From Cyanobacteria bacterium auto_48_18 (GTDB lineage Bacteria > Cyanobacteriota > Vampirovibrionia > Obscuribacterales > Obscuribacteraceae): a stretch of 64,000 nt of DNA. Every line of letters begins with the position of its first letter. The stretch's first letter is position 1. Location: positions 49,492 to 113,491 of the forward strand of contig JAVHQC010000034.1 of assembly GCA_036170915.1 (NCBI GenBank), in the 5' to 3' direction. Of the stretch, positions 1 through 64,000 are shown piece after piece. Made by a program: the position numbers and the translations under genes. The notes beneath the pieces are model-generated. The model did not search any database. It was given only the letters and a program-made list of their open reading frames with translations, and was not told where the DNA came from.

Positions 1-2040
1 CAGCCGGGCCAACACTTCTGAAATATTAGACGGCCCGCGGAGACTGAGGCGAGAAAGCTGAGTTAGCATTTTGGTTTTGGCAAAATAAGACTGCCCTGCA
101 GGAGTCAATTCGATATGCAGTGCTGCAAGTTTAGTCAGCGGTTTAAGATATGGCAAGTCGGCATATTCGAAGCTGATGCCAGGCAGACTTAAATAATCAA
201 GCTCGGTCATTCTCGACACGAAAGGCATGACTCTGGTGCTGTCGCCTTTGCCTATAATAATTCCTTTTAAATCGTCTTTATAAAACTTCTTCAGCAGTTC
301 AGGGAACTCGCCTACAAGCGGATTAGTGTTGAGGCTGAGGTAAGCGTCAGCCGGGACGATGCACTCGCCCCGAGCGTCAACGGTGTAGGGCATGCCTTCT
401 TTAAAATAGGTCAAGGTGCCGATAGAAAAGCTTGGTGAAAAAGAGAACACTTTCAGTTGCTTTTCGTTCGAGCGCACTGTGTTTATGAGATAAGGTGCGG
501 CTGATTTGGAGAATTCTTTTGCGCCAATACCATCGTCATCAACCACCGCTGGTAGCGTCAGGCTTGGACTTTTGGCAGTATCTTCCGCTTGTTCAATTCT
601 CGGCACAAGTTCTGGTTGAGGAGCGTGATCGCGAGTAAAAACCCAGATTAATGCGGCACTGAGCGGCAACGAAAGCACGGCGGCAAAAACCAGCAATGTT
701 GCGGGCGAAAGAATATTGGTGGTGTGCTCACCGCTGTTACCATTCTCATGAACCCGGGCCGATTGCTTACCACTCAATGATGAAAAAGCAGTTACTTCTT
801 TGCCTTGTTTAATACGCTCAAGATCAAGAGCTAATTCTTTAGCAGACTGGTAACGATCACGGGGCAGCTTGGCCAGACATTTGGCAATGACTAAATCTAT
901 GGATGCCGGAAATTCTTTATCACTGACGGCGGAAAGATTAGGCGGATCTTTTTCTTCATGCATCAATGCAATTTCTACAGATGAATCTGCCTCAAAAGGA
1001 ACATAACCGGTAAGGGTTTCAAAAATGGAGCAGCCCACAGAATACAGATCTGAGCGCGCGTCTACCGTCTCGCCCATGCATTGTTCTGGGCTCATATAAA
1101 AAGGGCTGCCGAAAACCTCACCTACGGCTGTAAGCTGCTGTGAGTCATCACCTTCGCTCACCAGTTTCGAAATGCCAAAATCGAGTATTTTAATTGCTGG
1201 CAAGACGCCGGCGGTTTCAGACGCACAAATAAAGATATTGGCAGGTTTGATATCACGGTGCACAATGCGCTGCCGGTGTGCGTATGCCAGTGCGTCAAGC
1301 ACAGGCAGAAAGATCTCAATGGTATGCTCCAGGCTCTGGGCACCGTCCTGCGCCAAGATGTCTTCCAGGTTGCGACCTTTCAGATAATCCATAGAGTAGT
1401 AAAAAAGTGTTTTCTCGTGCACACCCAGATCGTAAACGTTAACCAGGTTGGGGTGATTTAAAGCTGCCAGTATTTTTGCTTCTGCCTGAAAGCGTAGCCA
1501 GTATTCTTCGCTGACAAAATCAGGGGCCAATATTTTTAGAGCATACTTTTTTTGCATTGCCTGGTGGTAGGCAAGATAGACAACACCCATACCACCTTCG
1601 CCAATCATTGATTCAATTTTGAACGTGCCACCAATAACGGTGCCCGGACGCAACGGCGTACCAGCTTCAATGCTTGCATTTTCTAGTTGCGCCTTTAAAA
1701 TTTCAGTTGAGCGTCTTCTTTGTTTGATACGCTCGGCCGTGAGCGTGCGGCTGTTGTCAGACTTACTTTCGGTGCGGGTGCGAAACTTGGGCCGGGCGCA
1801 CTGGCATCGCAGTTCTTTAAAAAGAAATGCCGTGAATGAGCCGGCCTTTTGGCCGGTGGGGCGGGACTTACCGCATTTTAAACAAATGGCTTCTTCGCGA
1901 ACAATTGTCGCCTGCGACTTTTTTGACGATACTTCTTTTTGACATTGGCAGAAATTGTGCTGAAAGAAATAAGAAGTCATGGAACCAGCGCGAGCGGTGG
2001 CTTCAGGTTTGCCGCAGTTATGACAAAGATCTTTCGCCAT
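1..2040 (-). CDS. Ser/Thr protein kinase (Hanks type): N-terminal tandem Cys repeats, kinase, TM helix, C-terminal LRR-like region; 3' end runs off the window
   Basis: Not in the ORF track (edge-truncated). Translated by hand in sampled segments from ATG 2040: MAKDLCHNCGK..., IGEGGMGVVY, YALK, HRDIKPAN, DFG, GSPFYMSPEQ; TM ATLLVFAAVLSLPLSAALIWVF; LRR-like MTELDYLSLP...LTKLAALHI...LTQLSRLSL. Confidence 0.9.
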   Translation of the reverse strand, partial: MAKDLCHNCGKPEATARAGSMTSYFFQHNFCQCQKEVSSKKSQATIVREEAICLKCGKSRPTGQKAGSFTAFLFKELRCQCARPKFRTRTESKSDNSRTLTAERIKQRRRSTEILKAQLENASIEAGTPLRPGTVIGGTFKIESMIGEGGMGVVYLAYHQAMQKKYALKILAPDFVSEEYWLRFQAEAKILAALNHPNLVNVYDLGVHEKTLFYYSMDYLKGRNLEDILAQDGAQSLEHTIEIFLPVLDALAYAHRQRIVHRDIKPANIFICASETAGVLPAIKILDFGISKLVSEGDDSQQLTAVGEVFGSPFYMSPEQCMGETVDARSDLYSVGCSIFETLTGYVPFEADSSVEIALMHEEKDPPNLSAVSDKEFPASIDLVIAKCLAKLPRDRYQSAKELALDLERIKQGKEVTAFSSLSGKQSARVHENGNSGEHTTNILSPATLLVFAAVLSLPLSAALIWVFTRDHAPQPELVPRIEQAEDTAKSPSLTLPAVVDDDGIGAKEFSKSAAPYLINTVRSNEKQLKVFSFSPSFSIGTLTYFKEGMPYTVDARGECIVPADAYLSLNTNPLVGEFPELLKKFYKDDLKGIIIGKGDSTRVMPFVSRMTELDYLSLPGISFEYADLPYLKPLTKLAALHIELTPAGQSYFAKTKMLTQLSRLSLRGPSNISEVLARL

Positions 2041-2043
2041 TCG

Positions 2044-2080
2044 GATGGTTAGTTGCCCCAGTATTCAGCAACTAACCATC
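2044..2080. promoter_or_regulatory. 13-bp perfect inverted repeat immediately upstream of the kinase start codon
   Basis: GATGGTTAGTTGC (2044-2056), 11-nt loop, GCAACTAACCATC (2068-2080). Confidence 0.5.
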
Positions 2081-2107
2081 ATAGCGCCATCAAGGCAAAA
2101 AACAACT

Positions 2108-3793
2108 CTACTTAGTGTCACTATCTGATTTGCTGCTCACCATTACTTTCTTTGGGGGCAAACGTTTGTCGATGGCCTCAGCGGCATATTTTCGACCAAA
2201 GTTAAATAAGCGCCAGTCAGTTTCCAGGCTCTTGTTTCTTGTGGTTTGCTGCTCTTTTAATCTTTGCAATATATCGTGCGCCTTTTCTGGCGGCAGGTCG
2301 TCGAGGCCGGCAATTAGCGGCCCAATGCCGTCAGCTGAAAGGGTCATGGCGTAGTTGACATCAAAGTTCTTCGGCGCTTCATTTAGCACCAGGCCGATGT
2401 CTTGAGGACGCAATTTTGCCTGAGCCATATTGCTAGCTTGAACCATAGCATCAGGATTAGCGATGTTTACGCCAAGCATAATCGCTACTCCTGAAAGGTA
2501 GCTGGCAAAAGCGAAGCGCTGGCGATTGCCACTGAGAACGGTGGCGGCAAAGATGGCACAAACAGAGCCAAGCCAGCTCATAAAAACGGTGACGTACAAG
2601 CGCAGCTCAGATTGACCAAAAGCAGCTTGATACAAATTCATACGCACAAAGGCAGATGAAAGAATCACCAGCACCAGGGCAATTTGAGTGCCTGCCAGAA
2701 GCCTGAATGTATATTCGCCCAGCTTTGATTTGCGCGTAAGCATGGCATCTGCAGCTAAGAGCAGTGGCAGCACCAGTGCCACCACGGTATTCAATTCGAA
2801 GAATCCTTTGTGTACATAATCAGCGTAACTCAGTCCAGGTGTAAGTTCTACCAGGCTGGCGCCACCAAACAGGTAACGCAATTGCACAATTACAAATCCG
2901 GCGAAAAGCAAATTGATTGATCCCAGCACTGTTGCCATTTCGGTCAAACCGAGGGTTAACCATTGTTTGTTTTCCACCACAGTGTCTGGAATCACCGCAT
3001 TAAATCTGGTGGCACTTATACTTGTACTTGAAGTGGCACTTGAGTTGGCACTGATTAATTCAGAATTGAGCTGATCGTATTCAAATCCGTCATGCAGAGG
3101 TGCGATTAAAGGCGAATTTGGCTGGTCAATTTTAAATATCGAAAGTCCATGAAGAAAACCGGCTGCCAACCAGGCAGTGGCTGAACCGAGCACGAGGTTA
3201 GAGGCCAGATCGGCAAAGTCAATTTTAAAAGTCTGCTGGGCAATGGCAGCAAATGCCGGGTCGGCCGCGAGGAATAAGCCGAGAAATATTCCCACTAGCG
3301 GTGTGGCTATGGCTAAGCCTTTGAGAAATGCGGCGAGATATTTGGCTTTAGATTCAGACATCATCTCGTTCCAATTAATATTGCGCACCAGAAGTTCGAT
3401 GGTGTTGAAGAGCGGCGTGATGGCGAAAGTAACTAATGCCGCCGCATAATTTGCCAGAGTACCTTTGCCAAGCGGGGTGCCCATTAGTGAGAATGATGTG
3501 CAGGCCAGGCCGGTGAAAATAATGCCCAGGTCAATGGCTAAAAGAGTGGGTGAATCACGCAGAACAAAGAAGAGAGAAAAGAGCACCGCCGGAATGAGAA
3601 ATGCCAGACCTTTGCGCCGTGACGCGATTTTGCTGGCGCAGGCGAGCAGGCTCGTGGCCAGGGCTAGAGCGATGGTCATCACCGGAACGGCGAGTCCGGC
3701 CATTGTATTCGATTGAAGGTTTGCCTTGAGCAGTATGTCGGCCAGCACACCCATAACAGCTGCTGAAGCCAGAATTGCTAGAGGAATATTCAT
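2108..3793 (-). CDS. DUF4173/DUF4153 family polytopic membrane protein
   Basis: Many TM helices; motifs LFLAADPAF, QLRYLFGG, YADYVHKGFFEL, RMNLYQAAFGQSELRLY, DVNYAMTLSADG. Confidence 0.8.
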   Translation of the reverse strand: MNIPLAILASAAVMGVLADILLKANLQSNTMAGLAVPVMTIALALATSLLACASKIASRRKGLAFLIPAVLFSLFFVLRDSPTLLAIDLGIIFTGLACTSFSLMGTPLGKGTLANYAAALVTFAITPLFNTIELLVRNINWNEMMSESKAKYLAAFLKGLAIATPLVGIFLGLFLAADPAFAAIAQQTFKIDFADLASNLVLGSATAWLAAGFLHGLSIFKIDQPNSPLIAPLHDGFEYDQLNSELISANSSATSSTSISATRFNAVIPDTVVENKQWLTLGLTEMATVLGSINLLFAGFVIVQLRYLFGGASLVELTPGLSYADYVHKGFFELNTVVALVLPLLLAADAMLTRKSKLGEYTFRLLAGTQIALVLVILSSAFVRMNLYQAAFGQSELRLYVTVFMSWLGSVCAIFAATVLSGNRQRFAFASYLSGVAIMLGVNIANPDAMVQASNMAQAKLRPQDIGLVLNEAPKNFDVNYAMTLSADGIGPLIAGLDDLPPEKAHDILQRLKEQQTTRNKSLETDWRLFNFGRKYAAEAIDKRLPPKKVMVSSKSDSDTK

Positions 3794-4089
3794 TGATTGG
3801 TTCTCTTTTAGAGTAGTCTTTTAACCGGAATAAAAATGTTAATTCAGGCACACGACAACGCAAGTGCTGCGCGCTGATTGCGCGCCACTCCAAGTTGGTG
3901 GTTGTGTGTTATTACCGTTATAACTCTGCGAAGTTAAGGCGCCGATCTATTCCTTAACCTCAAAAGCTTGTGTTAACTGACAAATTTCGCTGGGTGCTGC
4001 ATTAGACTGGTGCTGTTAGAGCAAGTTAGACCTTGGTAAAGACTGGGGATGAAAAGTTAAGACAAGCTGAGTAAATGAAAGGGAAAGCG

Positions 4090-4947
4090 ATGCGCGACAA
4101 AATTGTGGCAGGGGCCGACCTGACCGGTTCAAAAGATAATCCGAACGAAGCCTGGTTGGTGGTTGGACGCTTCAGTAATCTGGGTTTTGAGCTAGTGGAA
4201 GTTAAGAAAACAAGCTCTCACGCTTTAAATAAGGATCTGGCCGAGCACAAAACCTTAAGCGCTATTGGTATTGATTGCCCATTTTCTTTGCCTGCCGCAT
4301 TTCTTGATTTTCTCGCTACTAAGAAGACCAAAAAGAGCTATCAATCCTGGCAAGAAGTGGTAGAAGAGTTGGTGTTTATTCCTTTTGATGAATTTACAGC
4401 TCTGGCTAAAGAATTTGGCAAAGAAGCGAAGCGCATTACTGATACTGCTGGTGGTGCTTCTGGTTTGAGCCCACTTAAGCGTGCCAACCCTGCCATGTTG
4501 CATCTGACTTATCACGGTATGCGCACCCTGGCGTCGCTTGACCCCAGTCGGTTTTTTGTACTGCCATTTCAGAACGCCATTCCTTTTGGTTGTGCCGTGC
4601 TTGAAGTGCAGCCCCGTGAAACTCTCAAATATCTTGGCATTACCGATGCTGTTTTTGTCACTAAAGAAAAACACGACGAAAATCTGGTTGAGGCCCACCG
4701 TGAGAAATTAGTACAAAATTTGCTCAAGGTCAAAGAACGCAAGGCTCTCACATTGAAAGAAATTCCCGCTTTGATTATTCAAAAATCTTTTTTGCATAAT
4801 TTCCGCCATTCTGACCGTGCCATCGATGCGCTGATTTCTTGCTACACCACTGCCATATTTAGTTTTGCTCCCACTCATTTTGATGATCCGTTTTCGTCAG
4901 ACGCTCTGGAAGTCTTGTTAGAAGGATGGGTTTACCGGGCAAAGTAA
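4090..4947 (+). CDS. DUF429 family protein (predicted RNase H-like nuclease fold)
   Basis: GADLTG, IGIDCPFSLP, LEVQP, IDAL and C-terminal EGWVY motifs; alternative start at 4075. Confidence 0.7.
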   Translation: MRDKIVAGADLTGSKDNPNEAWLVVGRFSNLGFELVEVKKTSSHALNKDLAEHKTLSAIGIDCPFSLPAAFLDFLATKKTKKSYQSWQEVVEELVFIPFDEFTALAKEFGKEAKRITDTAGGASGLSPLKRANPAMLHLTYHGMRTLASLDPSRFFVLPFQNAIPFGCAVLEVQPRETLKYLGITDAVFVTKEKHDENLVEAHREKLVQNLLKVKERKALTLKEIPALIIQKSFLHNFRHSDRAIDALISCYTTAIFSFAPTHFDDPFSSDALEVLLEGWVYRAK

Positions 4948-4971
4948 TTTTGCAGTTGGCGAGACAATTTC

Positions 4972-5544
4972 GTGACATTAAAATACCGCCTGGCCGTTGA
5001 TAGTGATTTTGACAAAATGGTGCTTCTGCAAAATCGCTACCTTGGCGCAAATCTTGATAGTGATCAGAAGAAAGATGGTTTTCTGTCAGGCCAGTTTACG
5101 TCGCAGCAATTTAAGCGCATTAATGAGGATGTGGCGGTAATTGTGGCCGAGAGTCGTGAGGCAGAAGATGGGTCGAAGTTTAAAAATAGTATCGTGGCAT
5201 TTTTGTGTGCTTCCACTCCAGAATTAAATCAATCATCGCCCTTACCGCGGGCAATGATCGGCGAGTTTCCCACTGCTATGCTGGAAGGCGAAAAGCTTTC
5301 ACATCTGCATCCTTTAATTTGTGGTCCTGTCTGCGTCGATGCTAGTTATCGCGGAAAGGGTCTGGTTACCGAGCTCTACAGTAAGCTTTTTCTACACATT
5401 GCCGACAGATTCAAAGCAGCTGTGGTTTTCGTGGCTGTGGACAACCCGCGTTCGATAGCTGCCCACCATAAACTTGGCATGCAGGTAGTGAAAAATTTCC
5501 ATTACGCTGAAAAAGAGTATGTGATTATGGCACTAAATCTGTAG
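4972..5544 (+). CDS. GNAT family N-acetyltransferase
   Basis: VCVDASYRGKGL acetyl-CoA motif; NPRSIAAHHKLG. Confidence 0.85.
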   Translation: MTLKYRLAVDSDFDKMVLLQNRYLGANLDSDQKKDGFLSGQFTSQQFKRINEDVAVIVAESREAEDGSKFKNSIVAFLCASTPELNQSSPLPRAMIGEFPTAMLEGEKLSHLHPLICGPVCVDASYRGKGLVTELYSKLFLHIADRFKAAVVFVAVDNPRSIAAHHKLGMQVVKNFHYAEKEYVIMALNL

Positions 5545-5586
5545 TAAGTCGTCTACGGCTCCGTCAAGTTTCCCTGAGGAGGGCGT

Positions 5587-5988
5587 ATGCGCACACTATT
5601 GTCTCTGGCTGCCGGTTTACTGGTAGCAATCAGTTGTTCGGCATCTATGGCATGGGCAGACGAGCCGCCGAAAGCAGATAATTCTGCTCACAATAAAGGG
5701 TCTATGCGCGAAGACGCTGTTACTGCTGAAAAGCAGGGTAATGCCAAAAGCGATATTGAGGTTTTGGCTAAAGTGCGTAAATCAATCGTAGCTGCAAAAG
5801 GGCTTTCCATGAATGCCAAGAATGTCAAAATTCTTTCCAATGGTGGCTCTGTGACTTTGAAAGGGCCTGTGGATAGCGAGGCAGAGAAAAGCAGAGTTGA
5901 AGAGCTGGCTAAATCTTGCCGAGGTGTAACCGGAGTGACAAGTATGATCACGGTCGCCGAGCAAGCCACTAACCGTAACCCTAATTAA
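5587..5988 (+). CDS. BON domain protein, secreted
   Basis: Signal peptide; NVKI...GSVTLKGPVDSEAEKSRVEELAK...GVTGV. Confidence 0.85.
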   Translation: MRTLLSLAAGLLVAISCSASMAWADEPPKADNSAHNKGSMREDAVTAEKQGNAKSDIEVLAKVRKSIVAAKGLSMNAKNVKILSNGGSVTLKGPVDSEAEKSRVEELAKSCRGVTGVTSMITVAEQATNRNPN

Positions 5989-6019
5989 TAACAAGCAAAA
6001 TTTTTTGGAGATAAAGACG

Positions 6020-6538
6020 ATGTCACAATCAGTAATGGGAATTGTTCATACCCGCGAAGAAGCAGAATACATGGTAGATGCGCTTAAGGCCGGCGGTTTT
6101 ACCAATGATGATATTTCTGTGCTTTTCCCTGATAAGGAAGGCACCAAAGATTTTGCTCACGACAATTCTACTAAAGCGCCTGAAGGCGCCATCACCGGCG
6201 TCAGCGCCGGCGGCGTTATCGGCGGAGCACTTGGTCTTTTGGCCGGCATTGGCGCACTAGCTGTACCAGGTGTTGGTCCATTGATTGCAGCTGGCCCACT
6301 AATGGCCGCACTAAGTGGCGCGGCGGTTGGAGCCACAATTGGTGGCGTCAGTGGTGCCTTGATTGGTATGGGCATTCCAGAATACGAAGCAAAATTGTAT
6401 GAAGGCAAAGTGCGCGACGGCAACATTCTAATTGCAGTGCACGGCGCAAACAACGACCAGTTGAAAGTTGCTGAAGACCTCTTCAAAGCCAATCGTGCCA
6501 CCGATGTTCACCGCGTGGGCGAAATAGCAGTTAAGTAA
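6020..6538 (+). CDS. General stress / glycine-zipper membrane protein (YflT/DUF3341-like)
   Basis: GGAG SD at 6007-6010; Gly-rich GALAVPGVGPLIAAGP; GIPEYEAKLYEGKV. Confidence 0.75.
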   Translation: MSQSVMGIVHTREEAEYMVDALKAGGFTNDDISVLFPDKEGTKDFAHDNSTKAPEGAITGVSAGGVIGGALGLLAGIGALAVPGVGPLIAAGPLMAALSGAAVGATIGGVSGALIGMGIPEYEAKLYEGKVRDGNILIAVHGANNDQLKVAEDLFKANRATDVHRVGEIAVK

Positions 6539-6555
6539 GCGCTGAGCTTAGTTTG

Positions 6556-6589
6556 AAAAGAGCACCTGGTTTCGGCGAGGTGCTCTTTT
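6556..6589. terminator. Bidirectional intrinsic terminator
   Basis: AAAAGAGCACCT...AGGTGCTCTTTT between convergent genes. Confidence 0.8.
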
Positions 6590-6633
6590 GATGTGTTTTC
6601 AAAGCTGTATGCATGAGAAGTAAATATTCATAG

Positions 6634-7215
6634 TCACACTTTTATGTTGGTGCCAAGCAAATCGAGGAATTTTTTGATCCACTGTGGATGCCCTGGCCAG
6701 GCCGCTGCACTGACCAAATTGCCGTCGACATTGGCATTGGTAAAATCTTTATTCTGCTCCACAAATGTGCCACCGCAGGCAGTGATCTCAGGAGCCACCG
6801 CCGGATAGGCCATGCAGGATCTGCCATTTAAAACGCCGGCGGCCGTCAGAATCTGCGCGGCGTGACAGACTGCCGCCACCGGTTTATTTTTGTCGAAAAA
6901 ATGCCTGACGCAATCGAGCACATCTTTATTTAGTCGAAGATATTCAGGGGCACGGCCCCCTGAAATCACCAGAGCGTCATAAGTAGTGTAATCGATTTTG
7001 TCAAAGTCAGCGGTAATACCGAAGTTGTGACCGGGCTTTTCGGTGTAGGTCTGGTCACCTTCAAAGTCATGAATAGATGTTTTCACCTTATCGCCGGATT
7101 TTTTACCGGGACAAACACTGTCGACCTGGTGGCCAACCATGAGTAGCATCTGATATGGCACCATGGCCTCGTAGTCTTCCACAAAATCGCCAACAAGTTG
7201 AAGTATTTTGGCCAT
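6634..7215 (-). CDS. DJ-1/PfpI family protein
   Basis: [25 protein letters not shown]; nucleophile in AVCHA; WPGHP; start set to ATG 7215. Confidence 0.92.
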
Positions 7216-7284
7216 AGTTGCCCCAATTAAGATGAATGTCAGTGACAGTAAAATCACAGTAGATAGATTAGAGCAACTATACAC

Positions 7285-7313
7285 AAAAAAGCACCGGCAG
7301 CGCCGATGCTTTT
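7285..7313 (-). terminator. Probable intrinsic terminator for 7338..7610
   Basis: AAAAAAGCACCGGC...GCCGATGCTTTT; hairpin followed by a U run on the minus strand. Confidence 0.6.
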
Positions 7314-7337
7314 ATTTGGCTACCTGATTTTCGACTG

Positions 7338-7610
7338 TTAGCCGGCCCGTCTGCGAGAAATATGCATTGCTACCACGTTATCCATCAACTCTCTGGAAAA
7401 ACGAGTTTCTACCTGATTCAACTGTGTTTCCTGTTCTGTCATTACTGCTGTGCCTGGGTCGAGCATAAAACTGAAATTATCAAAACCATCGTTGATTGCG
7501 GCATTTCTGCACCTGATTCTTCTTGCCTCAACCATGGCACTGTAATCGCTATGAAAATCCTTAATCACGGCATGTTTGATTAGCCGGTCTTTTAGATTGT
7601 TGTCTGACAT
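7338..7610 (-). CDS. Hypothetical protein (90 aa)
   Basis: ATG with purine-rich upstream sequence and a downstream terminator. Confidence 0.6.
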   Translation of the reverse strand: MSDNNLKDRLIKHAVIKDFHSDYSAMVEARRIRCRNAAINDGFDNFSFMLDPGTAVMTEQETQLNQVETRFSRELMDNVVAMHISRRRAG

Positions 7611-7806
7611 TTCCCTACCCTCGTACTAAAGAACTTCACATCGATTGAGGACTTGGAAACCGGGTGGAAGTTCCGGATATTTGGGTCCAATTAATAAATT
7701 TATTTTGCTAGAAGCTTATGGGTAGCCGATTTGAGTCATGCATAGCTCAGCGTTAGTAGCCGATCTTACACAACAGAAACGCTGGAAGCATGACCAAGAC
7801 TGAGCA

Positions 7807-8580
7807 TTAGTCGGCAGGCTTTTTCAGCGGCTGCGTGGGAACTCTTTCAAGTCTTTCACCAAGAGTAAACTTTGGCTCCGGCCGGCCTGCAAACTCAGGA
7901 CGGCTGCGAATGGCTTTTGCTTCGGAGAGTCGATTTTCGGCTGTGAGGAAGTCGGCATACTCGAGCCATACCAACTTTTCAAAGGCAGGGTCATGCTTAG
8001 ATTTGGTCAAACTTGCCGTCGCTGCCTTAAAGAAACGTTCAGCATCTTTGCTGTTTTTCTTCAAAGCGCTAGCCCTGGCTTTTTCCAGATTTTTCAGGGC
8101 GCTTGTGTCCGCCGCACCTTCTTTCGATTTCGATTCAACTGTGCCGGTTTGCCCTTTCACTTTGTCAGGGGCAACGATAAAATTGCCATCTATAATTTGA
8201 ATAGGCCCAGGTTTAAGCGGAGTGCTATCTGTTTTATTGCTGCTTTGGGCAAAGACGCTACTGCAAGAAATCACGAGAGCCCAAAAAGAAGCGGCAATTT
8301 GCCTGACTCTGCGAGCGGCATCTCTGATTTTCCTCAAGCCCACTGGACAGTCTTCGGTAAGCATAGTGCCGTCAGCCCGACGATAAATGCGCAAACATGA
8401 GGCGCTACCCCCGGCCAAAAGTTCCACCACCTCTTTTTTGCTCATCTGGCTGGTGTTGTAGACATTGAGCTGGCACGAGCCGCAAAAGCGCACCTTGTCT
8501 GTGCCTTCCATGTTTTCCCAGCCGATATTGCAAGGCGAGGCAATCATCACGTCATTTAAAGGGTTTGATTCTTCGTTCAT
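7807..8580 (-). CDS. Hypothetical protein with Cys-rich N-terminal domain, internal hydrophobic segment and helical C-terminus
   Basis: IASPC-x3-W-x2-M-x-G-x-DKVRFCGSCQLNVYN...CLRIYRRADG...DCP; GAGG SD. Confidence 0.75.
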   Translation of the reverse strand: MNEESNPLNDVMIASPCNIGWENMEGTDKVRFCGSCQLNVYNTSQMSKKEVVELLAGGSASCLRIYRRADGTMLTEDCPVGLRKIRDAARRVRQIAASFWALVISCSSVFAQSSNKTDSTPLKPGPIQIIDGNFIVAPDKVKGQTGTVESKSKEGAADTSALKNLEKARASALKKNSKDAERFFKAATASLTKSKHDPAFEKLVWLEYADFLTAENRLSEAKAIRSRPEFAGRPEPKFTLGERLERVPTQPLKKPAD

Positions 8581-8656
8581 GGTGACCTCTATGTGGTCGA
8601 GCTTAAAACACTATACCCGGGTACAACATTGATAATTTATTTTTGAAAGGCACAAA

Positions 8657-10651
8657 ATGGCAATAGTCGGCAACGCTAATCCTTACATGGAAAAATTGGC
8701 TGCCATCGGCAATAAGATTGGACTGAACGATGAGCAGTTCACTGCCGCTTCGGTGACCGCCGAGCACGAGCTCAAGCACAATCCATCACTCTACAAGTTT
8801 AAGGTGGGTGCGCTGGCCTTTGTCGGTTATGCCTTCATTGGCGTGATTATTTCTCTCGTGGGCCTTGCTTTGTGGGGCAGCTGGTCGCTGGTGATTTCGA
8901 GTCATATGCGGGTTTACAGCTGGAAGCTCTTGCTGGTGTTGGGCTTACTTCTGTGGGCACTGCTAAAGTCACTGTGGATTAAAATGCCACCACCGGAAGG
9001 CATTGAAGTTAAGCGCAGTGACGCCCCCGAATTGTTCAAAATGATTGATGAACTGTCGCAGGCTCTGCACACCAAGGTCGATAAGGTTCTAATTAATGGT
9101 GAGTACAATGCCTCGGTGGTGCAAGTGCCCATGTTAGGTTTTCTCGGCTTGTTTAGAAATTACATGAATCTTGGGTTGCCCTTGATGCTGATACATAGTG
9201 CTGATGAATTTAAGGCCGTGGTCGCGCATGAACTGGGGCACTTGTCAGGAAATCACAGCAAATCGAGCGCCTGGATCTACAATCTGCGCAAACGCTGGAG
9301 TAATCTTCTAATCAATTCGCAAGACAACCCGTTCTTTACGGTGTTTTATCTTTTTCTCAGTTGGTTTTCTCCGCGCTTTGATGCTTACTCTCTTGCTATG
9401 GCACGCGCGCACGAATTAGAAGCTGACGCTGACGCCGTTAAAATTACAGGGCCCCACGCTTTTAGTATGGGCATGATGCGGCTTGAAAGTGCCGGCGGTC
9501 TAATCGAAAGAAAATTTTGGAAGAAAATGAATGATTTGATCAATCATGAATCTAATCCACCAGAAAATAGTTATGAACGATATCGCAACGAAGTAAACTC
9601 ATCGTTGCCTGAGAAAGAAGTATTGCAAAAAGCGCTTATGCAGGCGTTTAAGCAAGAGGCGCGGGCCGAGTCTACCCATCCTTCTTTAAAGCAGCGGTTG
9701 TTGCACGGCCATTTTGATGCTGTGGTATCACTGGACGAAAAGAGCTGCCCTGATGATAAGCTAATTGAAAAGTTGCTCAAACCTGTTGACACTACAGAGA
9801 GTGCCGGCGCAGTTTATCTTGGTCAGTGGTTTGATCAGGCACTCAAGCTTCAGAGTGCCGTTTGGGCACACCAGGCTGCCGACATCTGGCACCTCGAGCA
9901 CAACTATCGCAAGAGTGCCAATGACCGCTTGACTGAACTTGATCAACTGATGGAAAAGCAAAGTTTGACGGCCGGTGAACTCAAGGAGAAAGCTCATCTT
10001 TTGCTTGTTTTAGATCAGGAAAGTTCTACTCTGCCGATTTATGAGCAATTATTTGAGATGGATCCGGACGATATTATCTCTCAATACAACATGGGCATAG
10101 TGCTGCTCAATAGCGACAACGACCGAGGCATTGATGTAATTAAATCTGCAATGTCTAAGCGTTTACACCTGGCAGGTGACGGCTGCCCCTTTGCTATTTC
10201 TTATTTGAAGAAACAAAATCGCGACGCTGAAGCAAAGCATTTCGAAGACCTCTATAAAGACTACGAAGAAGAAGCTCACAAGGCACGCAAAGAAAGAATC
10301 GATGTAGATGGCAAATCTCAACTGGAAGTGAACCAATTAACAGAAGAAGAGCGAGAACATTTGCAAGAAGTATTCAGGCAGTTCGACAAGATTTCTTACG
10401 TCTATATTGTTCGCAAGAAGGTTGAGTATTTTCAGTATTTGCCGTTTATGGCCGTTGGTATTGAAATGAATACTTCTGTTTTTAGTGGCCACGAGGCGGA
10501 AGACAAGTTAGAGCTGGCCACGTGGATGAAGCACAACCTGGGTCTGCCACACGAATTTTGTGTGATCACTTTTGAACTGGGTTCTAAGGCTTTGAAAGAT
10601 AATATGAAAGCAGTGCCTGGCTCGCTGGTTTATAGCACTTATAAAAAGTGA
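8657..10651 (+). CDS. M48 (HtpX/Ste24) family zinc metalloprotease with TPR-like C-terminus
   Basis: Two N-terminal TM helices; HELGH, ELEAD and THP motifs. Confidence 0.88.
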   Translation: MAIVGNANPYMEKLAAIGNKIGLNDEQFTAASVTAEHELKHNPSLYKFKVGALAFVGYAFIGVIISLVGLALWGSWSLVISSHMRVYSWKLLLVLGLLLWALLKSLWIKMPPPEGIEVKRSDAPELFKMIDELSQALHTKVDKVLINGEYNASVVQVPMLGFLGLFRNYMNLGLPLMLIHSADEFKAVVAHELGHLSGNHSKSSAWIYNLRKRWSNLLINSQDNPFFTVFYLFLSWFSPRFDAYSLAMARAHELEADADAVKITGPHAFSMGMMRLESAGGLIERKFWKKMNDLINHESNPPENSYERYRNEVNSSLPEKEVLQKALMQAFKQEARAESTHPSLKQRLLHGHFDAVVSLDEKSCPDDKLIEKLLKPVDTTESAGAVYLGQWFDQALKLQSAVWAHQAADIWHLEHNYRKSANDRLTELDQLMEKQSLTAGELKEKAHLLLVLDQESSTLPIYEQLFEMDPDDIISQYNMGIVLLNSDNDRGIDVIKSAMSKRLHLAGDGCPFAISYLKKQNRDAEAKHFEDLYKDYEEEAHKARKERIDVDGKSQLEVNQLTEEEREHLQEVFRQFDKISYVYIVRKKVEYFQYLPFMAVGIEMNTSVFSGHEAEDKLELATWMKHNLGLPHEFCVITFELGSKALKDNMKAVPGSLVYSTYKK

Positions 10652-10696
10652 CTATTGCTTTAGGACTTGTGAGGGTCTGTTTTCAAAGCCTAAGAA

Positions 10697-10746
10697 ATTT
10701 TACAACTCATAAGTTGTATCATTTTACAACCTGGAGGTTGTAAAAA
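10697..10746. repeat. Tandem TACAAC-N6-GTTGTA palindromes (24-bp period)
   Basis: TACAACtcataaGTTGTA (10701-10718) and TACAACctggagGTTGTA (10725-10742). Confidence 0.7.
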
Positions 10747-10813
10747 AACGTAAGGCAGCATTTTTGTGTTCCACCCACAGGGCTAAAATCGAACCAATCC
10801 CAGCCACTGAAAA

Positions 10814-11896
10814 TCAAAAACCAATTTTATTCAAAAGCTTCTGAGCTGATGGATGTGACTTGATACGGTCAGTAATTCCCTTCATGTCTCTGGCCATATT
10901 TTCATTGTTCATGCCATATAAAGAATAGGCGATTAACTCGTGCACTTCGTTCAAATAGTCTTGGCCCACCGTGCCTAAGACCTGCCGCACATTTGAGATG
11001 CGCTTTACACGCCAGGTGTCGGCGTAGGGTTCGTCGCTTGAAGAATTTTCTTTCGCTTTGAAAAATTCAATTTTGAGTATGACTTCGTCACTAATAATAG
11101 GGCTATAAAAACGCAGACCAACATGTGCAAATTGGTCAGGCGAGTATGGGCTTTTACTGACGTTTAAATCAGGGCCGCCGTCCAGTGGCAGAGCTGATTC
11201 AACTGCAGGTGTCTCCGGCGGCGGTTCGTCTAATTCACCTCCGATAGTGACTGCAGTCATTCCCTTAAAATTACTCTGACTGAAACCATGATCAGCTAAA
11301 ATACGCCGCAGTGTTGCACCACGATCGTTGGGGTGGCAGTTTGCCAGGCGGCCTGGAATTGTGGCCGGATGATTGTGCATGTAATTTTCCATACGCTCAA
11401 AAGCTGTATTCTTGAGCTTGCCCACTTCGCCGCCAAGTTCTTTTCCCACTGTGCGCAAAAAATCAGTAGATTCGCCGGCAGCGTAAGCAGGTGTCTCCCA
11501 GAAGTTTACTCGCAACTTTGCAGGTAAAATTGATGTTGACTGATCATAGTGAGAGTCACCATATGTGACGGGTGCGTTCAGCGCTTTACTGATGGCTTCA
11601 AGCATTTGTGTGCGCAGTTTCGCTTTGGCCATGGCCAGGGCACCACTTGCCACTTGAAGCTGAAAAGCAGTTAGCTTTGGTGTGGTTAAAGCCGGATAGA
11701 CGAGCACATCGTCAAGCAAGTTATCCACAAGTTCAGCGGTCATCACGCGCCTTTCAAAACCTAACGAATCGTGATTTTGAGCCGCCATCATTGCTTCTTG
11801 CAGTGCGTAAAGAGGCGTAGTTGTCCAGTACCAGTAGCCGGCGCCGGCTGCTGAGAGTAAGACGATAAGCGAGAGCACTATTGCCTTGATCTTCAG
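10814..11896 (-). CDS. Membrane-anchored hypothetical protein (DUF2939-like N-terminus)
   Basis: TM followed by TPLYAL...AAQNHD...FERRV; the track start is 11878 (GTG); the CTG at 11896 has a GAGGA SD. Confidence 0.65.
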   Translation of the reverse strand: MKIKAIVLSLIVLLSAAGAGYWYWTTTPLYALQEAMMAAQNHDSLGFERRVMTAELVDNLLDDVLVYPALTTPKLTAFQLQVASGALAMAKAKLRTQMLEAISKALNAPVTYGDSHYDQSTSILPAKLRVNFWETPAYAAGESTDFLRTVGKELGGEVGKLKNTAFERMENYMHNHPATIPGRLANCHPNDRGATLRRILADHGFSQSNFKGMTAVTIGGELDEPPPETPAVESALPLDGGPDLNVSKSPYSPDQFAHVGLRFYSPIISDEVILKIEFFKAKENSSSDEPYADTWRVKRISNVRQVLGTVGQDYLNEVHELIAYSLYGMNNENMARDMKGITDRIKSHPSAQKLLNKIGF

Positions 11897-11923
11897 AAAA
11901 CATCCTCAGACTGGCGAAAAATA

Positions 11924-11996
11924 TACGCCCGGTTGGATTCGAACCAACGACCTCCCGCTTAGAAGGCGGGAGCTCTATCCACTGAGCTACGGGCGC
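11924..11996 (-). tRNA. tRNA-Arg (anticodon UCU)
   Basis: GCGCCCGTAGCTCAGTGGATAGAGC..., anticodon arm CCCGC-CT-TCT-AA-GCGGG, GTTCGAATC T-loop; CCA not encoded; TATAAT upstream. Confidence 0.97.
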
Positions 11997-12300
11997 TTAG
12001 CAGTCCGTTATTATAACCTACAGGGTTTTACTCGAGGTCGATATTGATGTAAAGCAGTGGCTGGATGCTGCTCAAGATGGTCGACTAGCCCAACAGTCTT
12101 TGTTTACGAAGCGTAACTTGTCACATTCCGGCTACAGCTGTGCTCTTCTTTGACAACTGGCTTCACTGTTAGGTTTCTGTCTACTGATGCCCGGGTAGGT
12201 AGTGTTAAGGTCAATCTTCTCGAATTTGTTTTTGGAACATAATTATGGTGACGGCATCATATAAGTGCCTGCTTACTGTAGCCATTGAGGTTCGAAACAG

Positions 12301-15300
12301 ATGAGTAGGCTTATGGAACGTGCAGAAATTGCACTGGAACCCAACGCACTATTGCTAATGCAGCGCTGTTCCACCGTGGCAGCCGTCGTGGCCACTCTTA
12401 TCGGATTCGTTGTACTGGTGGCATGGGTCGGCTCCATTTCGAGCCTTTTGTTTCAAACTGCTGGGTATGCCACTATGAAGGCCAATACAGCTTTTTGTAT
12501 TGTGCTCTGCGGTTGCGCCTCGTTGGCTGCACCGAAAGTGAAACCGCTAAGTCAATTTCTGTTTTTGCTTGCTGGCATTCTTGGGCTTCTGTCACTTGTT
12601 GAACATTGCACACAATGGAATCTGGGAATCGACCACCTGTTGGCTTATGACAATAAGTATCAGCTTGCCGGTTCTCGTCCCGGCTTAATGTCACCAAGTA
12701 CGGCATCGTGCTTGATTGCAATCTCTCTGGCTCAAGGTTTGTTCAGTAGCCGAGAAAAAGGTGGGGCAGTAAGTACAGGCTTAGTGCTGGCGACATTTAT
12801 AGCTGGTCTTTTCAGTTTGATTATGCACCTTTACAATGTTCCGAATGTTTTTTCCGTTCAACCATTTACTCAGGTGGCAGTTCCCACAGCAATTGCATTA
12901 ATGCTCTTAAGCGTAAGCGCTTTGTGTGCGCATCCGCGTAGAGCACCAGTTGCTATTTTGATCAGCAATACTGCCGGCGGCCTTGCCAGTCGTCGACTGA
13001 TACCAGTTTGCATTGTTCTACCAGTACTGTTGGGCTGGTTGCGAGCGAAGGGTGAAGAGCAGGGCTACTACCCTTTCGAATTTGGTACGTCGCTTTTGAT
13101 TCTTTCAATGATTGTGCTTTTAAGCGGACTGATCTGGTGGGTCGCTGATACTCTAACAAGAGAAGATGCGGCTGAAAAACTTTCGACTGCGCTGAAAGCC
13201 AGTGAAGCCAAGTATCTAAGTGTTATGGAAACAGCTACTGATGCCATTTTTTCCACAGACAGAAGCGGCGCGATTGTTTTTGCCAACAGCGCTACTGCCA
13301 GTATGTTTGGCTATTCTGTTGATGAACTAGCCGGGTGCTCATTGCCGATGTTAATCACCGACGAGCCAAAACATCCACTCAACTCATCGCTTCCCGCACA
13401 GTCAGTAAAAGCTTTTGGTAAGCGAAAGAACGGTACTCTTTTCCCCGTTGAGCTCTCCATCGGCCCCTCTCGAGATGGTGGTGCTGAGGCTAATCATGGC
13501 ACGATTACTTACATTGCCCGTGATACCACTCAGCGAAAACAAGCGGAGATTGCACTGCAGGAACATCAAGAACTTACGCAGGCTATTTTAGAAAGTGCCA
13601 ATGATGCATTTATTGCCATAGATGAGACAGGCTTGATTGTTGATTGGAATGATAAGGCCACTGAGACATTCGGCTGGACAAGAGAAGAAGCACTCGGCCG
13701 TAAACTTGAAGAAACGGTGCTGCCGGTGCAACACCATGAAGCCCATTCGCTCAGAATGCAGGAACTAATTAGCAATGGCGTCAATGCCACCGGCAATCAG
13801 CGTATTGAATCGAGTTCGATGCACAAAAATGGTCATGAATTTCCTGTGGAAGTATCAATCTTCCCAGTTAGAACTAGTATTGGTACCACAGTCTGCGCTT
13901 TTATTCATGATATTACAGAGCGCAGAAAATCAGAATTGTCGGTGCAAGCTGCTCGAGATGAAGCCCTCAGAGCCTCACGTTTCAAGACAAATTTTGTTGC
14001 GACTATGAGTCACGAAATTCGCACTCCCATGAATGGCATTCTTGGGCTTACCGAAATACTTCTGCTCACTAATCTCAACGACAAGCAACGTGATTATGCC
14101 ACCACTATTCAGATTGCGGGAAACTCACTGTTAACCGTGATCAACGACGTTCTTGATTTTTCCAAAATGGAAGCTGGTAAGTTGTTTCTAGAGGTGTCCG
14201 ACTTTGAGCCAATCAAGTTAGTAGAAAGTGTCGCAGAACTCCTCACTGCTTCAGCGAGCGAAAAGCAGCTTTCGCTGCTGACCTTTATAGATCCTAATCT
14301 ACCACTGTCGATGAAAGGAGATCGAGGCAGGCTGAGGCAAATACTGATGAATTTGGTTGGAAACGCGATCAAGTTTTCGGAGCATGGAGAAATTTTAATT
14401 CGGGCGTCGCTTGAGAAGACTGCTAACAGCAATCAGTTGATGTTTGCGGTCACCGACACTGGAGTCGGACTATCAGAAGAAGAAATGAGCTCATTGTTTA
14501 CTCCGTTTGTACAACTTGAAGGTAGTAAGGCTCAGGCCGGTACGGGATTGGGCCTTAGCATTTCAAAGCGTCTGACTGAGTTGATGAAAGGTGAGATTGG
14601 CGTCTTTAGTGAAAAGGGTAGTGGAGCGACTTTCTGGTTCTCTGTCCCATTTGAACAAGCGTCAGCAGCTAACATTCGAGAGCGTGTGCGCAGTGATGTT
14701 GCCGACGCGCGAATTTTAGTTGTTGATGACGAACAACTTGCGCGTGATGTTTTATACGACTACCTTGTCTCTTGGGAGATGCGCCCTACGGTTGCTAATG
14801 GTGGTAAGAGCGCCTTGAGAATGTTGCGTTCTGCTAACGACGCCGACCCTTACAGTGTGGTTATCGTAGACCAGATGATGCCCGACCTGGACGGTATTGA
14901 GCTTGGTCAGATAATTCGACAAGATGTGCTTTTAAAGAAAGTAAAACTAGTGCTTCTGACCTCTTTCGATCAGCCTGGTATGAGTGAAGAAGCGCTCAAA
15001 ATTGGATTTGACGCCTATCTTACTAAGCCGATAAAACAAGCGCAGTTGCTAGATGCCATAGCGACCGTATTGAGTAATGAGCACGAAGCGAATCTCACCG
15101 CCATGGTCGCCGAGCAGCTCAAGCAAAATTTGACAACCATTCCACCCATAATGCGTGATGAGTTGATACTGGTGGTTGACGATCACAAAATCAATCAGCA
15201 GGTGGCCTTGTTGCTCTTAGGAGCTCTCGGATATGAGGTGCACATTGCCAGTAGCGGACGGCAGGCATTAGAATTTATCCAGCGAGTGCCGTACACCATG

Positions 15301-15885
15301 GTCTTAATGGATTGTCAGATGCCGGATCTTGACGGTTTTGACACTACGCGGGCGCTGCGAAAGATAGAAGCAGCTACTGGTGCACATATGCCAGTCATTG
15401 CTATGACTGCCCATGCCATCGAGGGCAGCCGTGAGCAGTGTCTGGCAGCGGGAATGGATGATTTCTTGAGCAAACCAATTGATTCTGCTCGTCTGCAAAC
15501 AATAATAGAAAAGTGGCTGCCCTTGAATTCGGTTCAAGACAAGCTAAAAGGCAATCATTCTGGGCTGCCAGATGTTCGAGAGACATTGCAATCTAAATTT
15601 GGTGCTCACGCTCTCGAACTTTTTGATATGTGTTTACGAGACATACCTGTCTTATTGGAAAATTTGAGAATAGCGGTGAGCGCAAAAGGTATCACTGAAG
15701 TGAAAAGCTTCGCTCACGATTTGAAAGGCATTTCTGGCACAGTTTGCGCTTATGAAATGCACAAGTCTTGTAGCGATATTGAGTTAGCGTCGGGAGATGC
15801 CGACTGGCAAAAAGTAAACTTGCTGGTAGATCGACTTGAAAATCAGTTTGCTACCCTAAAACAATCGCCACCAGTATTAAAGTAA
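12301..15885 (+). CDS. Hybrid sensor histidine kinase (multi-TM, 2x PAS, HisKA, HATPase, 2x REC, Hpt)
   Basis: SHEIRTPMNG, NLVGNAIKF, DTGVG, GTGLGL, VDQMMP, MDCQMP, AHDLKG. Confidence 0.95.
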   Translation: MSRLMERAEIALEPNALLLMQRCSTVAAVVATLIGFVVLVAWVGSISSLLFQTAGYATMKANTAFCIVLCGCASLAAPKVKPLSQFLFLLAGILGLLSLVEHCTQWNLGIDHLLAYDNKYQLAGSRPGLMSPSTASCLIAISLAQGLFSSREKGGAVSTGLVLATFIAGLFSLIMHLYNVPNVFSVQPFTQVAVPTAIALMLLSVSALCAHPRRAPVAILISNTAGGLASRRLIPVCIVLPVLLGWLRAKGEEQGYYPFEFGTSLLILSMIVLLSGLIWWVADTLTREDAAEKLSTALKASEAKYLSVMETATDAIFSTDRSGAIVFANSATASMFGYSVDELAGCSLPMLITDEPKHPLNSSLPAQSVKAFGKRKNGTLFPVELSIGPSRDGGAEANHGTITYIARDTTQRKQAEIALQEHQELTQAILESANDAFIAIDETGLIVDWNDKATETFGWTREEALGRKLEETVLPVQHHEAHSLRMQELISNGVNATGNQRIESSSMHKNGHEFPVEVSIFPVRTSIGTTVCAFIHDITERRKSELSVQAARDEALRASRFKTNFVATMSHEIRTPMNGILGLTEILLLTNLNDKQRDYATTIQIAGNSLLTVINDVLDFSKMEAGKLFLEVSDFEPIKLVESVAELLTASASEKQLSLLTFIDPNLPLSMKGDRGRLRQILMNLVGNAIKFSEHGEILIRASLEKTANSNQLMFAVTDTGVGLSEEEMSSLFTPFVQLEGSKAQAGTGLGLSISKRLTELMKGEIGVFSEKGSGATFWFSVPFEQASAANIRERVRSDVADARILVVDDEQLARDVLYDYLVSWEMRPTVANGGKSALRMLRSANDADPYSVVIVDQMMPDLDGIELGQIIRQDVLLKKVKLVLLTSFDQPGMSEEALKIGFDAYLTKPIKQAQLLDAIATVLSNEHEANLTAMVAEQLKQNLTTIPPIMRDELILVVDDHKINQQVALLLLGALGYEVHIASSGRQALEFIQRVPYTMVLMDCQMPDLDGFDTTRALRKIEAATGAHMPVIAMTAHAIEGSREQCLAAGMDDFLSKPIDSARLQTIIEKWLPLNSVQDKLKGNHSGLPDVRETLQSKFGAHALELFDMCLRDIPVLLENLRIAVSAKGITEVKSFAHDLKGISGTVCAYEMHKSCSDIELASGDADWQKVNLLVDRLENQFATLKQSPPVLK

Positions 15886-15937
15886 TTGCGAGCCGATGAA
15901 ATCGCGGCTTAAATTACACAGCAAAGTACGTATCAAA

Positions 15938-18900
15938 TTACACCTTGGGTGCCGGCTCATGTTTCTCGTTTATTAGTTTATAAACTGAGGGTAGCACTAA
16001 CAGAGTTAAGAGAGTGCTTGAGATTAGTCCGCCCAGAATGACAGTGGCTAGCGGCCTCTGTACTTCCGCGCCTGTGCCTGAAGAAAATACCTTCGGAAGC
16101 AGTCCTACCGTGGCAACTAAAGCCGTCATTAGCACCGGCCGCAAGCGAATCAGCGCGCCTTTGACCACGGCTTCGGCAATCGGCCACCCGGCTTTTTCCA
16201 TCTGCATAATATAGCTAACAAGAATTACGCCGTTTTGCACGGCCACGCCAAACAGAGCGATAAAGCCGATTAGAGCTGGTACAGACAAAGTTTGGTGCGA
16301 AATTAAGAGTCCGAGAATGCCGCCGATCATAGCAAAGGGCACATTCATCATAATAAGGCCAGCGTTGCGGAGCGAACCAAACGAGGCAAACAAAAGTATA
16401 AATATCAATAAGAGCACGATCGGTACAACGATGGCCAGGCGAGCCATTGCTCTTTGCTGGTTTTCAAACTGTCCGGCCCAAACCACTTTGTAGCCTTTGG
16501 GAATAACCACATTTTGCTCTACTTTCTTTTGTGCTTCAGCCACAAAACTGCCCAGGTCGCGACCGCGCACATTTGACAAAACCGCTGTGCGACGAATGCC
16601 ATCTTCGCGATTCAATGTCACACAGCCGCGCTCAAGAGTAATATCGGCAAGCGTTTTAAGCGGCACTTTGCCACCATCAGGAGTATCAATGATCATCGAC
16701 TCAATTTGTTGTCTGCTGTCTCTATAATCGAGTGGAAAACGGACAAGCACGCCAAATCTCTGAGTGCCTTCTATCACTTCAGTCACCTGCCGACCGGCAA
16801 GAGCGGTTTGCACTGTATCTAATACGTCGTCTGTATTAAGGCCGTAGCGAGCCAATGTGCGGCGCTTCAATCGAATCTTGAGCTGGGGCAAACCGAGCAA
16901 TTGCTCTCGCTGCAAATCCGCTACTCCAGGAACTTGAGATATCTGGCCCTTTATATCGTTGGCTAGGTTGTTTAAGGTAATTGGGTCATCACCGAAAATT
17001 TTGACGCCCAGATCAGCTCGTATACCTGCCACCAGATCGTCAATCATGTCGGCAATTGGTTGAGAAAAACTGAACGTCAAACCTGGTATGCCCTTTAATT
17101 TCGCGGCCATCAGATCTACTAATCGGTCTTTGCTCTGGGTGGTTTTCCACTGCGATCGCGGCTTCAAAGAAATAAACACGTCGCTCGACTCGACTCCGTC
17201 TAATCCTGGTCCTGTGCCGGATCTGCCTGTGCGAGAAACTACATTTACAACCTCGGGAAATTGCATAATTGTCTCTTCAATAGCGGTGGCAATTCCCCTC
17301 GAGTTACTGTGTGCAATACTTGCTGCCAGTTTTGTGCGCAAAAGAATGGGCCCTTCATCTAGAGAAGGAATAAATTCAGAGCCCAAAAAAGGCACCACAG
17401 CCAGTGTGCACAATAGAGCAGCAACTGCGGTAACAATAATCGTGCGTGGGCGTGCTACTGCTGTCTTTAAGGCGGGTAGGTACACTCTGCTAACAAAGCT
17501 CAGAACTTTGTTCTCGCGTTCTACCAGAGGCTTGCGCATGGTCCAATAGCAAAGCACCGGAATGACAGTCAGCGCGCAAAGAAGCGAGCCTGCCAGCGCA
17601 TAAATAAAGGTCAGCGCCAGCGGATGGAACATCTTCCCTTCCACACCTTCTAAAGTGAACAGCGGAAGGTAAACAGCAATAATAATGGCAATAGCAAAGA
17701 CAATTGGCCGACCAACTTCGATAGCGGCATGGGCAATAACCTTTAAAGTACTGCGATCATCAAGTTCATTTTCTTTGCGCTCGGCCAGATGCCTGAAAAT
17801 GTTCTCAACCATGACCACGCCGGCGTCAACAATGATGCCAAAGTCAACTGCACCTAAAGTCATGAGATTGGCTGTCAGACCAGTATATTTCATCAAAATG
17901 AAACTAAATAATAGTGACAGCGGAATAATTACTGAGACTATTAATGCGCTGGGAATGTGCAGCAGCATAGCTGTCAAAATAATGATAACCAGTGCACCAC
18001 TGAAGCCCAATATTTCTTTGACAGTTTCGATGGTTTTTTCTACTAAGTCGGTTTGGTCATAGAATGGAACTATCTTTACGCCGCGCGGTAAGTCCGCCTG
18101 AATTTCGTGAACTTTTTCTCTGACTCGCTCTACTACTTGTTTGGTATTTACGCCCTTGCGGGTCAATACGATGCCGGTGACACACTCGCCGCGTCCAATA
18201 CGTGAAGCCGATCCACGGCGAAATGCCGGACCAATTTCTACCGTTGCTACGCGTTCAATGGTGACTGGAACACCCTTTACAGATTTGAGTACGATATTGC
18301 GAATATCGTCTATCTGCTCAATGCGACCCATGCCGCGAATAATTACTTCTTCGCCGGCATTTTCGATAAAATTGCCGCCGGCATTAGCATTGTTTGTCTC
18401 TAGTGCACTGGTGACATCGTTTAAGCTCAAGTTGTAACCACGAAGCTTATACGGGTCCACTTGTACCTGATATTGCTTAACGTATCCGCCATAAGTTGAA
18501 ACGTTGGCGACCCCAGGCACTGACTTTAGTCGCCTGGATATGGTCCAGTCTTGCAAGGTGCGCAAGGCGGTGTGGTCTAAAGTATTTGACTCAAGGTAAT
18601 ACATATAGACGTTGCTGAAGCTCGAAACCACTGGCCCTAAAATGGGCCGCGGACAGCCAGCTGGTAGCAATTGCTCTGATTGCAAAAGACGTTGCTGGAT
18701 TAAATTGCGGGCAAAATAAACATCGGTATCATCATCAAAGATGGCTGTTACAACCGAAAGGCCAAAGCTTGAACTTGAGCGAATTTTCTTAACTTTGGGC
18801 AAGCCATTGAGTGTGTTTTCAATGGGAAACGTAACCAGAGATTCAACCTCTTCAGTAGCCATACTTTCAGGCTCAGTAATAATCTGAACTTGAACATTAC

Positions 18901-19027
18901 TGACATCTGGAAAGGAGTCAACGGGCAAGCTGAGCATTGACCATATGCCAAACATGGCCAGACCGATTGCTGTAGCTATTGTTAAAAGCCTTTGATTTAA
19001 GGCAAAAGTTATTAGTTTTTCGATCAA
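15938..19027 (-). CDS. CusA/CzcA family heavy-metal efflux RND permease (copy 2)
   Basis: PVDSFPDVSNVQVQ, LGAVDFGIIVDAGVVMVEN, EGKMFHPLA, RLRPVLMTA. Confidence 0.95.
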   Translation of the reverse strand: MIEKLITFALNQRLLTIATAIGLAMFGIWSMLSLPVDSFPDVSNVQVQIITEPESMATEEVESLVTFPIENTLNGLPKVKKIRSSSSFGLSVVTAIFDDDTDVYFARNLIQQRLLQSEQLLPAGCPRPILGPVVSSFSNVYMYYLESNTLDHTALRTLQDWTISRRLKSVPGVANVSTYGGYVKQYQVQVDPYKLRGYNLSLNDVTSALETNNANAGGNFIENAGEEVIIRGMGRIEQIDDIRNIVLKSVKGVPVTIERVATVEIGPAFRRGSASRIGRGECVTGIVLTRKGVNTKQVVERVREKVHEIQADLPRGVKIVPFYDQTDLVEKTIETVKEILGFSGALVIIILTAMLLHIPSALIVSVIIPLSLLFSFILMKYTGLTANLMTLGAVDFGIIVDAGVVMVENIFRHLAERKENELDDRSTLKVIAHAAIEVGRPIVFAIAIIIAVYLPLFTLEGVEGKMFHPLALTFIYALAGSLLCALTVIPVLCYWTMRKPLVERENKVLSFVSRVYLPALKTAVARPRTIIVTAVAALLCTLAVVPFLGSEFIPSLDEGPILLRTKLAASIAHSNSRGIATAIEETIMQFPEVVNVVSRTGRSGTGPGLDGVESSDVFISLKPRSQWKTTQSKDRLVDLMAAKLKGIPGLTFSFSQPIADMIDDLVAGIRADLGVKIFGDDPITLNNLANDIKGQISQVPGVADLQREQLLGLPQLKIRLKRRTLARYGLNTDDVLDTVQTALAGRQVTEVIEGTQRFGVLVRFPLDYRDSRQQIESMIIDTPDGGKVPLKTLADITLERGCVTLNREDGIRRTAVLSNVRGRDLGSFVAEAQKKVEQNVVIPKGYKVVWAGQFENQQRAMARLAIVVPIVLLLIFILLFASFGSLRNAGLIMMNVPFAMIGGILGLLISHQTLSVPALIGFIALFGVAVQNGVILVSYIMQMEKAGWPIAEAVVKGALIRLRPVLMTALVATVGLLPKVFSSGTGAEVQRPLATVILGGLISSTLLTLLVLPSVYKLINEKHEPAPKV

Positions 19028-19126
19028 ACGAAAGATTCCTGAAAGAGAGACGTGGTGCGGTTTTCAGCACTATTGAAAACTGCTGAAGTTATCTCTATCA
19101 ATAGCATACTTGGAGCAGAAGTTGGG

Positions 19127-20350
19127 TTACTGAGTAGCTCGCTGCAAAGATTCGCCCAGTAGTTGAAGGCTGCCATTCACCACCACTTTGTCATGAGGAT
19201 GCAGGCCGCTCAAAATTTCAACGTAACCACCAGTGGTGCGGCCGGGACTGACTTTCTTTTCCAAATAAGTATCACCTGGACCGTCAACATAAACTAAATA
19301 AGTCTCACCGGCTTTTTGCAGTGACGGTTCAGGCACCATTAAGGCCGTGGTGGCACCCACTTGCACCGACATGCGCGCAAACATTTCTGGCTTTAGTCTT
19401 TGGGCTTGATTATCAATTGTTACTCGCACTGCCATGGTTCTTGTCTGGGCGTCTACTTTTGAATCGACAAAATCAAGCACACCAGGGAATTTTTCATCAG
19501 GCAAACTGTCTACGAGAACCGTCACCGGCATGCCTTTCCTGACAAAACGCAAATTATTTTCCAGCACATTTGCTTTCAGCCAAACTTTAGATAGATCCGA
19601 GACCGAAAAAAGTGCTTTGCCGCCTTCAACTAATTCGCCCGGGTCGCAGTCTCTTTCAGTAATTATTCCTGAGCGCGGTGCAGTAATATCGAACACCAGT
19701 TGAATGTGCCGGCTTTTCACCACGCTATCGACCAGTGTCGGCGACGTACCGTAAAGGCGCAAGCGTTCTTTACTCGAAATAATCAGAGTCTGTTGCTTTT
19801 CGTCGGTGGCCAGAACTTCTTCTTTTGCTTGCTCGAGATCGCTTTCGGCCTGATCGACATCTGCCTTGGCTGCGATTTGCTCTTCCAGCAATTTATTTTT
19901 GCGCTCAAATACTTTCTGCGCCAGGGCAACCTTTAGTGTAGCGTGTCGCCTTTCTGACTTTAACTCGAGCAATTTGGTCAATAAATCACTTTGTATTTGA
20001 GCAATTTCATCACTGCGAATTTTTGCTAGCACCTGCCCCATTTTTACGTGGTCGCCAGGTTGCACCAGCACTTCTTCGATGCGCCCTGGTGTGAGTGATA
20101 TCACGGGCGTGCTCAGGTTTGTGTTGGCGAGCACCGTGCCGGCTGCTTCGCAAACAATTGGCAATGTTTTTACCGCCACCACTTCGGTAGTGATACCAAT
20201 CTTTCTTTGCTGGGTTTTCGATAACGCAATGGGGTCACTGGGGCTAGCAGCGTGGGTTGCGGGAGCGTCGCCATGCTTCAGCACCGCGGCTGTGTCAGTG
20301 GCACTGCAACCGGTCAAAAAGAGAAAACTAAATAGCAAAAGTTTTTTCAT
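19127..20350 (-). CDS. RND efflux periplasmic adaptor (CzcB/CusB-like), lipoprotein
   Basis: Lipobox LTGC; lipoyl/hairpin GRIEEV...GDHVKMGQ, ITAPRSG; TRTMAVR, LKPEMF. Confidence 0.92.
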   Translation of the reverse strand: MKKLLLFSFLFLTGCSATDTAAVLKHGDAPATHAASPSDPIALSKTQQRKIGITTEVVAVKTLPIVCEAAGTVLANTNLSTPVISLTPGRIEEVLVQPGDHVKMGQVLAKIRSDEIAQIQSDLLTKLLELKSERRHATLKVALAQKVFERKNKLLEEQIAAKADVDQAESDLEQAKEEVLATDEKQQTLIISSKERLRLYGTSPTLVDSVVKSRHIQLVFDITAPRSGIITERDCDPGELVEGGKALFSVSDLSKVWLKANVLENNLRFVRKGMPVTVLVDSLPDEKFPGVLDFVDSKVDAQTRTMAVRVTIDNQAQRLKPEMFARMSVQVGATTALMVPEPSLQKAGETYLVYVDGPGDTYLEKKVSPGRTTGGYVEILSGLHPHDKVVVNGSLQLLGESLQRATQ

Positions 20351-23300
20351 AGTTTTTTTGATTCTTCTTGTTCTACTACGACTAACTCTTCTACTGCTTT
20401 AATTTCTTTCGCCGCTTGTTCTTGCTCTTGGTGTTCCAAAAACTCTCTCACTTTCTGTGGCCTGCCGGGGCTAGGGCGGAATTTTAAATAAAGAGCGGGC
20501 AGTACATATAATGTCAAAAGTGTGCAAGACATTAGCCCTCCGATTATCACGATAGCAAAGGGTTTTTGTGTTTGCGAGCCAATTTCGTTTGACAGGGCAG
20601 CCGGCAGCAGTCCGACTGCTGCAATAGTAGCAGTCATCAACACCGGTCGCATACGGGTGATTGAGCCATGATAGACAGCGTCTTTTATAGACATGCCCTG
20701 ATGGCGCAGTTCGTTGACAAAAGATACGAGCAAAATGCCATTTTTTACAGCCAGACCAAACAGTGCAATCAAGCCGACTCCGGCAGAAATTGAGAAATAT
20801 GTGCCGGTTAAATTGAGGGCGAATACCGCGCCAATAGCGGCCAGTGGCACTACTGAGAACATAATTACAGCGCCCCCAAGGGTGCCGCAAGCTATATATA
20901 AGATGGTAATGATGATTGCAAGCGTAATTGGCAATACCATTGTCAGCTGGTGGGCAGCTTCGCGTTGTCTTTGAAATTCTCCTGTCCACTGCACGTGATA
21001 GCCATGGGGCAATTTGACTTCCTTTTCCACCCGCTTCTGTGCTTCTTCAACGGCGGTAGCCAGGTCGCGACCTCGCACATTGGCGCGAATGGTGCCCATG
21101 CGCGAGCCGGCATCGCGCCAAATTTGACTGGCACCGTTGACTTCAGTCAAAGTGGCCAGTTGCGCCAGTGAAACGGTGGCGCCCGACGGTGTATCTACCA
21201 GCACATTATGCAGAGCGTCTTCAGTGTTGCGATATTTTGGTGCCAGTCTGACAATAACTTCAAAGCGTTTCTCACCTTCAATCACAGAAGTCGCCGGCGA
21301 GCCACCAATGGCAATTTCGGTGAGCGATTTTAAATCGGCTTCGTTGAGGCCAAATCGCGCCGCTTCAGCTCTATCAATTTCAATGACAAATTGCGGCTGA
21401 CCTAAGAGCGGGTCAACGATAACGTCCACAATTCCAGGAGTCTCAGACATAATGGTGCCCGTGTGCTGGGCCAGTTTTTCAAGCTCTGCCAGGTTCGGCC
21501 CTGTTACTTTTGCCACTAGAGAGCCCTGTACTCCTGAAAGGGCCTCGTCTAGCGTGGTCTGAATATATTGAGTGAAATAATATCCAACCCCCGGAATTTG
21601 CTCCAGATCTTTGCGCATTGCGGCAATCAATAATTCTTTGTTTTCTTTGAATATGGGGCGCCATTCTTTTGCCGCTTTCAAATCAACATAATATTCCTGG
21701 TCGGCAAAACGCGCCGGATCAGTACCGTCATCTGGCCCGCCCACTTGCGAGAGCACCTGTTTGACTTCGGGGTAGCGCAATAGTGTTTCGCGAATTTCAG
21801 CTGCGTTTTTGACTGATTGGTCTAAAGTGACGCTACCTGGTTTGATGGTGGCCCTGAGCCAGATATTGCCTTCTTCTAAATGCGGAAGAAACTCGCTGCC
21901 TGTATGTAAAAACATATTGGCAGCGATGCCCACTGCCACTAACGATGAAAGGATAACCGGCAGCGGGTGCTTCAGGCACCAGGTCAAAGTTGGCTTGTAG
22001 AGCGCTTTAGCACCAGTCACAATTGGGCTTTGCCGCTCAATTAAAGGCTTTTTGATCAAGGAAAACGAAGCCAGCACGGGCACCAGAGCCAGTGCCAGAA
22101 GGCCGGCACCAATCAGAGCCGATACCATGGTGGCGGCCAGTGGGCGGAATAACTTTCCTTCCACGCCACTGAAAGTAAAAATGGGTAAGAACGTAGCGAC
22201 AATGACCACGATGCCAAATACGATTGGGCCCGCTACTTCTCTGGCTGAATCAGTCAATATCAGTAGCCTTTGTGCGGGTGTTTTATCTTGACCTTCTTCT
22301 GATAGTCGCCTGATGATATTTTCTGTCATCACCACGGCACTATCTACAAGAATGCCAAAATCGATTGCTCCTAAACTGAGCAGATTGGCCGGTACGCCGA
22401 GCAAACATAATGCGATAAAGGCGGCCAGCATCGACAGGGGAATGACGCAGGCAGTAATAATTGCCGAGCGCAAATCAACCAGAAATATAGCCAGTAAGAC
22501 AACAACGAGAGTGATACCAATAGTGACATTGGTACCAACAGTGGTGAGCGTTTGATTAATTAGCCACTCGCGGTCGTACAACGTTGTCAGCTTCACCCCT
22601 GGTGGCAGAGTGGCTCTGATATCAGGCAGGCGCTCTTTAATTGCCTGCAGCACACGGGTAGGATTTTCGCCCCGGCGCAGAAGCACAATGCCTTCCACGC
22701 AGTCGTCTTCAGTGCCGTGACCGGCCTGCCCGCGCCTGACCATGGGGCCAATTTCAACATCGGCCACATCGCGCAGCTTAATTGGAATGCCGCCTGCAGT
22801 TGACTCAATGGTGACGTTGCGCAAATCTTCTTCGTCTTTAATCAAACCTATTTGGCGCACAATTAAAGCGCTGCCGTTGTGTTCGATAAAACCACCGCCT
22901 GTGGTGGCATTGCAATGTTCTACGGTGTCAAAAACTTGTTTTAGGGTAATGCCGCGAGCCCGCAGTTTGAGCGGGTCTACGTTGACCTGGTAGGTTTTAG
23001 TCGGCCCGCCTTCGCTGACGATGCCGATTACCCCAGGAATCTGGCGGAAGAGTTTTTCCAGATCCCACTGTTGAATGGCCCTCAGGCCCATGGGTGAAAC
23101 ATATGGGCTGGAGAGCGAATAGCGAAATATTTCCCTCAATGAGCCTACATCTGGTTCTAAAGTGGGTTCCACGTCAGGTGGAATATTGGCCTGTTGAATG
23201 CGCTCAAGTACTTGCTGTCTGGCAAATGCAGTGGTGGTGCCATCTGTATAGGTCGAAATAATTACCGACAAGCCATAAAGCGAGAGCGACCGCAGAGCCG

Positions 23301-23547
23301 TTTGACCAGGGATGCCGTACATTTCCTTTTCAAGCGGAATTGTCACCAGGCGCTCCACTTCTTCTGAGCCTTTGCCCGGAACAAGAGAAATTACCCGCAC
23401 TTGAGGGTTGGAGAGTTCTGGATAAGCTTCAATGGGCAAGGCCTTCCAGGCAAAAATGCCACCTAAAATCAATATTAGGGCGCCAATCAACGTGAAATAG
23501 CGTCCTTTCAGGGCCGCTGTGATAAATGTGTCGATAGGTGACTGCAA
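20347..23547 (-). CDS. CusA/CzcA family heavy-metal efflux RND permease (copy 1)
   Basis: PIEAYPE, LGAIDFGILVDSAVVMTEN, EGKLFRPLA, RMRPVLMTA; 4-nt overlap with the adaptor gene. Confidence 0.95.
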   Translation of the reverse strand: MQSPIDTFITAALKGRYFTLIGALILILGGIFAWKALPIEAYPELSNPQVRVISLVPGKGSEEVERLVTIPLEKEMYGIPGQTALRSLSLYGLSVIISTYTDGTTTAFARQQVLERIQQANIPPDVEPTLEPDVGSLREIFRYSLSSPYVSPMGLRAIQQWDLEKLFRQIPGVIGIVSEGGPTKTYQVNVDPLKLRARGITLKQVFDTVEHCNATTGGGFIEHNGSALIVRQIGLIKDEEDLRNVTIESTAGGIPIKLRDVADVEIGPMVRRGQAGHGTEDDCVEGIVLLRRGENPTRVLQAIKERLPDIRATLPPGVKLTTLYDREWLINQTLTTVGTNVTIGITLVVVLLAIFLVDLRSAIITACVIPLSMLAAFIALCLLGVPANLLSLGAIDFGILVDSAVVMTENIIRRLSEEGQDKTPAQRLLILTDSAREVAGPIVFGIVVIVATFLPIFTFSGVEGKLFRPLAATMVSALIGAGLLALALVPVLASFSLIKKPLIERQSPIVTGAKALYKPTLTWCLKHPLPVILSSLVAVGIAANMFLHTGSEFLPHLEEGNIWLRATIKPGSVTLDQSVKNAAEIRETLLRYPEVKQVLSQVGGPDDGTDPARFADQEYYVDLKAAKEWRPIFKENKELLIAAMRKDLEQIPGVGYYFTQYIQTTLDEALSGVQGSLVAKVTGPNLAELEKLAQHTGTIMSETPGIVDVIVDPLLGQPQFVIEIDRAEAARFGLNEADLKSLTEIAIGGSPATSVIEGEKRFEVIVRLAPKYRNTEDALHNVLVDTPSGATVSLAQLATLTEVNGASQIWRDAGSRMGTIRANVRGRDLATAVEEAQKRVEKEVKLPHGYHVQWTGEFQRQREAAHQLTMVLPITLAIIITILYIACGTLGGAVIMFSVVPLAAIGAVFALNLTGTYFSISAGVGLIALFGLAVKNGILLVSFVNELRHQGMSIKDAVYHGSITRMRPVLMTATIAAVGLLPAALSNEIGSQTQKPFAIVIIGGLMSCTLLTLYVLPALYLKFRPSPGRPQKVREFLEHQEQEQAAKEIKAVEELVVVEQEESKKL

Positions 23548-23738
23548 AGAAAGTTACTCAGTTCGAGCAGTTAACTCGGTAGTAGAACATAGAAAATTGT
23601 ACAGCTGAAGTCGCCGAACCTTTCGCCAAACTTTCGAAATGTAAGGTCTGATGGTTTCAAAGTGCGCTGTACACTCCTGCTTACCCCACCTGGCGCTATA
23701 ATGTAGGCGTCTTCAGCTCTGAAGCGCCGGGCCTATAA

Positions 23739-26333
23739 ATGTCAGACCTCGATTTAACTAAATATGCCAATTCGGTGGGCCTGGTCTATGACTTGAGTCT
23801 GCCGGTGCGTTATCCGCTGGCCGCCGTCTGGCAGGTAGACGCCGAAACCGTGGTCACTTGCGCCCACTCGGTGATTCTCTACTCTAATATTCTTAAAGCC
23901 CTGCGGGTGCGCTTTCCTACCAGCGGCCGTGAATATTCGGTCAAATCGGTGGTTTACCACGCCAAAGTAGACAAAGCCATTCTCAAAACCATGGCCAAGC
24001 AAGGTCTCACCGACCCGGTGAATGGTTTGCCTCTGCAAAAGCATAATGTCGCTTTGCTTAAACTGTCGCCCAATGTTGAAGAGCTCAGGCCTGAAGAAGT
24101 CGAAGAAATAAATGATTCGTTTGAGCGCTTTTTGCCTGAGCACGAACCAGGTCTTGGTGGCAGTCTGGCCGAAATAGAATTGCCTCTTGTCGTGCAGACA
24201 ATTACCAACGCGCGCAAAACAGGCACCGTCTCAATTTTAGACGAGCGCAATCGAGTGGTGGGCAAGCTTTTCTGCCGCAACGGCCGCGCTACTCACGCCT
24301 ACTATTTCAACCTGATTAACGAAAATGCCATCTATCAAATAATCATGCATCGCCTCACCGGCAGCTTCTATTTCACATCAGAAGAGGCTCCCGATTGGAC
24401 TACCGTTGCTGAGATTTCCCGCCCCATAGATATGCTCTTAATTGAGTCGCTGCGCCGCTCTGACGAACTAGAAAAAATGTCGTCCATTGTGGGCGGCCCT
24501 TCGAGTTTGTTTGTCAGAGTCACTCCGCAACCAAACTATGACATTTTGCCACCTGACGCTCGCGAAGCCACCAAATTGCTGTGGCCACTTTTAGATGGTG
24601 GCACTCCCCTTGGTTTGATGTGGCAAATTGCTGGTGTTGATGATTATGCAATTTATTCTGCCATGCAGGAGTTGGTGAAGACCCGCCAGGTAAGCTACTT
24701 TGAAGCACCCTTTGTTAAGGGTGGTGGCGAGATGGTGCCTCTCATGCTCGGGGTGCAAACACCGCTTTCGCCAAACGATCTGGTCACTGCTTTATGGGTA
24801 GAAGATTCTTCTTTGGCACCACTAATTCGCCCCGGCACTTTGCTCGGCAGTGTTAAAGATTTAGACCCGTCACATGTATTGCACAATATCGGTTTGCCCT
24901 TTGAAGCGGCCGGCTGTCCTATTTTCAAAGATGGTGGCGTGATCGGCATTCATTGCGGCACCGTTCCTCCTGACCCTGCTGTTGTCACTCCTGATGGTGG
25001 CTTCCATCAGATGATCTGGGTGGAGCAAGTAGTGGAATGTCTGAGAGATGCAGGCAATGGCGAACTGGTAAAGAAACTTACGCTGAGCGGCGAAGATACA
25101 CCAGAAGCCGCAGCCAAGGCAGGTTGCCGTCAGGTTGCCCGCATTCAGTGTCCTAAATGCGGACGCTCGTCTATGGACGAACCTAATTTTTGCAAGGGCT
25201 GTGGGCAGCGGTTGATTCAAGATTCTGACTATAAAGGGCCGATTGGAAAACGATTGACCAGTCTGACAAAAGCTAAAACCAAGATGATTGGTAAAACGAA
25301 AGTGAACGCTGGTCCGCGTATCATCAAAACCGAAGCCAGCGGCCAGCGGGTCAACCCTGTGCTCCTGGCGATTGTGCTCACACTGATTTTTGTTGGTGGT
25401 GGGGCGGCTTGTATGGCCATGATTCCACGCCCCAATTTTATTAGCGCCACCCCGGTGAAGTGCGCTGACGCGGGTAAAGCCTGGCTGGCCACGGCTTTGA
25501 TTGAGTTTCAGGGGCCTAAAGACTTCAGACGCGACGACAATTATGTGCTCAATGGGCCGGCCCAGTTCAGTATCGGCATTCTGCCCAAGCGCCCCTGCTA
25601 CCTTTATGCCTTTACTTTGCAAAATTCAGGTCGGGTAAATCTGCATAGCCCCACTACTGCGGCTCAAGACGTTATTCTTGATCAGGGTGTGACTTACCTG
25701 CTTAAAAGCGATGGCCTGGAGCGCACGCCCCTTTCGCAGCAGCACATTACTTTCTTCGGCTGTGAAAATACTGACGGCGTAGAAAAGTTTGTTCTTGTGG
25801 CTAGCGGCATGAAGAGTGCCATTCTGGGCATGAAAGACCCTGCCGCCCAAGAAAAAGCAATCAAGCAATTTGTCACTCAGGCCGACCAGTTGGCCAGCTG
25901 CAACGAGCATGAAGGCGGCGTTATTGTGCACGCCAGAGGCCTGGGCGAGCAGTTCTTCGAACAAGCGCCCGCCGGGTCGCACCTTGGTGTTAACGGTCTG
26001 ATGGGCAAAGATGTTTACATATGTGTGGTGGAGGTAAGGCATAAAAAGGATGCCAGTCTCGACAATCAAGAACCCAGCGAACAGGCTTCTAAGCAAACCT
26101 TGCCAAAGCCTGAGACACTGAAGCCAGCGGCTAGTGTCGAGGCACCAACACCTGTGGCTCAACCGCCTGGACAACCCCAAGCACAAACTCAAGGACAACC
26201 GCAAGCCAAGCCTGAGACACCCAAAACCGATGGTACGGCGCCGGTTCAGGCTCCTTCGAGCTCACCGGAAACTCCTCCTAATAAGGAGCCGACTATAGAT
26301 AGTACGAAAGCTGGGCCAACAGCAGAGACCTAA
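23739..26333 (+). CDS. Membrane protein: split inactive trypsin-like domain with DUF4388 insert, zinc ribbon, TM, DUF4384-like domain, Pro/Gln tail
   Basis: VVTCAHSV; HNVALLKL; GSLAEIELPLVVQTITNARKTG; EAAGCPIFKDGGVIGIH; CPKC...CKGC; TM LLAIVLTLIFVGGGAAC; CYLYAFT..SGRVNLHSP. Confidence 0.7.
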   Translation: MSDLDLTKYANSVGLVYDLSLPVRYPLAAVWQVDAETVVTCAHSVILYSNILKALRVRFPTSGREYSVKSVVYHAKVDKAILKTMAKQGLTDPVNGLPLQKHNVALLKLSPNVEELRPEEVEEINDSFERFLPEHEPGLGGSLAEIELPLVVQTITNARKTGTVSILDERNRVVGKLFCRNGRATHAYYFNLINENAIYQIIMHRLTGSFYFTSEEAPDWTTVAEISRPIDMLLIESLRRSDELEKMSSIVGGPSSLFVRVTPQPNYDILPPDAREATKLLWPLLDGGTPLGLMWQIAGVDDYAIYSAMQELVKTRQVSYFEAPFVKGGGEMVPLMLGVQTPLSPNDLVTALWVEDSSLAPLIRPGTLLGSVKDLDPSHVLHNIGLPFEAAGCPIFKDGGVIGIHCGTVPPDPAVVTPDGGFHQMIWVEQVVECLRDAGNGELVKKLTLSGEDTPEAAAKAGCRQVARIQCPKCGRSSMDEPNFCKGCGQRLIQDSDYKGPIGKRLTSLTKAKTKMIGKTKVNAGPRIIKTEASGQRVNPVLLAIVLTLIFVGGGAACMAMIPRPNFISATPVKCADAGKAWLATALIEFQGPKDFRRDDNYVLNGPAQFSIGILPKRPCYLYAFTLQNSGRVNLHSPTTAAQDVILDQGVTYLLKSDGLERTPLSQQHITFFGCENTDGVEKFVLVASGMKSAILGMKDPAAQEKAIKQFVTQADQLASCNEHEGGVIVHARGLGEQFFEQAPAGSHLGVNGLMGKDVYICVVEVRHKKDASLDNQEPSEQASKQTLPKPETLKPAASVEAPTPVAQPPGQPQAQTQGQPQAKPETPKTDGTAPVQAPSSSPETPPNKEPTIDSTKAGPTAET

Positions 26334-26407
26334 AATCACTAAACCACCCTAATTTCTTTTTGGCCAGGGTAGGGCAAGAGTAATCGGTAAGGACGAAGGA
26401 GAAGAAA

Positions 26408-27319
26408 ATGAACGCGCTTGAACTAATCAGAAAATCTTGCGCACTTTCGCTGGCTGCGGCACTTGGTTTGGCAATAACCTCTGGTGCTTTTGCTGAGGAA
26501 GTGGGCGGAGCGAAGGGTCTATTCTTCGAACAACTGGAAAAACCGACCCAGTCTCTTAACACCGGTATCAGTTACTCAATTGAACTCAAGCGCGACGGAC
26601 ATCTGTCTAAAGTCAGCAACAAGCAGCAATTTAGAAAAGGCGATAGCATTCGCTTTCATGTGCGCTCGAACATTGATGGCTATTCATATATTTTGCTTTC
26701 CAGCGGAAGCCGCGGTGAATCATCGGTGCTTTTCCCCAACGAAAGTAGTCGCGAAGACAATCACGTAGAACGGGGTAGAACCTACGTTTTACCTACAGAC
26801 GGCTACCTTACTTTTGACGAAAATCCAGGCTTAGAGAAGCTGACATTGTTGCTTTCTCGCACTACCATGGACGCCCAGGCCTATCTTGCTAAGCCACAAA
26901 AAGAAGTAACGATGATTGCCTCCGCTCAGACAGGCAGCAAAGATCTGGTGCCAGCGAGAATCTATGTTTCTTACAATGCACCGAAAGTAGAAGCGCCAGT
27001 ATTTTTGCCGGCAACAACTAGCACGACTACAAATAATCCGGCGAAGAAAACTGTAGTTAGAGAAACCACTAAAAAGATTGAGCGTGTAGAAAAAGTTGAG
27101 AAGATTGCCGTACGCAACAACAACAACAACGATGACGACGACAAACCAAAAGCTGTGAAAAAGCCTGTTGTTAAAAAGCACGTGACAACAGCTTCTTCCA
27201 GTACATCGAGTTCGAGTCGTCACTCTGCTCCTGCTTCAGATGACGAAGGAACAGTAACAGTGGTGTCACAACAATCAAGTGGTGTGCTTCACGTAGATGT
27301 AGCTCTGCAGCACATTTAG
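26408..27319 (+). CDS. Secreted DUF4384 domain protein
   Basis: GGAG SD; signal peptide ending AFA; FRKGDSIRFHVRSNIDGYSYI...VLFPN...FDENPGLEKL. Confidence 0.85.
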   Translation: MNALELIRKSCALSLAAALGLAITSGAFAEEVGGAKGLFFEQLEKPTQSLNTGISYSIELKRDGHLSKVSNKQQFRKGDSIRFHVRSNIDGYSYILLSSGSRGESSVLFPNESSREDNHVERGRTYVLPTDGYLTFDENPGLEKLTLLLSRTTMDAQAYLAKPQKEVTMIASAQTGSKDLVPARIYVSYNAPKVEAPVFLPATTSTTTNNPAKKTVVRETTKKIERVEKVEKIAVRNNNNNDDDDKPKAVKKPVVKKHVTTASSSTSSSSRHSAPASDDEGTVTVVSQQSSGVLHVDVALQHI

Positions 27320-27385
27320 CGAGCTGAACGATGGCCTTTTGATTAAAGGCTCTTAAGGGCGACGGGAAAATCTCATATAAACTCT

Positions 27386-27429
27386 GCGGAAAGGGGCTAT
27401 TACAAGCTCCTTTCCGTTGTATTATTTGT
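27386..27429 (+). terminator. Probable intrinsic terminator
   Basis: GCGGAAAGGGGCT-attaca-AGCTCCTTTCCGT followed by a U-rich tract. Confidence 0.55.
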
Positions 27430-27550
27430 TTCCAACCTGCCGCTTGGTGAAGAGCTGCTTAACCTGGCCTTAAACCAAAGTGCGACATGATCATCCTGCA
27501 AATCTACTTTTCGTCTTCCCCAAACCCCCGCCCCCCAATGGTTTAGTCCA

Positions 27551-27688
27551 ATGCCAATGATCTTTATATTATCGATTGGTTTGACACTGTTTCTTTTAAT
27601 TGGTGTGTTTTTGGTTTTGAATCCTGACTTGATCTCGCCCAGCCTGGCGAGACGGTGGAGTCGAAATCATAAATATGGACGCCACTAG
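27551..27688 (+). CDS. Putative 45-aa single-TM small protein
   Basis: MPMIFILSIGLTLFLLIGVFLVLNPDLISPSLARRWSRNHKYGRH; below the ORF-track cutoff; no clear SD. Confidence 0.4.
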   Translation: MPMIFILSIGLTLFLLIGVFLVLNPDLISPSLARRWSRNHKYGRH

Positions 27689-27777
27689 TATTAGCTAGAT
27701 CTAAATAGAACTACTGTAATGTATGCCCTTTGCCGCCGCTGTTCTCATATAATATGTTGACAACGGGAGGTTCGCAG

Positions 27778-27942
27778 ATGCAAGTTACGGCCGGTCTATT
27801 TCTAATCGATTTTCTCGTGCGACCTTTCGCCAAGATCTATCAAAAAATGCCTTTCATGGTTTTTATAATCATGCTTGTGCTTTACGGCATAGTCGCCTAT
27901 ATCGTCTGGAAATCAGCATTCAAGCCAGAAGAGCAGTACTAG
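27778..27942 (+). CDS. Small membrane protein (54 aa)
   Basis: GGAGG SD and TATAAT upstream; hydrophobic FMVFIIMLVLYGIVAYIVW. Confidence 0.7.
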   Translation: MQVTAGLFLIDFLVRPFAKIYQKMPFMVFIIMLVLYGIVAYIVWKSAFKPEEQY

Positions 27943-27964
27943 AAATTTTTTCTTAGTGATGATC

Positions 27965-28438
27965 TCAGTGATGATCGCTGGGGTGCACAGTAGACAGGTG
28001 CACTGATATCTTGTCGCTTTCCACGCCGACGATACCAACATATTGTTCAATAAAGTTTTTCACCTGGCCAGGCCCAACCTCTCCATCGAGAGTGTAGGTG
28101 CCGTGATCGAGCGGCTTGCTGTCAAAATCATAAGTGTCATAGGTAACAGTAACGTCTTTAATCGGCACATTGTTGTAGTTGGCTACGCGTATCCAACAGA
28201 CCGGGCAATTGATTACCCAGAGGCCCGAAATGTGCCAATCGACTAGCTCAACGCGAGTGTTGGCCGTGAGCTCACGGTCACCTGGTTCGGGGGTGCAACC
28301 AGTGACGGTGACTGATAGAGTGAGCAGAAAAGTAATGAGAAGTAGAGCGGCACAAAACATCGAACAGTTGAAAACAGCTCTGGCAGTGACTGCGCCTTGG
28401 AGCTTAATGCCAAATGGGGGACGCCTTGCTAGTGACAT
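27965..28438 (-). CDS. Putative lipoprotein with Ig-like (FxLYD-like) domain
   Basis: Hydrophobic stretch ending VTGC; IRVAN.NNVPIKDVTV.Y..YD...GEVGPGQVKNF; start uncertain. Confidence 0.6.
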   Translation of the reverse strand: MSLARRPPFGIKLQGAVTARAVFNCSMFCAALLLITFLLTLSVTVTGCTPEPGDRELTANTRVELVDWHISGLWVINCPVCWIRVANYNNVPIKDVTVTYDTYDFDSKPLDHGTYTLDGEVGPGQVKNFIEQYVGIVGVESDKISVHLSTVHPSDHH

Positions 28439-28643
28439 AAGCCGCTCAGCTTTGAACCTCGTCTCAGTTAATAAGACTGGGAAGTAAATCCACGCCGGGC
28501 ATATTCTGTGCAATACCCAATAGAATGAGTACAGCAAAGACTAAGAACAGGCCAAAAAATGCTGGTTCGCCTTCGGATAACATTTCGCTGACTCGACAAG
28601 GTAATGGGATAGTCTGATTATATCAGTTGTAAGTGGGTACGCT

Positions 28644-29825
28644 GTGAAGGAATCGTTAGGAAAATTCAGACCAGCAGTGGGGTTAGCAAATGCTCACCTT
28701 ATGACATTGGCACCACTGGCGATTCGGCGCCATTTTCCGCTCACAGACTGCTCTAGCGAGCAGCACATAGTCGAAGTAGATGAACAAAACAAAGTTATTG
28801 TTTGTTTGCATCTCGCCGAAAGTCTGAGCAAAAAAGTTCCCAATTTTACTGCTGCGCTTCCCAATCTTGACCTGTCGAAAGTGTTGGTGCTGCTGGTTCA
28901 TGGGCTCGAGGGTTCTGCTGAGTCGACCTATGTTAAAGGTGTTTGTGAGAAGTCGCTCAGCCTCGGCATGAGTGTTTGCCGGCTCAATTTGCGCAACTGT
29001 GGTGACAGCTTGCATCTGGCTCAGGGCCTTTATAACGCTGGCATGAGTGCTGATGCCATTGCTGTAGCAAAACATTTAAAAGCACAATTTGGCTTTTCAC
29101 AAATTTTTCTTTGTGGCTTTTCACTAGGCGGAAATATCGTTCTCAAAGCGGCTGGTGAGCTCGGTCGAGAACTCGGCAGGGCCTTGGGTAAAGACGAGGT
29201 TAAGAACGAGAGCAAGAACGAGAGCAAAGAGTTGAGTTCAGAGACAATGGCAAAAGTGATTGATGGAGTTTGCGCAGTTTGTCCTCCGATAGATTTGCAC
29301 CAGTGCGTAGGCGCCATTGAGCGGCGAGGCAATCGCCTTTACGAACATGGTTTTCTTGGGAGTCTAAAAGAAAAAATTCGCGCTAAAAATCGATTGTTTC
29401 CCGGGCGGTTTGATGTAGACCGGCTGGCGGCCATATCTTCACTGCGTGCATTTGATAATACTTACACCGCTTTCGACGCCGGTTATGAGAGTGCTGATGC
29501 TTATTATCACGGTGCCAGCGCACTGCGGGTGATGCCCTATATCAATGTTCCAACGCTGGTGGTTGCTGCAGCGGATGATCCACTTGTACCAATAGAGAGT
29601 TTTCGCTGTGATGAACTGGCAGGTAACGTCAATGTCAAACTGGTCACGCCTGAGAAGGGTGGGCATGTGGCTTTTATCAGTGATAAGAATATTGCCCTTC
29701 AAGATCTTGTGCATGAATGGGATAGAGAGCACGAGCCTGGTCCTAACCAACAGCTAAAAGATCGTTTCTGGGGCGAATGGCAGGTAGTGCAATTTATACT
29801 GGCCGTGGCCACCGGTCGCCACTAG
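28644..29825 (+). CDS. Alpha/beta hydrolase, YheT family
   Basis: HGLEGS, NLRNCG, GFSLGGN, DDPLV, GGHVAF. Confidence 0.9.
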   Translation: MKESLGKFRPAVGLANAHLMTLAPLAIRRHFPLTDCSSEQHIVEVDEQNKVIVCLHLAESLSKKVPNFTAALPNLDLSKVLVLLVHGLEGSAESTYVKGVCEKSLSLGMSVCRLNLRNCGDSLHLAQGLYNAGMSADAIAVAKHLKAQFGFSQIFLCGFSLGGNIVLKAAGELGRELGRALGKDEVKNESKNESKELSSETMAKVIDGVCAVCPPIDLHQCVGAIERRGNRLYEHGFLGSLKEKIRAKNRLFPGRFDVDRLAAISSLRAFDNTYTAFDAGYESADAYYHGASALRVMPYINVPTLVVAAADDPLVPIESFRCDELAGNVNVKLVTPEKGGHVAFISDKNIALQDLVHEWDREHEPGPNQQLKDRFWGEWQVVQFILAVATGRH

Positions 29826-30207
29826 TAGCCTGGCAATTTCTGGCAACAGTTATGAAACTGTGTGCTCAGCAAAAAACTGCCATATCTCTGTGCCAAGATC
29901 AGGTTATGGATTTACAGACTGATCATAAAGGTAAATGCTAAGAGCAAAAACTAGTTGGGATTTTTAGCAGGCATCAAATATGGTGGCAAGACAAAGGCCT
30001 GACCCATGGTCGAATTATCATCATGTTTGCTCAGTGTTGGAAACTGATTAGAGTTGTTCACGTTACTGTTGAGTTTTGCATGTCAACATGAAAGAATTAT
30101 CTTTGCATGTGTGGTCTTGGCGACCTTTTTTGACCAAAATTTTTAGTCGATGCATATCAGTCGTCAAGTGTATGGGTTTTACTATTTGGGTTTCAAGGAG
30201 GTTCGTT

Positions 30208-30606
30208 GTGAGAAAAGTTATGAGTCTGGCACTGGCTGCCCTGGCTGTGGTAGCAGTTGCTGCACCAGTTTTTGCTGCTGATGATGCTATGGACAAAGTT
30301 GTTGAAGGCGCTATGGTGCCTACCAGATTAGGTGGAGTAGCTGCTGGTGTGGTTGTCGGAACACCGATCGCCATCGTTCGTGAATCAGTTAAGTCTTACA
30401 AAGACATGACCGAAAAATGTGCAGACAAAGTCGGTGGACATGACTTCGGACCATCATGCTTGTTGGTTTCATTCGCTACATTGCCAGCCGGCCTGGTTGT
30501 AGGCGGCGTTAAAGGCACCTACTACGGTGTGAAAAATGGCGTTGTTGATGGTTTCCAAACACCATTCGCTTCTGATTCTTTCAGCCTGGGTAAAATGGAC
30601 GAATAA
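30208..30606 (+). CDS. Secreted hypothetical protein
   Basis: AAGGAGG SD before GTG 30208; signal peptide ending VFA. Confidence 0.75.
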   Translation: MRKVMSLALAALAVVAVAAPVFAADDAMDKVVEGAMVPTRLGGVAAGVVVGTPIAIVRESVKSYKDMTEKCADKVGGHDFGPSCLLVSFATLPAGLVVGGVKGTYYGVKNGVVDGFQTPFASDSFSLGKMDE

Positions 30607-30652
30607 ATTCGCCCTGAGCAATCTAGTATTGCCTCAGCAGAATTGATAAATT

Positions 30653-30691
30653 GAACTCGCGGCTGCAACTTGCTCCGCGAGTTCTTTTTTT
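30653..30691 (+). terminator. Intrinsic terminator
   Basis: GAACTCGCGG...CCGCGAGTTC followed by T7. Confidence 0.8.
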
Positions 30692-30700
30692 AAGGAAGTC

Positions 30701-30916
30701 ATGGCCGAACAAGACATTACACCGTGGCTGGCAAAAATTGCCGCAGCTAAAACCCGCAAAGAAATTCTTGTGATTATGGAAGAATTTAGAGTTTTGTCGT
30801 GGAGCGATGAGCAGTGCTCAACCGTAGCAAAATTGTATATGCGCTTATTGCTGGCACTGCCAGATGACGGTTCTGGCGCGGTTATTCCTGCGTCTACTGG
30901 AAGTACTAAAAGCTGA
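30701..30916 (+). CDS. Hypothetical protein (71 aa)
   Basis: AAGGA SD and ATG; amphipathic helical sequence. Confidence 0.6.
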   Translation: MAEQDITPWLAKIAAAKTRKEILVIMEEFRVLSWSDEQCSTVAKLYMRLLLALPDDGSGAVIPASTGSTKS

Positions 30917-30952
30917 AAGTGCTTTAGTCTGAAAGCGCCTAAAGCTAGCCGC

Positions 30953-32923
30953 TTAATGCACTGCGTTAAAAATGTAGTCTGCTTTCAATTCTTGCTTTCG
31001 CGCTTCTTCAGGACGGCCCACAGATCTTAATACTGAAGAATAATCAGCCAGAGTTTTGCCTAAAATCGGGTCATCTTGACCTTTGCTTTTTTCTCTAATT
31101 TCCACTAATTCTTTCAAGGTGCGTTCAGCTTTTTGCAAGCGCGAATGTCTGACGTATAGTTCGCTCAATGTATCCAGCGCATTTTCCAACATCATCTCGG
31201 TCTCGGCAATGCGCACACCTTTAGCTTTCTTTTTGCGCAAAATTTCAGCCAGGCGCAAGAGCAATGCTTCGGCGTCAAGTTCACGGTCTTCGCTTGCTAG
31301 TTGCCTTGCTACCTGCAAAATTGTCTCAGGCGAATCTTCAATAGTAGTTTTAAAAATTGGCAACGTAGACGGTTGCGCTGAGGGCGATTCGTAATTAGCT
31401 GCTACTTGTGAAACTGATATTGGTGATACTGCTATTGGTGTAGTCTGAGTAGAAGTTGTTTGAGTTACAGTAGTTACTGTTTGAATAGTCTGAGAAACCG
31501 GCTGAGATACTTGCTGAGATTGCTTGTTCTGTGTGGCCGAATTGGCATCAACGTCAAATATTACTTCGGCAGCATTTCTAGGCACTAGTAGTGCTGGAGT
31601 AGCGGTGGCCTGTAATATTTCGACCTTATCGTTAATGGCCGGATTGAGCGCGCCCAGTATTGTCGCTGGTGGCATGTCTTTTTCAGCAGATTGATTGGGC
31701 TCAAGGTTTGCCACCTCTAGTGCTGATTCCGATTCAGAAATGGCGGCCAGCACTGCCAGCAATTGACTGCGCAACCTCTGCGAATTTTTCAAACGCAGTG
31801 CTTCGGTTAGTTCGATATAGGCACCCTTTTTATCACCGGCTGCCAGGCATTCTTCTGCCATCTTCTGTCGATGATCGCTGTTGGCCGAATCTTTGCCTGT
31901 CTGGGCAATAAGTGCGGCCAAGTTTTTTCTTGCGGCCGGTTGAGTAGGGTCAAGATATAGGGCAGCCCTGAACTCTTTCATAGCATCCTGCGGATGGCGT
32001 GCTGCTAACTCTAGGCCATAGTTGTTGTGGGCAATCACCAGGTTATCGCGAGCATGGGCGTATTCTGGCGAGATTTTTAGCAACCGTTCAAAAGACTTGA
32101 TGGCCAGATCAAAATGTTTGCCGTTGATTTCTTGCACTGCCACATTATTTAGATGGGCTAGCTCAGCGGAGCTTTGATGCCAGTTTGCATTCTTATCGCC
32201 AATATTTTTTGGTGCAGCTACAGTTGTTGTAGTTATATTTGGTGCGACACTAGTTGGTACCAGCGCTAGTGAGGCACTAGATCCGGTGCCTTTAATTGGA
32301 TCATATGGTCTTGCTGTTACCGGCGGGCCACTTTTGCCAGCACCATGATGCAAGCTTCGCACATAGCTGTAATCAGCCATGGCACCGGTCATGTCGCTGA
32401 GTGCAAACCGCAGTGAACTTCTTTCTGAAAATACTTGCTGATTGTTTGGTGCGAGGTTGGCGGCCCGATCGATGTCTTGTCCGGCACCGCGAAGATCGTT
32501 CAGTCGGCGCCGCACACTCGAGCGGGCAATCAGAGCCGCTACGCTGGTTGGATGCGCTTCGAGGACGTGATCGAGATCTTCTTGAGCTCCCTGCAAGTCA
32601 CCGATTTGTCGCTTTAACGCCGCGCGAGCGATCCAGCCTTCCACCTGATCTGGCCTGGCTGCCAGGTCTTTGCTCCAGAGATCGATGGCACCGATTAAAT
32701 CGCCGGCTTTGATTTTGCTCTGCACTTCTCTCGCCGTTGCACTAAGCGGAGCGGCACTGCGAGTGATTGTCAGGCTGGGAGGCTGTTTGCGCTTAGGTGA
32801 TACTCGGGCGGCCGGTTTGACTGGATCCCGTTTCAAAAGCAGCACTTCCTGGGCCAAAGTCGGGCCGGCAGCCGTCAGCGCGCCTAGAAGTACGGTTGAG
32901 CTAGCGAAAAAGTTGATTTTCAA
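30953..32923 (-). CDS. Secreted TPR repeat protein
   Basis: Signal peptide; several TPR clusters (e.g. WIARAALKRQIGDLQGAQEDLDHVLEAHP) separated by Thr/Ser/Gln linkers. Confidence 0.85.
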   Translation of the reverse strand: MKINFFASSTVLLGALTAAGPTLAQEVLLLKRDPVKPAARVSPKRKQPPSLTITRSAAPLSATAREVQSKIKAGDLIGAIDLWSKDLAARPDQVEGWIARAALKRQIGDLQGAQEDLDHVLEAHPTSVAALIARSSVRRRLNDLRGAGQDIDRAANLAPNNQQVFSERSSLRFALSDMTGAMADYSYVRSLHHGAGKSGPPVTARPYDPIKGTGSSASLALVPTSVAPNITTTTVAAPKNIGDKNANWHQSSAELAHLNNVAVQEINGKHFDLAIKSFERLLKISPEYAHARDNLVIAHNNYGLELAARHPQDAMKEFRAALYLDPTQPAARKNLAALIAQTGKDSANSDHRQKMAEECLAAGDKKGAYIELTEALRLKNSQRLRSQLLAVLAAISESESALEVANLEPNQSAEKDMPPATILGALNPAINDKVEILQATATPALLVPRNAAEVIFDVDANSATQNKQSQQVSQPVSQTIQTVTTVTQTTSTQTTPIAVSPISVSQVAANYESPSAQPSTLPIFKTTIEDSPETILQVARQLASEDRELDAEALLLRLAEILRKKKAKGVRIAETEMMLENALDTLSELYVRHSRLQKAERTLKELVEIREKSKGQDDPILGKTLADYSSVLRSVGRPEEARKQELKADYIFNAVH

Positions 32924-32932
32924 ATCGCCTCG

Positions 32933-33394
32933 CTAAACGTCTAAAAACCGTTCTCGGTCAGAGGCCTTGGGTAGCGGGCAAGTATCGCTTTTACCAAAAA
33001 TCTTGTAACGCACAGCTGCAACCAGGTCATAACCGACGTTGCGGAGGGGCGCAGGCACAATTAAAAAGGCTTTTAAAATCTTTGAAGGTCCTTCCAATTC
33101 GCCGAAAATGCGCAGAGCGGCTGCAGATTTGCTATAGATTTCTTCGTCGGCGGTGCCGGGGTTGCGAATCAAATAGACAGTTTTCAATAGCGTCGGATCA
33201 AGGCCATGGCGCCCCAGCACTTCTTTAGCCAGGTCACTTTGTAAAGAGGCGAAATGGAATTTGGCCTGGGAATCATGGTTGAGCACAAACTGTACGAATT
33301 TATTGCAGAGCCCGCAAACACCGTCAAACAAAATCAGAGCCTTGACTGAGGCCAGTCTGGCGGCGTTTTCAGTTAATTGCTTAGTTTCAGTCAT
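32933..33394 (-). CDS. DCC1-like thiol-disulfide oxidoreductase (DUF393)
   Basis: ILFDGVCGLCN, FASLQS, RYKIFGK..TC.LP....ERF. Confidence 0.92.
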   Translation of the reverse strand: MTETKQLTENAARLASVKALILFDGVCGLCNKFVQFVLNHDSQAKFHFASLQSDLAKEVLGRHGLDPTLLKTVYLIRNPGTADEEIYSKSAAALRIFGELEGPSKILKAFLIVPAPLRNVGYDLVAAVRYKIFGKSDTCPLPKASDRERFLDV

Positions 33395-33444
33395 GAGATT
33401 ACCTTCCTAGCCATATTATACGTTAGTTAGGTAGTGCCAAAATA

Positions 33445-33470
33445 CAGAGAAATTTTCGAAAATTTCTCTG
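33445..33470. repeat. Perfect 26-bp palindrome
   Basis: CAGAGAAATTTTC|GAAAATTTCTCTG. Confidence 0.8.
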
Positions 33471-33524
33471 CAAATTTTCAATCAATTTTCATTATGGTTC
33501 CAAGGTCAAGCCGAAACCGAGTAA

Positions 33525-35120
33525 TTATTGTGTCTGCGAGGCCTTAAATGCCACAACAGGTGCACCCGTTGCTTTCGACGACATCATCGCTTCTTTAGCG
33601 GTAGAGAGCATCATGCCAAGGTCGGTACAGTCTTCAGGAATGCCGGTGACACCAAAGGCGATGGCTAGATTGCGGCTGTCAATTTCGCCGCCAATTTTTT
33701 CATCCCACAAAACTTCAGTGATGCGTTTTGCCACCATTGTTGCTGCTTGCACATTGGTGTATGGCAGCATTAAGAGAAAACCAAAAGTTTCGAAGTGAGC
33801 AAGCACGTCAATATTGCGCTTGATTGTACCGATGCGCCTGGCCGCTTCTTTAATCATAGGCAACGGTAGCGGTTCAAGACCAACAGGAGTACGCACACGC
33901 ATTTCAAAAATTAATAAGCAAAATGGTGCGCCGGTATGCTCCCAGCGGAAGAATTCTTGTTCAAGGAAATACAAAATTACCGGATAGTTTATTAGGCCGG
34001 TTTCTTGCCTCATCATGTTCTTCATGCCGGCGTCAATGGCAGAGCGGTCTACACCCATGGCTTCGATGGGCTGCTGAGTGCGCACTTGCGTCGGTTTTTC
34101 AGTGACCGCAATTAAATCGGAGACAATTAAATTGTAGACCAGTGGTATCCATTCCACTTTATTGAACGGCATTTTGCGCAGAAGCTCAAATAGAGTGCTC
34201 TGATTGTCTATTAATTGATAAAACTCTTTCTGCTCACTCATATCGAGTCTGGCACCAGCCGCCATTCTTTGTTCGAAGTCAGCCTCGGTTAATTTCGGAT
34301 GTTTGCGCACAAAATAAGACGACATAGTGACGCCGCTTTGATGAATCACTCGATATTGATCAACTAATGGGGCGGCCTCGGCAATCAGGGCGTCGATACG
34401 CTTGGTGACAGTGCGCTCGCTTGAGCGGTCATTGGGAAAGAATGAAAATTTTCCTTTGTCCCAGGTCAAAACCTCCATGATCGCTGCTTCGCCTTTACAC
34501 TCGCTAGAAGCGGCGTGCAGCGGCTGACCATTTTCAAAAAATACATCAATGCCTTCGTCAACCTGGGTGACGCTGAGCATACCGGTCATTTTGCTGATCA
34601 CGATTGATTGCAAGACATTGGCCACAGTCATGTTAAGCAGATCGCCTTCCAGGGTGGCGTGGCGTTCGATTTCTTGGCTTTCAGTAAAAGCCGGGCGGCT
34701 GCGACGCGCCTCGCTTGCCGGTTCTGTGGCGACCGCTTTAATATTGCTGGCAGAGGCTTTCATGCCCCCGAAAGCCTCTAGCTGTTTGGCGGTCATATCG
34801 GTATCGTCACCAAGACATTCTCTGGTGAGCAGGTTTGTAATCAGGCCGATGTCACCTGACTGATAATTCCATCTGACTTCGCGAAATGCCCCGTCGCCGA
34901 TGATAAAGGTCCATTGTGGGTCACCACCATCTTTGTCGCAATTGACCGCCAGGGCACAATCTCGGCTCGGATTTTCAGCAATCCAGGGCAGCTCAACCGC
35001 TCGACCGAGATTTTTCTGAGCCTCTTGCAGGCAATGAAAAACGTCTTCATAGACGGGCACACCGTGCATTTTTGACAGACGGATGGGTGAGGCCGGTTGC
35101 GACTTTTGGGGTCTAAACAT
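33525..35120 (-). CDS. DUF4388 plus degenerate GGDEF domain protein
   Basis: LEGDLLNMTVANVLQSI...MTGML...FFENGQPLHA; ETGLIN...RNIDVLAHFETFGFLLMLPYT. Confidence 0.8.
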   Translation of the reverse strand: MFRPQKSQPASPIRLSKMHGVPVYEDVFHCLQEAQKNLGRAVELPWIAENPSRDCALAVNCDKDGGDPQWTFIIGDGAFREVRWNYQSGDIGLITNLLTRECLGDDTDMTAKQLEAFGGMKASASNIKAVATEPASEARRSRPAFTESQEIERHATLEGDLLNMTVANVLQSIVISKMTGMLSVTQVDEGIDVFFENGQPLHAASSECKGEAAIMEVLTWDKGKFSFFPNDRSSERTVTKRIDALIAEAAPLVDQYRVIHQSGVTMSSYFVRKHPKLTEADFEQRMAAGARLDMSEQKEFYQLIDNQSTLFELLRKMPFNKVEWIPLVYNLIVSDLIAVTEKPTQVRTQQPIEAMGVDRSAIDAGMKNMMRQETGLINYPVILYFLEQEFFRWEHTGAPFCLLIFEMRVRTPVGLEPLPLPMIKEAARRIGTIKRNIDVLAHFETFGFLLMLPYTNVQAATMVAKRITEVLWDEKIGGEIDSRNLAIAFGVTGIPEDCTDLGMMLSTAKEAMMSSKATGAPVVAFKASQTQ

Positions 35121-35338
35121 GTTTTTTGCTGCAGGGGCGAGGGGTGAGCTTAGTAACGCCTGATTCTTACTTCTCTATGCCCGGCTTTGAGTGAGCTGAA
35201 AACCTGGCGCACAATGATCGTCTAAAATGCCTGAAGTCTGATAATAGCGCTAAGCAGCGGCTCTTTTTGGGAAAGAGACCAATAGCGGCGCTATTAGAAA
35301 TATAGTAGGGCATTTAAGCAAAGCAATATAGGTTATTC

Positions 35339-35665
35339 GTGGAAGTCAAAGCCGTAGATTCAGCACTCCAAACCGATGCTCAAGAGGCTGTAAACCCTGA
35401 TCTGGCGGGCCGTAGCACCGTGGCCATGCATTTAGCCGGCAGTGGCGTGGAGTTTAAAATTGACACCGCAGTAGACCACTCTATTGCCATTGTTAGTTTG
35501 ACCGCGAAGCTTGAGCTAGTTTTACTGATGCTGGCAGAAAAATCTGAACGTCTGGAAGCGTCAATGATTCGCATCGGACAGCTTGAGGCGGAGCTGGCAG
35601 CTAAGCGCGAAGAAGTTTGTGTAACTGTCAAAGACAGCCAAGACATTCAAGACGGCAAGGAGTAA
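35339..35665 (+). CDS. Hypothetical coiled-coil protein
   Basis: 108-aa ORF, first gene of a tightly packed run. Confidence 0.55.
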   Translation: MEVKAVDSALQTDAQEAVNPDLAGRSTVAMHLAGSGVEFKIDTAVDHSIAIVSLTAKLELVLLMLAEKSERLEASMIRIGQLEAELAAKREEVCVTVKDSQDIQDGKE

Positions 35666-35669
35666 GTAT

Positions 35670-36233
35670 TTGTTCGGGCAAGCATTCATTTTCATCAATT
35701 ATGAGCAAGCCTTGAAGTTCGGTCATGTGGCCTGGGGCTTTGCCCTGGACGAAGATACTTATTGCTATGGCTCGTCTGATCATTTGCTCAAGCGCCCCAT
35801 GAGCGATTTGCCTGCCATGATCAGATATTCGCACGTAGAACCAGGTGGCGATATTGATTTCTGGAGCGAAAAAGGCAACTTTAGTGAGATGCTGCACACC
35901 ATGACTGACGGGCACCACATTCGCTACCACGCTTACAAGAATATTGGTCTGGCGGAATTTTTTCCTGATGCCGCTCTGGCAGAAATGGAGAAGGTCGCAG
36001 CCGGCGGCTGGTCGGTGCTGACGAACAATTGTATTCATCACACTTATAAAATTTTGCATGCATATGGTGTGAACGGTGAGAAGCAAAAACTGCTGCTGCC
36101 GCAGTTGAGCAAACCAAAGACACTAATGCCCAAGCAATGGTTTAGTCACGCTGATGCCAATGATCTATCGCATTTGACCAGTCATATTCATCGAAAAAAA
36201 GTTTATCAGAATTATGTGAGTGGTAGTGAGTAA
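35670..36233 (+). CDS. Hypothetical protein, permuted papain-like (NlpC/P60, His before Cys) motif order
   Basis: FGHVAWGF near the N-terminus; WSVLTNNCIHH later. Confidence 0.6.
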   Translation: MFGQAFIFINYEQALKFGHVAWGFALDEDTYCYGSSDHLLKRPMSDLPAMIRYSHVEPGGDIDFWSEKGNFSEMLHTMTDGHHIRYHAYKNIGLAEFFPDAALAEMEKVAAGGWSVLTNNCIHHTYKILHAYGVNGEKQKLLLPQLSKPKTLMPKQWFSHADANDLSHLTSHIHRKKVYQNYVSGSE

Positions 36234-36241
36234 CAGGTAGT

Positions 36242-36916
36242 ATGGCAAAAATACTTTTAGTCGAAGATGACACTAATCTGGCCTTTCTGGTGAAGATGCA
36301 GCTTGAGCAAGGTCGCCATCTGGTCGACCATGTAGACACAGGGCTGAACGCCATCAGCCAGTTAAAGATGGCCAGCTACGAGCTGGTGATTCTTGATTGG
36401 ATGCTGCCAGACATCTCAGGAATCGACATGTGTCGCCAGTACCGCGGCACCGGTGGGCGCACGCCTATATTGATGCTCACAGCTAGAGGCTCTATTGAAG
36501 ATAAAGCCACCGGTTTAAATGCCGGCGCTGACGACTATCTGGTGAAACCGTTTCACCCAGTTGAACTTAACGCCAGAGTACAGGCATTGCTGCGGCGACC
36601 CCAGAGCTATGCCGGCAAAGTTTTGACTGTGCGCGATATCGAGCTCGATACTGAAGCAGGGCGCGTGTTTCGGGCGACCCAAGAAATCGACCTGACATCG
36701 AAAGAATTCAGTTTGCTCGAGCTTTTAATGCGCTACCCCAATCAGAGTTTTACTCTAGAGACAATTTTAAGTCGGGTGTGGCAAAGTGATTCCACCGCCT
36801 CTGTGGACACTGTGCGCACGCATATGAAGACACTGAGACGCAAGCTTGGCGACACTGAAGAAAATGGCATTATTCGCACCAAGCGTGGTGCCGGTTACAG
36901 AATTGTCGATCAGTAA
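36242..36916 (+). CDS. OmpR/PhoB family response regulator
   Basis: ILLVEDD, LDWMLP, GADDYLVKPF, winged-helix TKRGAGY. Confidence 0.95.
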   Translation: MAKILLVEDDTNLAFLVKMQLEQGRHLVDHVDTGLNAISQLKMASYELVILDWMLPDISGIDMCRQYRGTGGRTPILMLTARGSIEDKATGLNAGADDYLVKPFHPVELNARVQALLRRPQSYAGKVLTVRDIELDTEAGRVFRATQEIDLTSKEFSLLELLMRYPNQSFTLETILSRVWQSDSTASVDTVRTHMKTLRRKLGDTEENGIIRTKRGAGYRIVDQ

Positions 36917-36934
36917 AAGCAAAGATCACAGACC

Positions 36935-38725
36935 ATGAAAATTTCGCTTACAGCCAAGACCACGGGAATTATCGCAATCGTCGCGGCAGTGCTGGTCTAT
37001 ATCGGCACGCTGACATTAAATCTGGCTGCCGAACGACTGGCAAACAGCTATCTGGCCTCGAAGCAATTTCAGTTAGTAGAATTGCTTGACCAGGTGGTGC
37101 TGAATATGTCGCGCGCCGACGCTCAAGAGCGCGAGTATGTTTTGACCGGAAATACTAAATCTATTGAGCAGTACAAAGCTTATTTTCAGCGTATTGATGA
37201 TTGTATGACCCGGCTCAGGGTCTTATTGTCGGACAATTCTCGTTATTCAATGTTGATGGACGAGCTGACAGACTCTATTAGTTTTAGAAAAAGTTGCGCC
37301 GAAGAAGTAATCGCTGTGCGCTCTACTGGTAGCATGGAAAATGCCTTGCAGCGCTCGGAAAAATTTGATGAGGCACAACTGACCAGGCACGTAGAATGGC
37401 TGGCCAAAGAGGTTTCAGGCACCATTAATCGTGAGATGACCGCGCGCTTCAGTGAGCTTGATAAAGACAGTCTGACCACATTGATTGGTATTTCTATTAT
37501 TTTATGCTCGGCCTTGATGGCTCTGGTATTTGTCATTCTAGGCGTCAATCGTTATGTCTCTGAAAGGCAAAGGGCTGAAGCAGCATTGCGTGAAGCGCAA
37601 CAAGCATTGTCTGAAAGAGAAGCGCGCATGCGGGCTCTAGTGGAGACTGCACCTGATGGTATTGTCACAGTTAGAGCCGACGGTAAAATCGAATCGGTCA
37701 ATGCAGTGTTGGAAAATTTGTGCGGTATTCCATCATCAGATTTGATTGGTGTAGACATCGAGACGATCATTCCTAGTTTTCTTTTAGATGGTCGCTTGAG
37801 CGATCTGGCCAGCGGCAAACGCTCACCCTTTAGCGCCGGGCGTGAGCTTTACGCGGTCAAGCAAGACGGCAGCCAGGTGCCTGTTGAAGTTTCTACTTCC
37901 ACTGTCAGCCTTGGTCACGTCGATGTCTACACTGGTATCGTGCGTGATATCACTGAGCGTAAAGAGGTAGAAGAGCGGGTCAAAGACTTCTATTCTATGG
38001 TTTCTCACGAGCTACGTACACCACTTGCTTCTATTCGCACAGCACTGGGATTAATGGAAAGTTTTTCAGAAGAGCTGAGTGATAAGACCAGGCCTGTGGT
38101 GAAAATTGCTGCCACTGAAGCAGATCGTTTGATGCGACTGATCAACGATATTCTCGATATGCGTAAAATTGAATCAGGCAAACTAGAGTTGGCTCTAGAC
38201 GCTTATGACGCTGGCCATCTGGTGAACAAATCGATTGAAGGCATTGAAACTCTGGCTCAAGAGTCAAAAGTAAGCATAAAGAATCTGGCACATGAAAAAG
38301 TTGGACTCGATGTCTACTGTGACGGCGACAGAATTTTGCAGGTGCTCTCAAATATTCTTGCTAACGCCGTTAAATATTCTCCCAGCCCTGGTGTGATAAC
38401 AGTCTCTTGCGAGAAGAGCGGCTCGAGTTGCAAAATCGCTGTGCGCGACTCTGGACCAGGCGTAGCTAAAAATCAAGCACACAAACTTTTTGGCAGGTTT
38501 GAGCAATTGCGCTCAAAAGATGGTAAAAACAGGGCAGGTTCGGGCCTTGGTCTGGCAATCGCCAAAGCCATTGTCGAGCAGCACGGTGGTGAAATAGGCG
38601 TGGAATTGCCCGATGGCGGCGGATCTATCTTCTGGTTCTCACTGCCGCTGGCCGAAGACGAAATAGAATCTCTTGACGACGACGTTGAAATTGTTCAAAC
38701 AAGCGAGGCCGAGCAAAGTGTCTGA
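36935..38725 (+). CDS. Sensor histidine kinase (CHASE3-like, PAS, HisKA, HATPase)
   Basis: EREYVLTGN; SHELRTPL; NILANAVKYS; DSGPG; GSGLGL. Confidence 0.93.
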   Translation: MKISLTAKTTGIIAIVAAVLVYIGTLTLNLAAERLANSYLASKQFQLVELLDQVVLNMSRADAQEREYVLTGNTKSIEQYKAYFQRIDDCMTRLRVLLSDNSRYSMLMDELTDSISFRKSCAEEVIAVRSTGSMENALQRSEKFDEAQLTRHVEWLAKEVSGTINREMTARFSELDKDSLTTLIGISIILCSALMALVFVILGVNRYVSERQRAEAALREAQQALSEREARMRALVETAPDGIVTVRADGKIESVNAVLENLCGIPSSDLIGVDIETIIPSFLLDGRLSDLASGKRSPFSAGRELYAVKQDGSQVPVEVSTSTVSLGHVDVYTGIVRDITERKEVEERVKDFYSMVSHELRTPLASIRTALGLMESFSEELSDKTRPVVKIAATEADRLMRLINDILDMRKIESGKLELALDAYDAGHLVNKSIEGIETLAQESKVSIKNLAHEKVGLDVYCDGDRILQVLSNILANAVKYSPSPGVITVSCEKSGSSCKIAVRDSGPGVAKNQAHKLFGRFEQLRSKDGKNRAGSGLGLAIAKAIVEQHGGEIGVELPDGGGSIFWFSLPLAEDEIESLDDDVEIVQTSEAEQSV

Positions 38726-39149
38726 CATTGACGGCGATAATTTAGATAAAGTTGAAAACTCAGAAAATTCGCATGCCCCGGCCTCAACCGCCGAAGTAAA
38801 TCGTTGCCCTCATTGCGGCATTGAAGTGGCAGAAACCGTTGAGACTTGCCCGGTTTGTCACTCTGAACTACTTGGCACATTTAAAATTGATCGCGACTTA
38901 ATTGAAGAAGCCGTTGAGAATCACATTACTTTGCTGGGTCAAGAATTTGATTTGAAAAGTCTGCGGCTGGCCGATGATACTGCTCAGCTAATTGCACGCA
39001 GTAGAATTCGCGAAATTGTTCGCCTCGACGCTTCGGTTCTGACAATTTTTGAACGGGGCATTGTTCTGCAGCATTTGCTCAATATCGTATTCAACTCTCG
39101 AGACGAGCGTGAAGAAGATTGTTTGTCTCAACCTGAAGTTAATGATTAA
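38718..39149 (+). CDS. Hypothetical protein with zinc ribbon
   Basis: CPHCG...CPVC; GTG start overlaps the kinase stop. Confidence 0.65.
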   Translation: MSDIDGDNLDKVENSENSHAPASTAEVNRCPHCGIEVAETVETCPVCHSELLGTFKIDRDLIEEAVENHITLLGQEFDLKSLRLADDTAQLIARSRIREIVRLDASVLTIFERGIVLQHLLNIVFNSRDEREEDCLSQPEVND

Positions 39150-39157
39150 CTAAAACG

Positions 39158-39985
39158 CTATTTTGCTTCCTTAAGATAATCTCGCAGGCCTTCAGGGTCA
39201 TCGGTAATGATTGCATCAACACCAAGAGCACAGGCTTTTTTCCAGCCTTCTTTAGAGTTGACTGTCCAGGTGTTTACTTGCAGACCGGCATCGTGAGCAG
39301 CTTTGACAGTGTCTGGCCGCACGCAATCAAAGTCAGGATTCCAGGCCGTAGCGCCCACTGTTTTTGCGTAGGCGGGCAAATCATAAAAAGCAGAATCGCC
39401 AAGCAAAGCTAATTTATATTTGCTTGTCTGGTCGTGAATTTTTTTCAAAATTATGTGATCGAAAGAACTGATGATAATTTTGTCTGGGTACGGATATTTG
39501 TCCAGTAAAGCCAGAAGTTTAGTGTCAATGTCAGCGTAATTGCTGGGGCAATTTTTTATTTCTACATTGATGGTGAGCTTGCCTTTCACAAGGTCAAACA
39601 CGTCTTCCAGCAATGGCAGCTTTTCATCTTTAAATTCTGGCTTGTACCAGGTGCCGGCATCTAGTTTTGAGAGGGTCTTCCAGTCGGCGTCGCCAACAAG
39701 ACCGGTACCGTTTGTGGTGCGCTCAAGGCTGTCATCATGAATTACTACCAGCTCACCGCTTTTGCATACGTGAATATCTAATTCAATACCGTCAACTTTG
39801 GCCTCTAAACTTTTTTTGAAAGCGGCCATACTGTTTTCTGGTGCCCAGCGCTTGCCGCCGCGGTGTGCCACTATCAGTGGAGTGTGCGCTAATTTATTTG
39901 CAGCCATGGCAGGTAATCCTTTGTTGATTGGCATTGAAAAAGACACAGTGCCAGCAATCAGTGCTGAGAGTGCCAGCGTCTTCAT
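39158..39985 (-). CDS. Glycerophosphodiester phosphodiesterase (GDPD), secreted
   Basis: VAHRGG, APENS, IELDIH, VIHD, NVEIK, SSFD, WTVN, IITD; start at MKTLALS. Confidence 0.93.
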   Translation of the reverse strand: MKTLALSALIAGTVSFSMPINKGLPAMAANKLAHTPLIVAHRGGKRWAPENSMAAFKKSLEAKVDGIELDIHVCKSGELVVIHDDSLERTTNGTGLVGDADWKTLSKLDAGTWYKPEFKDEKLPLLEDVFDLVKGKLTINVEIKNCPSNYADIDTKLLALLDKYPYPDKIIISSFDHIILKKIHDQTSKYKLALLGDSAFYDLPAYAKTVGATAWNPDFDCVRPDTVKAAHDAGLQVNTWTVNSKEGWKKACALGVDAIITDDPEGLRDYLKEAK

Positions 39986-39989
39986 CCTG

Positions 39990-41507
39990 TTAAAAACGGA
40001 TGCCCATGCCATTGTTGTAACCACCATATCCACCACCGTATCCGCCGTAGCCGCCGCCGTTATACAAAGAGCCGCCATAATTGTTATAGCCGCCAGTGTT
40101 GAAATTCATCATGCCTGAACTCATAGAGCCGGCAGCCATCGTGGCCGCCGCGCCTAGAGCTTTAGCCAGGCCACGCAAAAGAGGATGCCCGTTCTTTTGT
40201 TGATTTTGTGCCGCACCAGCGGTGGTGCTATTTTCGGTTGCCTGACCAGTCTGATTGTATTGCTCGGCAGCGGCTGGTTGATAGCCTTGCGCCGCTTGCG
40301 CTGGTTGGTAGGCTGGAGGCTGATATGCGGATGGCTGTTGATATCCTGATGGCTGTTGATATGCTGCTTGTTGCTGATAACCGGCTTGTTGACCGTAAGC
40401 TGGCTGCGTAGCGTATGCATCAGGTGAAGCTAAATTTTGCAGATTCTGCTGGCTGGGCATATGAAACCCCGGGCCAGGGTTGTAGGAAGTTTGATAATTT
40501 GACGGGTAAGCAGGTGGTGCTTGCGGTGCATGACTAATACCGTACTGCTGTTGTGAATTGTACTGGCTTTGAGCTGATTGACCAGGATAAGTATGAACAG
40601 ATTGACCGGGCTGACCAGGCTGACCAGGCTGACCAGGCTGACCAGGGTAATTAGCTGACCGGCCACTATCGCTGTCACCGCCCATGGCTGTGACACCAGG
40701 CCCGGTGCCTTTGGTCAAGTGCACGGCATTAGTAAGAGTATCCAGCTGCTCCTTAATTCCGGCATTGGTATCAGGCGGTTGATTGGCAAAAACAATGCCT
40801 TCTAAAGTTTGCACTCTTTCAATTAATGGCTTGGAATTGTAGGTTTGACCAATTACTTTATTTTCTAGCCATTCTACTGCGCTCAAATACTGGCGTTCGA
40901 CACTGGGTGATAAAGTCTTTTCCCAATACTGCTCAAGCTTGTCGGTGCGCGCGCTTAAATCGTCATCTTTACTTGGTTTACCAAAAGCCTTGGTCTCGAG
41001 TTGTGAAAGCCTTGAAGCCAGTGGCATCTGCTTATATTTTTGTCCAAAAATCAGCTGTTCCAGTTCGTCCACACGCGGATAATCAGTGCTTGCCAGAGCG
41101 GCACTGTCTGCAGCGGAAATATTGCGAGAATTTCCGCTATTGCCGCTATTTCCTGGGGCACCACCAACGGTGTTATTACCACCATCACTTGAGCCGCTTG
41201 TTCCGCCTGGTGTGGCATCAGCATCGGCCACTACTTTTTGCAGGTCGGCTAAACGAGTACTATCGTCTCCAGTTTTAGCTTCGCCGAAAACCAGTTTTTC
41301 AATACGTGTCAGCCGCTCTTCTTCTGTATCGGTGGGGTAAGTGTGCTGGAAGAAATGACCTTCTAGTTTGGTCAAGGCATTAGAGTCTGCCCAGGCCGGT
41401 TGGCCGCACCACTGGGTCAGCGCAAAAAAGGCAAGTGTTGCCGAGAGGCCCGCTGTTAAGGCCAATTGCTTATTTCTGGAGCTTGTCTTGATTTGCTTTT
41501 TGAACAT
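39990..41507 (-). CDS. Secreted repeat protein with Q/Y/G-rich low-complexity C-terminal half
   Basis: Signal peptide; three LE-x3-(F/I)-x3-Y-x7-R(L/V)-x2-(L/I)E repeats; PGQ, YQQ and GGY tracts. Confidence 0.8.
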   Translation of the reverse strand: MFKKQIKTSSRNKQLALTAGLSATLAFFALTQWCGQPAWADSNALTKLEGHFFQHTYPTDTEEERLTRIEKLVFGEAKTGDDSTRLADLQKVVADADATPGGTSGSSDGGNNTVGGAPGNSGNSGNSRNISAADSAALASTDYPRVDELEQLIFGQKYKQMPLASRLSQLETKAFGKPSKDDDLSARTDKLEQYWEKTLSPSVERQYLSAVEWLENKVIGQTYNSKPLIERVQTLEGIVFANQPPDTNAGIKEQLDTLTNAVHLTKGTGPGVTAMGGDSDSGRSANYPGQPGQPGQPGQPGQSVHTYPGQSAQSQYNSQQQYGISHAPQAPPAYPSNYQTSYNPGPGFHMPSQQNLQNLASPDAYATQPAYGQQAGYQQQAAYQQPSGYQQPSAYQPPAYQPAQAAQGYQPAAAEQYNQTGQATENSTTAGAAQNQQKNGHPLLRGLAKALGAAATMAAGSMSSGMMNFNTGGYNNYGGSLYNGGGYGGYGGGYGGYNNGMGIRF

Positions 41508-41687
41508 GAGAAAGCCGATTATAGCGTATGCATCTGGCCCTGCTTGCCAATGATGGCGGGAAATCAGGTGGTAAGCCGCGGCGGATAAAAACTGGTTAAC
41601 ATTGTCTGGTATACTACGGCGAATATTATTGCCCGCCTTGCCAAACTGTTATAAAGGGTTACCTTCAGATAGATTGTGGAGTAGTTC

Positions 41688-42353
41688 ATGTCCGAAAGCT
41701 GGGAAGAACTGGTGGCTCACGCAGACCAGGCCTCTGATCAAAACCAGTTTGAGAATGCCAAAAGCAGCCTGGAAAAGGCGCTTGAATTGGCTAACGATTT
41801 TCCTGCTCGAGACGCACGCCTACTGACTAATTTGCAGAAACTGGCGGAAGCCAGCCACCGGTCTGGCCACGACGATCTGGCCGAAGAACATTTGAAGCGG
41901 GCTATTGCGGTCACCACGGCACAATTTGGCCCTCATTCTAAGAATGTGGCTGATGTTTCCAATCAACTGGCTAGCCTGTATTACGAGAAAAAACGTTTCG
42001 CCGAGGCTGAGACTATTTGCCGCAAAATAGTCAGCACTTACGAGAAAAGTTTGGGCTCAAAGCATATTGAAGTAGGCAAGGTGGCGCAAAATTTGGCCAT
42101 GATTTTGCAAGAGCAAAGCAAACTTGACGAAGCAGAAAAGTTCTATGAAAAATCGCTGAGCATCATGCGTGAGCATGCAGGGCCTTTTGATTCAGACATC
42201 ATTTCACTGATGGAAAATTACGCCAATTTGTTGCGAAGTTCCGGACGCAGTGATGAAGCTGATCACCTGCAGGCTTGTGCGCTAGGCCGCGTTTCAGGCT
42301 CGTTGCGATCAGTCACCAGCACTCGTTTGCCGCGGCTCGAGACACCAAATTAA
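41688..42353 (+). CDS. TPR protein (kinesin-light-chain-like TPR_12)
   Basis: NQLASLYYEKKRFAEAETICRKIVSTYEKSLG and similar 42-aa repeats. Confidence 0.88.
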   Translation: MSESWEELVAHADQASDQNQFENAKSSLEKALELANDFPARDARLLTNLQKLAEASHRSGHDDLAEEHLKRAIAVTTAQFGPHSKNVADVSNQLASLYYEKKRFAEAETICRKIVSTYEKSLGSKHIEVGKVAQNLAMILQEQSKLDEAEKFYEKSLSIMREHAGPFDSDIISLMENYANLLRSSGRSDEADHLQACALGRVSGSLRSVTSTRLPRLETPN

Positions 42354-42364
42354 TTTTGACCTGA

Positions 42365-42580
42365 CTAGTCTGGCCAGGGAGCCACAGCTTTCTGCTCTGC
42401 GCCCTGAAATGGTCCTACGTGAGCCAAGATTTCGCCATACTGGGCATGGTCAGGGGCGTAGCGCAGTACAGCACTGCCCATAGTTCCATCATCGGCTTGA
42501 GCTTTTAAATGCAGAACCACTGTGCCATCAGCTTCTTGCCAGCAAACACCAATTGATTGAGATAAATCTTGTTCGTCCAT
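42365..42580 (-). CDS. Small hypothetical protein (71 aa)
   Basis: DGTVVLHLKA...YAPDHAQY..IL.HVG...PWP; fills the intergenic space. Confidence 0.7.
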   Translation of the reverse strand: MDEQDLSQSIGVCWQEADGTVVLHLKAQADDGTMGSAVLRYAPDHAQYGEILAHVGPFQGAEQKAVAPWPD

Positions 42581-42674
42581 ATTTTTCTCTTGATTGACCC
42601 ACTTATTTTAAGCCAGTCGACTGCTCTGTTGCCGCTTAAGCTAAAATAGAGCTGGTTTTTGCAATACAGCCAGG

Positions 42675-43787
42675 ATGTGGCAAACTATGGCGCCAGACAT
42701 GCTTCCCGAAATTCAGACTGGTTTTCTACACGCTTATTTCATTTATTCTGTGGCTGACTCGCTCAAGCTTAGCGCGGTGCAGCTCGCCCAGGGCAAGATG
42801 GAACAAGCTCAAATTAAACTGACCGATGTGCCAGCTCCAGAATATATAAAGTTTGCCGTTGTACCGCTTGTGGCTGAGCTTCCAGACATTGTCATTGATG
42901 GTCAAGCTGCCTCCGTGCGGGTAAAGCTCTATGATTATGGCTCTGTCGCCCTGCGCATCACTGTGGCAACTTCAGGCTCGTGGCAGAATTTCGCCGCACT
43001 GGCCAGACGGTTCAAAAATTCTCAAGAACTGCCAGTGCAGGCGCAGATGATTCTTGACGGCATACTCAAAGAGATTCAACCCGCCATTTCGAAACCGCAC
43101 AAAATTTTGCTGGAAGATTATTTTGTCAGCGAAGTGCAAGAGTTTAAAGGTGCTGTCACCTCCTCACAGTTGTTGAACGATTACCGTGTGCCTTTGTCGA
43201 GTCTCGTAGCTGGTGAAGAGCGCGCGCTTTCGCCTGCTGAGCAAGATGAAGTATTGAAAGTCAATTTCAGTTATATGGAATGCGAACTGGCGGTGCTCAC
43301 ATGGGATATAGCCTTTGTCTTCGATAATCGCGAAGGGGCTAATACCGTAGATAGTATTATCGAATTTGCCAATACCCAGTTGGTTGAATTGCGCACGTAC
43401 GACAGTTTGCTTGATAGTTATCTCGATGAAATTTACAAATCGAAGGCTGAGCACATGCGCTCAAACTGGCTTCATGGCGGTAAAGTAGCCACCAGGCAAG
43501 CCGAGCGTTTACGCCATCTACTTGTAGATGTGCGCGAATTATCAGATAGGGCCAGCAATGCTCTAAAAATGATCGGTGACGCTTACTATGCCAGGCTTTA
43601 TCGTGGCATGGCTACCAGACTGAGCCTGGCGGAGTGGCAGCACCAGGTGGAAAGCAAGCTGGCAAGCGTCGGTGAGGTCTATCGCTTCACCCATGACCAG
43701 GCAGAAAATGGCCGCAGTGAGTTTCTTGAGTATATGGTAATCGCGCTCATTACCATTGAGGTTCTGATGAATTTCTGGCACCACTGA
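42675..43787 (+). CDS. RMD1/DUF155-like protein
   Basis: LYDYGSV; EFANTQLVELRTYD..LD; GDAYYARLY; LEYMVIALITIE C-terminal TM. Confidence 0.6.
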   Translation: MWQTMAPDMLPEIQTGFLHAYFIYSVADSLKLSAVQLAQGKMEQAQIKLTDVPAPEYIKFAVVPLVAELPDIVIDGQAASVRVKLYDYGSVALRITVATSGSWQNFAALARRFKNSQELPVQAQMILDGILKEIQPAISKPHKILLEDYFVSEVQEFKGAVTSSQLLNDYRVPLSSLVAGEERALSPAEQDEVLKVNFSYMECELAVLTWDIAFVFDNREGANTVDSIIEFANTQLVELRTYDSLLDSYLDEIYKSKAEHMRSNWLHGGKVATRQAERLRHLLVDVRELSDRASNALKMIGDAYYARLYRGMATRLSLAEWQHQVESKLASVGEVYRFTHDQAENGRSEFLEYMVIALITIEVLMNFWHH

Positions 43788-43795
43788 GGTGACAA

Positions 43796-44467
43796 GTGTT
43801 TTCTGGCCGCACCATTTTTCTAGTTTTGCTGCCACTGTTATGGTGCCCTTGTGCTTTGGCCGACTTTGACCCGACAGAAATTGAACGGGTTTATAAAGCT
43901 AGAAAGTACGCCGAAGTAGAGCATATAGCTCGAGTGCGCATGGCTATAGATCCATACGATGTGCGGGCAAGATACTTTTTGGCCGGCGCACTCTTGCACC
44001 AGAAGAGGCCTCAAGAAGCGCTAATTCAGTACGAAGCCTGCATCAAGCTAGGTGGTGAAACTCCTCTGGCAAAAATGTCTCGCCAGGCAATAGCCAGCAT
44101 TAAGCAAAATCCAAAAGCTTTTACCGCACCAGCGAAAGTGGTGCCAAAAGTAGCCGTTCCTGCTGCACCGGTAGAAGACCCAGACATTGTAGAGCGCAAA
44201 GCCAGAGTGCAGAAAGAGTTAGAAGAAGCTCTCAATGTGCACCGCCGGGCAAAAGTGGAACAGTTGAATAAAATTGCCAATGACGAGCAAGACGCCATCG
44301 AAGCCGCTAACACAGCCAGGCCTGAGCGCGACACGCTGATTCGCGCAGCGCTGGATGATGCCCAAGAAAAGCGGGCAAGACTGGAGCGCATTTATGCTGA
44401 CATTGAGAAGCGAACCACTCAAGCGTATCAAGAACGCATCAGTGCTCTCACCAAAAGAAAAAAATAA
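43796..44467 (+). CDS. Secreted TPR/coiled-coil protein
   Basis: Signal peptide; ARYFLAGALLHQKRPQEALIQY. Confidence 0.7.
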   Translation: MFSGRTIFLVLLPLLWCPCALADFDPTEIERVYKARKYAEVEHIARVRMAIDPYDVRARYFLAGALLHQKRPQEALIQYEACIKLGGETPLAKMSRQAIASIKQNPKAFTAPAKVVPKVAVPAAPVEDPDIVERKARVQKELEEALNVHRRAKVEQLNKIANDEQDAIEAANTARPERDTLIRAALDDAQEKRARLERIYADIEKRTTQAYQERISALTKRKK

Positions 44468-44477
44468 ACCAGAGTAT

Positions 44478-46241
44478 CTATTCTTCTGTGGCTCGGGCAA
44501 TAGCAAGACCCGCTTTTACAAGCCCTGCTGGGCCGCCTTCGTACACTAAGAAGCGTTCTTGCCAGGCGGGGTCAAACTTAGCTTTATAGCTGCGCAAGCC
44601 TTTGTATGAGAAAAAACGATTAAGATGTTCGTAGACTTGATGCAAAGCTTTCTCTTCAAGGGGATCATCTGCACTTTCGCCAACGCCAGATAGAGCAGCT
44701 AAACCGAGGCTGAAATACTTGAAGTTTTCAGACTGCAATTGCGTTAAAAGCTTGGCGAAAAGATAATCCATCGCGCCGCTTGGTGCATCTTCGCCATGCC
44801 GCATCATGTCTATGGTGACTTCGCCTTCGGCGTAAGATCTGATTTGATTGACAAAAGCCACTGCCACACCTTGCGGGTTGCGCATGACAAACAAATCGTT
44901 TTCTTGTAATTGTTCGCGGTCAAATTGACCAAGGCTGAACCCGCGTTCTCTTCGGCCAGGCAGGGCAAGCCATGCTTTTGAAACTGCTTCCACTTCGCTC
45001 AAAACTGAATCGGCAATTGGTGGTGAGTATCTTTGCAGGACATAACCTTCTTTATCAAATTTTTTAACAACCGCTTTAAATGTCTTTTTGCTAGCTGTTT
45101 TTGCTACAAATTGAGCTAAATCTATTACTCCATCTTCGCCCACTTTTACCGTCTTGAAGCCGTTCTCGTGATAGATTTCGAGATAATCTGGAGTAGTTTG
45201 TAGAAATGCTACTTGCCAGCCGTTTTCGTGGCAATGCTGCTTGAAGTCTCTGACTAAATCGTGCAATTTTTCTTTTGGCCCAGAGGCGTCGCCCAGCGCG
45301 ATCGCCACATTGAGTTCTGTCTTGTAAGCAATGAAGGCGTCTTTATCGCTGTTAAAATAGAACGATTTGTCGGGCAATAATTTAAATATATCAAGAGACG
45401 TACGGCCGCTCTGCTCAAGAATTGTGGCAGCCAGATCGTGTTCGAGTGGTTGAGTAAGAAGCTTATAGCGAATTGGTCTGAAGGCACTATATATGATGGC
45501 GGCACCAGCCATCATGCCAGATAGTTGCAATGACTCGATAAACCATTTGCCAAACCGCGTGTGCGGCGTAAGATCGCTATTGCCGGTGAGAGACAACTCT
45601 TTTATTGTCTGCAAGAAAGCTTCATTGAGCTGATAATTGACGCCAAGATCATTTTTGTCGAGCATGAAAAAGCCGACGCATCCGTAAAGAATCAACGCCA
45701 CAAGAGAAATGGAAATAATTTTGGCGGTTTCTAAAAACGACTCTTTTTCGCTTCGAACTGTAAAATGTGATTTGGTCGAGAGCAAGCATACGAGCGCGAT
45801 CACAGTGGGCAGAGCTGAATATAAGGGCAATTGCAGCGCCAGTTGAGGATCTTGAAAGAAGTGAATGCGCTCGCTGCCTATTCTAGCCAGGAGCAAAATA
45901 AGTGAGAAGGTGGAAATAGAAAATGCCAGCCACCAGGCGGTGCGCTTGCGCTGATAAAGATTGATACTGAGAAAGATGAGCATGTAGCCAAAGGCAATGG
46001 TAAGCGAATTGCTGAGGTGATAGTACTCGTACGGCACAAGCATATTGAACAAACGTGGGTGGTGCGAGAGTCGCACTACAAGCGGCTCCCAGGTGCCGGC
46101 CAGGCCGCTAAGTAGTGTGATGCTGGCGACGAACATCACCGGCCAGTTGATACGCTTAAAGTTTGCCTGAGCGGGCGCAGCTGGTTTTGCCTGAGGCAAA
46201 GACTGGGGAAAACTAGAATCATCTGGTTCTAGATCAGTCAT
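44478..46241 (-). CDS. Aminoacyl-phosphatidylglycerol synthase (MprF-like DUF2156 domain with short TM region)
   Basis: PDKSFYF, ALGD..G, KVGEDG, ERGFSLG, IDMMRH...P.GAMDYLF, FSLGLA, FSYKGLRSYKAKFDP.W. Confidence 0.88.
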   Translation of the reverse strand: MTDLEPDDSSFPQSLPQAKPAAPAQANFKRINWPVMFVASITLLSGLAGTWEPLVVRLSHHPRLFNMLVPYEYYHLSNSLTIAFGYMLIFLSINLYQRKRTAWWLAFSISTFSLILLLARIGSERIHFFQDPQLALQLPLYSALPTVIALVCLLSTKSHFTVRSEKESFLETAKIISISLVALILYGCVGFFMLDKNDLGVNYQLNEAFLQTIKELSLTGNSDLTPHTRFGKWFIESLQLSGMMAGAAIIYSAFRPIRYKLLTQPLEHDLAATILEQSGRTSLDIFKLLPDKSFYFNSDKDAFIAYKTELNVAIALGDASGPKEKLHDLVRDFKQHCHENGWQVAFLQTTPDYLEIYHENGFKTVKVGEDGVIDLAQFVAKTASKKTFKAVVKKFDKEGYVLQRYSPPIADSVLSEVEAVSKAWLALPGRRERGFSLGQFDREQLQENDLFVMRNPQGVAVAFVNQIRSYAEGEVTIDMMRHGEDAPSGAMDYLFAKLLTQLQSENFKYFSLGLAALSGVGESADDPLEEKALHQVYEHLNRFFSYKGLRSYKAKFDPAWQERFLVYEGGPAGLVKAGLAIARATEE

Positions 46242-46244
46242 AGA

Positions 46245-47843
46245 TCAAGCCAGATCCTCCAGAATTTCTTCTGCCTTTTTATAGCGATTAGCAGTATCAA
46301 GTTTGGTTGCTTTTTCAATAATTTTTGCCAGCTTAGGGCTAGCTTCGTCAGGCCGCAGTTTTAAATTGGTTATTGGTTCAGGCTGTTTGCCCGTAGACAT
46401 GAAAAAGAGCGTGGCGCCAAGTGAATAAATATCGCTTTGCCAGGTGGCTTTGCCACGAAACTGCTCAGGAGCAATGTAGTGAGGCTTGCCTACTACTGAG
46501 CCTGTAACATTAGAAGTGACTGACTGGGCCACAGAAAAATCAAGCAACTTTATTTGACCGTCTTCTCCCAATATCAAATTGTCGGGAGTAAAATCGCGGT
46601 GCACTACTGGTGGTGTTTGATTGTGCAAGTATTGCAGAATGGTGCACATTTGCGCTGTGAGCTCTTCGACTGTTTTAGCCGGAAATGCGCCTTGCTGATC
46701 GACATAGTCTTTTAACGTGACACCATCAAGCTTTTCTAGCACCAGATAGGCCCGGTGGTCTTCAAGAAATAGCTCGTAAAATTTGACAATCTGCGGGTGA
46801 GAAAGTTTACCCAGCAGATCTGCTTCTTCTTGAAATTTAATAGCCGCCGCTTTGCGCACTCTGGTATCAGGAAAAACCGGCAAGAGAAATTCTTTTAAAA
46901 CAATCTCTCTTTCGCTTTCATTTTTAGCTTGATTGTCCTGAGCAAGATACACTGTGCCCTGGCCACCCATGCCGATTTTACTAATAATAGAGTAGCGGCC
47001 GTTATGCAACTGGGCGCCCAGCTCGAGCGGAGTTAGTTTGTTTCGTTTCGGTGGAGCTGACAGTTCTTTCAACCAGAGCGCCGTGTAGCTCTGTTTCTCT
47101 GGGGCTAATTCAAAAGGTTCAAGCATCTCATCGTCGATGCGATCGCTAAAAGCATCTTTCACGGCTGCGACAAATGTAGCTCTATCGTTGGCTTTGAGAA
47201 TGTCACCGTAGCGTATTTTGACCGCTTCTTTGGCGCCCCGGCGAAATATAAACTGATAGTCAAGGTTAGAGCGTGTCGCTTTTGGCCGTATTATTTCTAT
47301 TTCCGTAACTGTGCTGAAGTCAAGCTGCTCTTTCTCCTGATAGATCACTTGATTTTTTGCTGCACCAGATGAGGTGCCGAAGCTGAGGCCCTTTTTTGTC
47401 AAACAGAGAGCATTAGCACCACTTAGAATGCGCCAAGTTAAAAAGGCGATGGCGCCCGCGCCGCAGTTGATAAGCAGAATAACGGTGGACTGAAAGCCAG
47501 TTAGCAGCGGTGCCATATCCTGGCTAATGCCCATTTGTAGAAACGGTTTCAGACTGTTGATGTAGGCTATGGTGAGCGGGAAGATCAAGGACTGTAGAAT
47601 GCCGATCTGACCGAGAATAAAAAGAAAAAACGGCGCTATGGCTGTGATAATGGCCAGCCTTGAAGCTGTGGGTGTAAACCAGAGAAAGAAATCAGCTCTC
47701 GGCATATAAGCCATAACATCTTTGCTGTCGAGCAAATTAGGAGTTTGACTGGCTATCTCTGGGAGATTACGTGTCGTGCTTTGAACCAGGCTAGGAACCG
47801 GTTTTGTTTTTTCAGGAGGATTTTCTTGCAAGGGCTCAAGCAT
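46245..47843 (-). CDS. Membrane Ser/Thr kinase-like protein (N-terminal TMs, C-terminal kinase; HRDFTPDN, DFS)
   Basis: IGMGGQGTVY, VLKE, HRDFTPDN, LDFS, YIAPEQ, SDIYSLG. Confidence 0.88.
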   Translation of the reverse strand: MLEPLQENPPEKTKPVPSLVQSTTRNLPEIASQTPNLLDSKDVMAYMPRADFFLWFTPTASRLAIITAIAPFFLFILGQIGILQSLIFPLTIAYINSLKPFLQMGISQDMAPLLTGFQSTVILLINCGAGAIAFLTWRILSGANALCLTKKGLSFGTSSGAAKNQVIYQEKEQLDFSTVTEIEIIRPKATRSNLDYQFIFRRGAKEAVKIRYGDILKANDRATFVAAVKDAFSDRIDDEMLEPFELAPEKQSYTALWLKELSAPPKRNKLTPLELGAQLHNGRYSIISKIGMGGQGTVYLAQDNQAKNESEREIVLKEFLLPVFPDTRVRKAAAIKFQEEADLLGKLSHPQIVKFYELFLEDHRAYLVLEKLDGVTLKDYVDQQGAFPAKTVEELTAQMCTILQYLHNQTPPVVHRDFTPDNLILGEDGQIKLLDFSVAQSVTSNVTGSVVGKPHYIAPEQFRGKATWQSDIYSLGATLFFMSTGKQPEPITNLKLRPDEASPKLAKIIEKATKLDTANRYKKAEEILEDLA

Positions 47844-49245
47844 GCACAGACCCCCTCAGCTTCTTTAAAGCTTCGATTGCCTGATCGGCAGTTTGCATGC
47901 GCTCTTCGTCTTCCATAGTAGTAAGGGCTGCCACCAGTTTATCTAGCTCGGCATCTATCTGTCTATTGACTGAGCGTGGCTGCGACACTGTAAGCGGTTC
48001 AGGATCTTGGCCGGTGAGCAAGAAGAACAAGCTGCCGCCCATGGCATAGAGGTCGCTGCGTGGATTAGCTTTGCCCCGCAGCTGCTCAGGAGCGATATAA
48101 GCTTGCTTGCCAATCATGGTACCAGTAGCGGTGCCGAGAAAGAAGTTGGCAGCACCAAAGTCGATTATGGCTAAAGTACCATCGGTCTTTAAAATCATAT
48201 TGTCGGGGGTGAAATCGCGATGTAATATTGGCTCTTCCTGGCCGTGTAAATAGGCCAACATTTGAGCCATCTGCAAACCCCATTCGATGACGGCAAACTG
48301 TGGCTGTGCCCCTGATTCTTTTACCAGTCGCCTCAAATCACTGCCGCTTAAATATTCCACAACCAAGTAGTGTCTTTCATTGTCGATGAAGTGATCAAAA
48401 ACTCTGGCGATTTGTTCATGCGAGAGGCGGGCAAGCATCTCGGCTTCGCGTTTGAGCTGTTTGTACGATTGTTCTTTCAGTTCAGTGTCGCTGCCGTCTG
48501 GTACCACTGCTTCCTTCAAAACTATGCGCTCCCCGGCAATGTTGCGCGCTAGATAAATGGCTGATAGACCACCAAAAGCAATCTGTTTTTCTATCTTGTA
48601 TTTTCCGTCTTGTACGCTATCGCCAGGTTCGAGTGGCACAAAAGTGGTGGAGCCGAATCGCCTGGCCAGCTCATCTTGCCATAATTCGGTATAACCCGGT
48701 TGATTGTGCTGTGGTAACAAGCCCCCATCTTTTTGATATAAAAATGTACGAGCGTCAAGCAGGGCGTTGAAATTTTCGGAGCCGCCCGCCCAGACATCCA
48801 AAGCCATGACCAGGCTGTCTAGATGCTCTTTTTGCAGATATCGCAGTGGTAGCTCAATTGGTGCTGAGTTGGCAAAAAACAAAGTCAGTTTGGCATCGTT
48901 GGAAGCAGCATCAAAATCGATTGATTTGAGATCGCTCCATTTCTTCTTGGCGCGCAGCGAAAAGCCAGGACTAATGAAAAAGGGCAGAGAGAGCCCGTCT
49001 CTGGTGATAAAAATGGTTTGATCAGATGAAAGAAAAAGGGTCACGCCCACCAGCACAACTAGAAGTGCATTGAGGGTGAGAAAAATAGAAACGGAGCCGA
49101 AACTAAGTATCTCAAGGCGACCGAGAAGGGCGATGCATGACCAGATCCACACAAAAATTGAGATGGGCCAAATTACCCAACAGGCCATGTTGACGACATT
49201 GGCACGCTTGCTCTTGTACTGAATGGTCAGTTCAGCTTCAGCCAA
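47836..49245 (-). CDS. Membrane Ser/Thr kinase-like protein (N-terminal TMs, C-terminal kinase; HRDFTPDN, DFG)
   Basis: IAFGGLSAIY, VLKE, HRDFTPDN, IDFG, YIAPEQ, SDLYAMG; GGAG SD before TTG. Confidence 0.88.
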   Translation of the reverse strand: MAEAELTIQYKSKRANVVNMACWVIWPISIFVWIWSCIALLGRLEILSFGSVSIFLTLNALLVVLVGVTLFLSSDQTIFITRDGLSLPFFISPGFSLRAKKKWSDLKSIDFDAASNDAKLTLFFANSAPIELPLRYLQKEHLDSLVMALDVWAGGSENFNALLDARTFLYQKDGGLLPQHNQPGYTELWQDELARRFGSTTFVPLEPGDSVQDGKYKIEKQIAFGGLSAIYLARNIAGERIVLKEAVVPDGSDTELKEQSYKQLKREAEMLARLSHEQIARVFDHFIDNERHYLVVEYLSGSDLRRLVKESGAQPQFAVIEWGLQMAQMLAYLHGQEEPILHRDFTPDNMILKTDGTLAIIDFGAANFFLGTATGTMIGKQAYIAPEQLRGKANPRSDLYAMGGSLFFLLTGQDPEPLTVSQPRSVNRQIDAELDKLVAALTTMEDEERMQTADQAIEALKKLRGSVHA

Positions 49246-49311
49246 ATTTAGCTCCCTGGTTTAACAACTAGAAGTAACTAATTTAGTTGTACCCCAGGCC
49301 TCAGGTTCTGA

Positions 49312-50034
49312 TCAGAAATCTAGTTTTTGTGTAGCGCTGGCAGGCACAATGTCGCCTTCCAGGTCTTCGGAGTTGCGGGCTCTGCTAACTGGCCTGCCTT
49401 GATTGAAATCTTGGGGTGCAGGACCTTGAGCCGAGGTGGGCATGATGCCTTTGCGTTTCAAGTCTGCTTCATGAGCTTGTTTGAGCTCGCGTTGAATTTT
49501 TTCGTGTTGCTTCTGACGCCGCTCCTCGGCCTTTTTCATATCTTTTTCGTAACTGTGGTTCGGTGAACCTGCGCCGCCGGGGCCATTGGCCCTGCGACTG
49601 GACATGACGCGAGAGCCCACTGCCAGTGCTCCGATACCGAGCATTCCACCACCCATAATCATCGTTGCGGGAGACATGCCGCTGCGACCGTTGCCGTAGT
49701 TGGCTCTGCCGTGATTAGTCTGGGCATTGGGTCTGTAGGTGAGCTGTTGGCCGGTGACCTGGTTGACCTGGTAGCCCACGCCGGGATTGTTGTAATCACC
49801 GTACACGGCGTTGTGGCCGAAACTGCCCATATAGTTGGGAGTGACTACGCCCACTGGGGTAACGCCGTTAATTTGGCCAGGCACATAGACTGGCACAGCT
49901 TGTGGGCCGCCGACGGTTGTGTAGCCTAAGTTTTGAGCCATAACCAGCGTTGAATTGCTCAGCGTCATAGCCATGGCTGTGGCCAGGGCAATAATGAGGC
50001 AGAGGGCTGGTTGGAGGGGTTTGTGCTGTTGCAT
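49312..50034 (-). CDS. Secreted or membrane hypothetical protein, Gly/Asn-rich
   Basis: Signal-like N-terminus; low complexity; central hydrophobic helix. Confidence 0.7.
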   Translation of the reverse strand: MQQHKPLQPALCLIIALATAMAMTLSNSTLVMAQNLGYTTVGGPQAVPVYVPGQINGVTPVGVVTPNYMGSFGHNAVYGDYNNPGVGYQVNQVTGQQLTYRPNAQTNHGRANYGNGRSGMSPATMIMGGGMLGIGALAVGSRVMSSRRANGPGGAGSPNHSYEKDMKKAEERRQKQHEKIQRELKQAHEADLKRKGIMPTSAQGPAPQDFNQGRPVSRARNSEDLEGDIVPASATQKLDF

Positions 50035-50114
50035 GGATATGGTTCACCTTGGTGAACTCATAATATGTATTTCCCAGGCGGCTGCAAATGGGGAAATTCC
50101 CAAAAGCGCTAAAT

Positions 50115-51215
50115 TTATACGTTGAAACGGAAGTGCACGACATCACCGTCGGCCATGACGTAGTCTTTGCCTTCCAGACGCATCAGACCTTTTTCTTTTG
50201 CCACTTTTTCAGTACCGCAGGCCACGTAGTCTTTGTAGCCTATTACCTCGGCCTTAATGAAACCGCGTTCGAAGTCGGTATGAATGATACCGGCGCATTT
50301 TGGAGCAGTGAAACCTTGCTCGAATGGCCAGGCGCGCACTTCTTTTTCGCCGGCAGTGAAGTAGGTTTTGAGGCCTAATAAGGCAAAGGCTGAGCGAATC
50401 ATGGTGTTGACGCCAGAATCTTTCACCCCCAGGCTCTCAAGATAGCTGTTGCGTTCTTCAGCGTCGAGAGCCGAGAGCTCAGCTTCAATTTGTGCTGAAA
50501 TCAGAACTACCGGGCGATTTTCTTCGGCAGCCTTTTTCTTCAAGACCTTTAAATGCGGATTAGCATCAGGATCGGCCAGCTGATCTTCTTTAACGTTGGC
50601 GGCGTACAGCAAAGGCTTGGTAGAAAGCAATTGCAATTGCGGCAAAATTTCTTTTTCTTCGTCGGTCAAAATTGAGAGATCGACGGCTTCGACCTTGTCG
50701 ATGTAGGGCGAGACTTTCTCAAAAATGCTCATCTCTAATTGCGAACGTTTATCCACGTTGTTTTTCTGCTTTTTCAAGCGTTCCATTCGTTTAGCGATTG
50801 ATGCTTGATCGGCCATGGCCAGCTCGATGTGAATGGTTTCAACGTCGCGCAGTGGATCGATCGCACCATCAACGTGAGTAATATTTTCGTCTTCAAAGCA
50901 GCGCACCACATGAACAATGGCGTCGACTTCGCGAATATGTGAGAGGAACTGGTTGCCCAAACCCTCACCGCGACTGGCACCACGCACAAGGCCGGCGATG
51001 TCGACGAATTCAAAAACGCCAGGCAGAACTTGTTGCGGATTAACCAGCTCTTTTAACTTATCTAGCCTTTCGTCAGGCACCTTGACTATGCCCGTGTTGG
51101 GCTCGATGGTGCAGAAAGGATAATTGGCGCTCTCCGCCTGATAAGAAGCGGTGAGAGCATTGAAAAGAGTTGACTTGCCTACGTTGGGCAAACCGACGAT
51201 ACCGGCCTTGAGCAT
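50115..51215 (-). CDS. ychF: Redox-regulated ATPase YchF (Obg family)
   Basis: GIVGLPNVGKSTLFN, ANYPFCTIEPN, DIAGLV, GEGLGNQFL, IHTDFERGFIKAE, FRFNV. Confidence 0.98.
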   Translation of the reverse strand: MLKAGIVGLPNVGKSTLFNALTASYQAESANYPFCTIEPNTGIVKVPDERLDKLKELVNPQQVLPGVFEFVDIAGLVRGASRGEGLGNQFLSHIREVDAIVHVVRCFEDENITHVDGAIDPLRDVETIHIELAMADQASIAKRMERLKKQKNNVDKRSQLEMSIFEKVSPYIDKVEAVDLSILTDEEKEILPQLQLLSTKPLLYAANVKEDQLADPDANPHLKVLKKKAAEENRPVVLISAQIEAELSALDAEERNSYLESLGVKDSGVNTMIRSAFALLGLKTYFTAGEKEVRAWPFEQGFTAPKCAGIIHTDFERGFIKAEVIGYKDYVACGTEKVAKEKGLMRLEGKDYVMADGDVVHFRFNV

Positions 51216-51338
51216 TTTTGTCTCCAATGAATATGGCCACGCTTGCGCCCTGTGGCACTAATGCAGCCTTTTGCACATTATATTAGGACTGCAGGCAGAG
51301 TTTATGAGATGCTTGCAATCAGTTAAGCTTGCTGAGCG

Positions 51339-53219
51339 GTGAGATTTCAAGCATTAATGTTCAAAGGCGAATTCGGCAATTTCTGTGTATTGGTGGCGGC
51401 CTGGGGAGCGCTGGGTTGTGCTGTGGCTGCTAGTAATTATTTCGGCCATGGACAGATTCGGTTGGTGAGTGAAGATACCGAGGTGAAGGCTCCGCTTGGG
51501 AGCCCACTGTCATATGAAGAGCCGTACATCAGTGCTTATCTTAGAACGAGAAGAAATGATGCGCCGCCGGTGCTGCCCAAGCCTAACGTCGCTTCGAAAG
51601 CGGTTTTAAAGCAATTGTTTTTAGACCATCCGGAAATGCACAAAGATCTTAAAGAAAGTCCCGGCTGGCCATTTCGTGGTGTAATTTTTCGTCAGGCACG
51701 AGCAAGTGCCTTCGGGAATTTCGTCGCTGGAAACTATACAGCCGCTGGCAAATTATTTGATCTGGCTAAACGTCATCCTATGGAGCACCTGATGTGCGGA
51801 GATGATAACGGTCTGGCTCAAATTGCAAAAGATGAGGCGCTTCTTGCCGCTACTGTGGAATTGCAAACCAACCCTGGTGCAAAGATTGAAAATAAAACTC
51901 GCGCCTTGTCAGGCTTGTCGCAACGTTACGAGCGTGAGGATTTGGCTGAACTTACCCGCGACAAGGGTATAGCCTTTACACTTTTGAGAATCAATCTGGT
52001 AAGAAGCCAGACTGATACAGAGCACCCTCAGTCAGATGCTGAAGCTCTCGCCATTGCCACCACAAAAGCGCTATTGGGTGAGTTGAGCCCCGCGCAAAGA
52101 TTGGTGGCTGATGCCGCGTGTGATCGACAGATGCAACGCGAACCTGACTGCACAACGGCGTTTAATGCCATGCTCTGTGGACGCTATTGGGCATCCACGG
52201 GTGTACCAAATAGGGCGCTCGAAGCTTTTGAATTCGCCCAGCGTTTTCATGACGTAAATAGCAGATGCATTTCTGATCTCTATGAGTTCTATAAGAACAG
52301 AGGGCTCTGGTTTAAAGCCTACGATTTTGCCCTTGAAGGTTCGCGGCGCAAAGGTCGTGAGCCAGCGACCTTCAAGACATGCCTGCTCGACTTTTACATT
52401 CGTCTTGAGCGTTCTCCTAAGTGGAGGGCAAAGCTCTTTCAGCAAAGTCCTGCTCTGGCTGCGGAACTCAATCAAAATACATGGAGAGCCCAGGCCTATA
52501 AAATTGGTAGCGAGGCTCTAGCAGACAATCTCTCGGATTGGACCACTGAAGACATGGCCAAATACTCCGAAAGAGGCCCTATAGACCTTTGTGCACCATC
52601 ACTAAATTATTTGATTGAGTGGTGTCAAATCGAAAATCTACAGGGCAAATTGAAGCCTTTGCTCGATATAAATCTTGCCCTGGCGAAAACATACGGCACC
52701 ACCAGTGATATCGCCGACGCCCTCAGCCAGCTGCGTGAAAATTATGGTGCGCACGGTGAGGTGGCACTTGCCGCTAAATGCGATGCGGCGCTCTATCAAG
52801 CAATTACTGACGAGGACGGCGTTAGCGACGGCGCAGGAGGAGTTTTGTGGTTGACTGATCTCTCACTTAGTCAATTAGCCAATTGCTGTAAGGATGCGCT
52901 CAAGAAAAAAACCGTTCTAAATGTTTTTGCCGCCGGCGGCAAGCGGGTAACAAAACAATTTGGCGCAGGCTCCCTCCAAGACATGATGCAAACTCGAAAC
53001 CTTGCGCACTTTTTGCTTGCCTGCGGCGACAATGATCAAGCCGCGAAAATTTTGGCACCAGCATGGGCAATGGCATTAGAAGGTAAAACATTCCCCATAG
53101 AAGAGAGACGCAAAGTGTTAATTGACTACATAGCGGCTCTGAAAGCCACCAATAATGAGAGTGAAGCAGCCAAACTGACACCTCTGCTAGTGGCGATCAC
53201 CGAGCCTGAAGATCAATAG
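51339..53219 (+). CDS. Membrane-anchored helical-repeat (TPR-like) hypothetical protein
   Basis: 626-aa ORF with N-terminal hydrophobic segment and TPR-like helices. Confidence 0.6.
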   Translation: MRFQALMFKGEFGNFCVLVAAWGALGCAVAASNYFGHGQIRLVSEDTEVKAPLGSPLSYEEPYISAYLRTRRNDAPPVLPKPNVASKAVLKQLFLDHPEMHKDLKESPGWPFRGVIFRQARASAFGNFVAGNYTAAGKLFDLAKRHPMEHLMCGDDNGLAQIAKDEALLAATVELQTNPGAKIENKTRALSGLSQRYEREDLAELTRDKGIAFTLLRINLVRSQTDTEHPQSDAEALAIATTKALLGELSPAQRLVADAACDRQMQREPDCTTAFNAMLCGRYWASTGVPNRALEAFEFAQRFHDVNSRCISDLYEFYKNRGLWFKAYDFALEGSRRKGREPATFKTCLLDFYIRLERSPKWRAKLFQQSPALAAELNQNTWRAQAYKIGSEALADNLSDWTTEDMAKYSERGPIDLCAPSLNYLIEWCQIENLQGKLKPLLDINLALAKTYGTTSDIADALSQLRENYGAHGEVALAAKCDAALYQAITDEDGVSDGAGGVLWLTDLSLSQLANCCKDALKKKTVLNVFAAGGKRVTKQFGAGSLQDMMQTRNLAHFLLACGDNDQAAKILAPAWAMALEGKTFPIEERRKVLIDYIAALKATNNESEAAKLTPLLVAITEPEDQ

Positions 53220-53287
53220 CTTGTAAAGAGCTGAAAAACTAAGCTCAGTATGCCTTCTCGGTCTAAAATTCAAATTAATACTTGCGC

Positions 53288-53304
53288 TGAAAGCTCAATG
53301 AAAG
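53288..53304 (+). promoter_or_regulatory. Candidate OmpR-family binding box (TGAAAG-N5-TGAAAG)
   Basis: Direct repeat with 11-bp period, 10 nt upstream of a TATGTT -10-like hexamer, ahead of the response regulator gene. Confidence 0.45.
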
Positions 53305-53441
53305 GATAGGTCATTATGTTAGTAAGTGAGCTCGCTCGCCACGGCATATAGCGAGGCCACGGCAAAAAAAGAGAGAGCGAAACAGTGAACACTTCTAATC
53401 AAGTCACTGACAAGGTAAATAGTCCGGAAAGGGTAGACACG

Positions 53442-54110
53442 ATGCGAATATTGCTTGCTGAAGACGATGATTTTCTAGCGGGAGGTATTGCTCTAGCGTT
53501 ACGTAATACAAGATTCTCTGTAGACCACGTGCGCTCCGGCAGCGATGCCGATCATGCTCTTAAGTACACAGATTATGACTTGCTGATTTTAGATCTCGGT
53601 TTGCCTAAGATGGACGGCATGGAAGTGCTGGCTAATCTTCGCAATCGGGGACAAGCGTTGCCGGTGCTGGTGCTCACAGCCAGAGATAGGCTTGAAGACA
53701 GAGTTTCTGGGCTTGATTCTGGTGCGAACGATTACCTCACCAAACCATTTGAGTTGCCTGAGCTTATGGCACGAGTGAGAGCACTGATTCGCAAAGATCG
53801 CTGGGGCAACACCACCGACTTTGTTTATGGTCCGATTAAATTCAATACTTCATCTAGGCGTGTGCTTGTCAACGACAGCCCCATAGACCTCTCAGCCCGC
53901 GAGCTGGCTGTTCTCGAGCTTTTATTGCAACGCGCCGGACGCGTCGTCAATAAAAACCAGATTGCAGATCACTTAACCAGCTGGGATACTGACTTGACCC
54001 ACAACGCCATCGAAATTATCGTGCACCGCCTGCGCAAAAAACTCGAATGCGATGGGTTTGGTATCCGTACAATGCGAGGCCTCGGTTATCTGATTGAAAC
54101 GACCGCCTAA
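53442..54110 (+). CDS. OmpR family response regulator (TctD/QseB-like)
   Basis: MRILLAEDD, LDLGLP, GANDYLTKPF, IRTMRGLGY; alternative start 53385. Confidence 0.93.
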   Translation: MRILLAEDDDFLAGGIALALRNTRFSVDHVRSGSDADHALKYTDYDLLILDLGLPKMDGMEVLANLRNRGQALPVLVLTARDRLEDRVSGLDSGANDYLTKPFELPELMARVRALIRKDRWGNTTDFVYGPIKFNTSSRRVLVNDSPIDLSARELAVLELLLQRAGRVVNKNQIADHLTSWDTDLTHNAIEIIVHRLRKKLECDGFGIRTMRGLGYLIETTA

Positions 54111-55488
54111 CACATCAATTAGGAGCCAGCTTTTAACCTGGCTGCTAATGCCCTTATCTGCTCTCTGGCTGCTTTCTACAGCGTTTGCATATTTTACGTC
54201 GGTGGCTTTCGCCAACGATACGTATGATCGCGAGCTTCTAAATTCTGCCGACTCGGTGGCGGTGCGCACCAGCCATAAAGGCGGGCAGTATTTGATCGAC
54301 TTGCCCTCGTATGTGCGCTCTATTCTGCGTCACGATAATACCGATAGTTTCTATTACCAAATATTGTCACCAGACAGGCAACGCATTTCAGGCGACGAAA
54401 ACATGCCTGACTTGCCAAAAAACCTTAGTCTGGGTGTACCTCAATTTTCAGATGGCGTGATGGAAGGCACTAAAGTAAGAGTGGCTTCCATTCTGGTGCC
54501 TGTTCCAGAGCCAGAAACCAAAGGCGAGACTTTTATTGTTCAGGTTGCCGAAACTTTAAAGGCGCGGCAAAGATTTGCGCAAGAACTTTTAGTAAGCATG
54601 GTAGTGCCGGAAATATTTTTCATTCTCCTTGGTGCCACAGCAATCTGGTCAGGCATCGGTCGGGGCCTGGCGCCATTGAAAGATGTCCAGGAAGCATTGT
54701 TGCGCCGCTCTCAACATGATTTGCATCCGCTGTCTGATGAAAGTGCACCACTCGAGGTGCGCCCGCTCGTGCACTCAATTAACGAATTGCTCGGCCGATT
54801 GCGTAGTGATATCGAGGCTCAAAATCGTTTTGTCGCCAATGCTGCTCACCAGTTGCGCACACCTTTAGCAGGCCTTAAAACTTATATCGGCTTGCTGCAA
54901 GGTTTTGCCAAGCCGCCAGAAGTTGACCAGGCAGTAAACCAACTTGATCATGGTGTCAATCGCATGACCCATTTAGTCAATCGCTTGCTGGCTCTGGCGA
55001 AAGCTGAGCCAAATGCGGCGGCAATTTTGCCGAGGCAAATATTCGACTTCAACGATGTGGCAGCAGCATCTACATCTGACCTGGTTAATGTGGCCATTAG
55101 CAAAAACATTGATTTAGCTTTTGAAGGCGCCCAGAGCCCAGCTATGGTAGAAGGTGATCCTGCAAGCTTGAGCGAGCTTGTGATGAATTTAGTCGACAAC
55201 GCCTTACGTTATACGCAGCATGGTGGCCACGTGACGGTGCGCGTTCTGGCCGGCGACTATGTTCTACTGATGGTAGAAGACGACGGTCCTGGTATCGCCG
55301 AGGAAGATAGAGAGCACGTTTTTGAACGTTTCTATCGGGTGCTGGGCACCGGTGAACAGGGAAGCGGCTTAGGCCTGCCAATTGTGCGCGAAATCGCTCG
55401 CTCGCACCGTGCCAAAGTGGTGATTGATACTCCCAATAATGGCATCGGTACTATTTTTACCGTGACGTTTAAGCGCCATATTGGTTGA
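54094..55488 (+). CDS. Sensor histidine kinase (TctE/QseC-like, 2CSK_N-type sensor)
   Basis: SIRSQLLTWLL..., YDRELL, VQVAET, AAHQLRTPL, NLVDNALRY, GSGLGL. Confidence 0.92.
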   Translation: MKRPPNTSIRSQLLTWLLMPLSALWLLSTAFAYFTSVAFANDTYDRELLNSADSVAVRTSHKGGQYLIDLPSYVRSILRHDNTDSFYYQILSPDRQRISGDENMPDLPKNLSLGVPQFSDGVMEGTKVRVASILVPVPEPETKGETFIVQVAETLKARQRFAQELLVSMVVPEIFFILLGATAIWSGIGRGLAPLKDVQEALLRRSQHDLHPLSDESAPLEVRPLVHSINELLGRLRSDIEAQNRFVANAAHQLRTPLAGLKTYIGLLQGFAKPPEVDQAVNQLDHGVNRMTHLVNRLLALAKAEPNAAAILPRQIFDFNDVAAASTSDLVNVAISKNIDLAFEGAQSPAMVEGDPASLSELVMNLVDNALRYTQHGGHVTVRVLAGDYVLLMVEDDGPGIAEEDREHVFERFYRVLGTGEQGSGLGLPIVREIARSHRAKVVIDTPNNGIGTIFTVTFKRHIG

Positions 55489-55509
55489 AGTGTCGCGTCA
55501 TTCTTTTTT

Positions 55510-55537
55510 GAAAAAATACCTTTAAAGGTATTTTTTC
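55510..55537. terminator. Perfect 28-bp palindrome between convergent genes (probable bidirectional terminator)
   Basis: GAAAAAATACCTTT|AAAGGTATTTTTTC. Confidence 0.65.
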
Positions 55538-55551
55538 TACGATCTCTTCCA

Positions 55552-57513
55552 TCAGCTCTGATTGCGGCGCGCTCTCATATTTTTCAGCACCATTGCACTT
55601 TCTTCCACAGCGTCATAGTCAATCAACACAAGACCTTTTTTGCCGCCGCCAAGATCGGTGTAGCCCAGTTGTGATGCGTCTCTATCAGTAAATGAATATT
55701 TGCGATCTCGATCTAATCTCTGAGCGAAAAGCATCATGCTGGTTTCGCTAACTGGAGTTACTACTCGCTCTTGAATGAAGAAATTGGCTTTGCCGTAAGG
55801 GCCATCAGTCAATGTCGGCTGGCCGATTATTCTGGCATCGAATCTGTGCAACTTGCCTTCCACGTCGGCATATGTGCGGCTGCCCCATTGCGGATTCCAG
55901 GTATTTGGTGTGATTTTTAAAATTTGATTGTTGCTCAATTCAATCACGACGCTATCGGCGCCACCATCAATTATTTTTCTGCCAGGAATTTTGAAGCCTT
56001 TTAAAACATCGGCGTAAAGGCCCAGGTCATGAGTATCTTTATGACGCAGTAAATGGCGAGCATCAGGATCGCGCAAGATGCTGCTCACCGATTTGTCACC
56101 AAGTGCAACAGGGCTAACATGATTGCCTAGTTTTTCAATGCTGTTGGCGAAGCGCAGACGTGAGCCTGTTTGAGTCAACCACAGGCTCTCTTGAGCCGAG
56201 GCAAATATATGTTTGGCTTGCAAGACACCTGGTAGCAAGGCCGGATTGCAGCTAGCAATTAAATCGCAGGCTGCTGCCGCTTTTGATTTGTCGCTGATTG
56301 GGTTGGCTTTGCTGTTATGTTGAATCAGCATCTGCTGCTCTGGACCAAGCTCTCCGCCAGCTTTTACTTCGCGTACGCGAGTGACCGCAAACGCTTCTTT
56401 TGAGCGAGCCATGATTTCGGCAACCGGCAGGTTTTGGCCAACCATCTGATATTCGCGAGCGGTAGAGCCGGCAAAATTACTTTTGGCACCACTAACGAGA
56501 CTGGTTCTTTCTGTCACGTCGGTGGTTCGCACAGGCTCTATTTTTTCAGCGGTTTTATCGTTTACTCTGCCGATTTTGCCGGCGATGGCAGCGCCAACCA
56601 TATTGCTTGTGGTGCTGGCGAAAACATGTTTAGCAAATTCTCCAGGCTGGAAAACATTTTCCTGGCCCTGGCGTAGAATCTCGTCAACGCTGCCTTTCGA
56701 AGCGCCGAAGATACCACCTGTTACAGTGGTGGCCAGCATTCTGTTTTCACTGAAGGCTCCACCGGTAGATTTGTTTAGTTTGCCCAGGGCTCCGCGGGCG
56801 ATCATGAAGCTGGCAACGTCACTGGTGAGAGCACTGACATTGGTGGCGGCGGCAAAAGTTTTTTCAGCACCAGCGGCTGCGCTGTAGTTACCTTGGCCAT
56901 CGAGATAGTTGGTGCGAGTGAGAGCGGCTTCTGAAATGCGAGAGGTAATGCCGAGGCCCACACCAGTTGTGGCTATGCCCCACTTGCGAGAAGCGGCAAA
57001 ATCAAAGGACGCTTTCAAGCCAACTGCTTTGGCTACGTCAAGGCCTATGTCAGTTGCACTTTCTGATGCCGACTTGGTTTGACCAGGTTTATAAGCATCT
57101 AGGGCGGCGGTGCCTGCAGCTACCATGTAACCGGCTTTCCCAGGCATGAACAGACCGATTGATTTGACCAGGGCCGTTCCGTACATGTCGATTTGGCCGG
57201 CGGTGTTAAGGGCGTTTCTGTCGGCAAGAATTACTTTGCTGGCTTGCAACGATAGTTCTGTGGCGCGTTTGTCGTTACCGGCTTTAATTTCGCGTGCCAG
57301 TTCGTCAGCCAGTTGCTTGGTTTGTTCGCCGGCTTTAGCGCTGCCATGCAAAAACTCGGTAGCGCCGGTCAGTGCCAGACCAATGATTCCGGTGTCGGCC
57401 TTTTGACGGGCGTGAAGCTGCGTTTCTTTACGCAGGCTGTCTAGAGCCTGAATTGATTGTTCTGATGCAGTCGGGGGAAGCTGCTTGTCGATGCCGGAGT
57501 CGGCTAAGGGCAT
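55552..57513 (-). CDS. Large hypothetical protein: Gly/Ala-rich helical N-terminal half, C-terminal minimal kinase-like domain
   Basis: IDGGADSVV...ILKIT...FIQERV...FTDRDASQLG...LVLIDYD. Confidence 0.65.
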   Translation of the reverse strand: MPLADSGIDKQLPPTASEQSIQALDSLRKETQLHARQKADTGIIGLALTGATEFLHGSAKAGEQTKQLADELAREIKAGNDKRATELSLQASKVILADRNALNTAGQIDMYGTALVKSIGLFMPGKAGYMVAAGTAALDAYKPGQTKSASESATDIGLDVAKAVGLKASFDFAASRKWGIATTGVGLGITSRISEAALTRTNYLDGQGNYSAAAGAEKTFAAATNVSALTSDVASFMIARGALGKLNKSTGGAFSENRMLATTVTGGIFGASKGSVDEILRQGQENVFQPGEFAKHVFASTTSNMVGAAIAGKIGRVNDKTAEKIEPVRTTDVTERTSLVSGAKSNFAGSTAREYQMVGQNLPVAEIMARSKEAFAVTRVREVKAGGELGPEQQMLIQHNSKANPISDKSKAAAACDLIASCNPALLPGVLQAKHIFASAQESLWLTQTGSRLRFANSIEKLGNHVSPVALGDKSVSSILRDPDARHLLRHKDTHDLGLYADVLKGFKIPGRKIIDGGADSVVIELSNNQILKITPNTWNPQWGSRTYADVEGKLHRFDARIIGQPTLTDGPYGKANFFIQERVVTPVSETSMMLFAQRLDRDRKYSFTDRDASQLGYTDLGGGKKGLVLIDYDAVEESAMVLKNMRARRNQS

Positions 57514-57738
57514 GTAATTCTCTTATTTTGATCAACATAAGCAACTTAGTTTTAATCTCATACGATCACAATAGGGAGACTCCCACGGCCATGGGAGAAT
57601 TACGAAATCTCAGACGGGCGTAACATGAGCTCTACGGTGAGCGATTACGTACTATACTGAGCTGCCGCTTTATTGGCTTAGATTAGGCCAAGTTAAATCA
57701 GGTCAGATCAGGTAAGACAGGTCAGGTTGGAGGCTTTA

Positions 57739-58455
57739 ATGAGCGCAAGTAGTTACAAATACGGACACGGCATTAATTGGAAGCTTGTCTCCATAGCAGC
57801 GCTCGCCGGCTGTAGCATTTATGCAGTATTTGGCGTTAATGCAGCAGCTGCTGCTGATGCAAGTTCTGCTCCCCTTGCTCTGGCTGCCGCAGATTCAGTA
57901 GCACCTGACCCGGTTAAAACTTGCGAAGCTTACCTTTCCACTCTACCTGTACCACCAAAGAAAAAAGGCCATCACCCGGTGCGCTTTTTAGCCAAAGCCC
58001 TCGGCTCAGAATTAGCATATGATGCGCACGCCATGCTGGTTGATAGTGCTTTTGTTTTTTCAGCTAAAGACAATTTTGACCCCTACGACAAAAAAGCGCC
58101 CACAGACAAACCCTATACTTTGCTGGAAATGCAAATGGTCGATGGCAGCCAGGCATCGCTCACAAAGTTTCCAGACAATAGTGGAAAAATTGTTGGTGGT
58201 TTTGCAGACGGCACAATCATTGCACCGTCTGGTCCAAACAACTTTATCGTCGCTTATCCCAACGGTGTGCGCGGCAAGCTGGTGAAAGTCTCCGGCAATG
58301 AGTTCGACATTTATCGTCCTGATAAAACTGTGACTCGAATCACAAAAAATGCTGGTGGCGATTTTGAGATCAAGAACAGCAAGTTAGGCTATATGGGCAC
58401 AGCGCGTACCGATACACTCGGCATGCAATTTGAAATGCACAGCAAAGACTTCTAA
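57739..58455 (+). CDS. Secreted hypothetical protein, beta-rich C-terminus
   Basis: GGAGG SD; signal peptide with Ala run. Confidence 0.75.
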   Translation: MSASSYKYGHGINWKLVSIAALAGCSIYAVFGVNAAAAADASSAPLALAAADSVAPDPVKTCEAYLSTLPVPPKKKGHHPVRFLAKALGSELAYDAHAMLVDSAFVFSAKDNFDPYDKKAPTDKPYTLLEMQMVDGSQASLTKFPDNSGKIVGGFADGTIIAPSGPNNFIVAYPNGVRGKLVKVSGNEFDIYRPDKTVTRITKNAGGDFEIKNSKLGYMGTARTDTLGMQFEMHSKDF

Positions 58456-58457
58456 AT

Positions 58458-60239
58458 TTACGCCCGTTTTTTGTGTTTGGTTTTTTTCAGTTTGTGCAAC
58501 AAGAGTTCTATTGCTGTGCCGTTTTTGATGCTGCCGGTGCTATAACCCATACTATGCAACGCTTCAAATATGCGGTCTGCTTCGATATTGAGTTTACGGG
58601 CTAGTCTTTCAATGCGATGCTGATAGAACAAAGTATCCAGAGGAAGATTGCGAAAGTTTTCCAGGTCTGAAATATTGCTTTTGTAGACAGTATTGCTGGC
58701 CGGATAGATGGACGTGGTCAAGTTAACGTTGAGGCCGATGTGCCTGGCACCATATTCGATGATGCCGTCTTGATCGACAATTATGGCAATCTCGATATTT
58801 TGACTGTCGTTGCTGGCCGGTGGACAGTTGTTGACTAGCACATCTCCCTGGTGGGCATTGTCAGCGGCTTTGTTGCTGTTGCCTTGAAAAATAGCAGCAC
58901 ACGCTGTGGCGTTTTCGGCCTGCACTTGATGATATGCCCGCACCGGCAGTGGTGTGTTTCTCGCGACCACTGTGGCGCAACTGCCATCGGTGCGTTCTGC
59001 TAGAACAGGCACAGAAATTGTGTCCCAGACAATCATGTCTCGTCGATTTTCAAGAATCAAATTGGCTTGAAAAGCGGCTCCTGTGGCGGCTGCATGACTG
59101 AAACCACTTGTTTTTACTTGGGGTGCTGCTGAAACGATAGAGGTGACAGATTTATGAATCAACGGCAGCTCGAGCATGCCTCCATCAAAAATAATTCTGT
59201 CCACACCATCTGCTGTCCATCTAGCTTCTGCCAGAACGTGTGTAAGATGCTGCTGAAATTTGTGCGTCAGACTTGAAACTATTTCGGCGTACGCTTCTCT
59301 TGTGATGCTGGTTATGAGATTGTAATTTCCCATGCCGATCAAATTTAAAATGCCTGCGTCTTCAAGTGCTAAATTAGTGATTCTTATATGGGCGACTTCC
59401 GCCACTGATAAGTCTTTCTTGGCTTGTTCTGCGGCGGCTCTCAATCTTTCTACGGTGGCAGCGTCCAGTCTTACTTTTAAATTGTTGGCTCTGCTGCATT
59501 CGTCAATCAAATGTCGCACAAGCAACCGATCAAAATCATCACCACCTACTTCTTCACCGCTGCAAGATTTTACTTCGATAATGCCCTTGCTAAATTCGAT
59601 TGCGGTGATGCCGAAGGCGCCACCACCCATAGTGACAACAAGATAACGACCGTCATCTCGAGTATCCTCACCAAAATAGCAAAGTGCCGCAGCTGTAGGC
59701 TCGTTGATTAGCCTCAAAACTTCCAGGCCTTCGGCCTCCGCTATTTCTTTCACCAGTCTGCGTTGATTGCTTGTGAAAGACACAGGCACGGTGATCACTG
59801 CTTTACTGACAGGCTTCGCCAGTTGCTTGTTGCATCTTAGCTTCACCCAATACATTAGCGTGGCGTAAACTTGCTGGGCGGTGAAGTGTCCGTTGGCTTG
59901 ATTGAAAATCCAGTCTGTGCCCAGTTTAGTTCGCACTGAGTGAATCAGGTCGTCTGATTTCTCGCTATCTGTATGCCCTACTGATAATTTGCCATTGCTC
60001 AACACTTGTACTGACGAAGAAATCAGGCCAGTAGCGTCAACCAGTTGATCTTCCTGCACGCAAACGCAGCGAATGTTTCTCGTGCCCACGTCAATGCCGA
60101 CCACAACATGGTCAGACTTGCCCGTGGCCACATAAAACTTTGGCAGTGCGCCAGAACCGTCGCCACCCAATTGAGGAGTCGACTGCACCGGATGTGCGAA
60201 AACCGCGGCTTTTTTCTCCAGCAATACAAGTACAGTCAA
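58458..60239 (-). CDS. Hsp70/DnaK-like protein with degenerate ATPase motif
   Basis: GIDVGTRN, AVITVP..F...QR, INEPTAAAL, GGDDFD, AAEQAKKDLS, RNTPLP. Confidence 0.88.
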   Translation of the reverse strand: MTVLVLLEKKAAVFAHPVQSTPQLGGDGSGALPKFYVATGKSDHVVVGIDVGTRNIRCVCVQEDQLVDATGLISSSVQVLSNGKLSVGHTDSEKSDDLIHSVRTKLGTDWIFNQANGHFTAQQVYATLMYWVKLRCNKQLAKPVSKAVITVPVSFTSNQRRLVKEIAEAEGLEVLRLINEPTAAALCYFGEDTRDDGRYLVVTMGGGAFGITAIEFSKGIIEVKSCSGEEVGGDDFDRLLVRHLIDECSRANNLKVRLDAATVERLRAAAEQAKKDLSVAEVAHIRITNLALEDAGILNLIGMGNYNLITSITREAYAEIVSSLTHKFQQHLTHVLAEARWTADGVDRIIFDGGMLELPLIHKSVTSIVSAAPQVKTSGFSHAAATGAAFQANLILENRRDMIVWDTISVPVLAERTDGSCATVVARNTPLPVRAYHQVQAENATACAAIFQGNSNKAADNAHQGDVLVNNCPPASNDSQNIEIAIIVDQDGIIEYGARHIGLNVNLTTSIYPASNTVYKSNISDLENFRNLPLDTLFYQHRIERLARKLNIEADRIFEALHSMGYSTGSIKNGTAIELLLHKLKKTKHKKRA

Positions 60240-60322
60240 TTGCAGCTCACACTCATGCCCAATAACAATTAACCAGAGGTGCCTGTATTTGTTATGCCCT
60301 TAGTGTGAATCTTCGGTGCTCT

Positions 60323-60967
60323 CTACGTATATTTATTTTGACGCTCGCAAATTAAGGCCCGTAGCATATTTTTCACTCGTGAAAATTCCAGCGGACGAAT
60401 TTTATTTCCGCCCAGAACCTGCTGCCAGGCCATTAATGAAACAAAGGAGCCGGCGCAAATGTGCGCCATTGCTGCGCTGTCTTCTATGCGCAGCTCAGGA
60501 TGATGGTCGAAATATTGAATAGCCAGGTCCATGCCCCGAATAATTACTGTTTTTACGTAAATTGTGGCCAGCTCAGGGAAGCGCTCAGATTCGCCTACCA
60601 TCAAACGGAAAAGGCGGTGATATTGTGGGTCATTCATCAAGACCGAAAATTTGCTGCTGATCAAATCGATAAACTGATCTGGGCTAAGGGCCATGATGGG
60701 CTCAAGATCTTCATAGTTTAAATCGATTTTCTTGACGGTCAATTCTTCGATAATAGCGATAAAGAGCTGTTCTTTGTCTTTGAAATGACTGTAAATGGTA
60801 GCTTTGATCACCCCTGCTTCTTGAGCTACACGATTCATGCTGGTGGCCTTATAGCCATTTTCCAGAAACACTTTAATGGCAGCCTGCACAATCTGGTCGC
60901 GTTTGCTGCGCGAGTGCACTTTTTTCAGGTTTTCCATATTAGTGGTGACTGGAGGTTCGACGGTCAA
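60323..60967 (-). CDS. TetR/AcrR family transcriptional regulator
   Basis: IVQAAIKVFLENGYKATSMNRVAQEAGVIKATIYSHFKDKEQLF; ESERFPEL. Confidence 0.93.
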   Translation of the reverse strand: MTVEPPVTTNMENLKKVHSRSKRDQIVQAAIKVFLENGYKATSMNRVAQEAGVIKATIYSHFKDKEQLFIAIIEELTVKKIDLNYEDLEPIMALSPDQFIDLISSKFSVLMNDPQYHRLFRLMVGESERFPELATIYVKTVIIRGMDLAIQYFDHHPELRIEDSAAMAHICAGSFVSLMAWQQVLGGNKIRPLEFSRVKNMLRALICERQNKYT

Positions 60968-61051
60968 CTACGATTCCTTTTTAGGGGCGGATGGGCGCGG
61001 CAATTTTTACGATTACATTGATTATCTTAACTGAAAAATCCATTTTACCAT

Positions 61052-61069
61052 CCATACCGGTTGGTATGG
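61052..61069. promoter_or_regulatory. Candidate TetR operator
   Basis: CCATACC-ggtt-GGTATGG in the divergent tetR/hlyD intergenic region. Confidence 0.65.
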
Positions 61070-61141
61070 TACCATTGTGTAGATAGTTCGGTACGACCGT
61101 TTTGGTCAGACAAGTTTGGAAGGACACGCAGCAAAAGAGAA

Positions 61142-62461
61142 ATGACCATGCAAACTGCCGATTCGCAACCCGATTCTCAAGTGTCGCCGCCTGGCGTATC
61201 CTCCCAAGGTGCATCAGCTCAGCCTCTGCCTGCGGCCACGGCGCCCAAGCCGGCCAGGCACTTTCCGGTTAAACCCCTGGTTATTTTGCTGGTTGCAGGC
61301 ATCTTGGCTACTGCCGGCTTCTACGGCTACAAGCATTTCTTCAAAGCGCCTGTAGACGACGGCAGCATCAAGGTGAGCGGACGCATTGAGGGCTACGAAA
61401 CCAATGTGGGCGCAAAAATTGGCGGGCGGGTCGATTTTGTCGGTTTTCGCGAAGGCGATCTGGTAAAAGCCGGTGAACTCTTAATAAAGCTCAGTGACGA
61501 TGATGTGCAGGCTCAATTGCGTGGTGCTCAGGCTAAAAAGCAGAAAGCTGCCGCTCTGGCCGAGCAAGCAAATTATCAAATCAGCGTGGTGGACAATCAA
61601 ATCGAAGAGGCGAAATTGCGAGTGACGCAATCGTCTGAAGATATGCGCGCTCAAATTGATCAAGCTGACGCCAATGTTTCTGCTGCTGAAGCCAAACTCG
61701 GCGAGGCCGAAGCTCAACTGACGCAGGCCCAATCAGATTTGCAACTGGCACGTGTGCGAAAACAACGTTATGGTTTTCTCGCCTCAAAGGGGGCTGTGAC
61801 TCTTGATGAAAATGATCAAGCTGCGACTAACGCGGCCACGGCTGAGGCAGTTGTAATCGCCAGAGTTAGTTCTGTGGAGGCGGCGCGCAAACAGCTCAAA
61901 GTTTCGAAAGGGGCTCTGGCTCAAGCTCAAAGTACAAGGCTTAACCCCAGTATGCGTAAAGCGCAAGTTGGTGCTCTTGAAAATCAACTGACTCAAGCGC
62001 GCTATCAAATTAAGTCTGCTAAGCAAGAAGAAAGTAGTGCTCAGGCTGATCAAGAGCAGATTTCGGCCAACATTGCTTATCTCAATGTTAAAAGTCCAAT
62101 TACCGGCGTGGTCACGGCCAGGGTTGTAGAACCAGGGGCGGTGGCAGTGCCCGGGCAAACTTTGATATCGCTTATAGATTTGAACACTGTTTATTTGCGT
62201 GGTTATGTGCCGGAAGGCAAAATCGGCCGAGTGCGCATTGGTCAAAAGGCGAAGGTGTTTTTAGATTCTTCACCAGACAAACCATTTGAAGGCAAGGTGA
62301 TACAGATAGATCCAGAAGGCTCCTTTACTCCTGAGAATATTTATTTTAAAGATGATCGTGTTAAACAAGTGTTTGGTATCAAAATTGCCATCACTCAACC
62401 AGATCGTTTTGCCAAGCCGGGCATGCCGGCTGATGCCGAGATACTTACAGACGCGCCTTAA
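61142..62461 (+). CDS. HlyD family secretion/adaptor protein (YbhG-like)
   Basis: TM, VSGRIEG, long helical hairpin, SPITGVV, FTPENIYFKDDRVKQVF, KPGMPAD. Confidence 0.9.
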   Translation: MTMQTADSQPDSQVSPPGVSSQGASAQPLPAATAPKPARHFPVKPLVILLVAGILATAGFYGYKHFFKAPVDDGSIKVSGRIEGYETNVGAKIGGRVDFVGFREGDLVKAGELLIKLSDDDVQAQLRGAQAKKQKAAALAEQANYQISVVDNQIEEAKLRVTQSSEDMRAQIDQADANVSAAEAKLGEAEAQLTQAQSDLQLARVRKQRYGFLASKGAVTLDENDQAATNAATAEAVVIARVSSVEAARKQLKVSKGALAQAQSTRLNPSMRKAQVGALENQLTQARYQIKSAKQEESSAQADQEQISANIAYLNVKSPITGVVTARVVEPGAVAVPGQTLISLIDLNTVYLRGYVPEGKIGRVRIGQKAKVFLDSSPDKPFEGKVIQIDPEGSFTPENIYFKDDRVKQVFGIKIAITQPDRFAKPGMPADAEILTDAP

Positions 62462-62463
62462 TT

Positions 62464-64000
62464 ATGATGACCCTCACAAAAAGCAGCGTCAGTGCCACAG
62501 ATCCGGTAGTCAAAGTTCAGGGTCTGAAAAAGTCTTATGGTGCCCTTGAAGCAGTCAAAGGTCTTGATTTTGAAATTTTTGAAGGCGAAATTTTTGGTTT
62601 AATTGGCCCTGATGGTGCCGGTAAAACCACTACCTTTCATGTGCTCAGTGGTGTAATGGAGCAATCTGGTGGCTCGGCCCTGGTGCACGGTGCCAAGCCC
62701 CGCGATGTGCGTCTTGAAATTGGTTATCTAACCCAGCAGTTTTCTCTTTATTTAGATTTGAGCATCGCCGAAAATTTGCGCTATGTTGCCGGCTTAAGAG
62801 AAGTCGATAAAGATGTATTTGCCGAACGCAGCGCTAGATATTTGAAACTTATGAATATTGAGCGGTTCTCTGACCGCCTGGCTGGTCAGCTTTCTGGTGG
62901 TATGAAACAAAAGCTGGCCCTTTGTTGTGCACTGATTGCCAGACCAAAATTATTGCTTTTAGATGAGCCTACTACTGGTGTTGATCCGGTATCCCGGCGT
63001 GAGTTCTGGGATTTGCTGGCGACAGTCACCACTGAAGGTGTCACCGTGGCTGTAGCTACTCCTTATCTGGACGAAGCAGAGCGCTGCAATCGCCTTATTC
63101 TGATGCACGAAGGTGTTGTGGAAGAAATGGGCAGCCCTGCTGAACTCAAGAACAATCTTGGCCTCGCTCGACTGGAAGTGCGTGCCTCGGCAATAGATGG
63201 TTTAGAGAAAAGATTGCACCTGATTGAAAAAAATGATCCTTCGATTTTTGCCGACGTGCAGACTTTTGGCGACCGGCTTGATGTGTTGGTCAAAGATACG
63301 GCAATTGCGTCGGCGTCAGTGCAGAAAGCAGCGGCTGATGAGCATGTAGATAATCTCAAGATTATCATTCAAGAGCCTACTTTAGAAAATGTTTTTGTCA
63401 CTAAACTACGAGCTAAAACTAGTGCCGGTGCTGCTCTTGTTGACAGGCCTTTCCCTTTTGTCGCGAGCAGTACGACTGCTGACTATTCTAGTGGAGTGAA
63501 GCAGTCGGCCATATTCGCTCAGGGAGTGAAAAAAGTTTATGGTTCTTTTCACGCTGTCAAAGACGTCAATTTGAACGTGGCCTATGGAGACATTTATGGT
63601 CTGCTTGGTGCTAATGGTGCCGGCAAAACCACCACCATCAAAATTTTGTGCGGTTTAATTAAACCCAGTGCCGGCCACATGGAGCTGTGCGGGCAAAAAT
63701 CTAATTTGCGATCAGAAAGTCTGCGCCAGAAAATCGGCTACATGAGCCAGAAGTTTACTTTGTATGACGACCTTACTATTCGTGAAAATCTAGAATTTTA
63801 TTGTGGTGTCTATTGTGTACCTGACGCCCTCAAGCTAGAGCGCATTGCCTGGGTATTAAACAGTTCAGATCTGGCCGGACAAGAGCGTATGCTCACAGCC
63901 AAATTGCCAGGCGGTTGGAAGCAGAGATTGTCTTTTGGCGCAGCTGTATTGCACCAGCCGCAAGTATTGTTTTTAGACGAGCCCACTTCGGGTGTAGATC
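62464..64000 (+). CDS. ABC exporter ATP-binding protein with two ATPase domains (YbhF-like); truncated at the window end
   Basis: GPDGAGKTT, LSGGMKQ, LDEPTTGVDP; second domain GANGAGKTT, LPGGWKQ, LDEPTSGVD. Confidence 0.92.
   Translation, partial: MMTLTKSSVSATDPVVKVQGLKKSYGALEAVKGLDFEIFEGEIFGLIGPDGAGKTTTFHVLSGVMEQSGGSALVHGAKPRDVRLEIGYLTQQFSLYLDLSIAENLRYVAGLREVDKDVFAERSARYLKLMNIERFSDRLAGQLSGGMKQKLALCCALIARPKLLLLDEPTTGVDPVSRREFWDLLATVTTEGVTVAVATPYLDEAERCNRLILMHEGVVEEMGSPAELKNNLGLARLEVRASAIDGLEKRLHLIEKNDPSIFADVQTFGDRLDVLVKDTAIASASVQKAAADEHVDNLKIIIQEPTLENVFVTKLRAKTSAGAALVDRPFPFVASSTTADYSSGVKQSAIFAQGVKKVYGSFHAVKDVNLNVAYGDIYGLLGANGAGKTTTIKILCGLIKPSAGHMELCGQKSNLRSESLRQKIGYMSQKFTLYDDLTIRENLEFYCGVYCVPDALKLERIAWVLNSSDLAGQERMLTAKLPGGWKQRLSFGAAVLHQPQVLFLDEPTSGVD

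Follow-up and report, generated by a model that had tools for sequence, protein, structure and literature searches.

The question raised by this locus is what a membrane protein does with a trypsin fold that is interrupted by a signalling module and has lost its catalytic residues, and why the gene for a secreted protein lies directly downstream. The window is a stretch of 64,000 nucleotides from Cyanobacteria bacterium auto_48_18 (contig JAVHQC010000034.1), a member of the Obscuribacterales, a group of uncultured non-photosynthetic relatives of cyanobacteria. The locus is a two-gene unit:

23739..26333, + strand: p1, open reading frame for an 864-aa one-pass membrane protein
26408..27319, + strand: p2, open reading frame for a secreted DUF4384 protein of 303 aa
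27386..27417, + strand: terminator-like 13-bp hairpin ending the p1-p2 unit

The reading frames are separated by 74 nt, with p2 downstream. In p1 a pseudo-trypsin split by a PATAN-wHTH module is followed by a zinc ribbon, a transmembrane (TM) helix, a DUF4384-like ectodomain and a low-complexity tail. The first-pass annotation had described this gene pair and the hairpin after it, and all three are present. The 120-nt region of the hairpin has a folding z of -3.8, and the number of terminator-like sites in the whole search (7, against 4.8 ± 2.3 expected) is not above chance. A pseudogene or lineage-specific decay of p1 is excluded by the open frames and by an Asn fixed order-wide, and a frameshift or assembly chimera by the identical architecture of 118 distinct trypsin-half sequences.

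The first 443 residues of p1 form a single two-barrel trypsin domain with the insert in the linker between the barrels. Its closest comparison is with uninterrupted trypsin-TM-DUF4384-like proteins, here called type D.

23739..24074, + strand: first trypsin barrel, aa 1-112 (fold model; profile match to type D)
23865-23867, + strand: codon of His43, kept, in the first barrel
24045-24047, + strand: codon of Asn103, in place of the catalytic Asp, in the first barrel
24741..25076, + strand: second trypsin barrel, aa 335-446 (fold model, alignments)
24909-24911, + strand: codon of Ala391, the nucleophile position, in EAAG in place of the GDSG motif

The AF2 model of residues 1-500 (pLDDT 87, pTM 0.86) and structure alignment over 1..443 settle in the affirmative whether the two segments make up one fold. 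All 50 structure matches listed for residues 1-500 are chymotrypsin-type folds (best Z 18.7), and the two six-stranded barrels of the chymotrypsin fold (PA clan, S1) are present, with V8, DegS and RsgI9 at Z 17-19. In a profile comparison the first barrel matches the intact type D paralogues at 99.7%, and trypsin clusters in the ESM Atlas (0.79-0.81 for residues 1-500) are a lead only. Pfam matched neither a trypsin family nor a PDZ domain in p1.

The three trypsin signature regions that the first-pass annotation had read from the sequence are all in place: VVTCAH (38-43), HNVALLKL (102-109), and EAAGCPIF (389-396) with GGVIGIH (399-405). The His-Asp-Ser triad is absent from p1 and reads His43-Asn103-Ala391, and the GDSG nucleophile and oxyanion motif is replaced by EAAG. 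The triad is kept in none of 205 inserted homologues, whereas all 35 uninterrupted type D paralogues retain both it and GDSG. Gly at the oxyanion position (Gly193) occurs in one of 118 p1-type proteins and three of the 205 inserted homologues. Of the two catalytic substitutions noted at first pass, Asp to Asn is fixed (116/118), but the Ser site varies, with Ala in 66 proteins, Ser in 23, Thr in 15, Cys in nine and another residue in five. It is almost certain that p1 is a dead protease. An atypical active enzyme, with a His-Asn-Ser triad or a Cys nucleophile, is hardly credible: His43 is retained in 101 of the 118 proteins and His-Asn-Ser occurs in 16, but p1 itself carries Ala at the freely varying nucleophile site, none of the listed motifs is GDSG, Gly193 is nearly lost, and Cys393 is found in only 18 of 55 aligned sequences.

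The host genome contains one type D protein (G000:C6:204053-205408) with intact triad motifs (TCGH, FDA, GDSG), and a degenerate triad and an intact paralogue are thereby found in one genome, as with MamO. Among 120 further type D proteins, 116 match all three motif patterns and the other four matched His and GDSG. The homology between p1 and type D is whole-length, covering trypsin, TM and ectodomain (99.7%). Judged from homology and residue counts, p1 derives from a type D form that gained the helix-PATAN-wHTH insert and the zinc ribbon and lost Asp, Ser and GDSG; the direction of this change we infer by parsimony, the tree being unrooted. Five further residues of p1 (His74, His379, His382, His405 and Cys406) are kept in 111-118 of the 118 p1-type proteins and could belong to a metal- or redox-binding pseudo-protease like MamO, which binds metal at a surface di-His site and is itself among the fold matches (5hm9, Z 16.5). 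However, the same residues are invariant in 35 active type D proteins and are therefore older than the inactivation, and we consider such a function improbable.

Type D has a gene of its own for a secreted DUF4384 protein at 19 of the 20 loci; the remaining locus lies near a contig end. A divergent HhH-repeat protein is found in all 20; the Atlas gives it a lead to sigma-70 (0.88), and no sigma family matches it in Pfam or NCBIfam. A cognate sigma factor, which anti-sigma receptors of the RsgI/Csx30 type have encoded next to them, does not appear among the recurrent neighbours of the main p1-type loci. In most genomes, that of the host among them, type D is encoded away from p1 and has another secreted partner. 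The order type D, p2-type, pseudo-protease on one strand (L141/L162, L142, L143, L156, L161, L163 and L164) is confined to one subclade. It comes from four of the six best-scoring genomes and from three metagenome contigs, two or more of them similar to these genomes, and this joint cluster may reflect a single event. TadE/G-like genes (labelled by eye, with no NCBIfam match) occur within or beside several of the subclade loci. Type D is present in 68 of 73 p2-bearing genomes, the remaining five being 65-88% complete. Twenty genomes have type D without a p2 orthologue, and genera g4, g5, g8 and g17 have neither.

The split fold was found in 106 of 107 Obscuribacterales genomes and in none of 118 genomes from other orders of the class; in a 300-genome sample of the phylum, the 11 that matched did so over the PATAN part only. 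In a quick tree, built on 110 rows after near-duplicates and 25 partial rows had been removed, a 100% branch has type D on one side. The tree has no outgroup, long branches and mixed type labels, and the order of the subtypes is therefore not given.

The inserted module is the second distinguishing feature of p1:

24075..24728, + strand: inserted module, aa ~113-330 (Pfam, fold model, hhalign to cNMP-PATAN proteins)

A DUF4388 insert of ~200 aa between the barrels had been recognized in the first-pass annotation. The domain is confirmed above the Pfam cut-off (PF14332, residues 141-244, E 3.6e-10, 40.4 bits against 25), and the insert proves to be ~220 aa long (about 112-330), consisting of a linker helix (118-129), DUF4388/PATAN (141-244, with GSLAEIELP at 141) and a wHTH-like part (258-320). 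The last label is tentative, based on secondary structure together with a weak MarR_2 match in a homologue. In other proteins of the order a cNMP-binding domain precedes the same module (hhalign 99.9%, p1 96-322), and the helix before PATAN in p1 aligns with the end of that domain. Pfam shows no receiver domain in p1 at E <= 1. Matches of the insert profile to PDB sequences (designed coiled coils and weak rows) were judged to be chance. The host genome has two MshEN-domain genes and one MglA homologue; the genes that recur next to p1-type loci include no pilus-motor or mglA gene.

The remainder of p1 crosses the membrane:

25149..25202, + strand: zinc ribbon, CxxC...CxxC, aa 471-488 (each Cys in 54/55 aligned sequences)
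25359..25415, + strand: single TM helix, aa ~541-559 (hydrophobicity, KD 2.5; N-in by the positive-inside rule)
25434..26063, + strand: extracytoplasmic DUF4384-like domain, aa 566-775 (Pfam below cut-off; hhalign)

The ribbon and the helix were both annotated correctly at first pass, with CPKC at 471, CKGC at 485 (zinc-ribbon Pfam matches below cut-off) and one hydrophobic segment. Lys and Arg are more frequent before the helix than after it in 102 of 118 p1-type proteins, with 10 ties, and the protease fold is predicted to be cytoplasmic. An hhalign match of 97.6% (E 4.8e-12) shows that the ectodomain is homologous to the p2 proteins, although its Pfam score for DUF4384 (PF14326, 19.6 bits, E 0.00096) lies under the 27-bit cut-off; homologue L141 reaches 28.4 bits. 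Column identity in the ectodomain is 28%, and the invariant columns of alignment A1 all fall within p1 residues 141-427.

The second gene encodes a clear DUF4384 protein (50.7 bits against a cut-off of 27) with a signal-peptide-like, hydrophobic N-terminus (aa 1-29, read from the sequence). It is modelled as an Ig-like sandwich in which a disordered linker of ~90 aa precedes the last strands (aa 283-302) and lowers the mean pLDDT to 60.6. Fold searches return Ig-like sandwiches of a generic kind, with filamin at the top (Z 8.3), and point to no specific relative; Foldseek gives no match at E <= 0.001, the p2 profile matches nothing in the PDB by sequence at E <= 10, and none of eight proteins scanned has an NCBIfam family. 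Proteins like p2 also occur beside other systems, such as an alpha/beta hydrolase-DUF4384 protein.

The pairing of p1 with p2, noted at first from this one locus, is strongly conserved. In all 50 complete p1-type loci (among L071-L140) p2 is directly downstream. Across 107 genomes of the order, 73 have the p1 ectodomain and p2, three the ectodomain only, none p2 only, and 31 neither, at an orthology cut for p2 (E <= 1e-80) picked after the scores were seen and among related genomes that are not independent. It is very probable that p1 and p2 work together. Gene linkage also makes it rather probable that the p1 ectodomain binds p2 directly, and it is the basis on which control of p1 by DUF4384-DUF4384 pairing outside the membrane may be inferred. 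All six genomes of genus g2 have, beside p2, a short reading frame (271 aa) for a p1-like ectodomain, and at the two loci read the TM helix and ectodomain are kept while the whole cytoplasmic part is absent. The ectodomain pair can therefore persist without the pseudo-protease.

The g2 loci also favour a different function, that of an assembly of Ig domains in the envelope or as a pilus accessory, built by p2 together with the ectodomain of p1. The cytoplasmic part would then only anchor or position it, and no signal would pass through the membrane. The last strand of p2 on its long linker would suit strand exchange, p2 is a generic Ig-like sandwich, and the TadE/G-like genes of the subclade are compatible. 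However, the cytoplasmic part is conserved far better than the ectodomain, and DUF4384 is described as also following kinases and the anti-sigma-like Csx30, which are signalling proteins. Such an assembly is somewhat unlikely. Slightly less likely is a cytoplasmic sensor, in which a peptide (perhaps with Glu or Gln at P1) in the dead cleft would act through the linker helix on PATAN, and the TM helix and ectodomain would only localise the protein. Soluble forms of ~495 aa without TM helix or p2 (p2 downstream in 0/11) keep His in 17, Asn in 18 and His405 in all of 19, the helix alignment recalls the relay in cNMP-PATAN proteins, and His405 occupies S1-pocket position 213, aligning with V8 His213, described as an S1 residue of glutamyl endopeptidases (PMC5508998). 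On the other hand, position 190 is Leu in p1 versus Thr or Ser in those enzymes, His405 is equally kept in active type D and may be structural, and p1 and p2 are linked almost without exception, which calls for a role outside the cytoplasm.

To the reading of p1 as a catalytically dead receptor subunit, a pseudo-protease co-receptor or scaffold in a protease/pseudo-protease receptor system, we give an even chance; the same cells also contain an intact protease receptor, of which p1 is probably the regulatory twin. Of the cytoplasmic dead-protease module proposed at first pass, the catalytic loss and the fold stand. The intact-triad type D paralogue, the ancestor type of p1, shifts the likely role from lone scaffold to twin of an active receptor. 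The ancestor would be a cytoplasmic trypsin-like serine protease with one TM helix, an outer DUF4384-like Ig domain and a secreted DUF4384 partner. As the dedicated extracytoplasmic partner of p1, p2 may bind it physically and probably brings receptor ectodomains together, by clustering or bridging them. The dead cleft, with His43 and the S1 residue His405, might hold a peptide or partner without cleavage, and the linker helix would couple it to PATAN as a protein-interaction output. The likeliest cytoplasmic partners would be active type D and PATAN targets, e.g. pilus or polarity proteins, and p1 might activate, restrain or supply substrate to type D, like MamO for MamE. That p1 works with type D has a little under an even chance; an output to pili or polarity is doubtful. 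Only tentatively can a new type of ligand-controlled 'receptor protease' be proposed for the Obscuribacterales. Its one-pass receptors, with a trypsin-type serine protease as cytoplasmic output, would be bridged by a secreted DUF4384 protein of Ig-like fold; the split pseudo-protease would serve as obligate co-receptor, steering the active subunit and routing the signal via its nested PATAN domain.

As a natural case, p1 is clean: a 220-residue signalling module lies within a chymotrypsin fold and the loss of catalysis is fixed. The intact ancestor type is present in the same genomes, and the evolution of a pseudo-enzyme is therefore directly testable, with parts small enough for expression and assay in a laboratory host. 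DUF4384, which has no solved relative by sequence, gains a concrete, testable role as a receptor/ligand pair, and cytoplasmic trypsin-type proteases are pointed to as receptor outputs. The receptor-protease reading, if true, would be the protease counterpart of kinase/pseudokinase receptor pairs. The split fold itself is a near-universal marker of an order whose signalling is little studied.

The papers listed for DUF4384, DUF4388/PATAN, bacterial pseudoproteases and Obscuribacterales yielded no description of the p1-p2 architecture, although supplementary tables of surveys, outside this search, could list it. The nearest parallel is MamO, a pseudo-protease described as activating its active paralogue MamE in Magnetospirillum (PMC4794232). 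Both are trypsin-fold bacterial pseudo-proteases with an active paralogue (rmsd 3.1, 178 aligned), but the protease fold of p1 is predicted to be cytoplasmic, is split by PATAN, and is accompanied by a DUF4384-like ectodomain and a zinc ribbon; p1 was not seen in a magnetosome context, and activation of type D would be by analogy. The top fold match is the S1C domain of RsgI9 from Clostridium thermocellum (7sjy, Z 18.7, rmsd 2.9, 183 aligned), with V8 and DegS within 1 Z. RsgI9 is reported to be a one-pass signalling protein whose protease-like domain has been turned to binding (PMC12203970), but there the domain is an extracellular sensor, whereas the p1 domain is predicted to be cytoplasmic and is interrupted. 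V8/Esp glutamyl endopeptidases and HtrA/DegS, top Foldseek matches of p1 that share the His213 position, are the sole, weak match of the type D profile to the PDB by sequence (E 0.023). These enzymes are active, extracytoplasmic and uninterrupted, whereas p1 is a split pseudo-protease predicted to face the cytoplasm; HtrA/DegS also have PDZ domains, while p1 has none and places its protease before the only TM helix, with an N-in charge bias. PATAN is described as an output domain binding PilB1/PilC in Synechocystis (10.1101/2021.06.11.447907). Like the PatA-type PATAN-REC regulators PixE, PixG and LsiR, p1 carries this domain, but it is a membrane protein without a receiver domain, and its PATAN is nested within another fold. 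Finally, DUF4384 is described at the C-terminus of Csx30 (the type III-E CRISPR anti-sigma), Proteo1 Ser/Thr kinases and some orthocaspases, and its fusions with protease domains are noted to be frequent (10.1101/2022.08.17.504292; 10.1101/2025.01.12.632604; PMC7475262). Like these, p1 is a one-pass protein with a DUF4384-like ectodomain; unlike the proteins in the available text of those papers, its system includes a secreted DUF4384 partner, a trypsin receptor and a pseudo-protease.

The locus consists of two genes in series, p1 and p2. The two reading frames, the 74-nt gap between them, the p1 motifs quoted in the first-pass annotation, the single transmembrane (TM) segment of p1 and the hairpin downstream of p2 are all present as described there.

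11924-11996, tRNA-Arg
23739..26333 (+), p1, 864-aa membrane protein
26408..27319 (+), p2, 303-aa secreted DUF4384 protein

In Pfam, p1 residues 141-244 match DUF4388 (PATAN) over the cut-off and p2 matches DUF4384 over the cut-off; DUF4384 falls under it in p1, and the scan of p1 gave no trypsin family match. AF2, given 55 sequences, models p1 residues 1-500 confidently (pLDDT 87, pTM 0.86). When the model was compared without bias to 48,161 chains, residues 1..443 matched trypsin-fold proteins as a single domain, bearing out the proposal that the split barrels form one trypsin fold. The matches include RsgI9 S1C (Z 18.7, rmsd 2.9, 183 aligned), V8 (Z 18.2) and DegS (Z 17.7). The top Foldseek rows, Esp and V8, have ~445 alignment columns against ~210-residue targets, so the alignments span the insert, a ~220-aa helix-PATAN-wHTH-like module. 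It sits in the inter-barrel linker: the Asp-site strand (105-110) precedes it, and barrel 2 begins after it with strand 348-354.

The inserted module is mobile: elsewhere in the order it occurs in proteins behind a cNMP-binding domain, and cNMP-PATAN aligns with p1 96-322, leading helix included (hhalign 99.9%). Eight further PATAN-like ORFs of the window's genome (G000) match more weakly, one of them at window 33528-35174 (- strand); by eye, the end of six of the eight proteins resembles a degenerate GGDEF-type domain. Among 14 loci with a cNMP-PATAN-wHTH gene, four (L051, L057, L060, L063) have an MglA-like GTPase two genes away, recG being the gene in the middle.

Homologues were sorted by segment HMMs into four subtypes and 25 partial sequences. 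Subtype A, the p1 type (118 distinct), has a TM segment and DUF4384-like ectodomain; B (n=19) is soluble, with ~495 aa; C (n=43) has a TM segment and another ectodomain; and D (n=35) is without the insert. The window's genome has one C and one D. The former, an 880-aa split pseudo-trypsin::PATAN paralogue (G000:C16:140243-142885), keeps Asp, has lost His and Ser and has a different ectodomain; its subtype is the only one present in lineages without D and p1.

Loss of the catalytic triad extends across the inserted homologues, with His-Asp-Ser in 0/205. The expected conservation of both substitutions stands for Asp to Asn (116/118 A) but not for Ser to Ala, since that site is Ala in only 66 of the 118 (Ser 23, Thr 15, Cys 9, other 5). 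The catalytic His is kept in 101/118. Type D matches Trypsin_2 over the cut-off, has His-Asp-Ser and GDSG in 35/35, and is homologous to p1 across trypsin, TM and ectodomain (hhalign 99.7%); in a tree that is unfinished and unrooted, a branch with full support separates it from the other sequences. Because other chymotrypsin-type proteases are not known to be interrupted, insertion and inactivation are, by parsimony, the derived state, and p1 has a D-like origin. His405 of p1 aligns with V8 His213, which is reported to lie in the S1 pocket of Glu-specific enzymes (PMC5508998). It is kept in 115/118 A and 35/35 D; position 190, however, is Leu.

The split fold, in any subtype, occurs in 106/107 genomes of the order Obscuribacterales and in 0/118 of other orders of the class, and 11 genomes of a 300-genome phylum sample match in the PATAN part only. 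Homologue names and record titles are mostly Obscuribacterales/Melainabacteria, with a few under other labels. Of 1.84 billion representatives searched with a profile, 122 proteins scored E <= 1e-30; among 150 listed matches, in rows without taxonomy, length and matched span indicate the same subtypes.

The predicted co-conservation of p1 and p2 is borne out. Leaving out 8 contig-edge fragments and one frameshifted locus, p2 lies directly downstream in 50/50 complete A-type loci and accompanies 0/11 soluble B-type loci (L071-L140). Among 107 genomes, 73 have both A-type ectodomain and p2 orthologue, 3 have the ectodomain without p2, p2 never occurs by itself and 31 have neither, at an orthologue cut (E <= 1e-80) chosen after the scores were seen and with weaker p2 paralogues in some of the 31. 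In the 73, p2 is downstream in 68, upstream within 6 kb in 4 and on another contig in 1. It is the better conserved partner (column identity 52%, versus 28% for the ectodomain), and its model is an Ig-like sandwich that C-terminal strands complete after a disordered linker of ~90 residues. In genus g2 only the TM-ectodomain and p2 remain; at L065 and L066 a 257-aa TM and ectodomain remnant of p1, cytoplasmic domains absent, accompanies p2 at the syntenic place. Type D too has a secreted DUF4384 gene, a different one, right behind it in 19/20 loci, so receptor plus secreted DUF4384 is the ancestral unit. The triad-intact D of the window's genome (G000:C6:204053-205408) is without one.

Groups of three or four secreted DUF4384 genes also lie apart from a trypsin receptor (L070 4183-8501, L179 481-3803). 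At G000:C6:101041-104580 and G000:C12:8145-11671, a gene for a secreted alpha/beta-hydrolase-like protein ending in a p2-like DUF4384 domain is followed by one for a caspase-like/TPR protein that, by eye, seems degenerate around its catalytic Cys: a second theme of pseudo-protease plus DUF4384 in this genome.

A DUF429 gene (window 4075-4947) is found upstream of the pair in 52 loci, and a lipoprotein-like gene, an alpha/beta hydrolase and a small secreted protein (window 27965-30606) downstream in 41-43 each. Because transcription directions separate these flanks from the pair, this conservation suggests chromosomal synteny rather than common function. The ~11.6 kb between the tRNA and p1 (window 11924-23600; by eye, hybrid histidine kinase, two RND-type transporters and membrane-fusion protein) is absent from the relatives L075 and L081, which have the tRNA 1.4 kb and 0.3 kb ahead of p1, and is probably a recent insertion.

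A link between p1 and active type D is seen in one A subclade, where D, a p2-type gene and the pseudo-protease follow on the same strand (L141/L162, L161, L163, L164; metagenome L142, L143, L156), with D in two frames and extra genes at L161. An HhH-repeat sigma-like gene and another conserved gene, of no known function, are transcribed divergently from the cluster; where the locus is long enough, a Zn-ribbon gene and kinase follow the cluster. It is joint in four of the six best-scoring genomes of the subclade; in the fifth D lies ~15 kb off on the same contig, and in the sixth a trypsin-less TM-ectodomain ORF, by eye, takes its place. D is found in 88/107 genomes, and in 68/73 with p2. Against the link, D and A are unlinked outside this subclade, D occurs without p2 in 20 genomes, and g2 has just TM-ectodomain and p2. 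The genes divergent from D (L031-L050, L141; G000:C6:205974-210795), candidate substrates or outputs of D, encode an HhH-repeat protein (20/20 D loci; sigma-70-like lead), a ~410-aa protein of no known function (19/20), a double-Zn-ribbon TM protein and a Zn-ribbon Ser/Thr kinase. TadE/TadG-like pseudopilin genes, so labelled by eye and without an NCBIfam match, lie beside or inside pseudo-protease/p2 clusters of one subclade (L150, L156, L163, L165, L179).

In the favoured reading, held with about even confidence, p2 would bind and cluster receptor ectodomains, a peptide or protein partner may sit in the dead cleft of p1, the linker helix could couple the cleft to PATAN, and p1 might regulate type D. 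The bolder receptor-protease model, with p1 as a co-receptor controlling the active subunit, is considered less likely than not.

The individual parts are known, as are bacterial pseudo-trypsins; searches of open-access papers yielded no description of the nested architecture, of a receptor family pairing protease with pseudo-protease, or of the secreted DUF4384 partners. Active S1 peptidase, HtrA and PatA regulator were each considered for p1, which falls outside all three because it fails a defining test of each; it is filed as a one-pass signalling protein with a pseudo-enzyme. There are precedents for parts of the proposed mechanism. MamO is reported to be a degenerate trypsin activating its paralogue MamE (PMC4794232). 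PATAN alone is described as binding PilB1/PilC and as reversing phototaxis (10.1101/2021.06.11.447907), and PATAN genes are noted near mglA/B (PMC4316618). DUF4384 is reported as often protease-fused and as making up one of the Csx30 C-terminal types (10.1101/2022.08.17.504292), and as following some kinases (10.1101/2025.01.12.632604).
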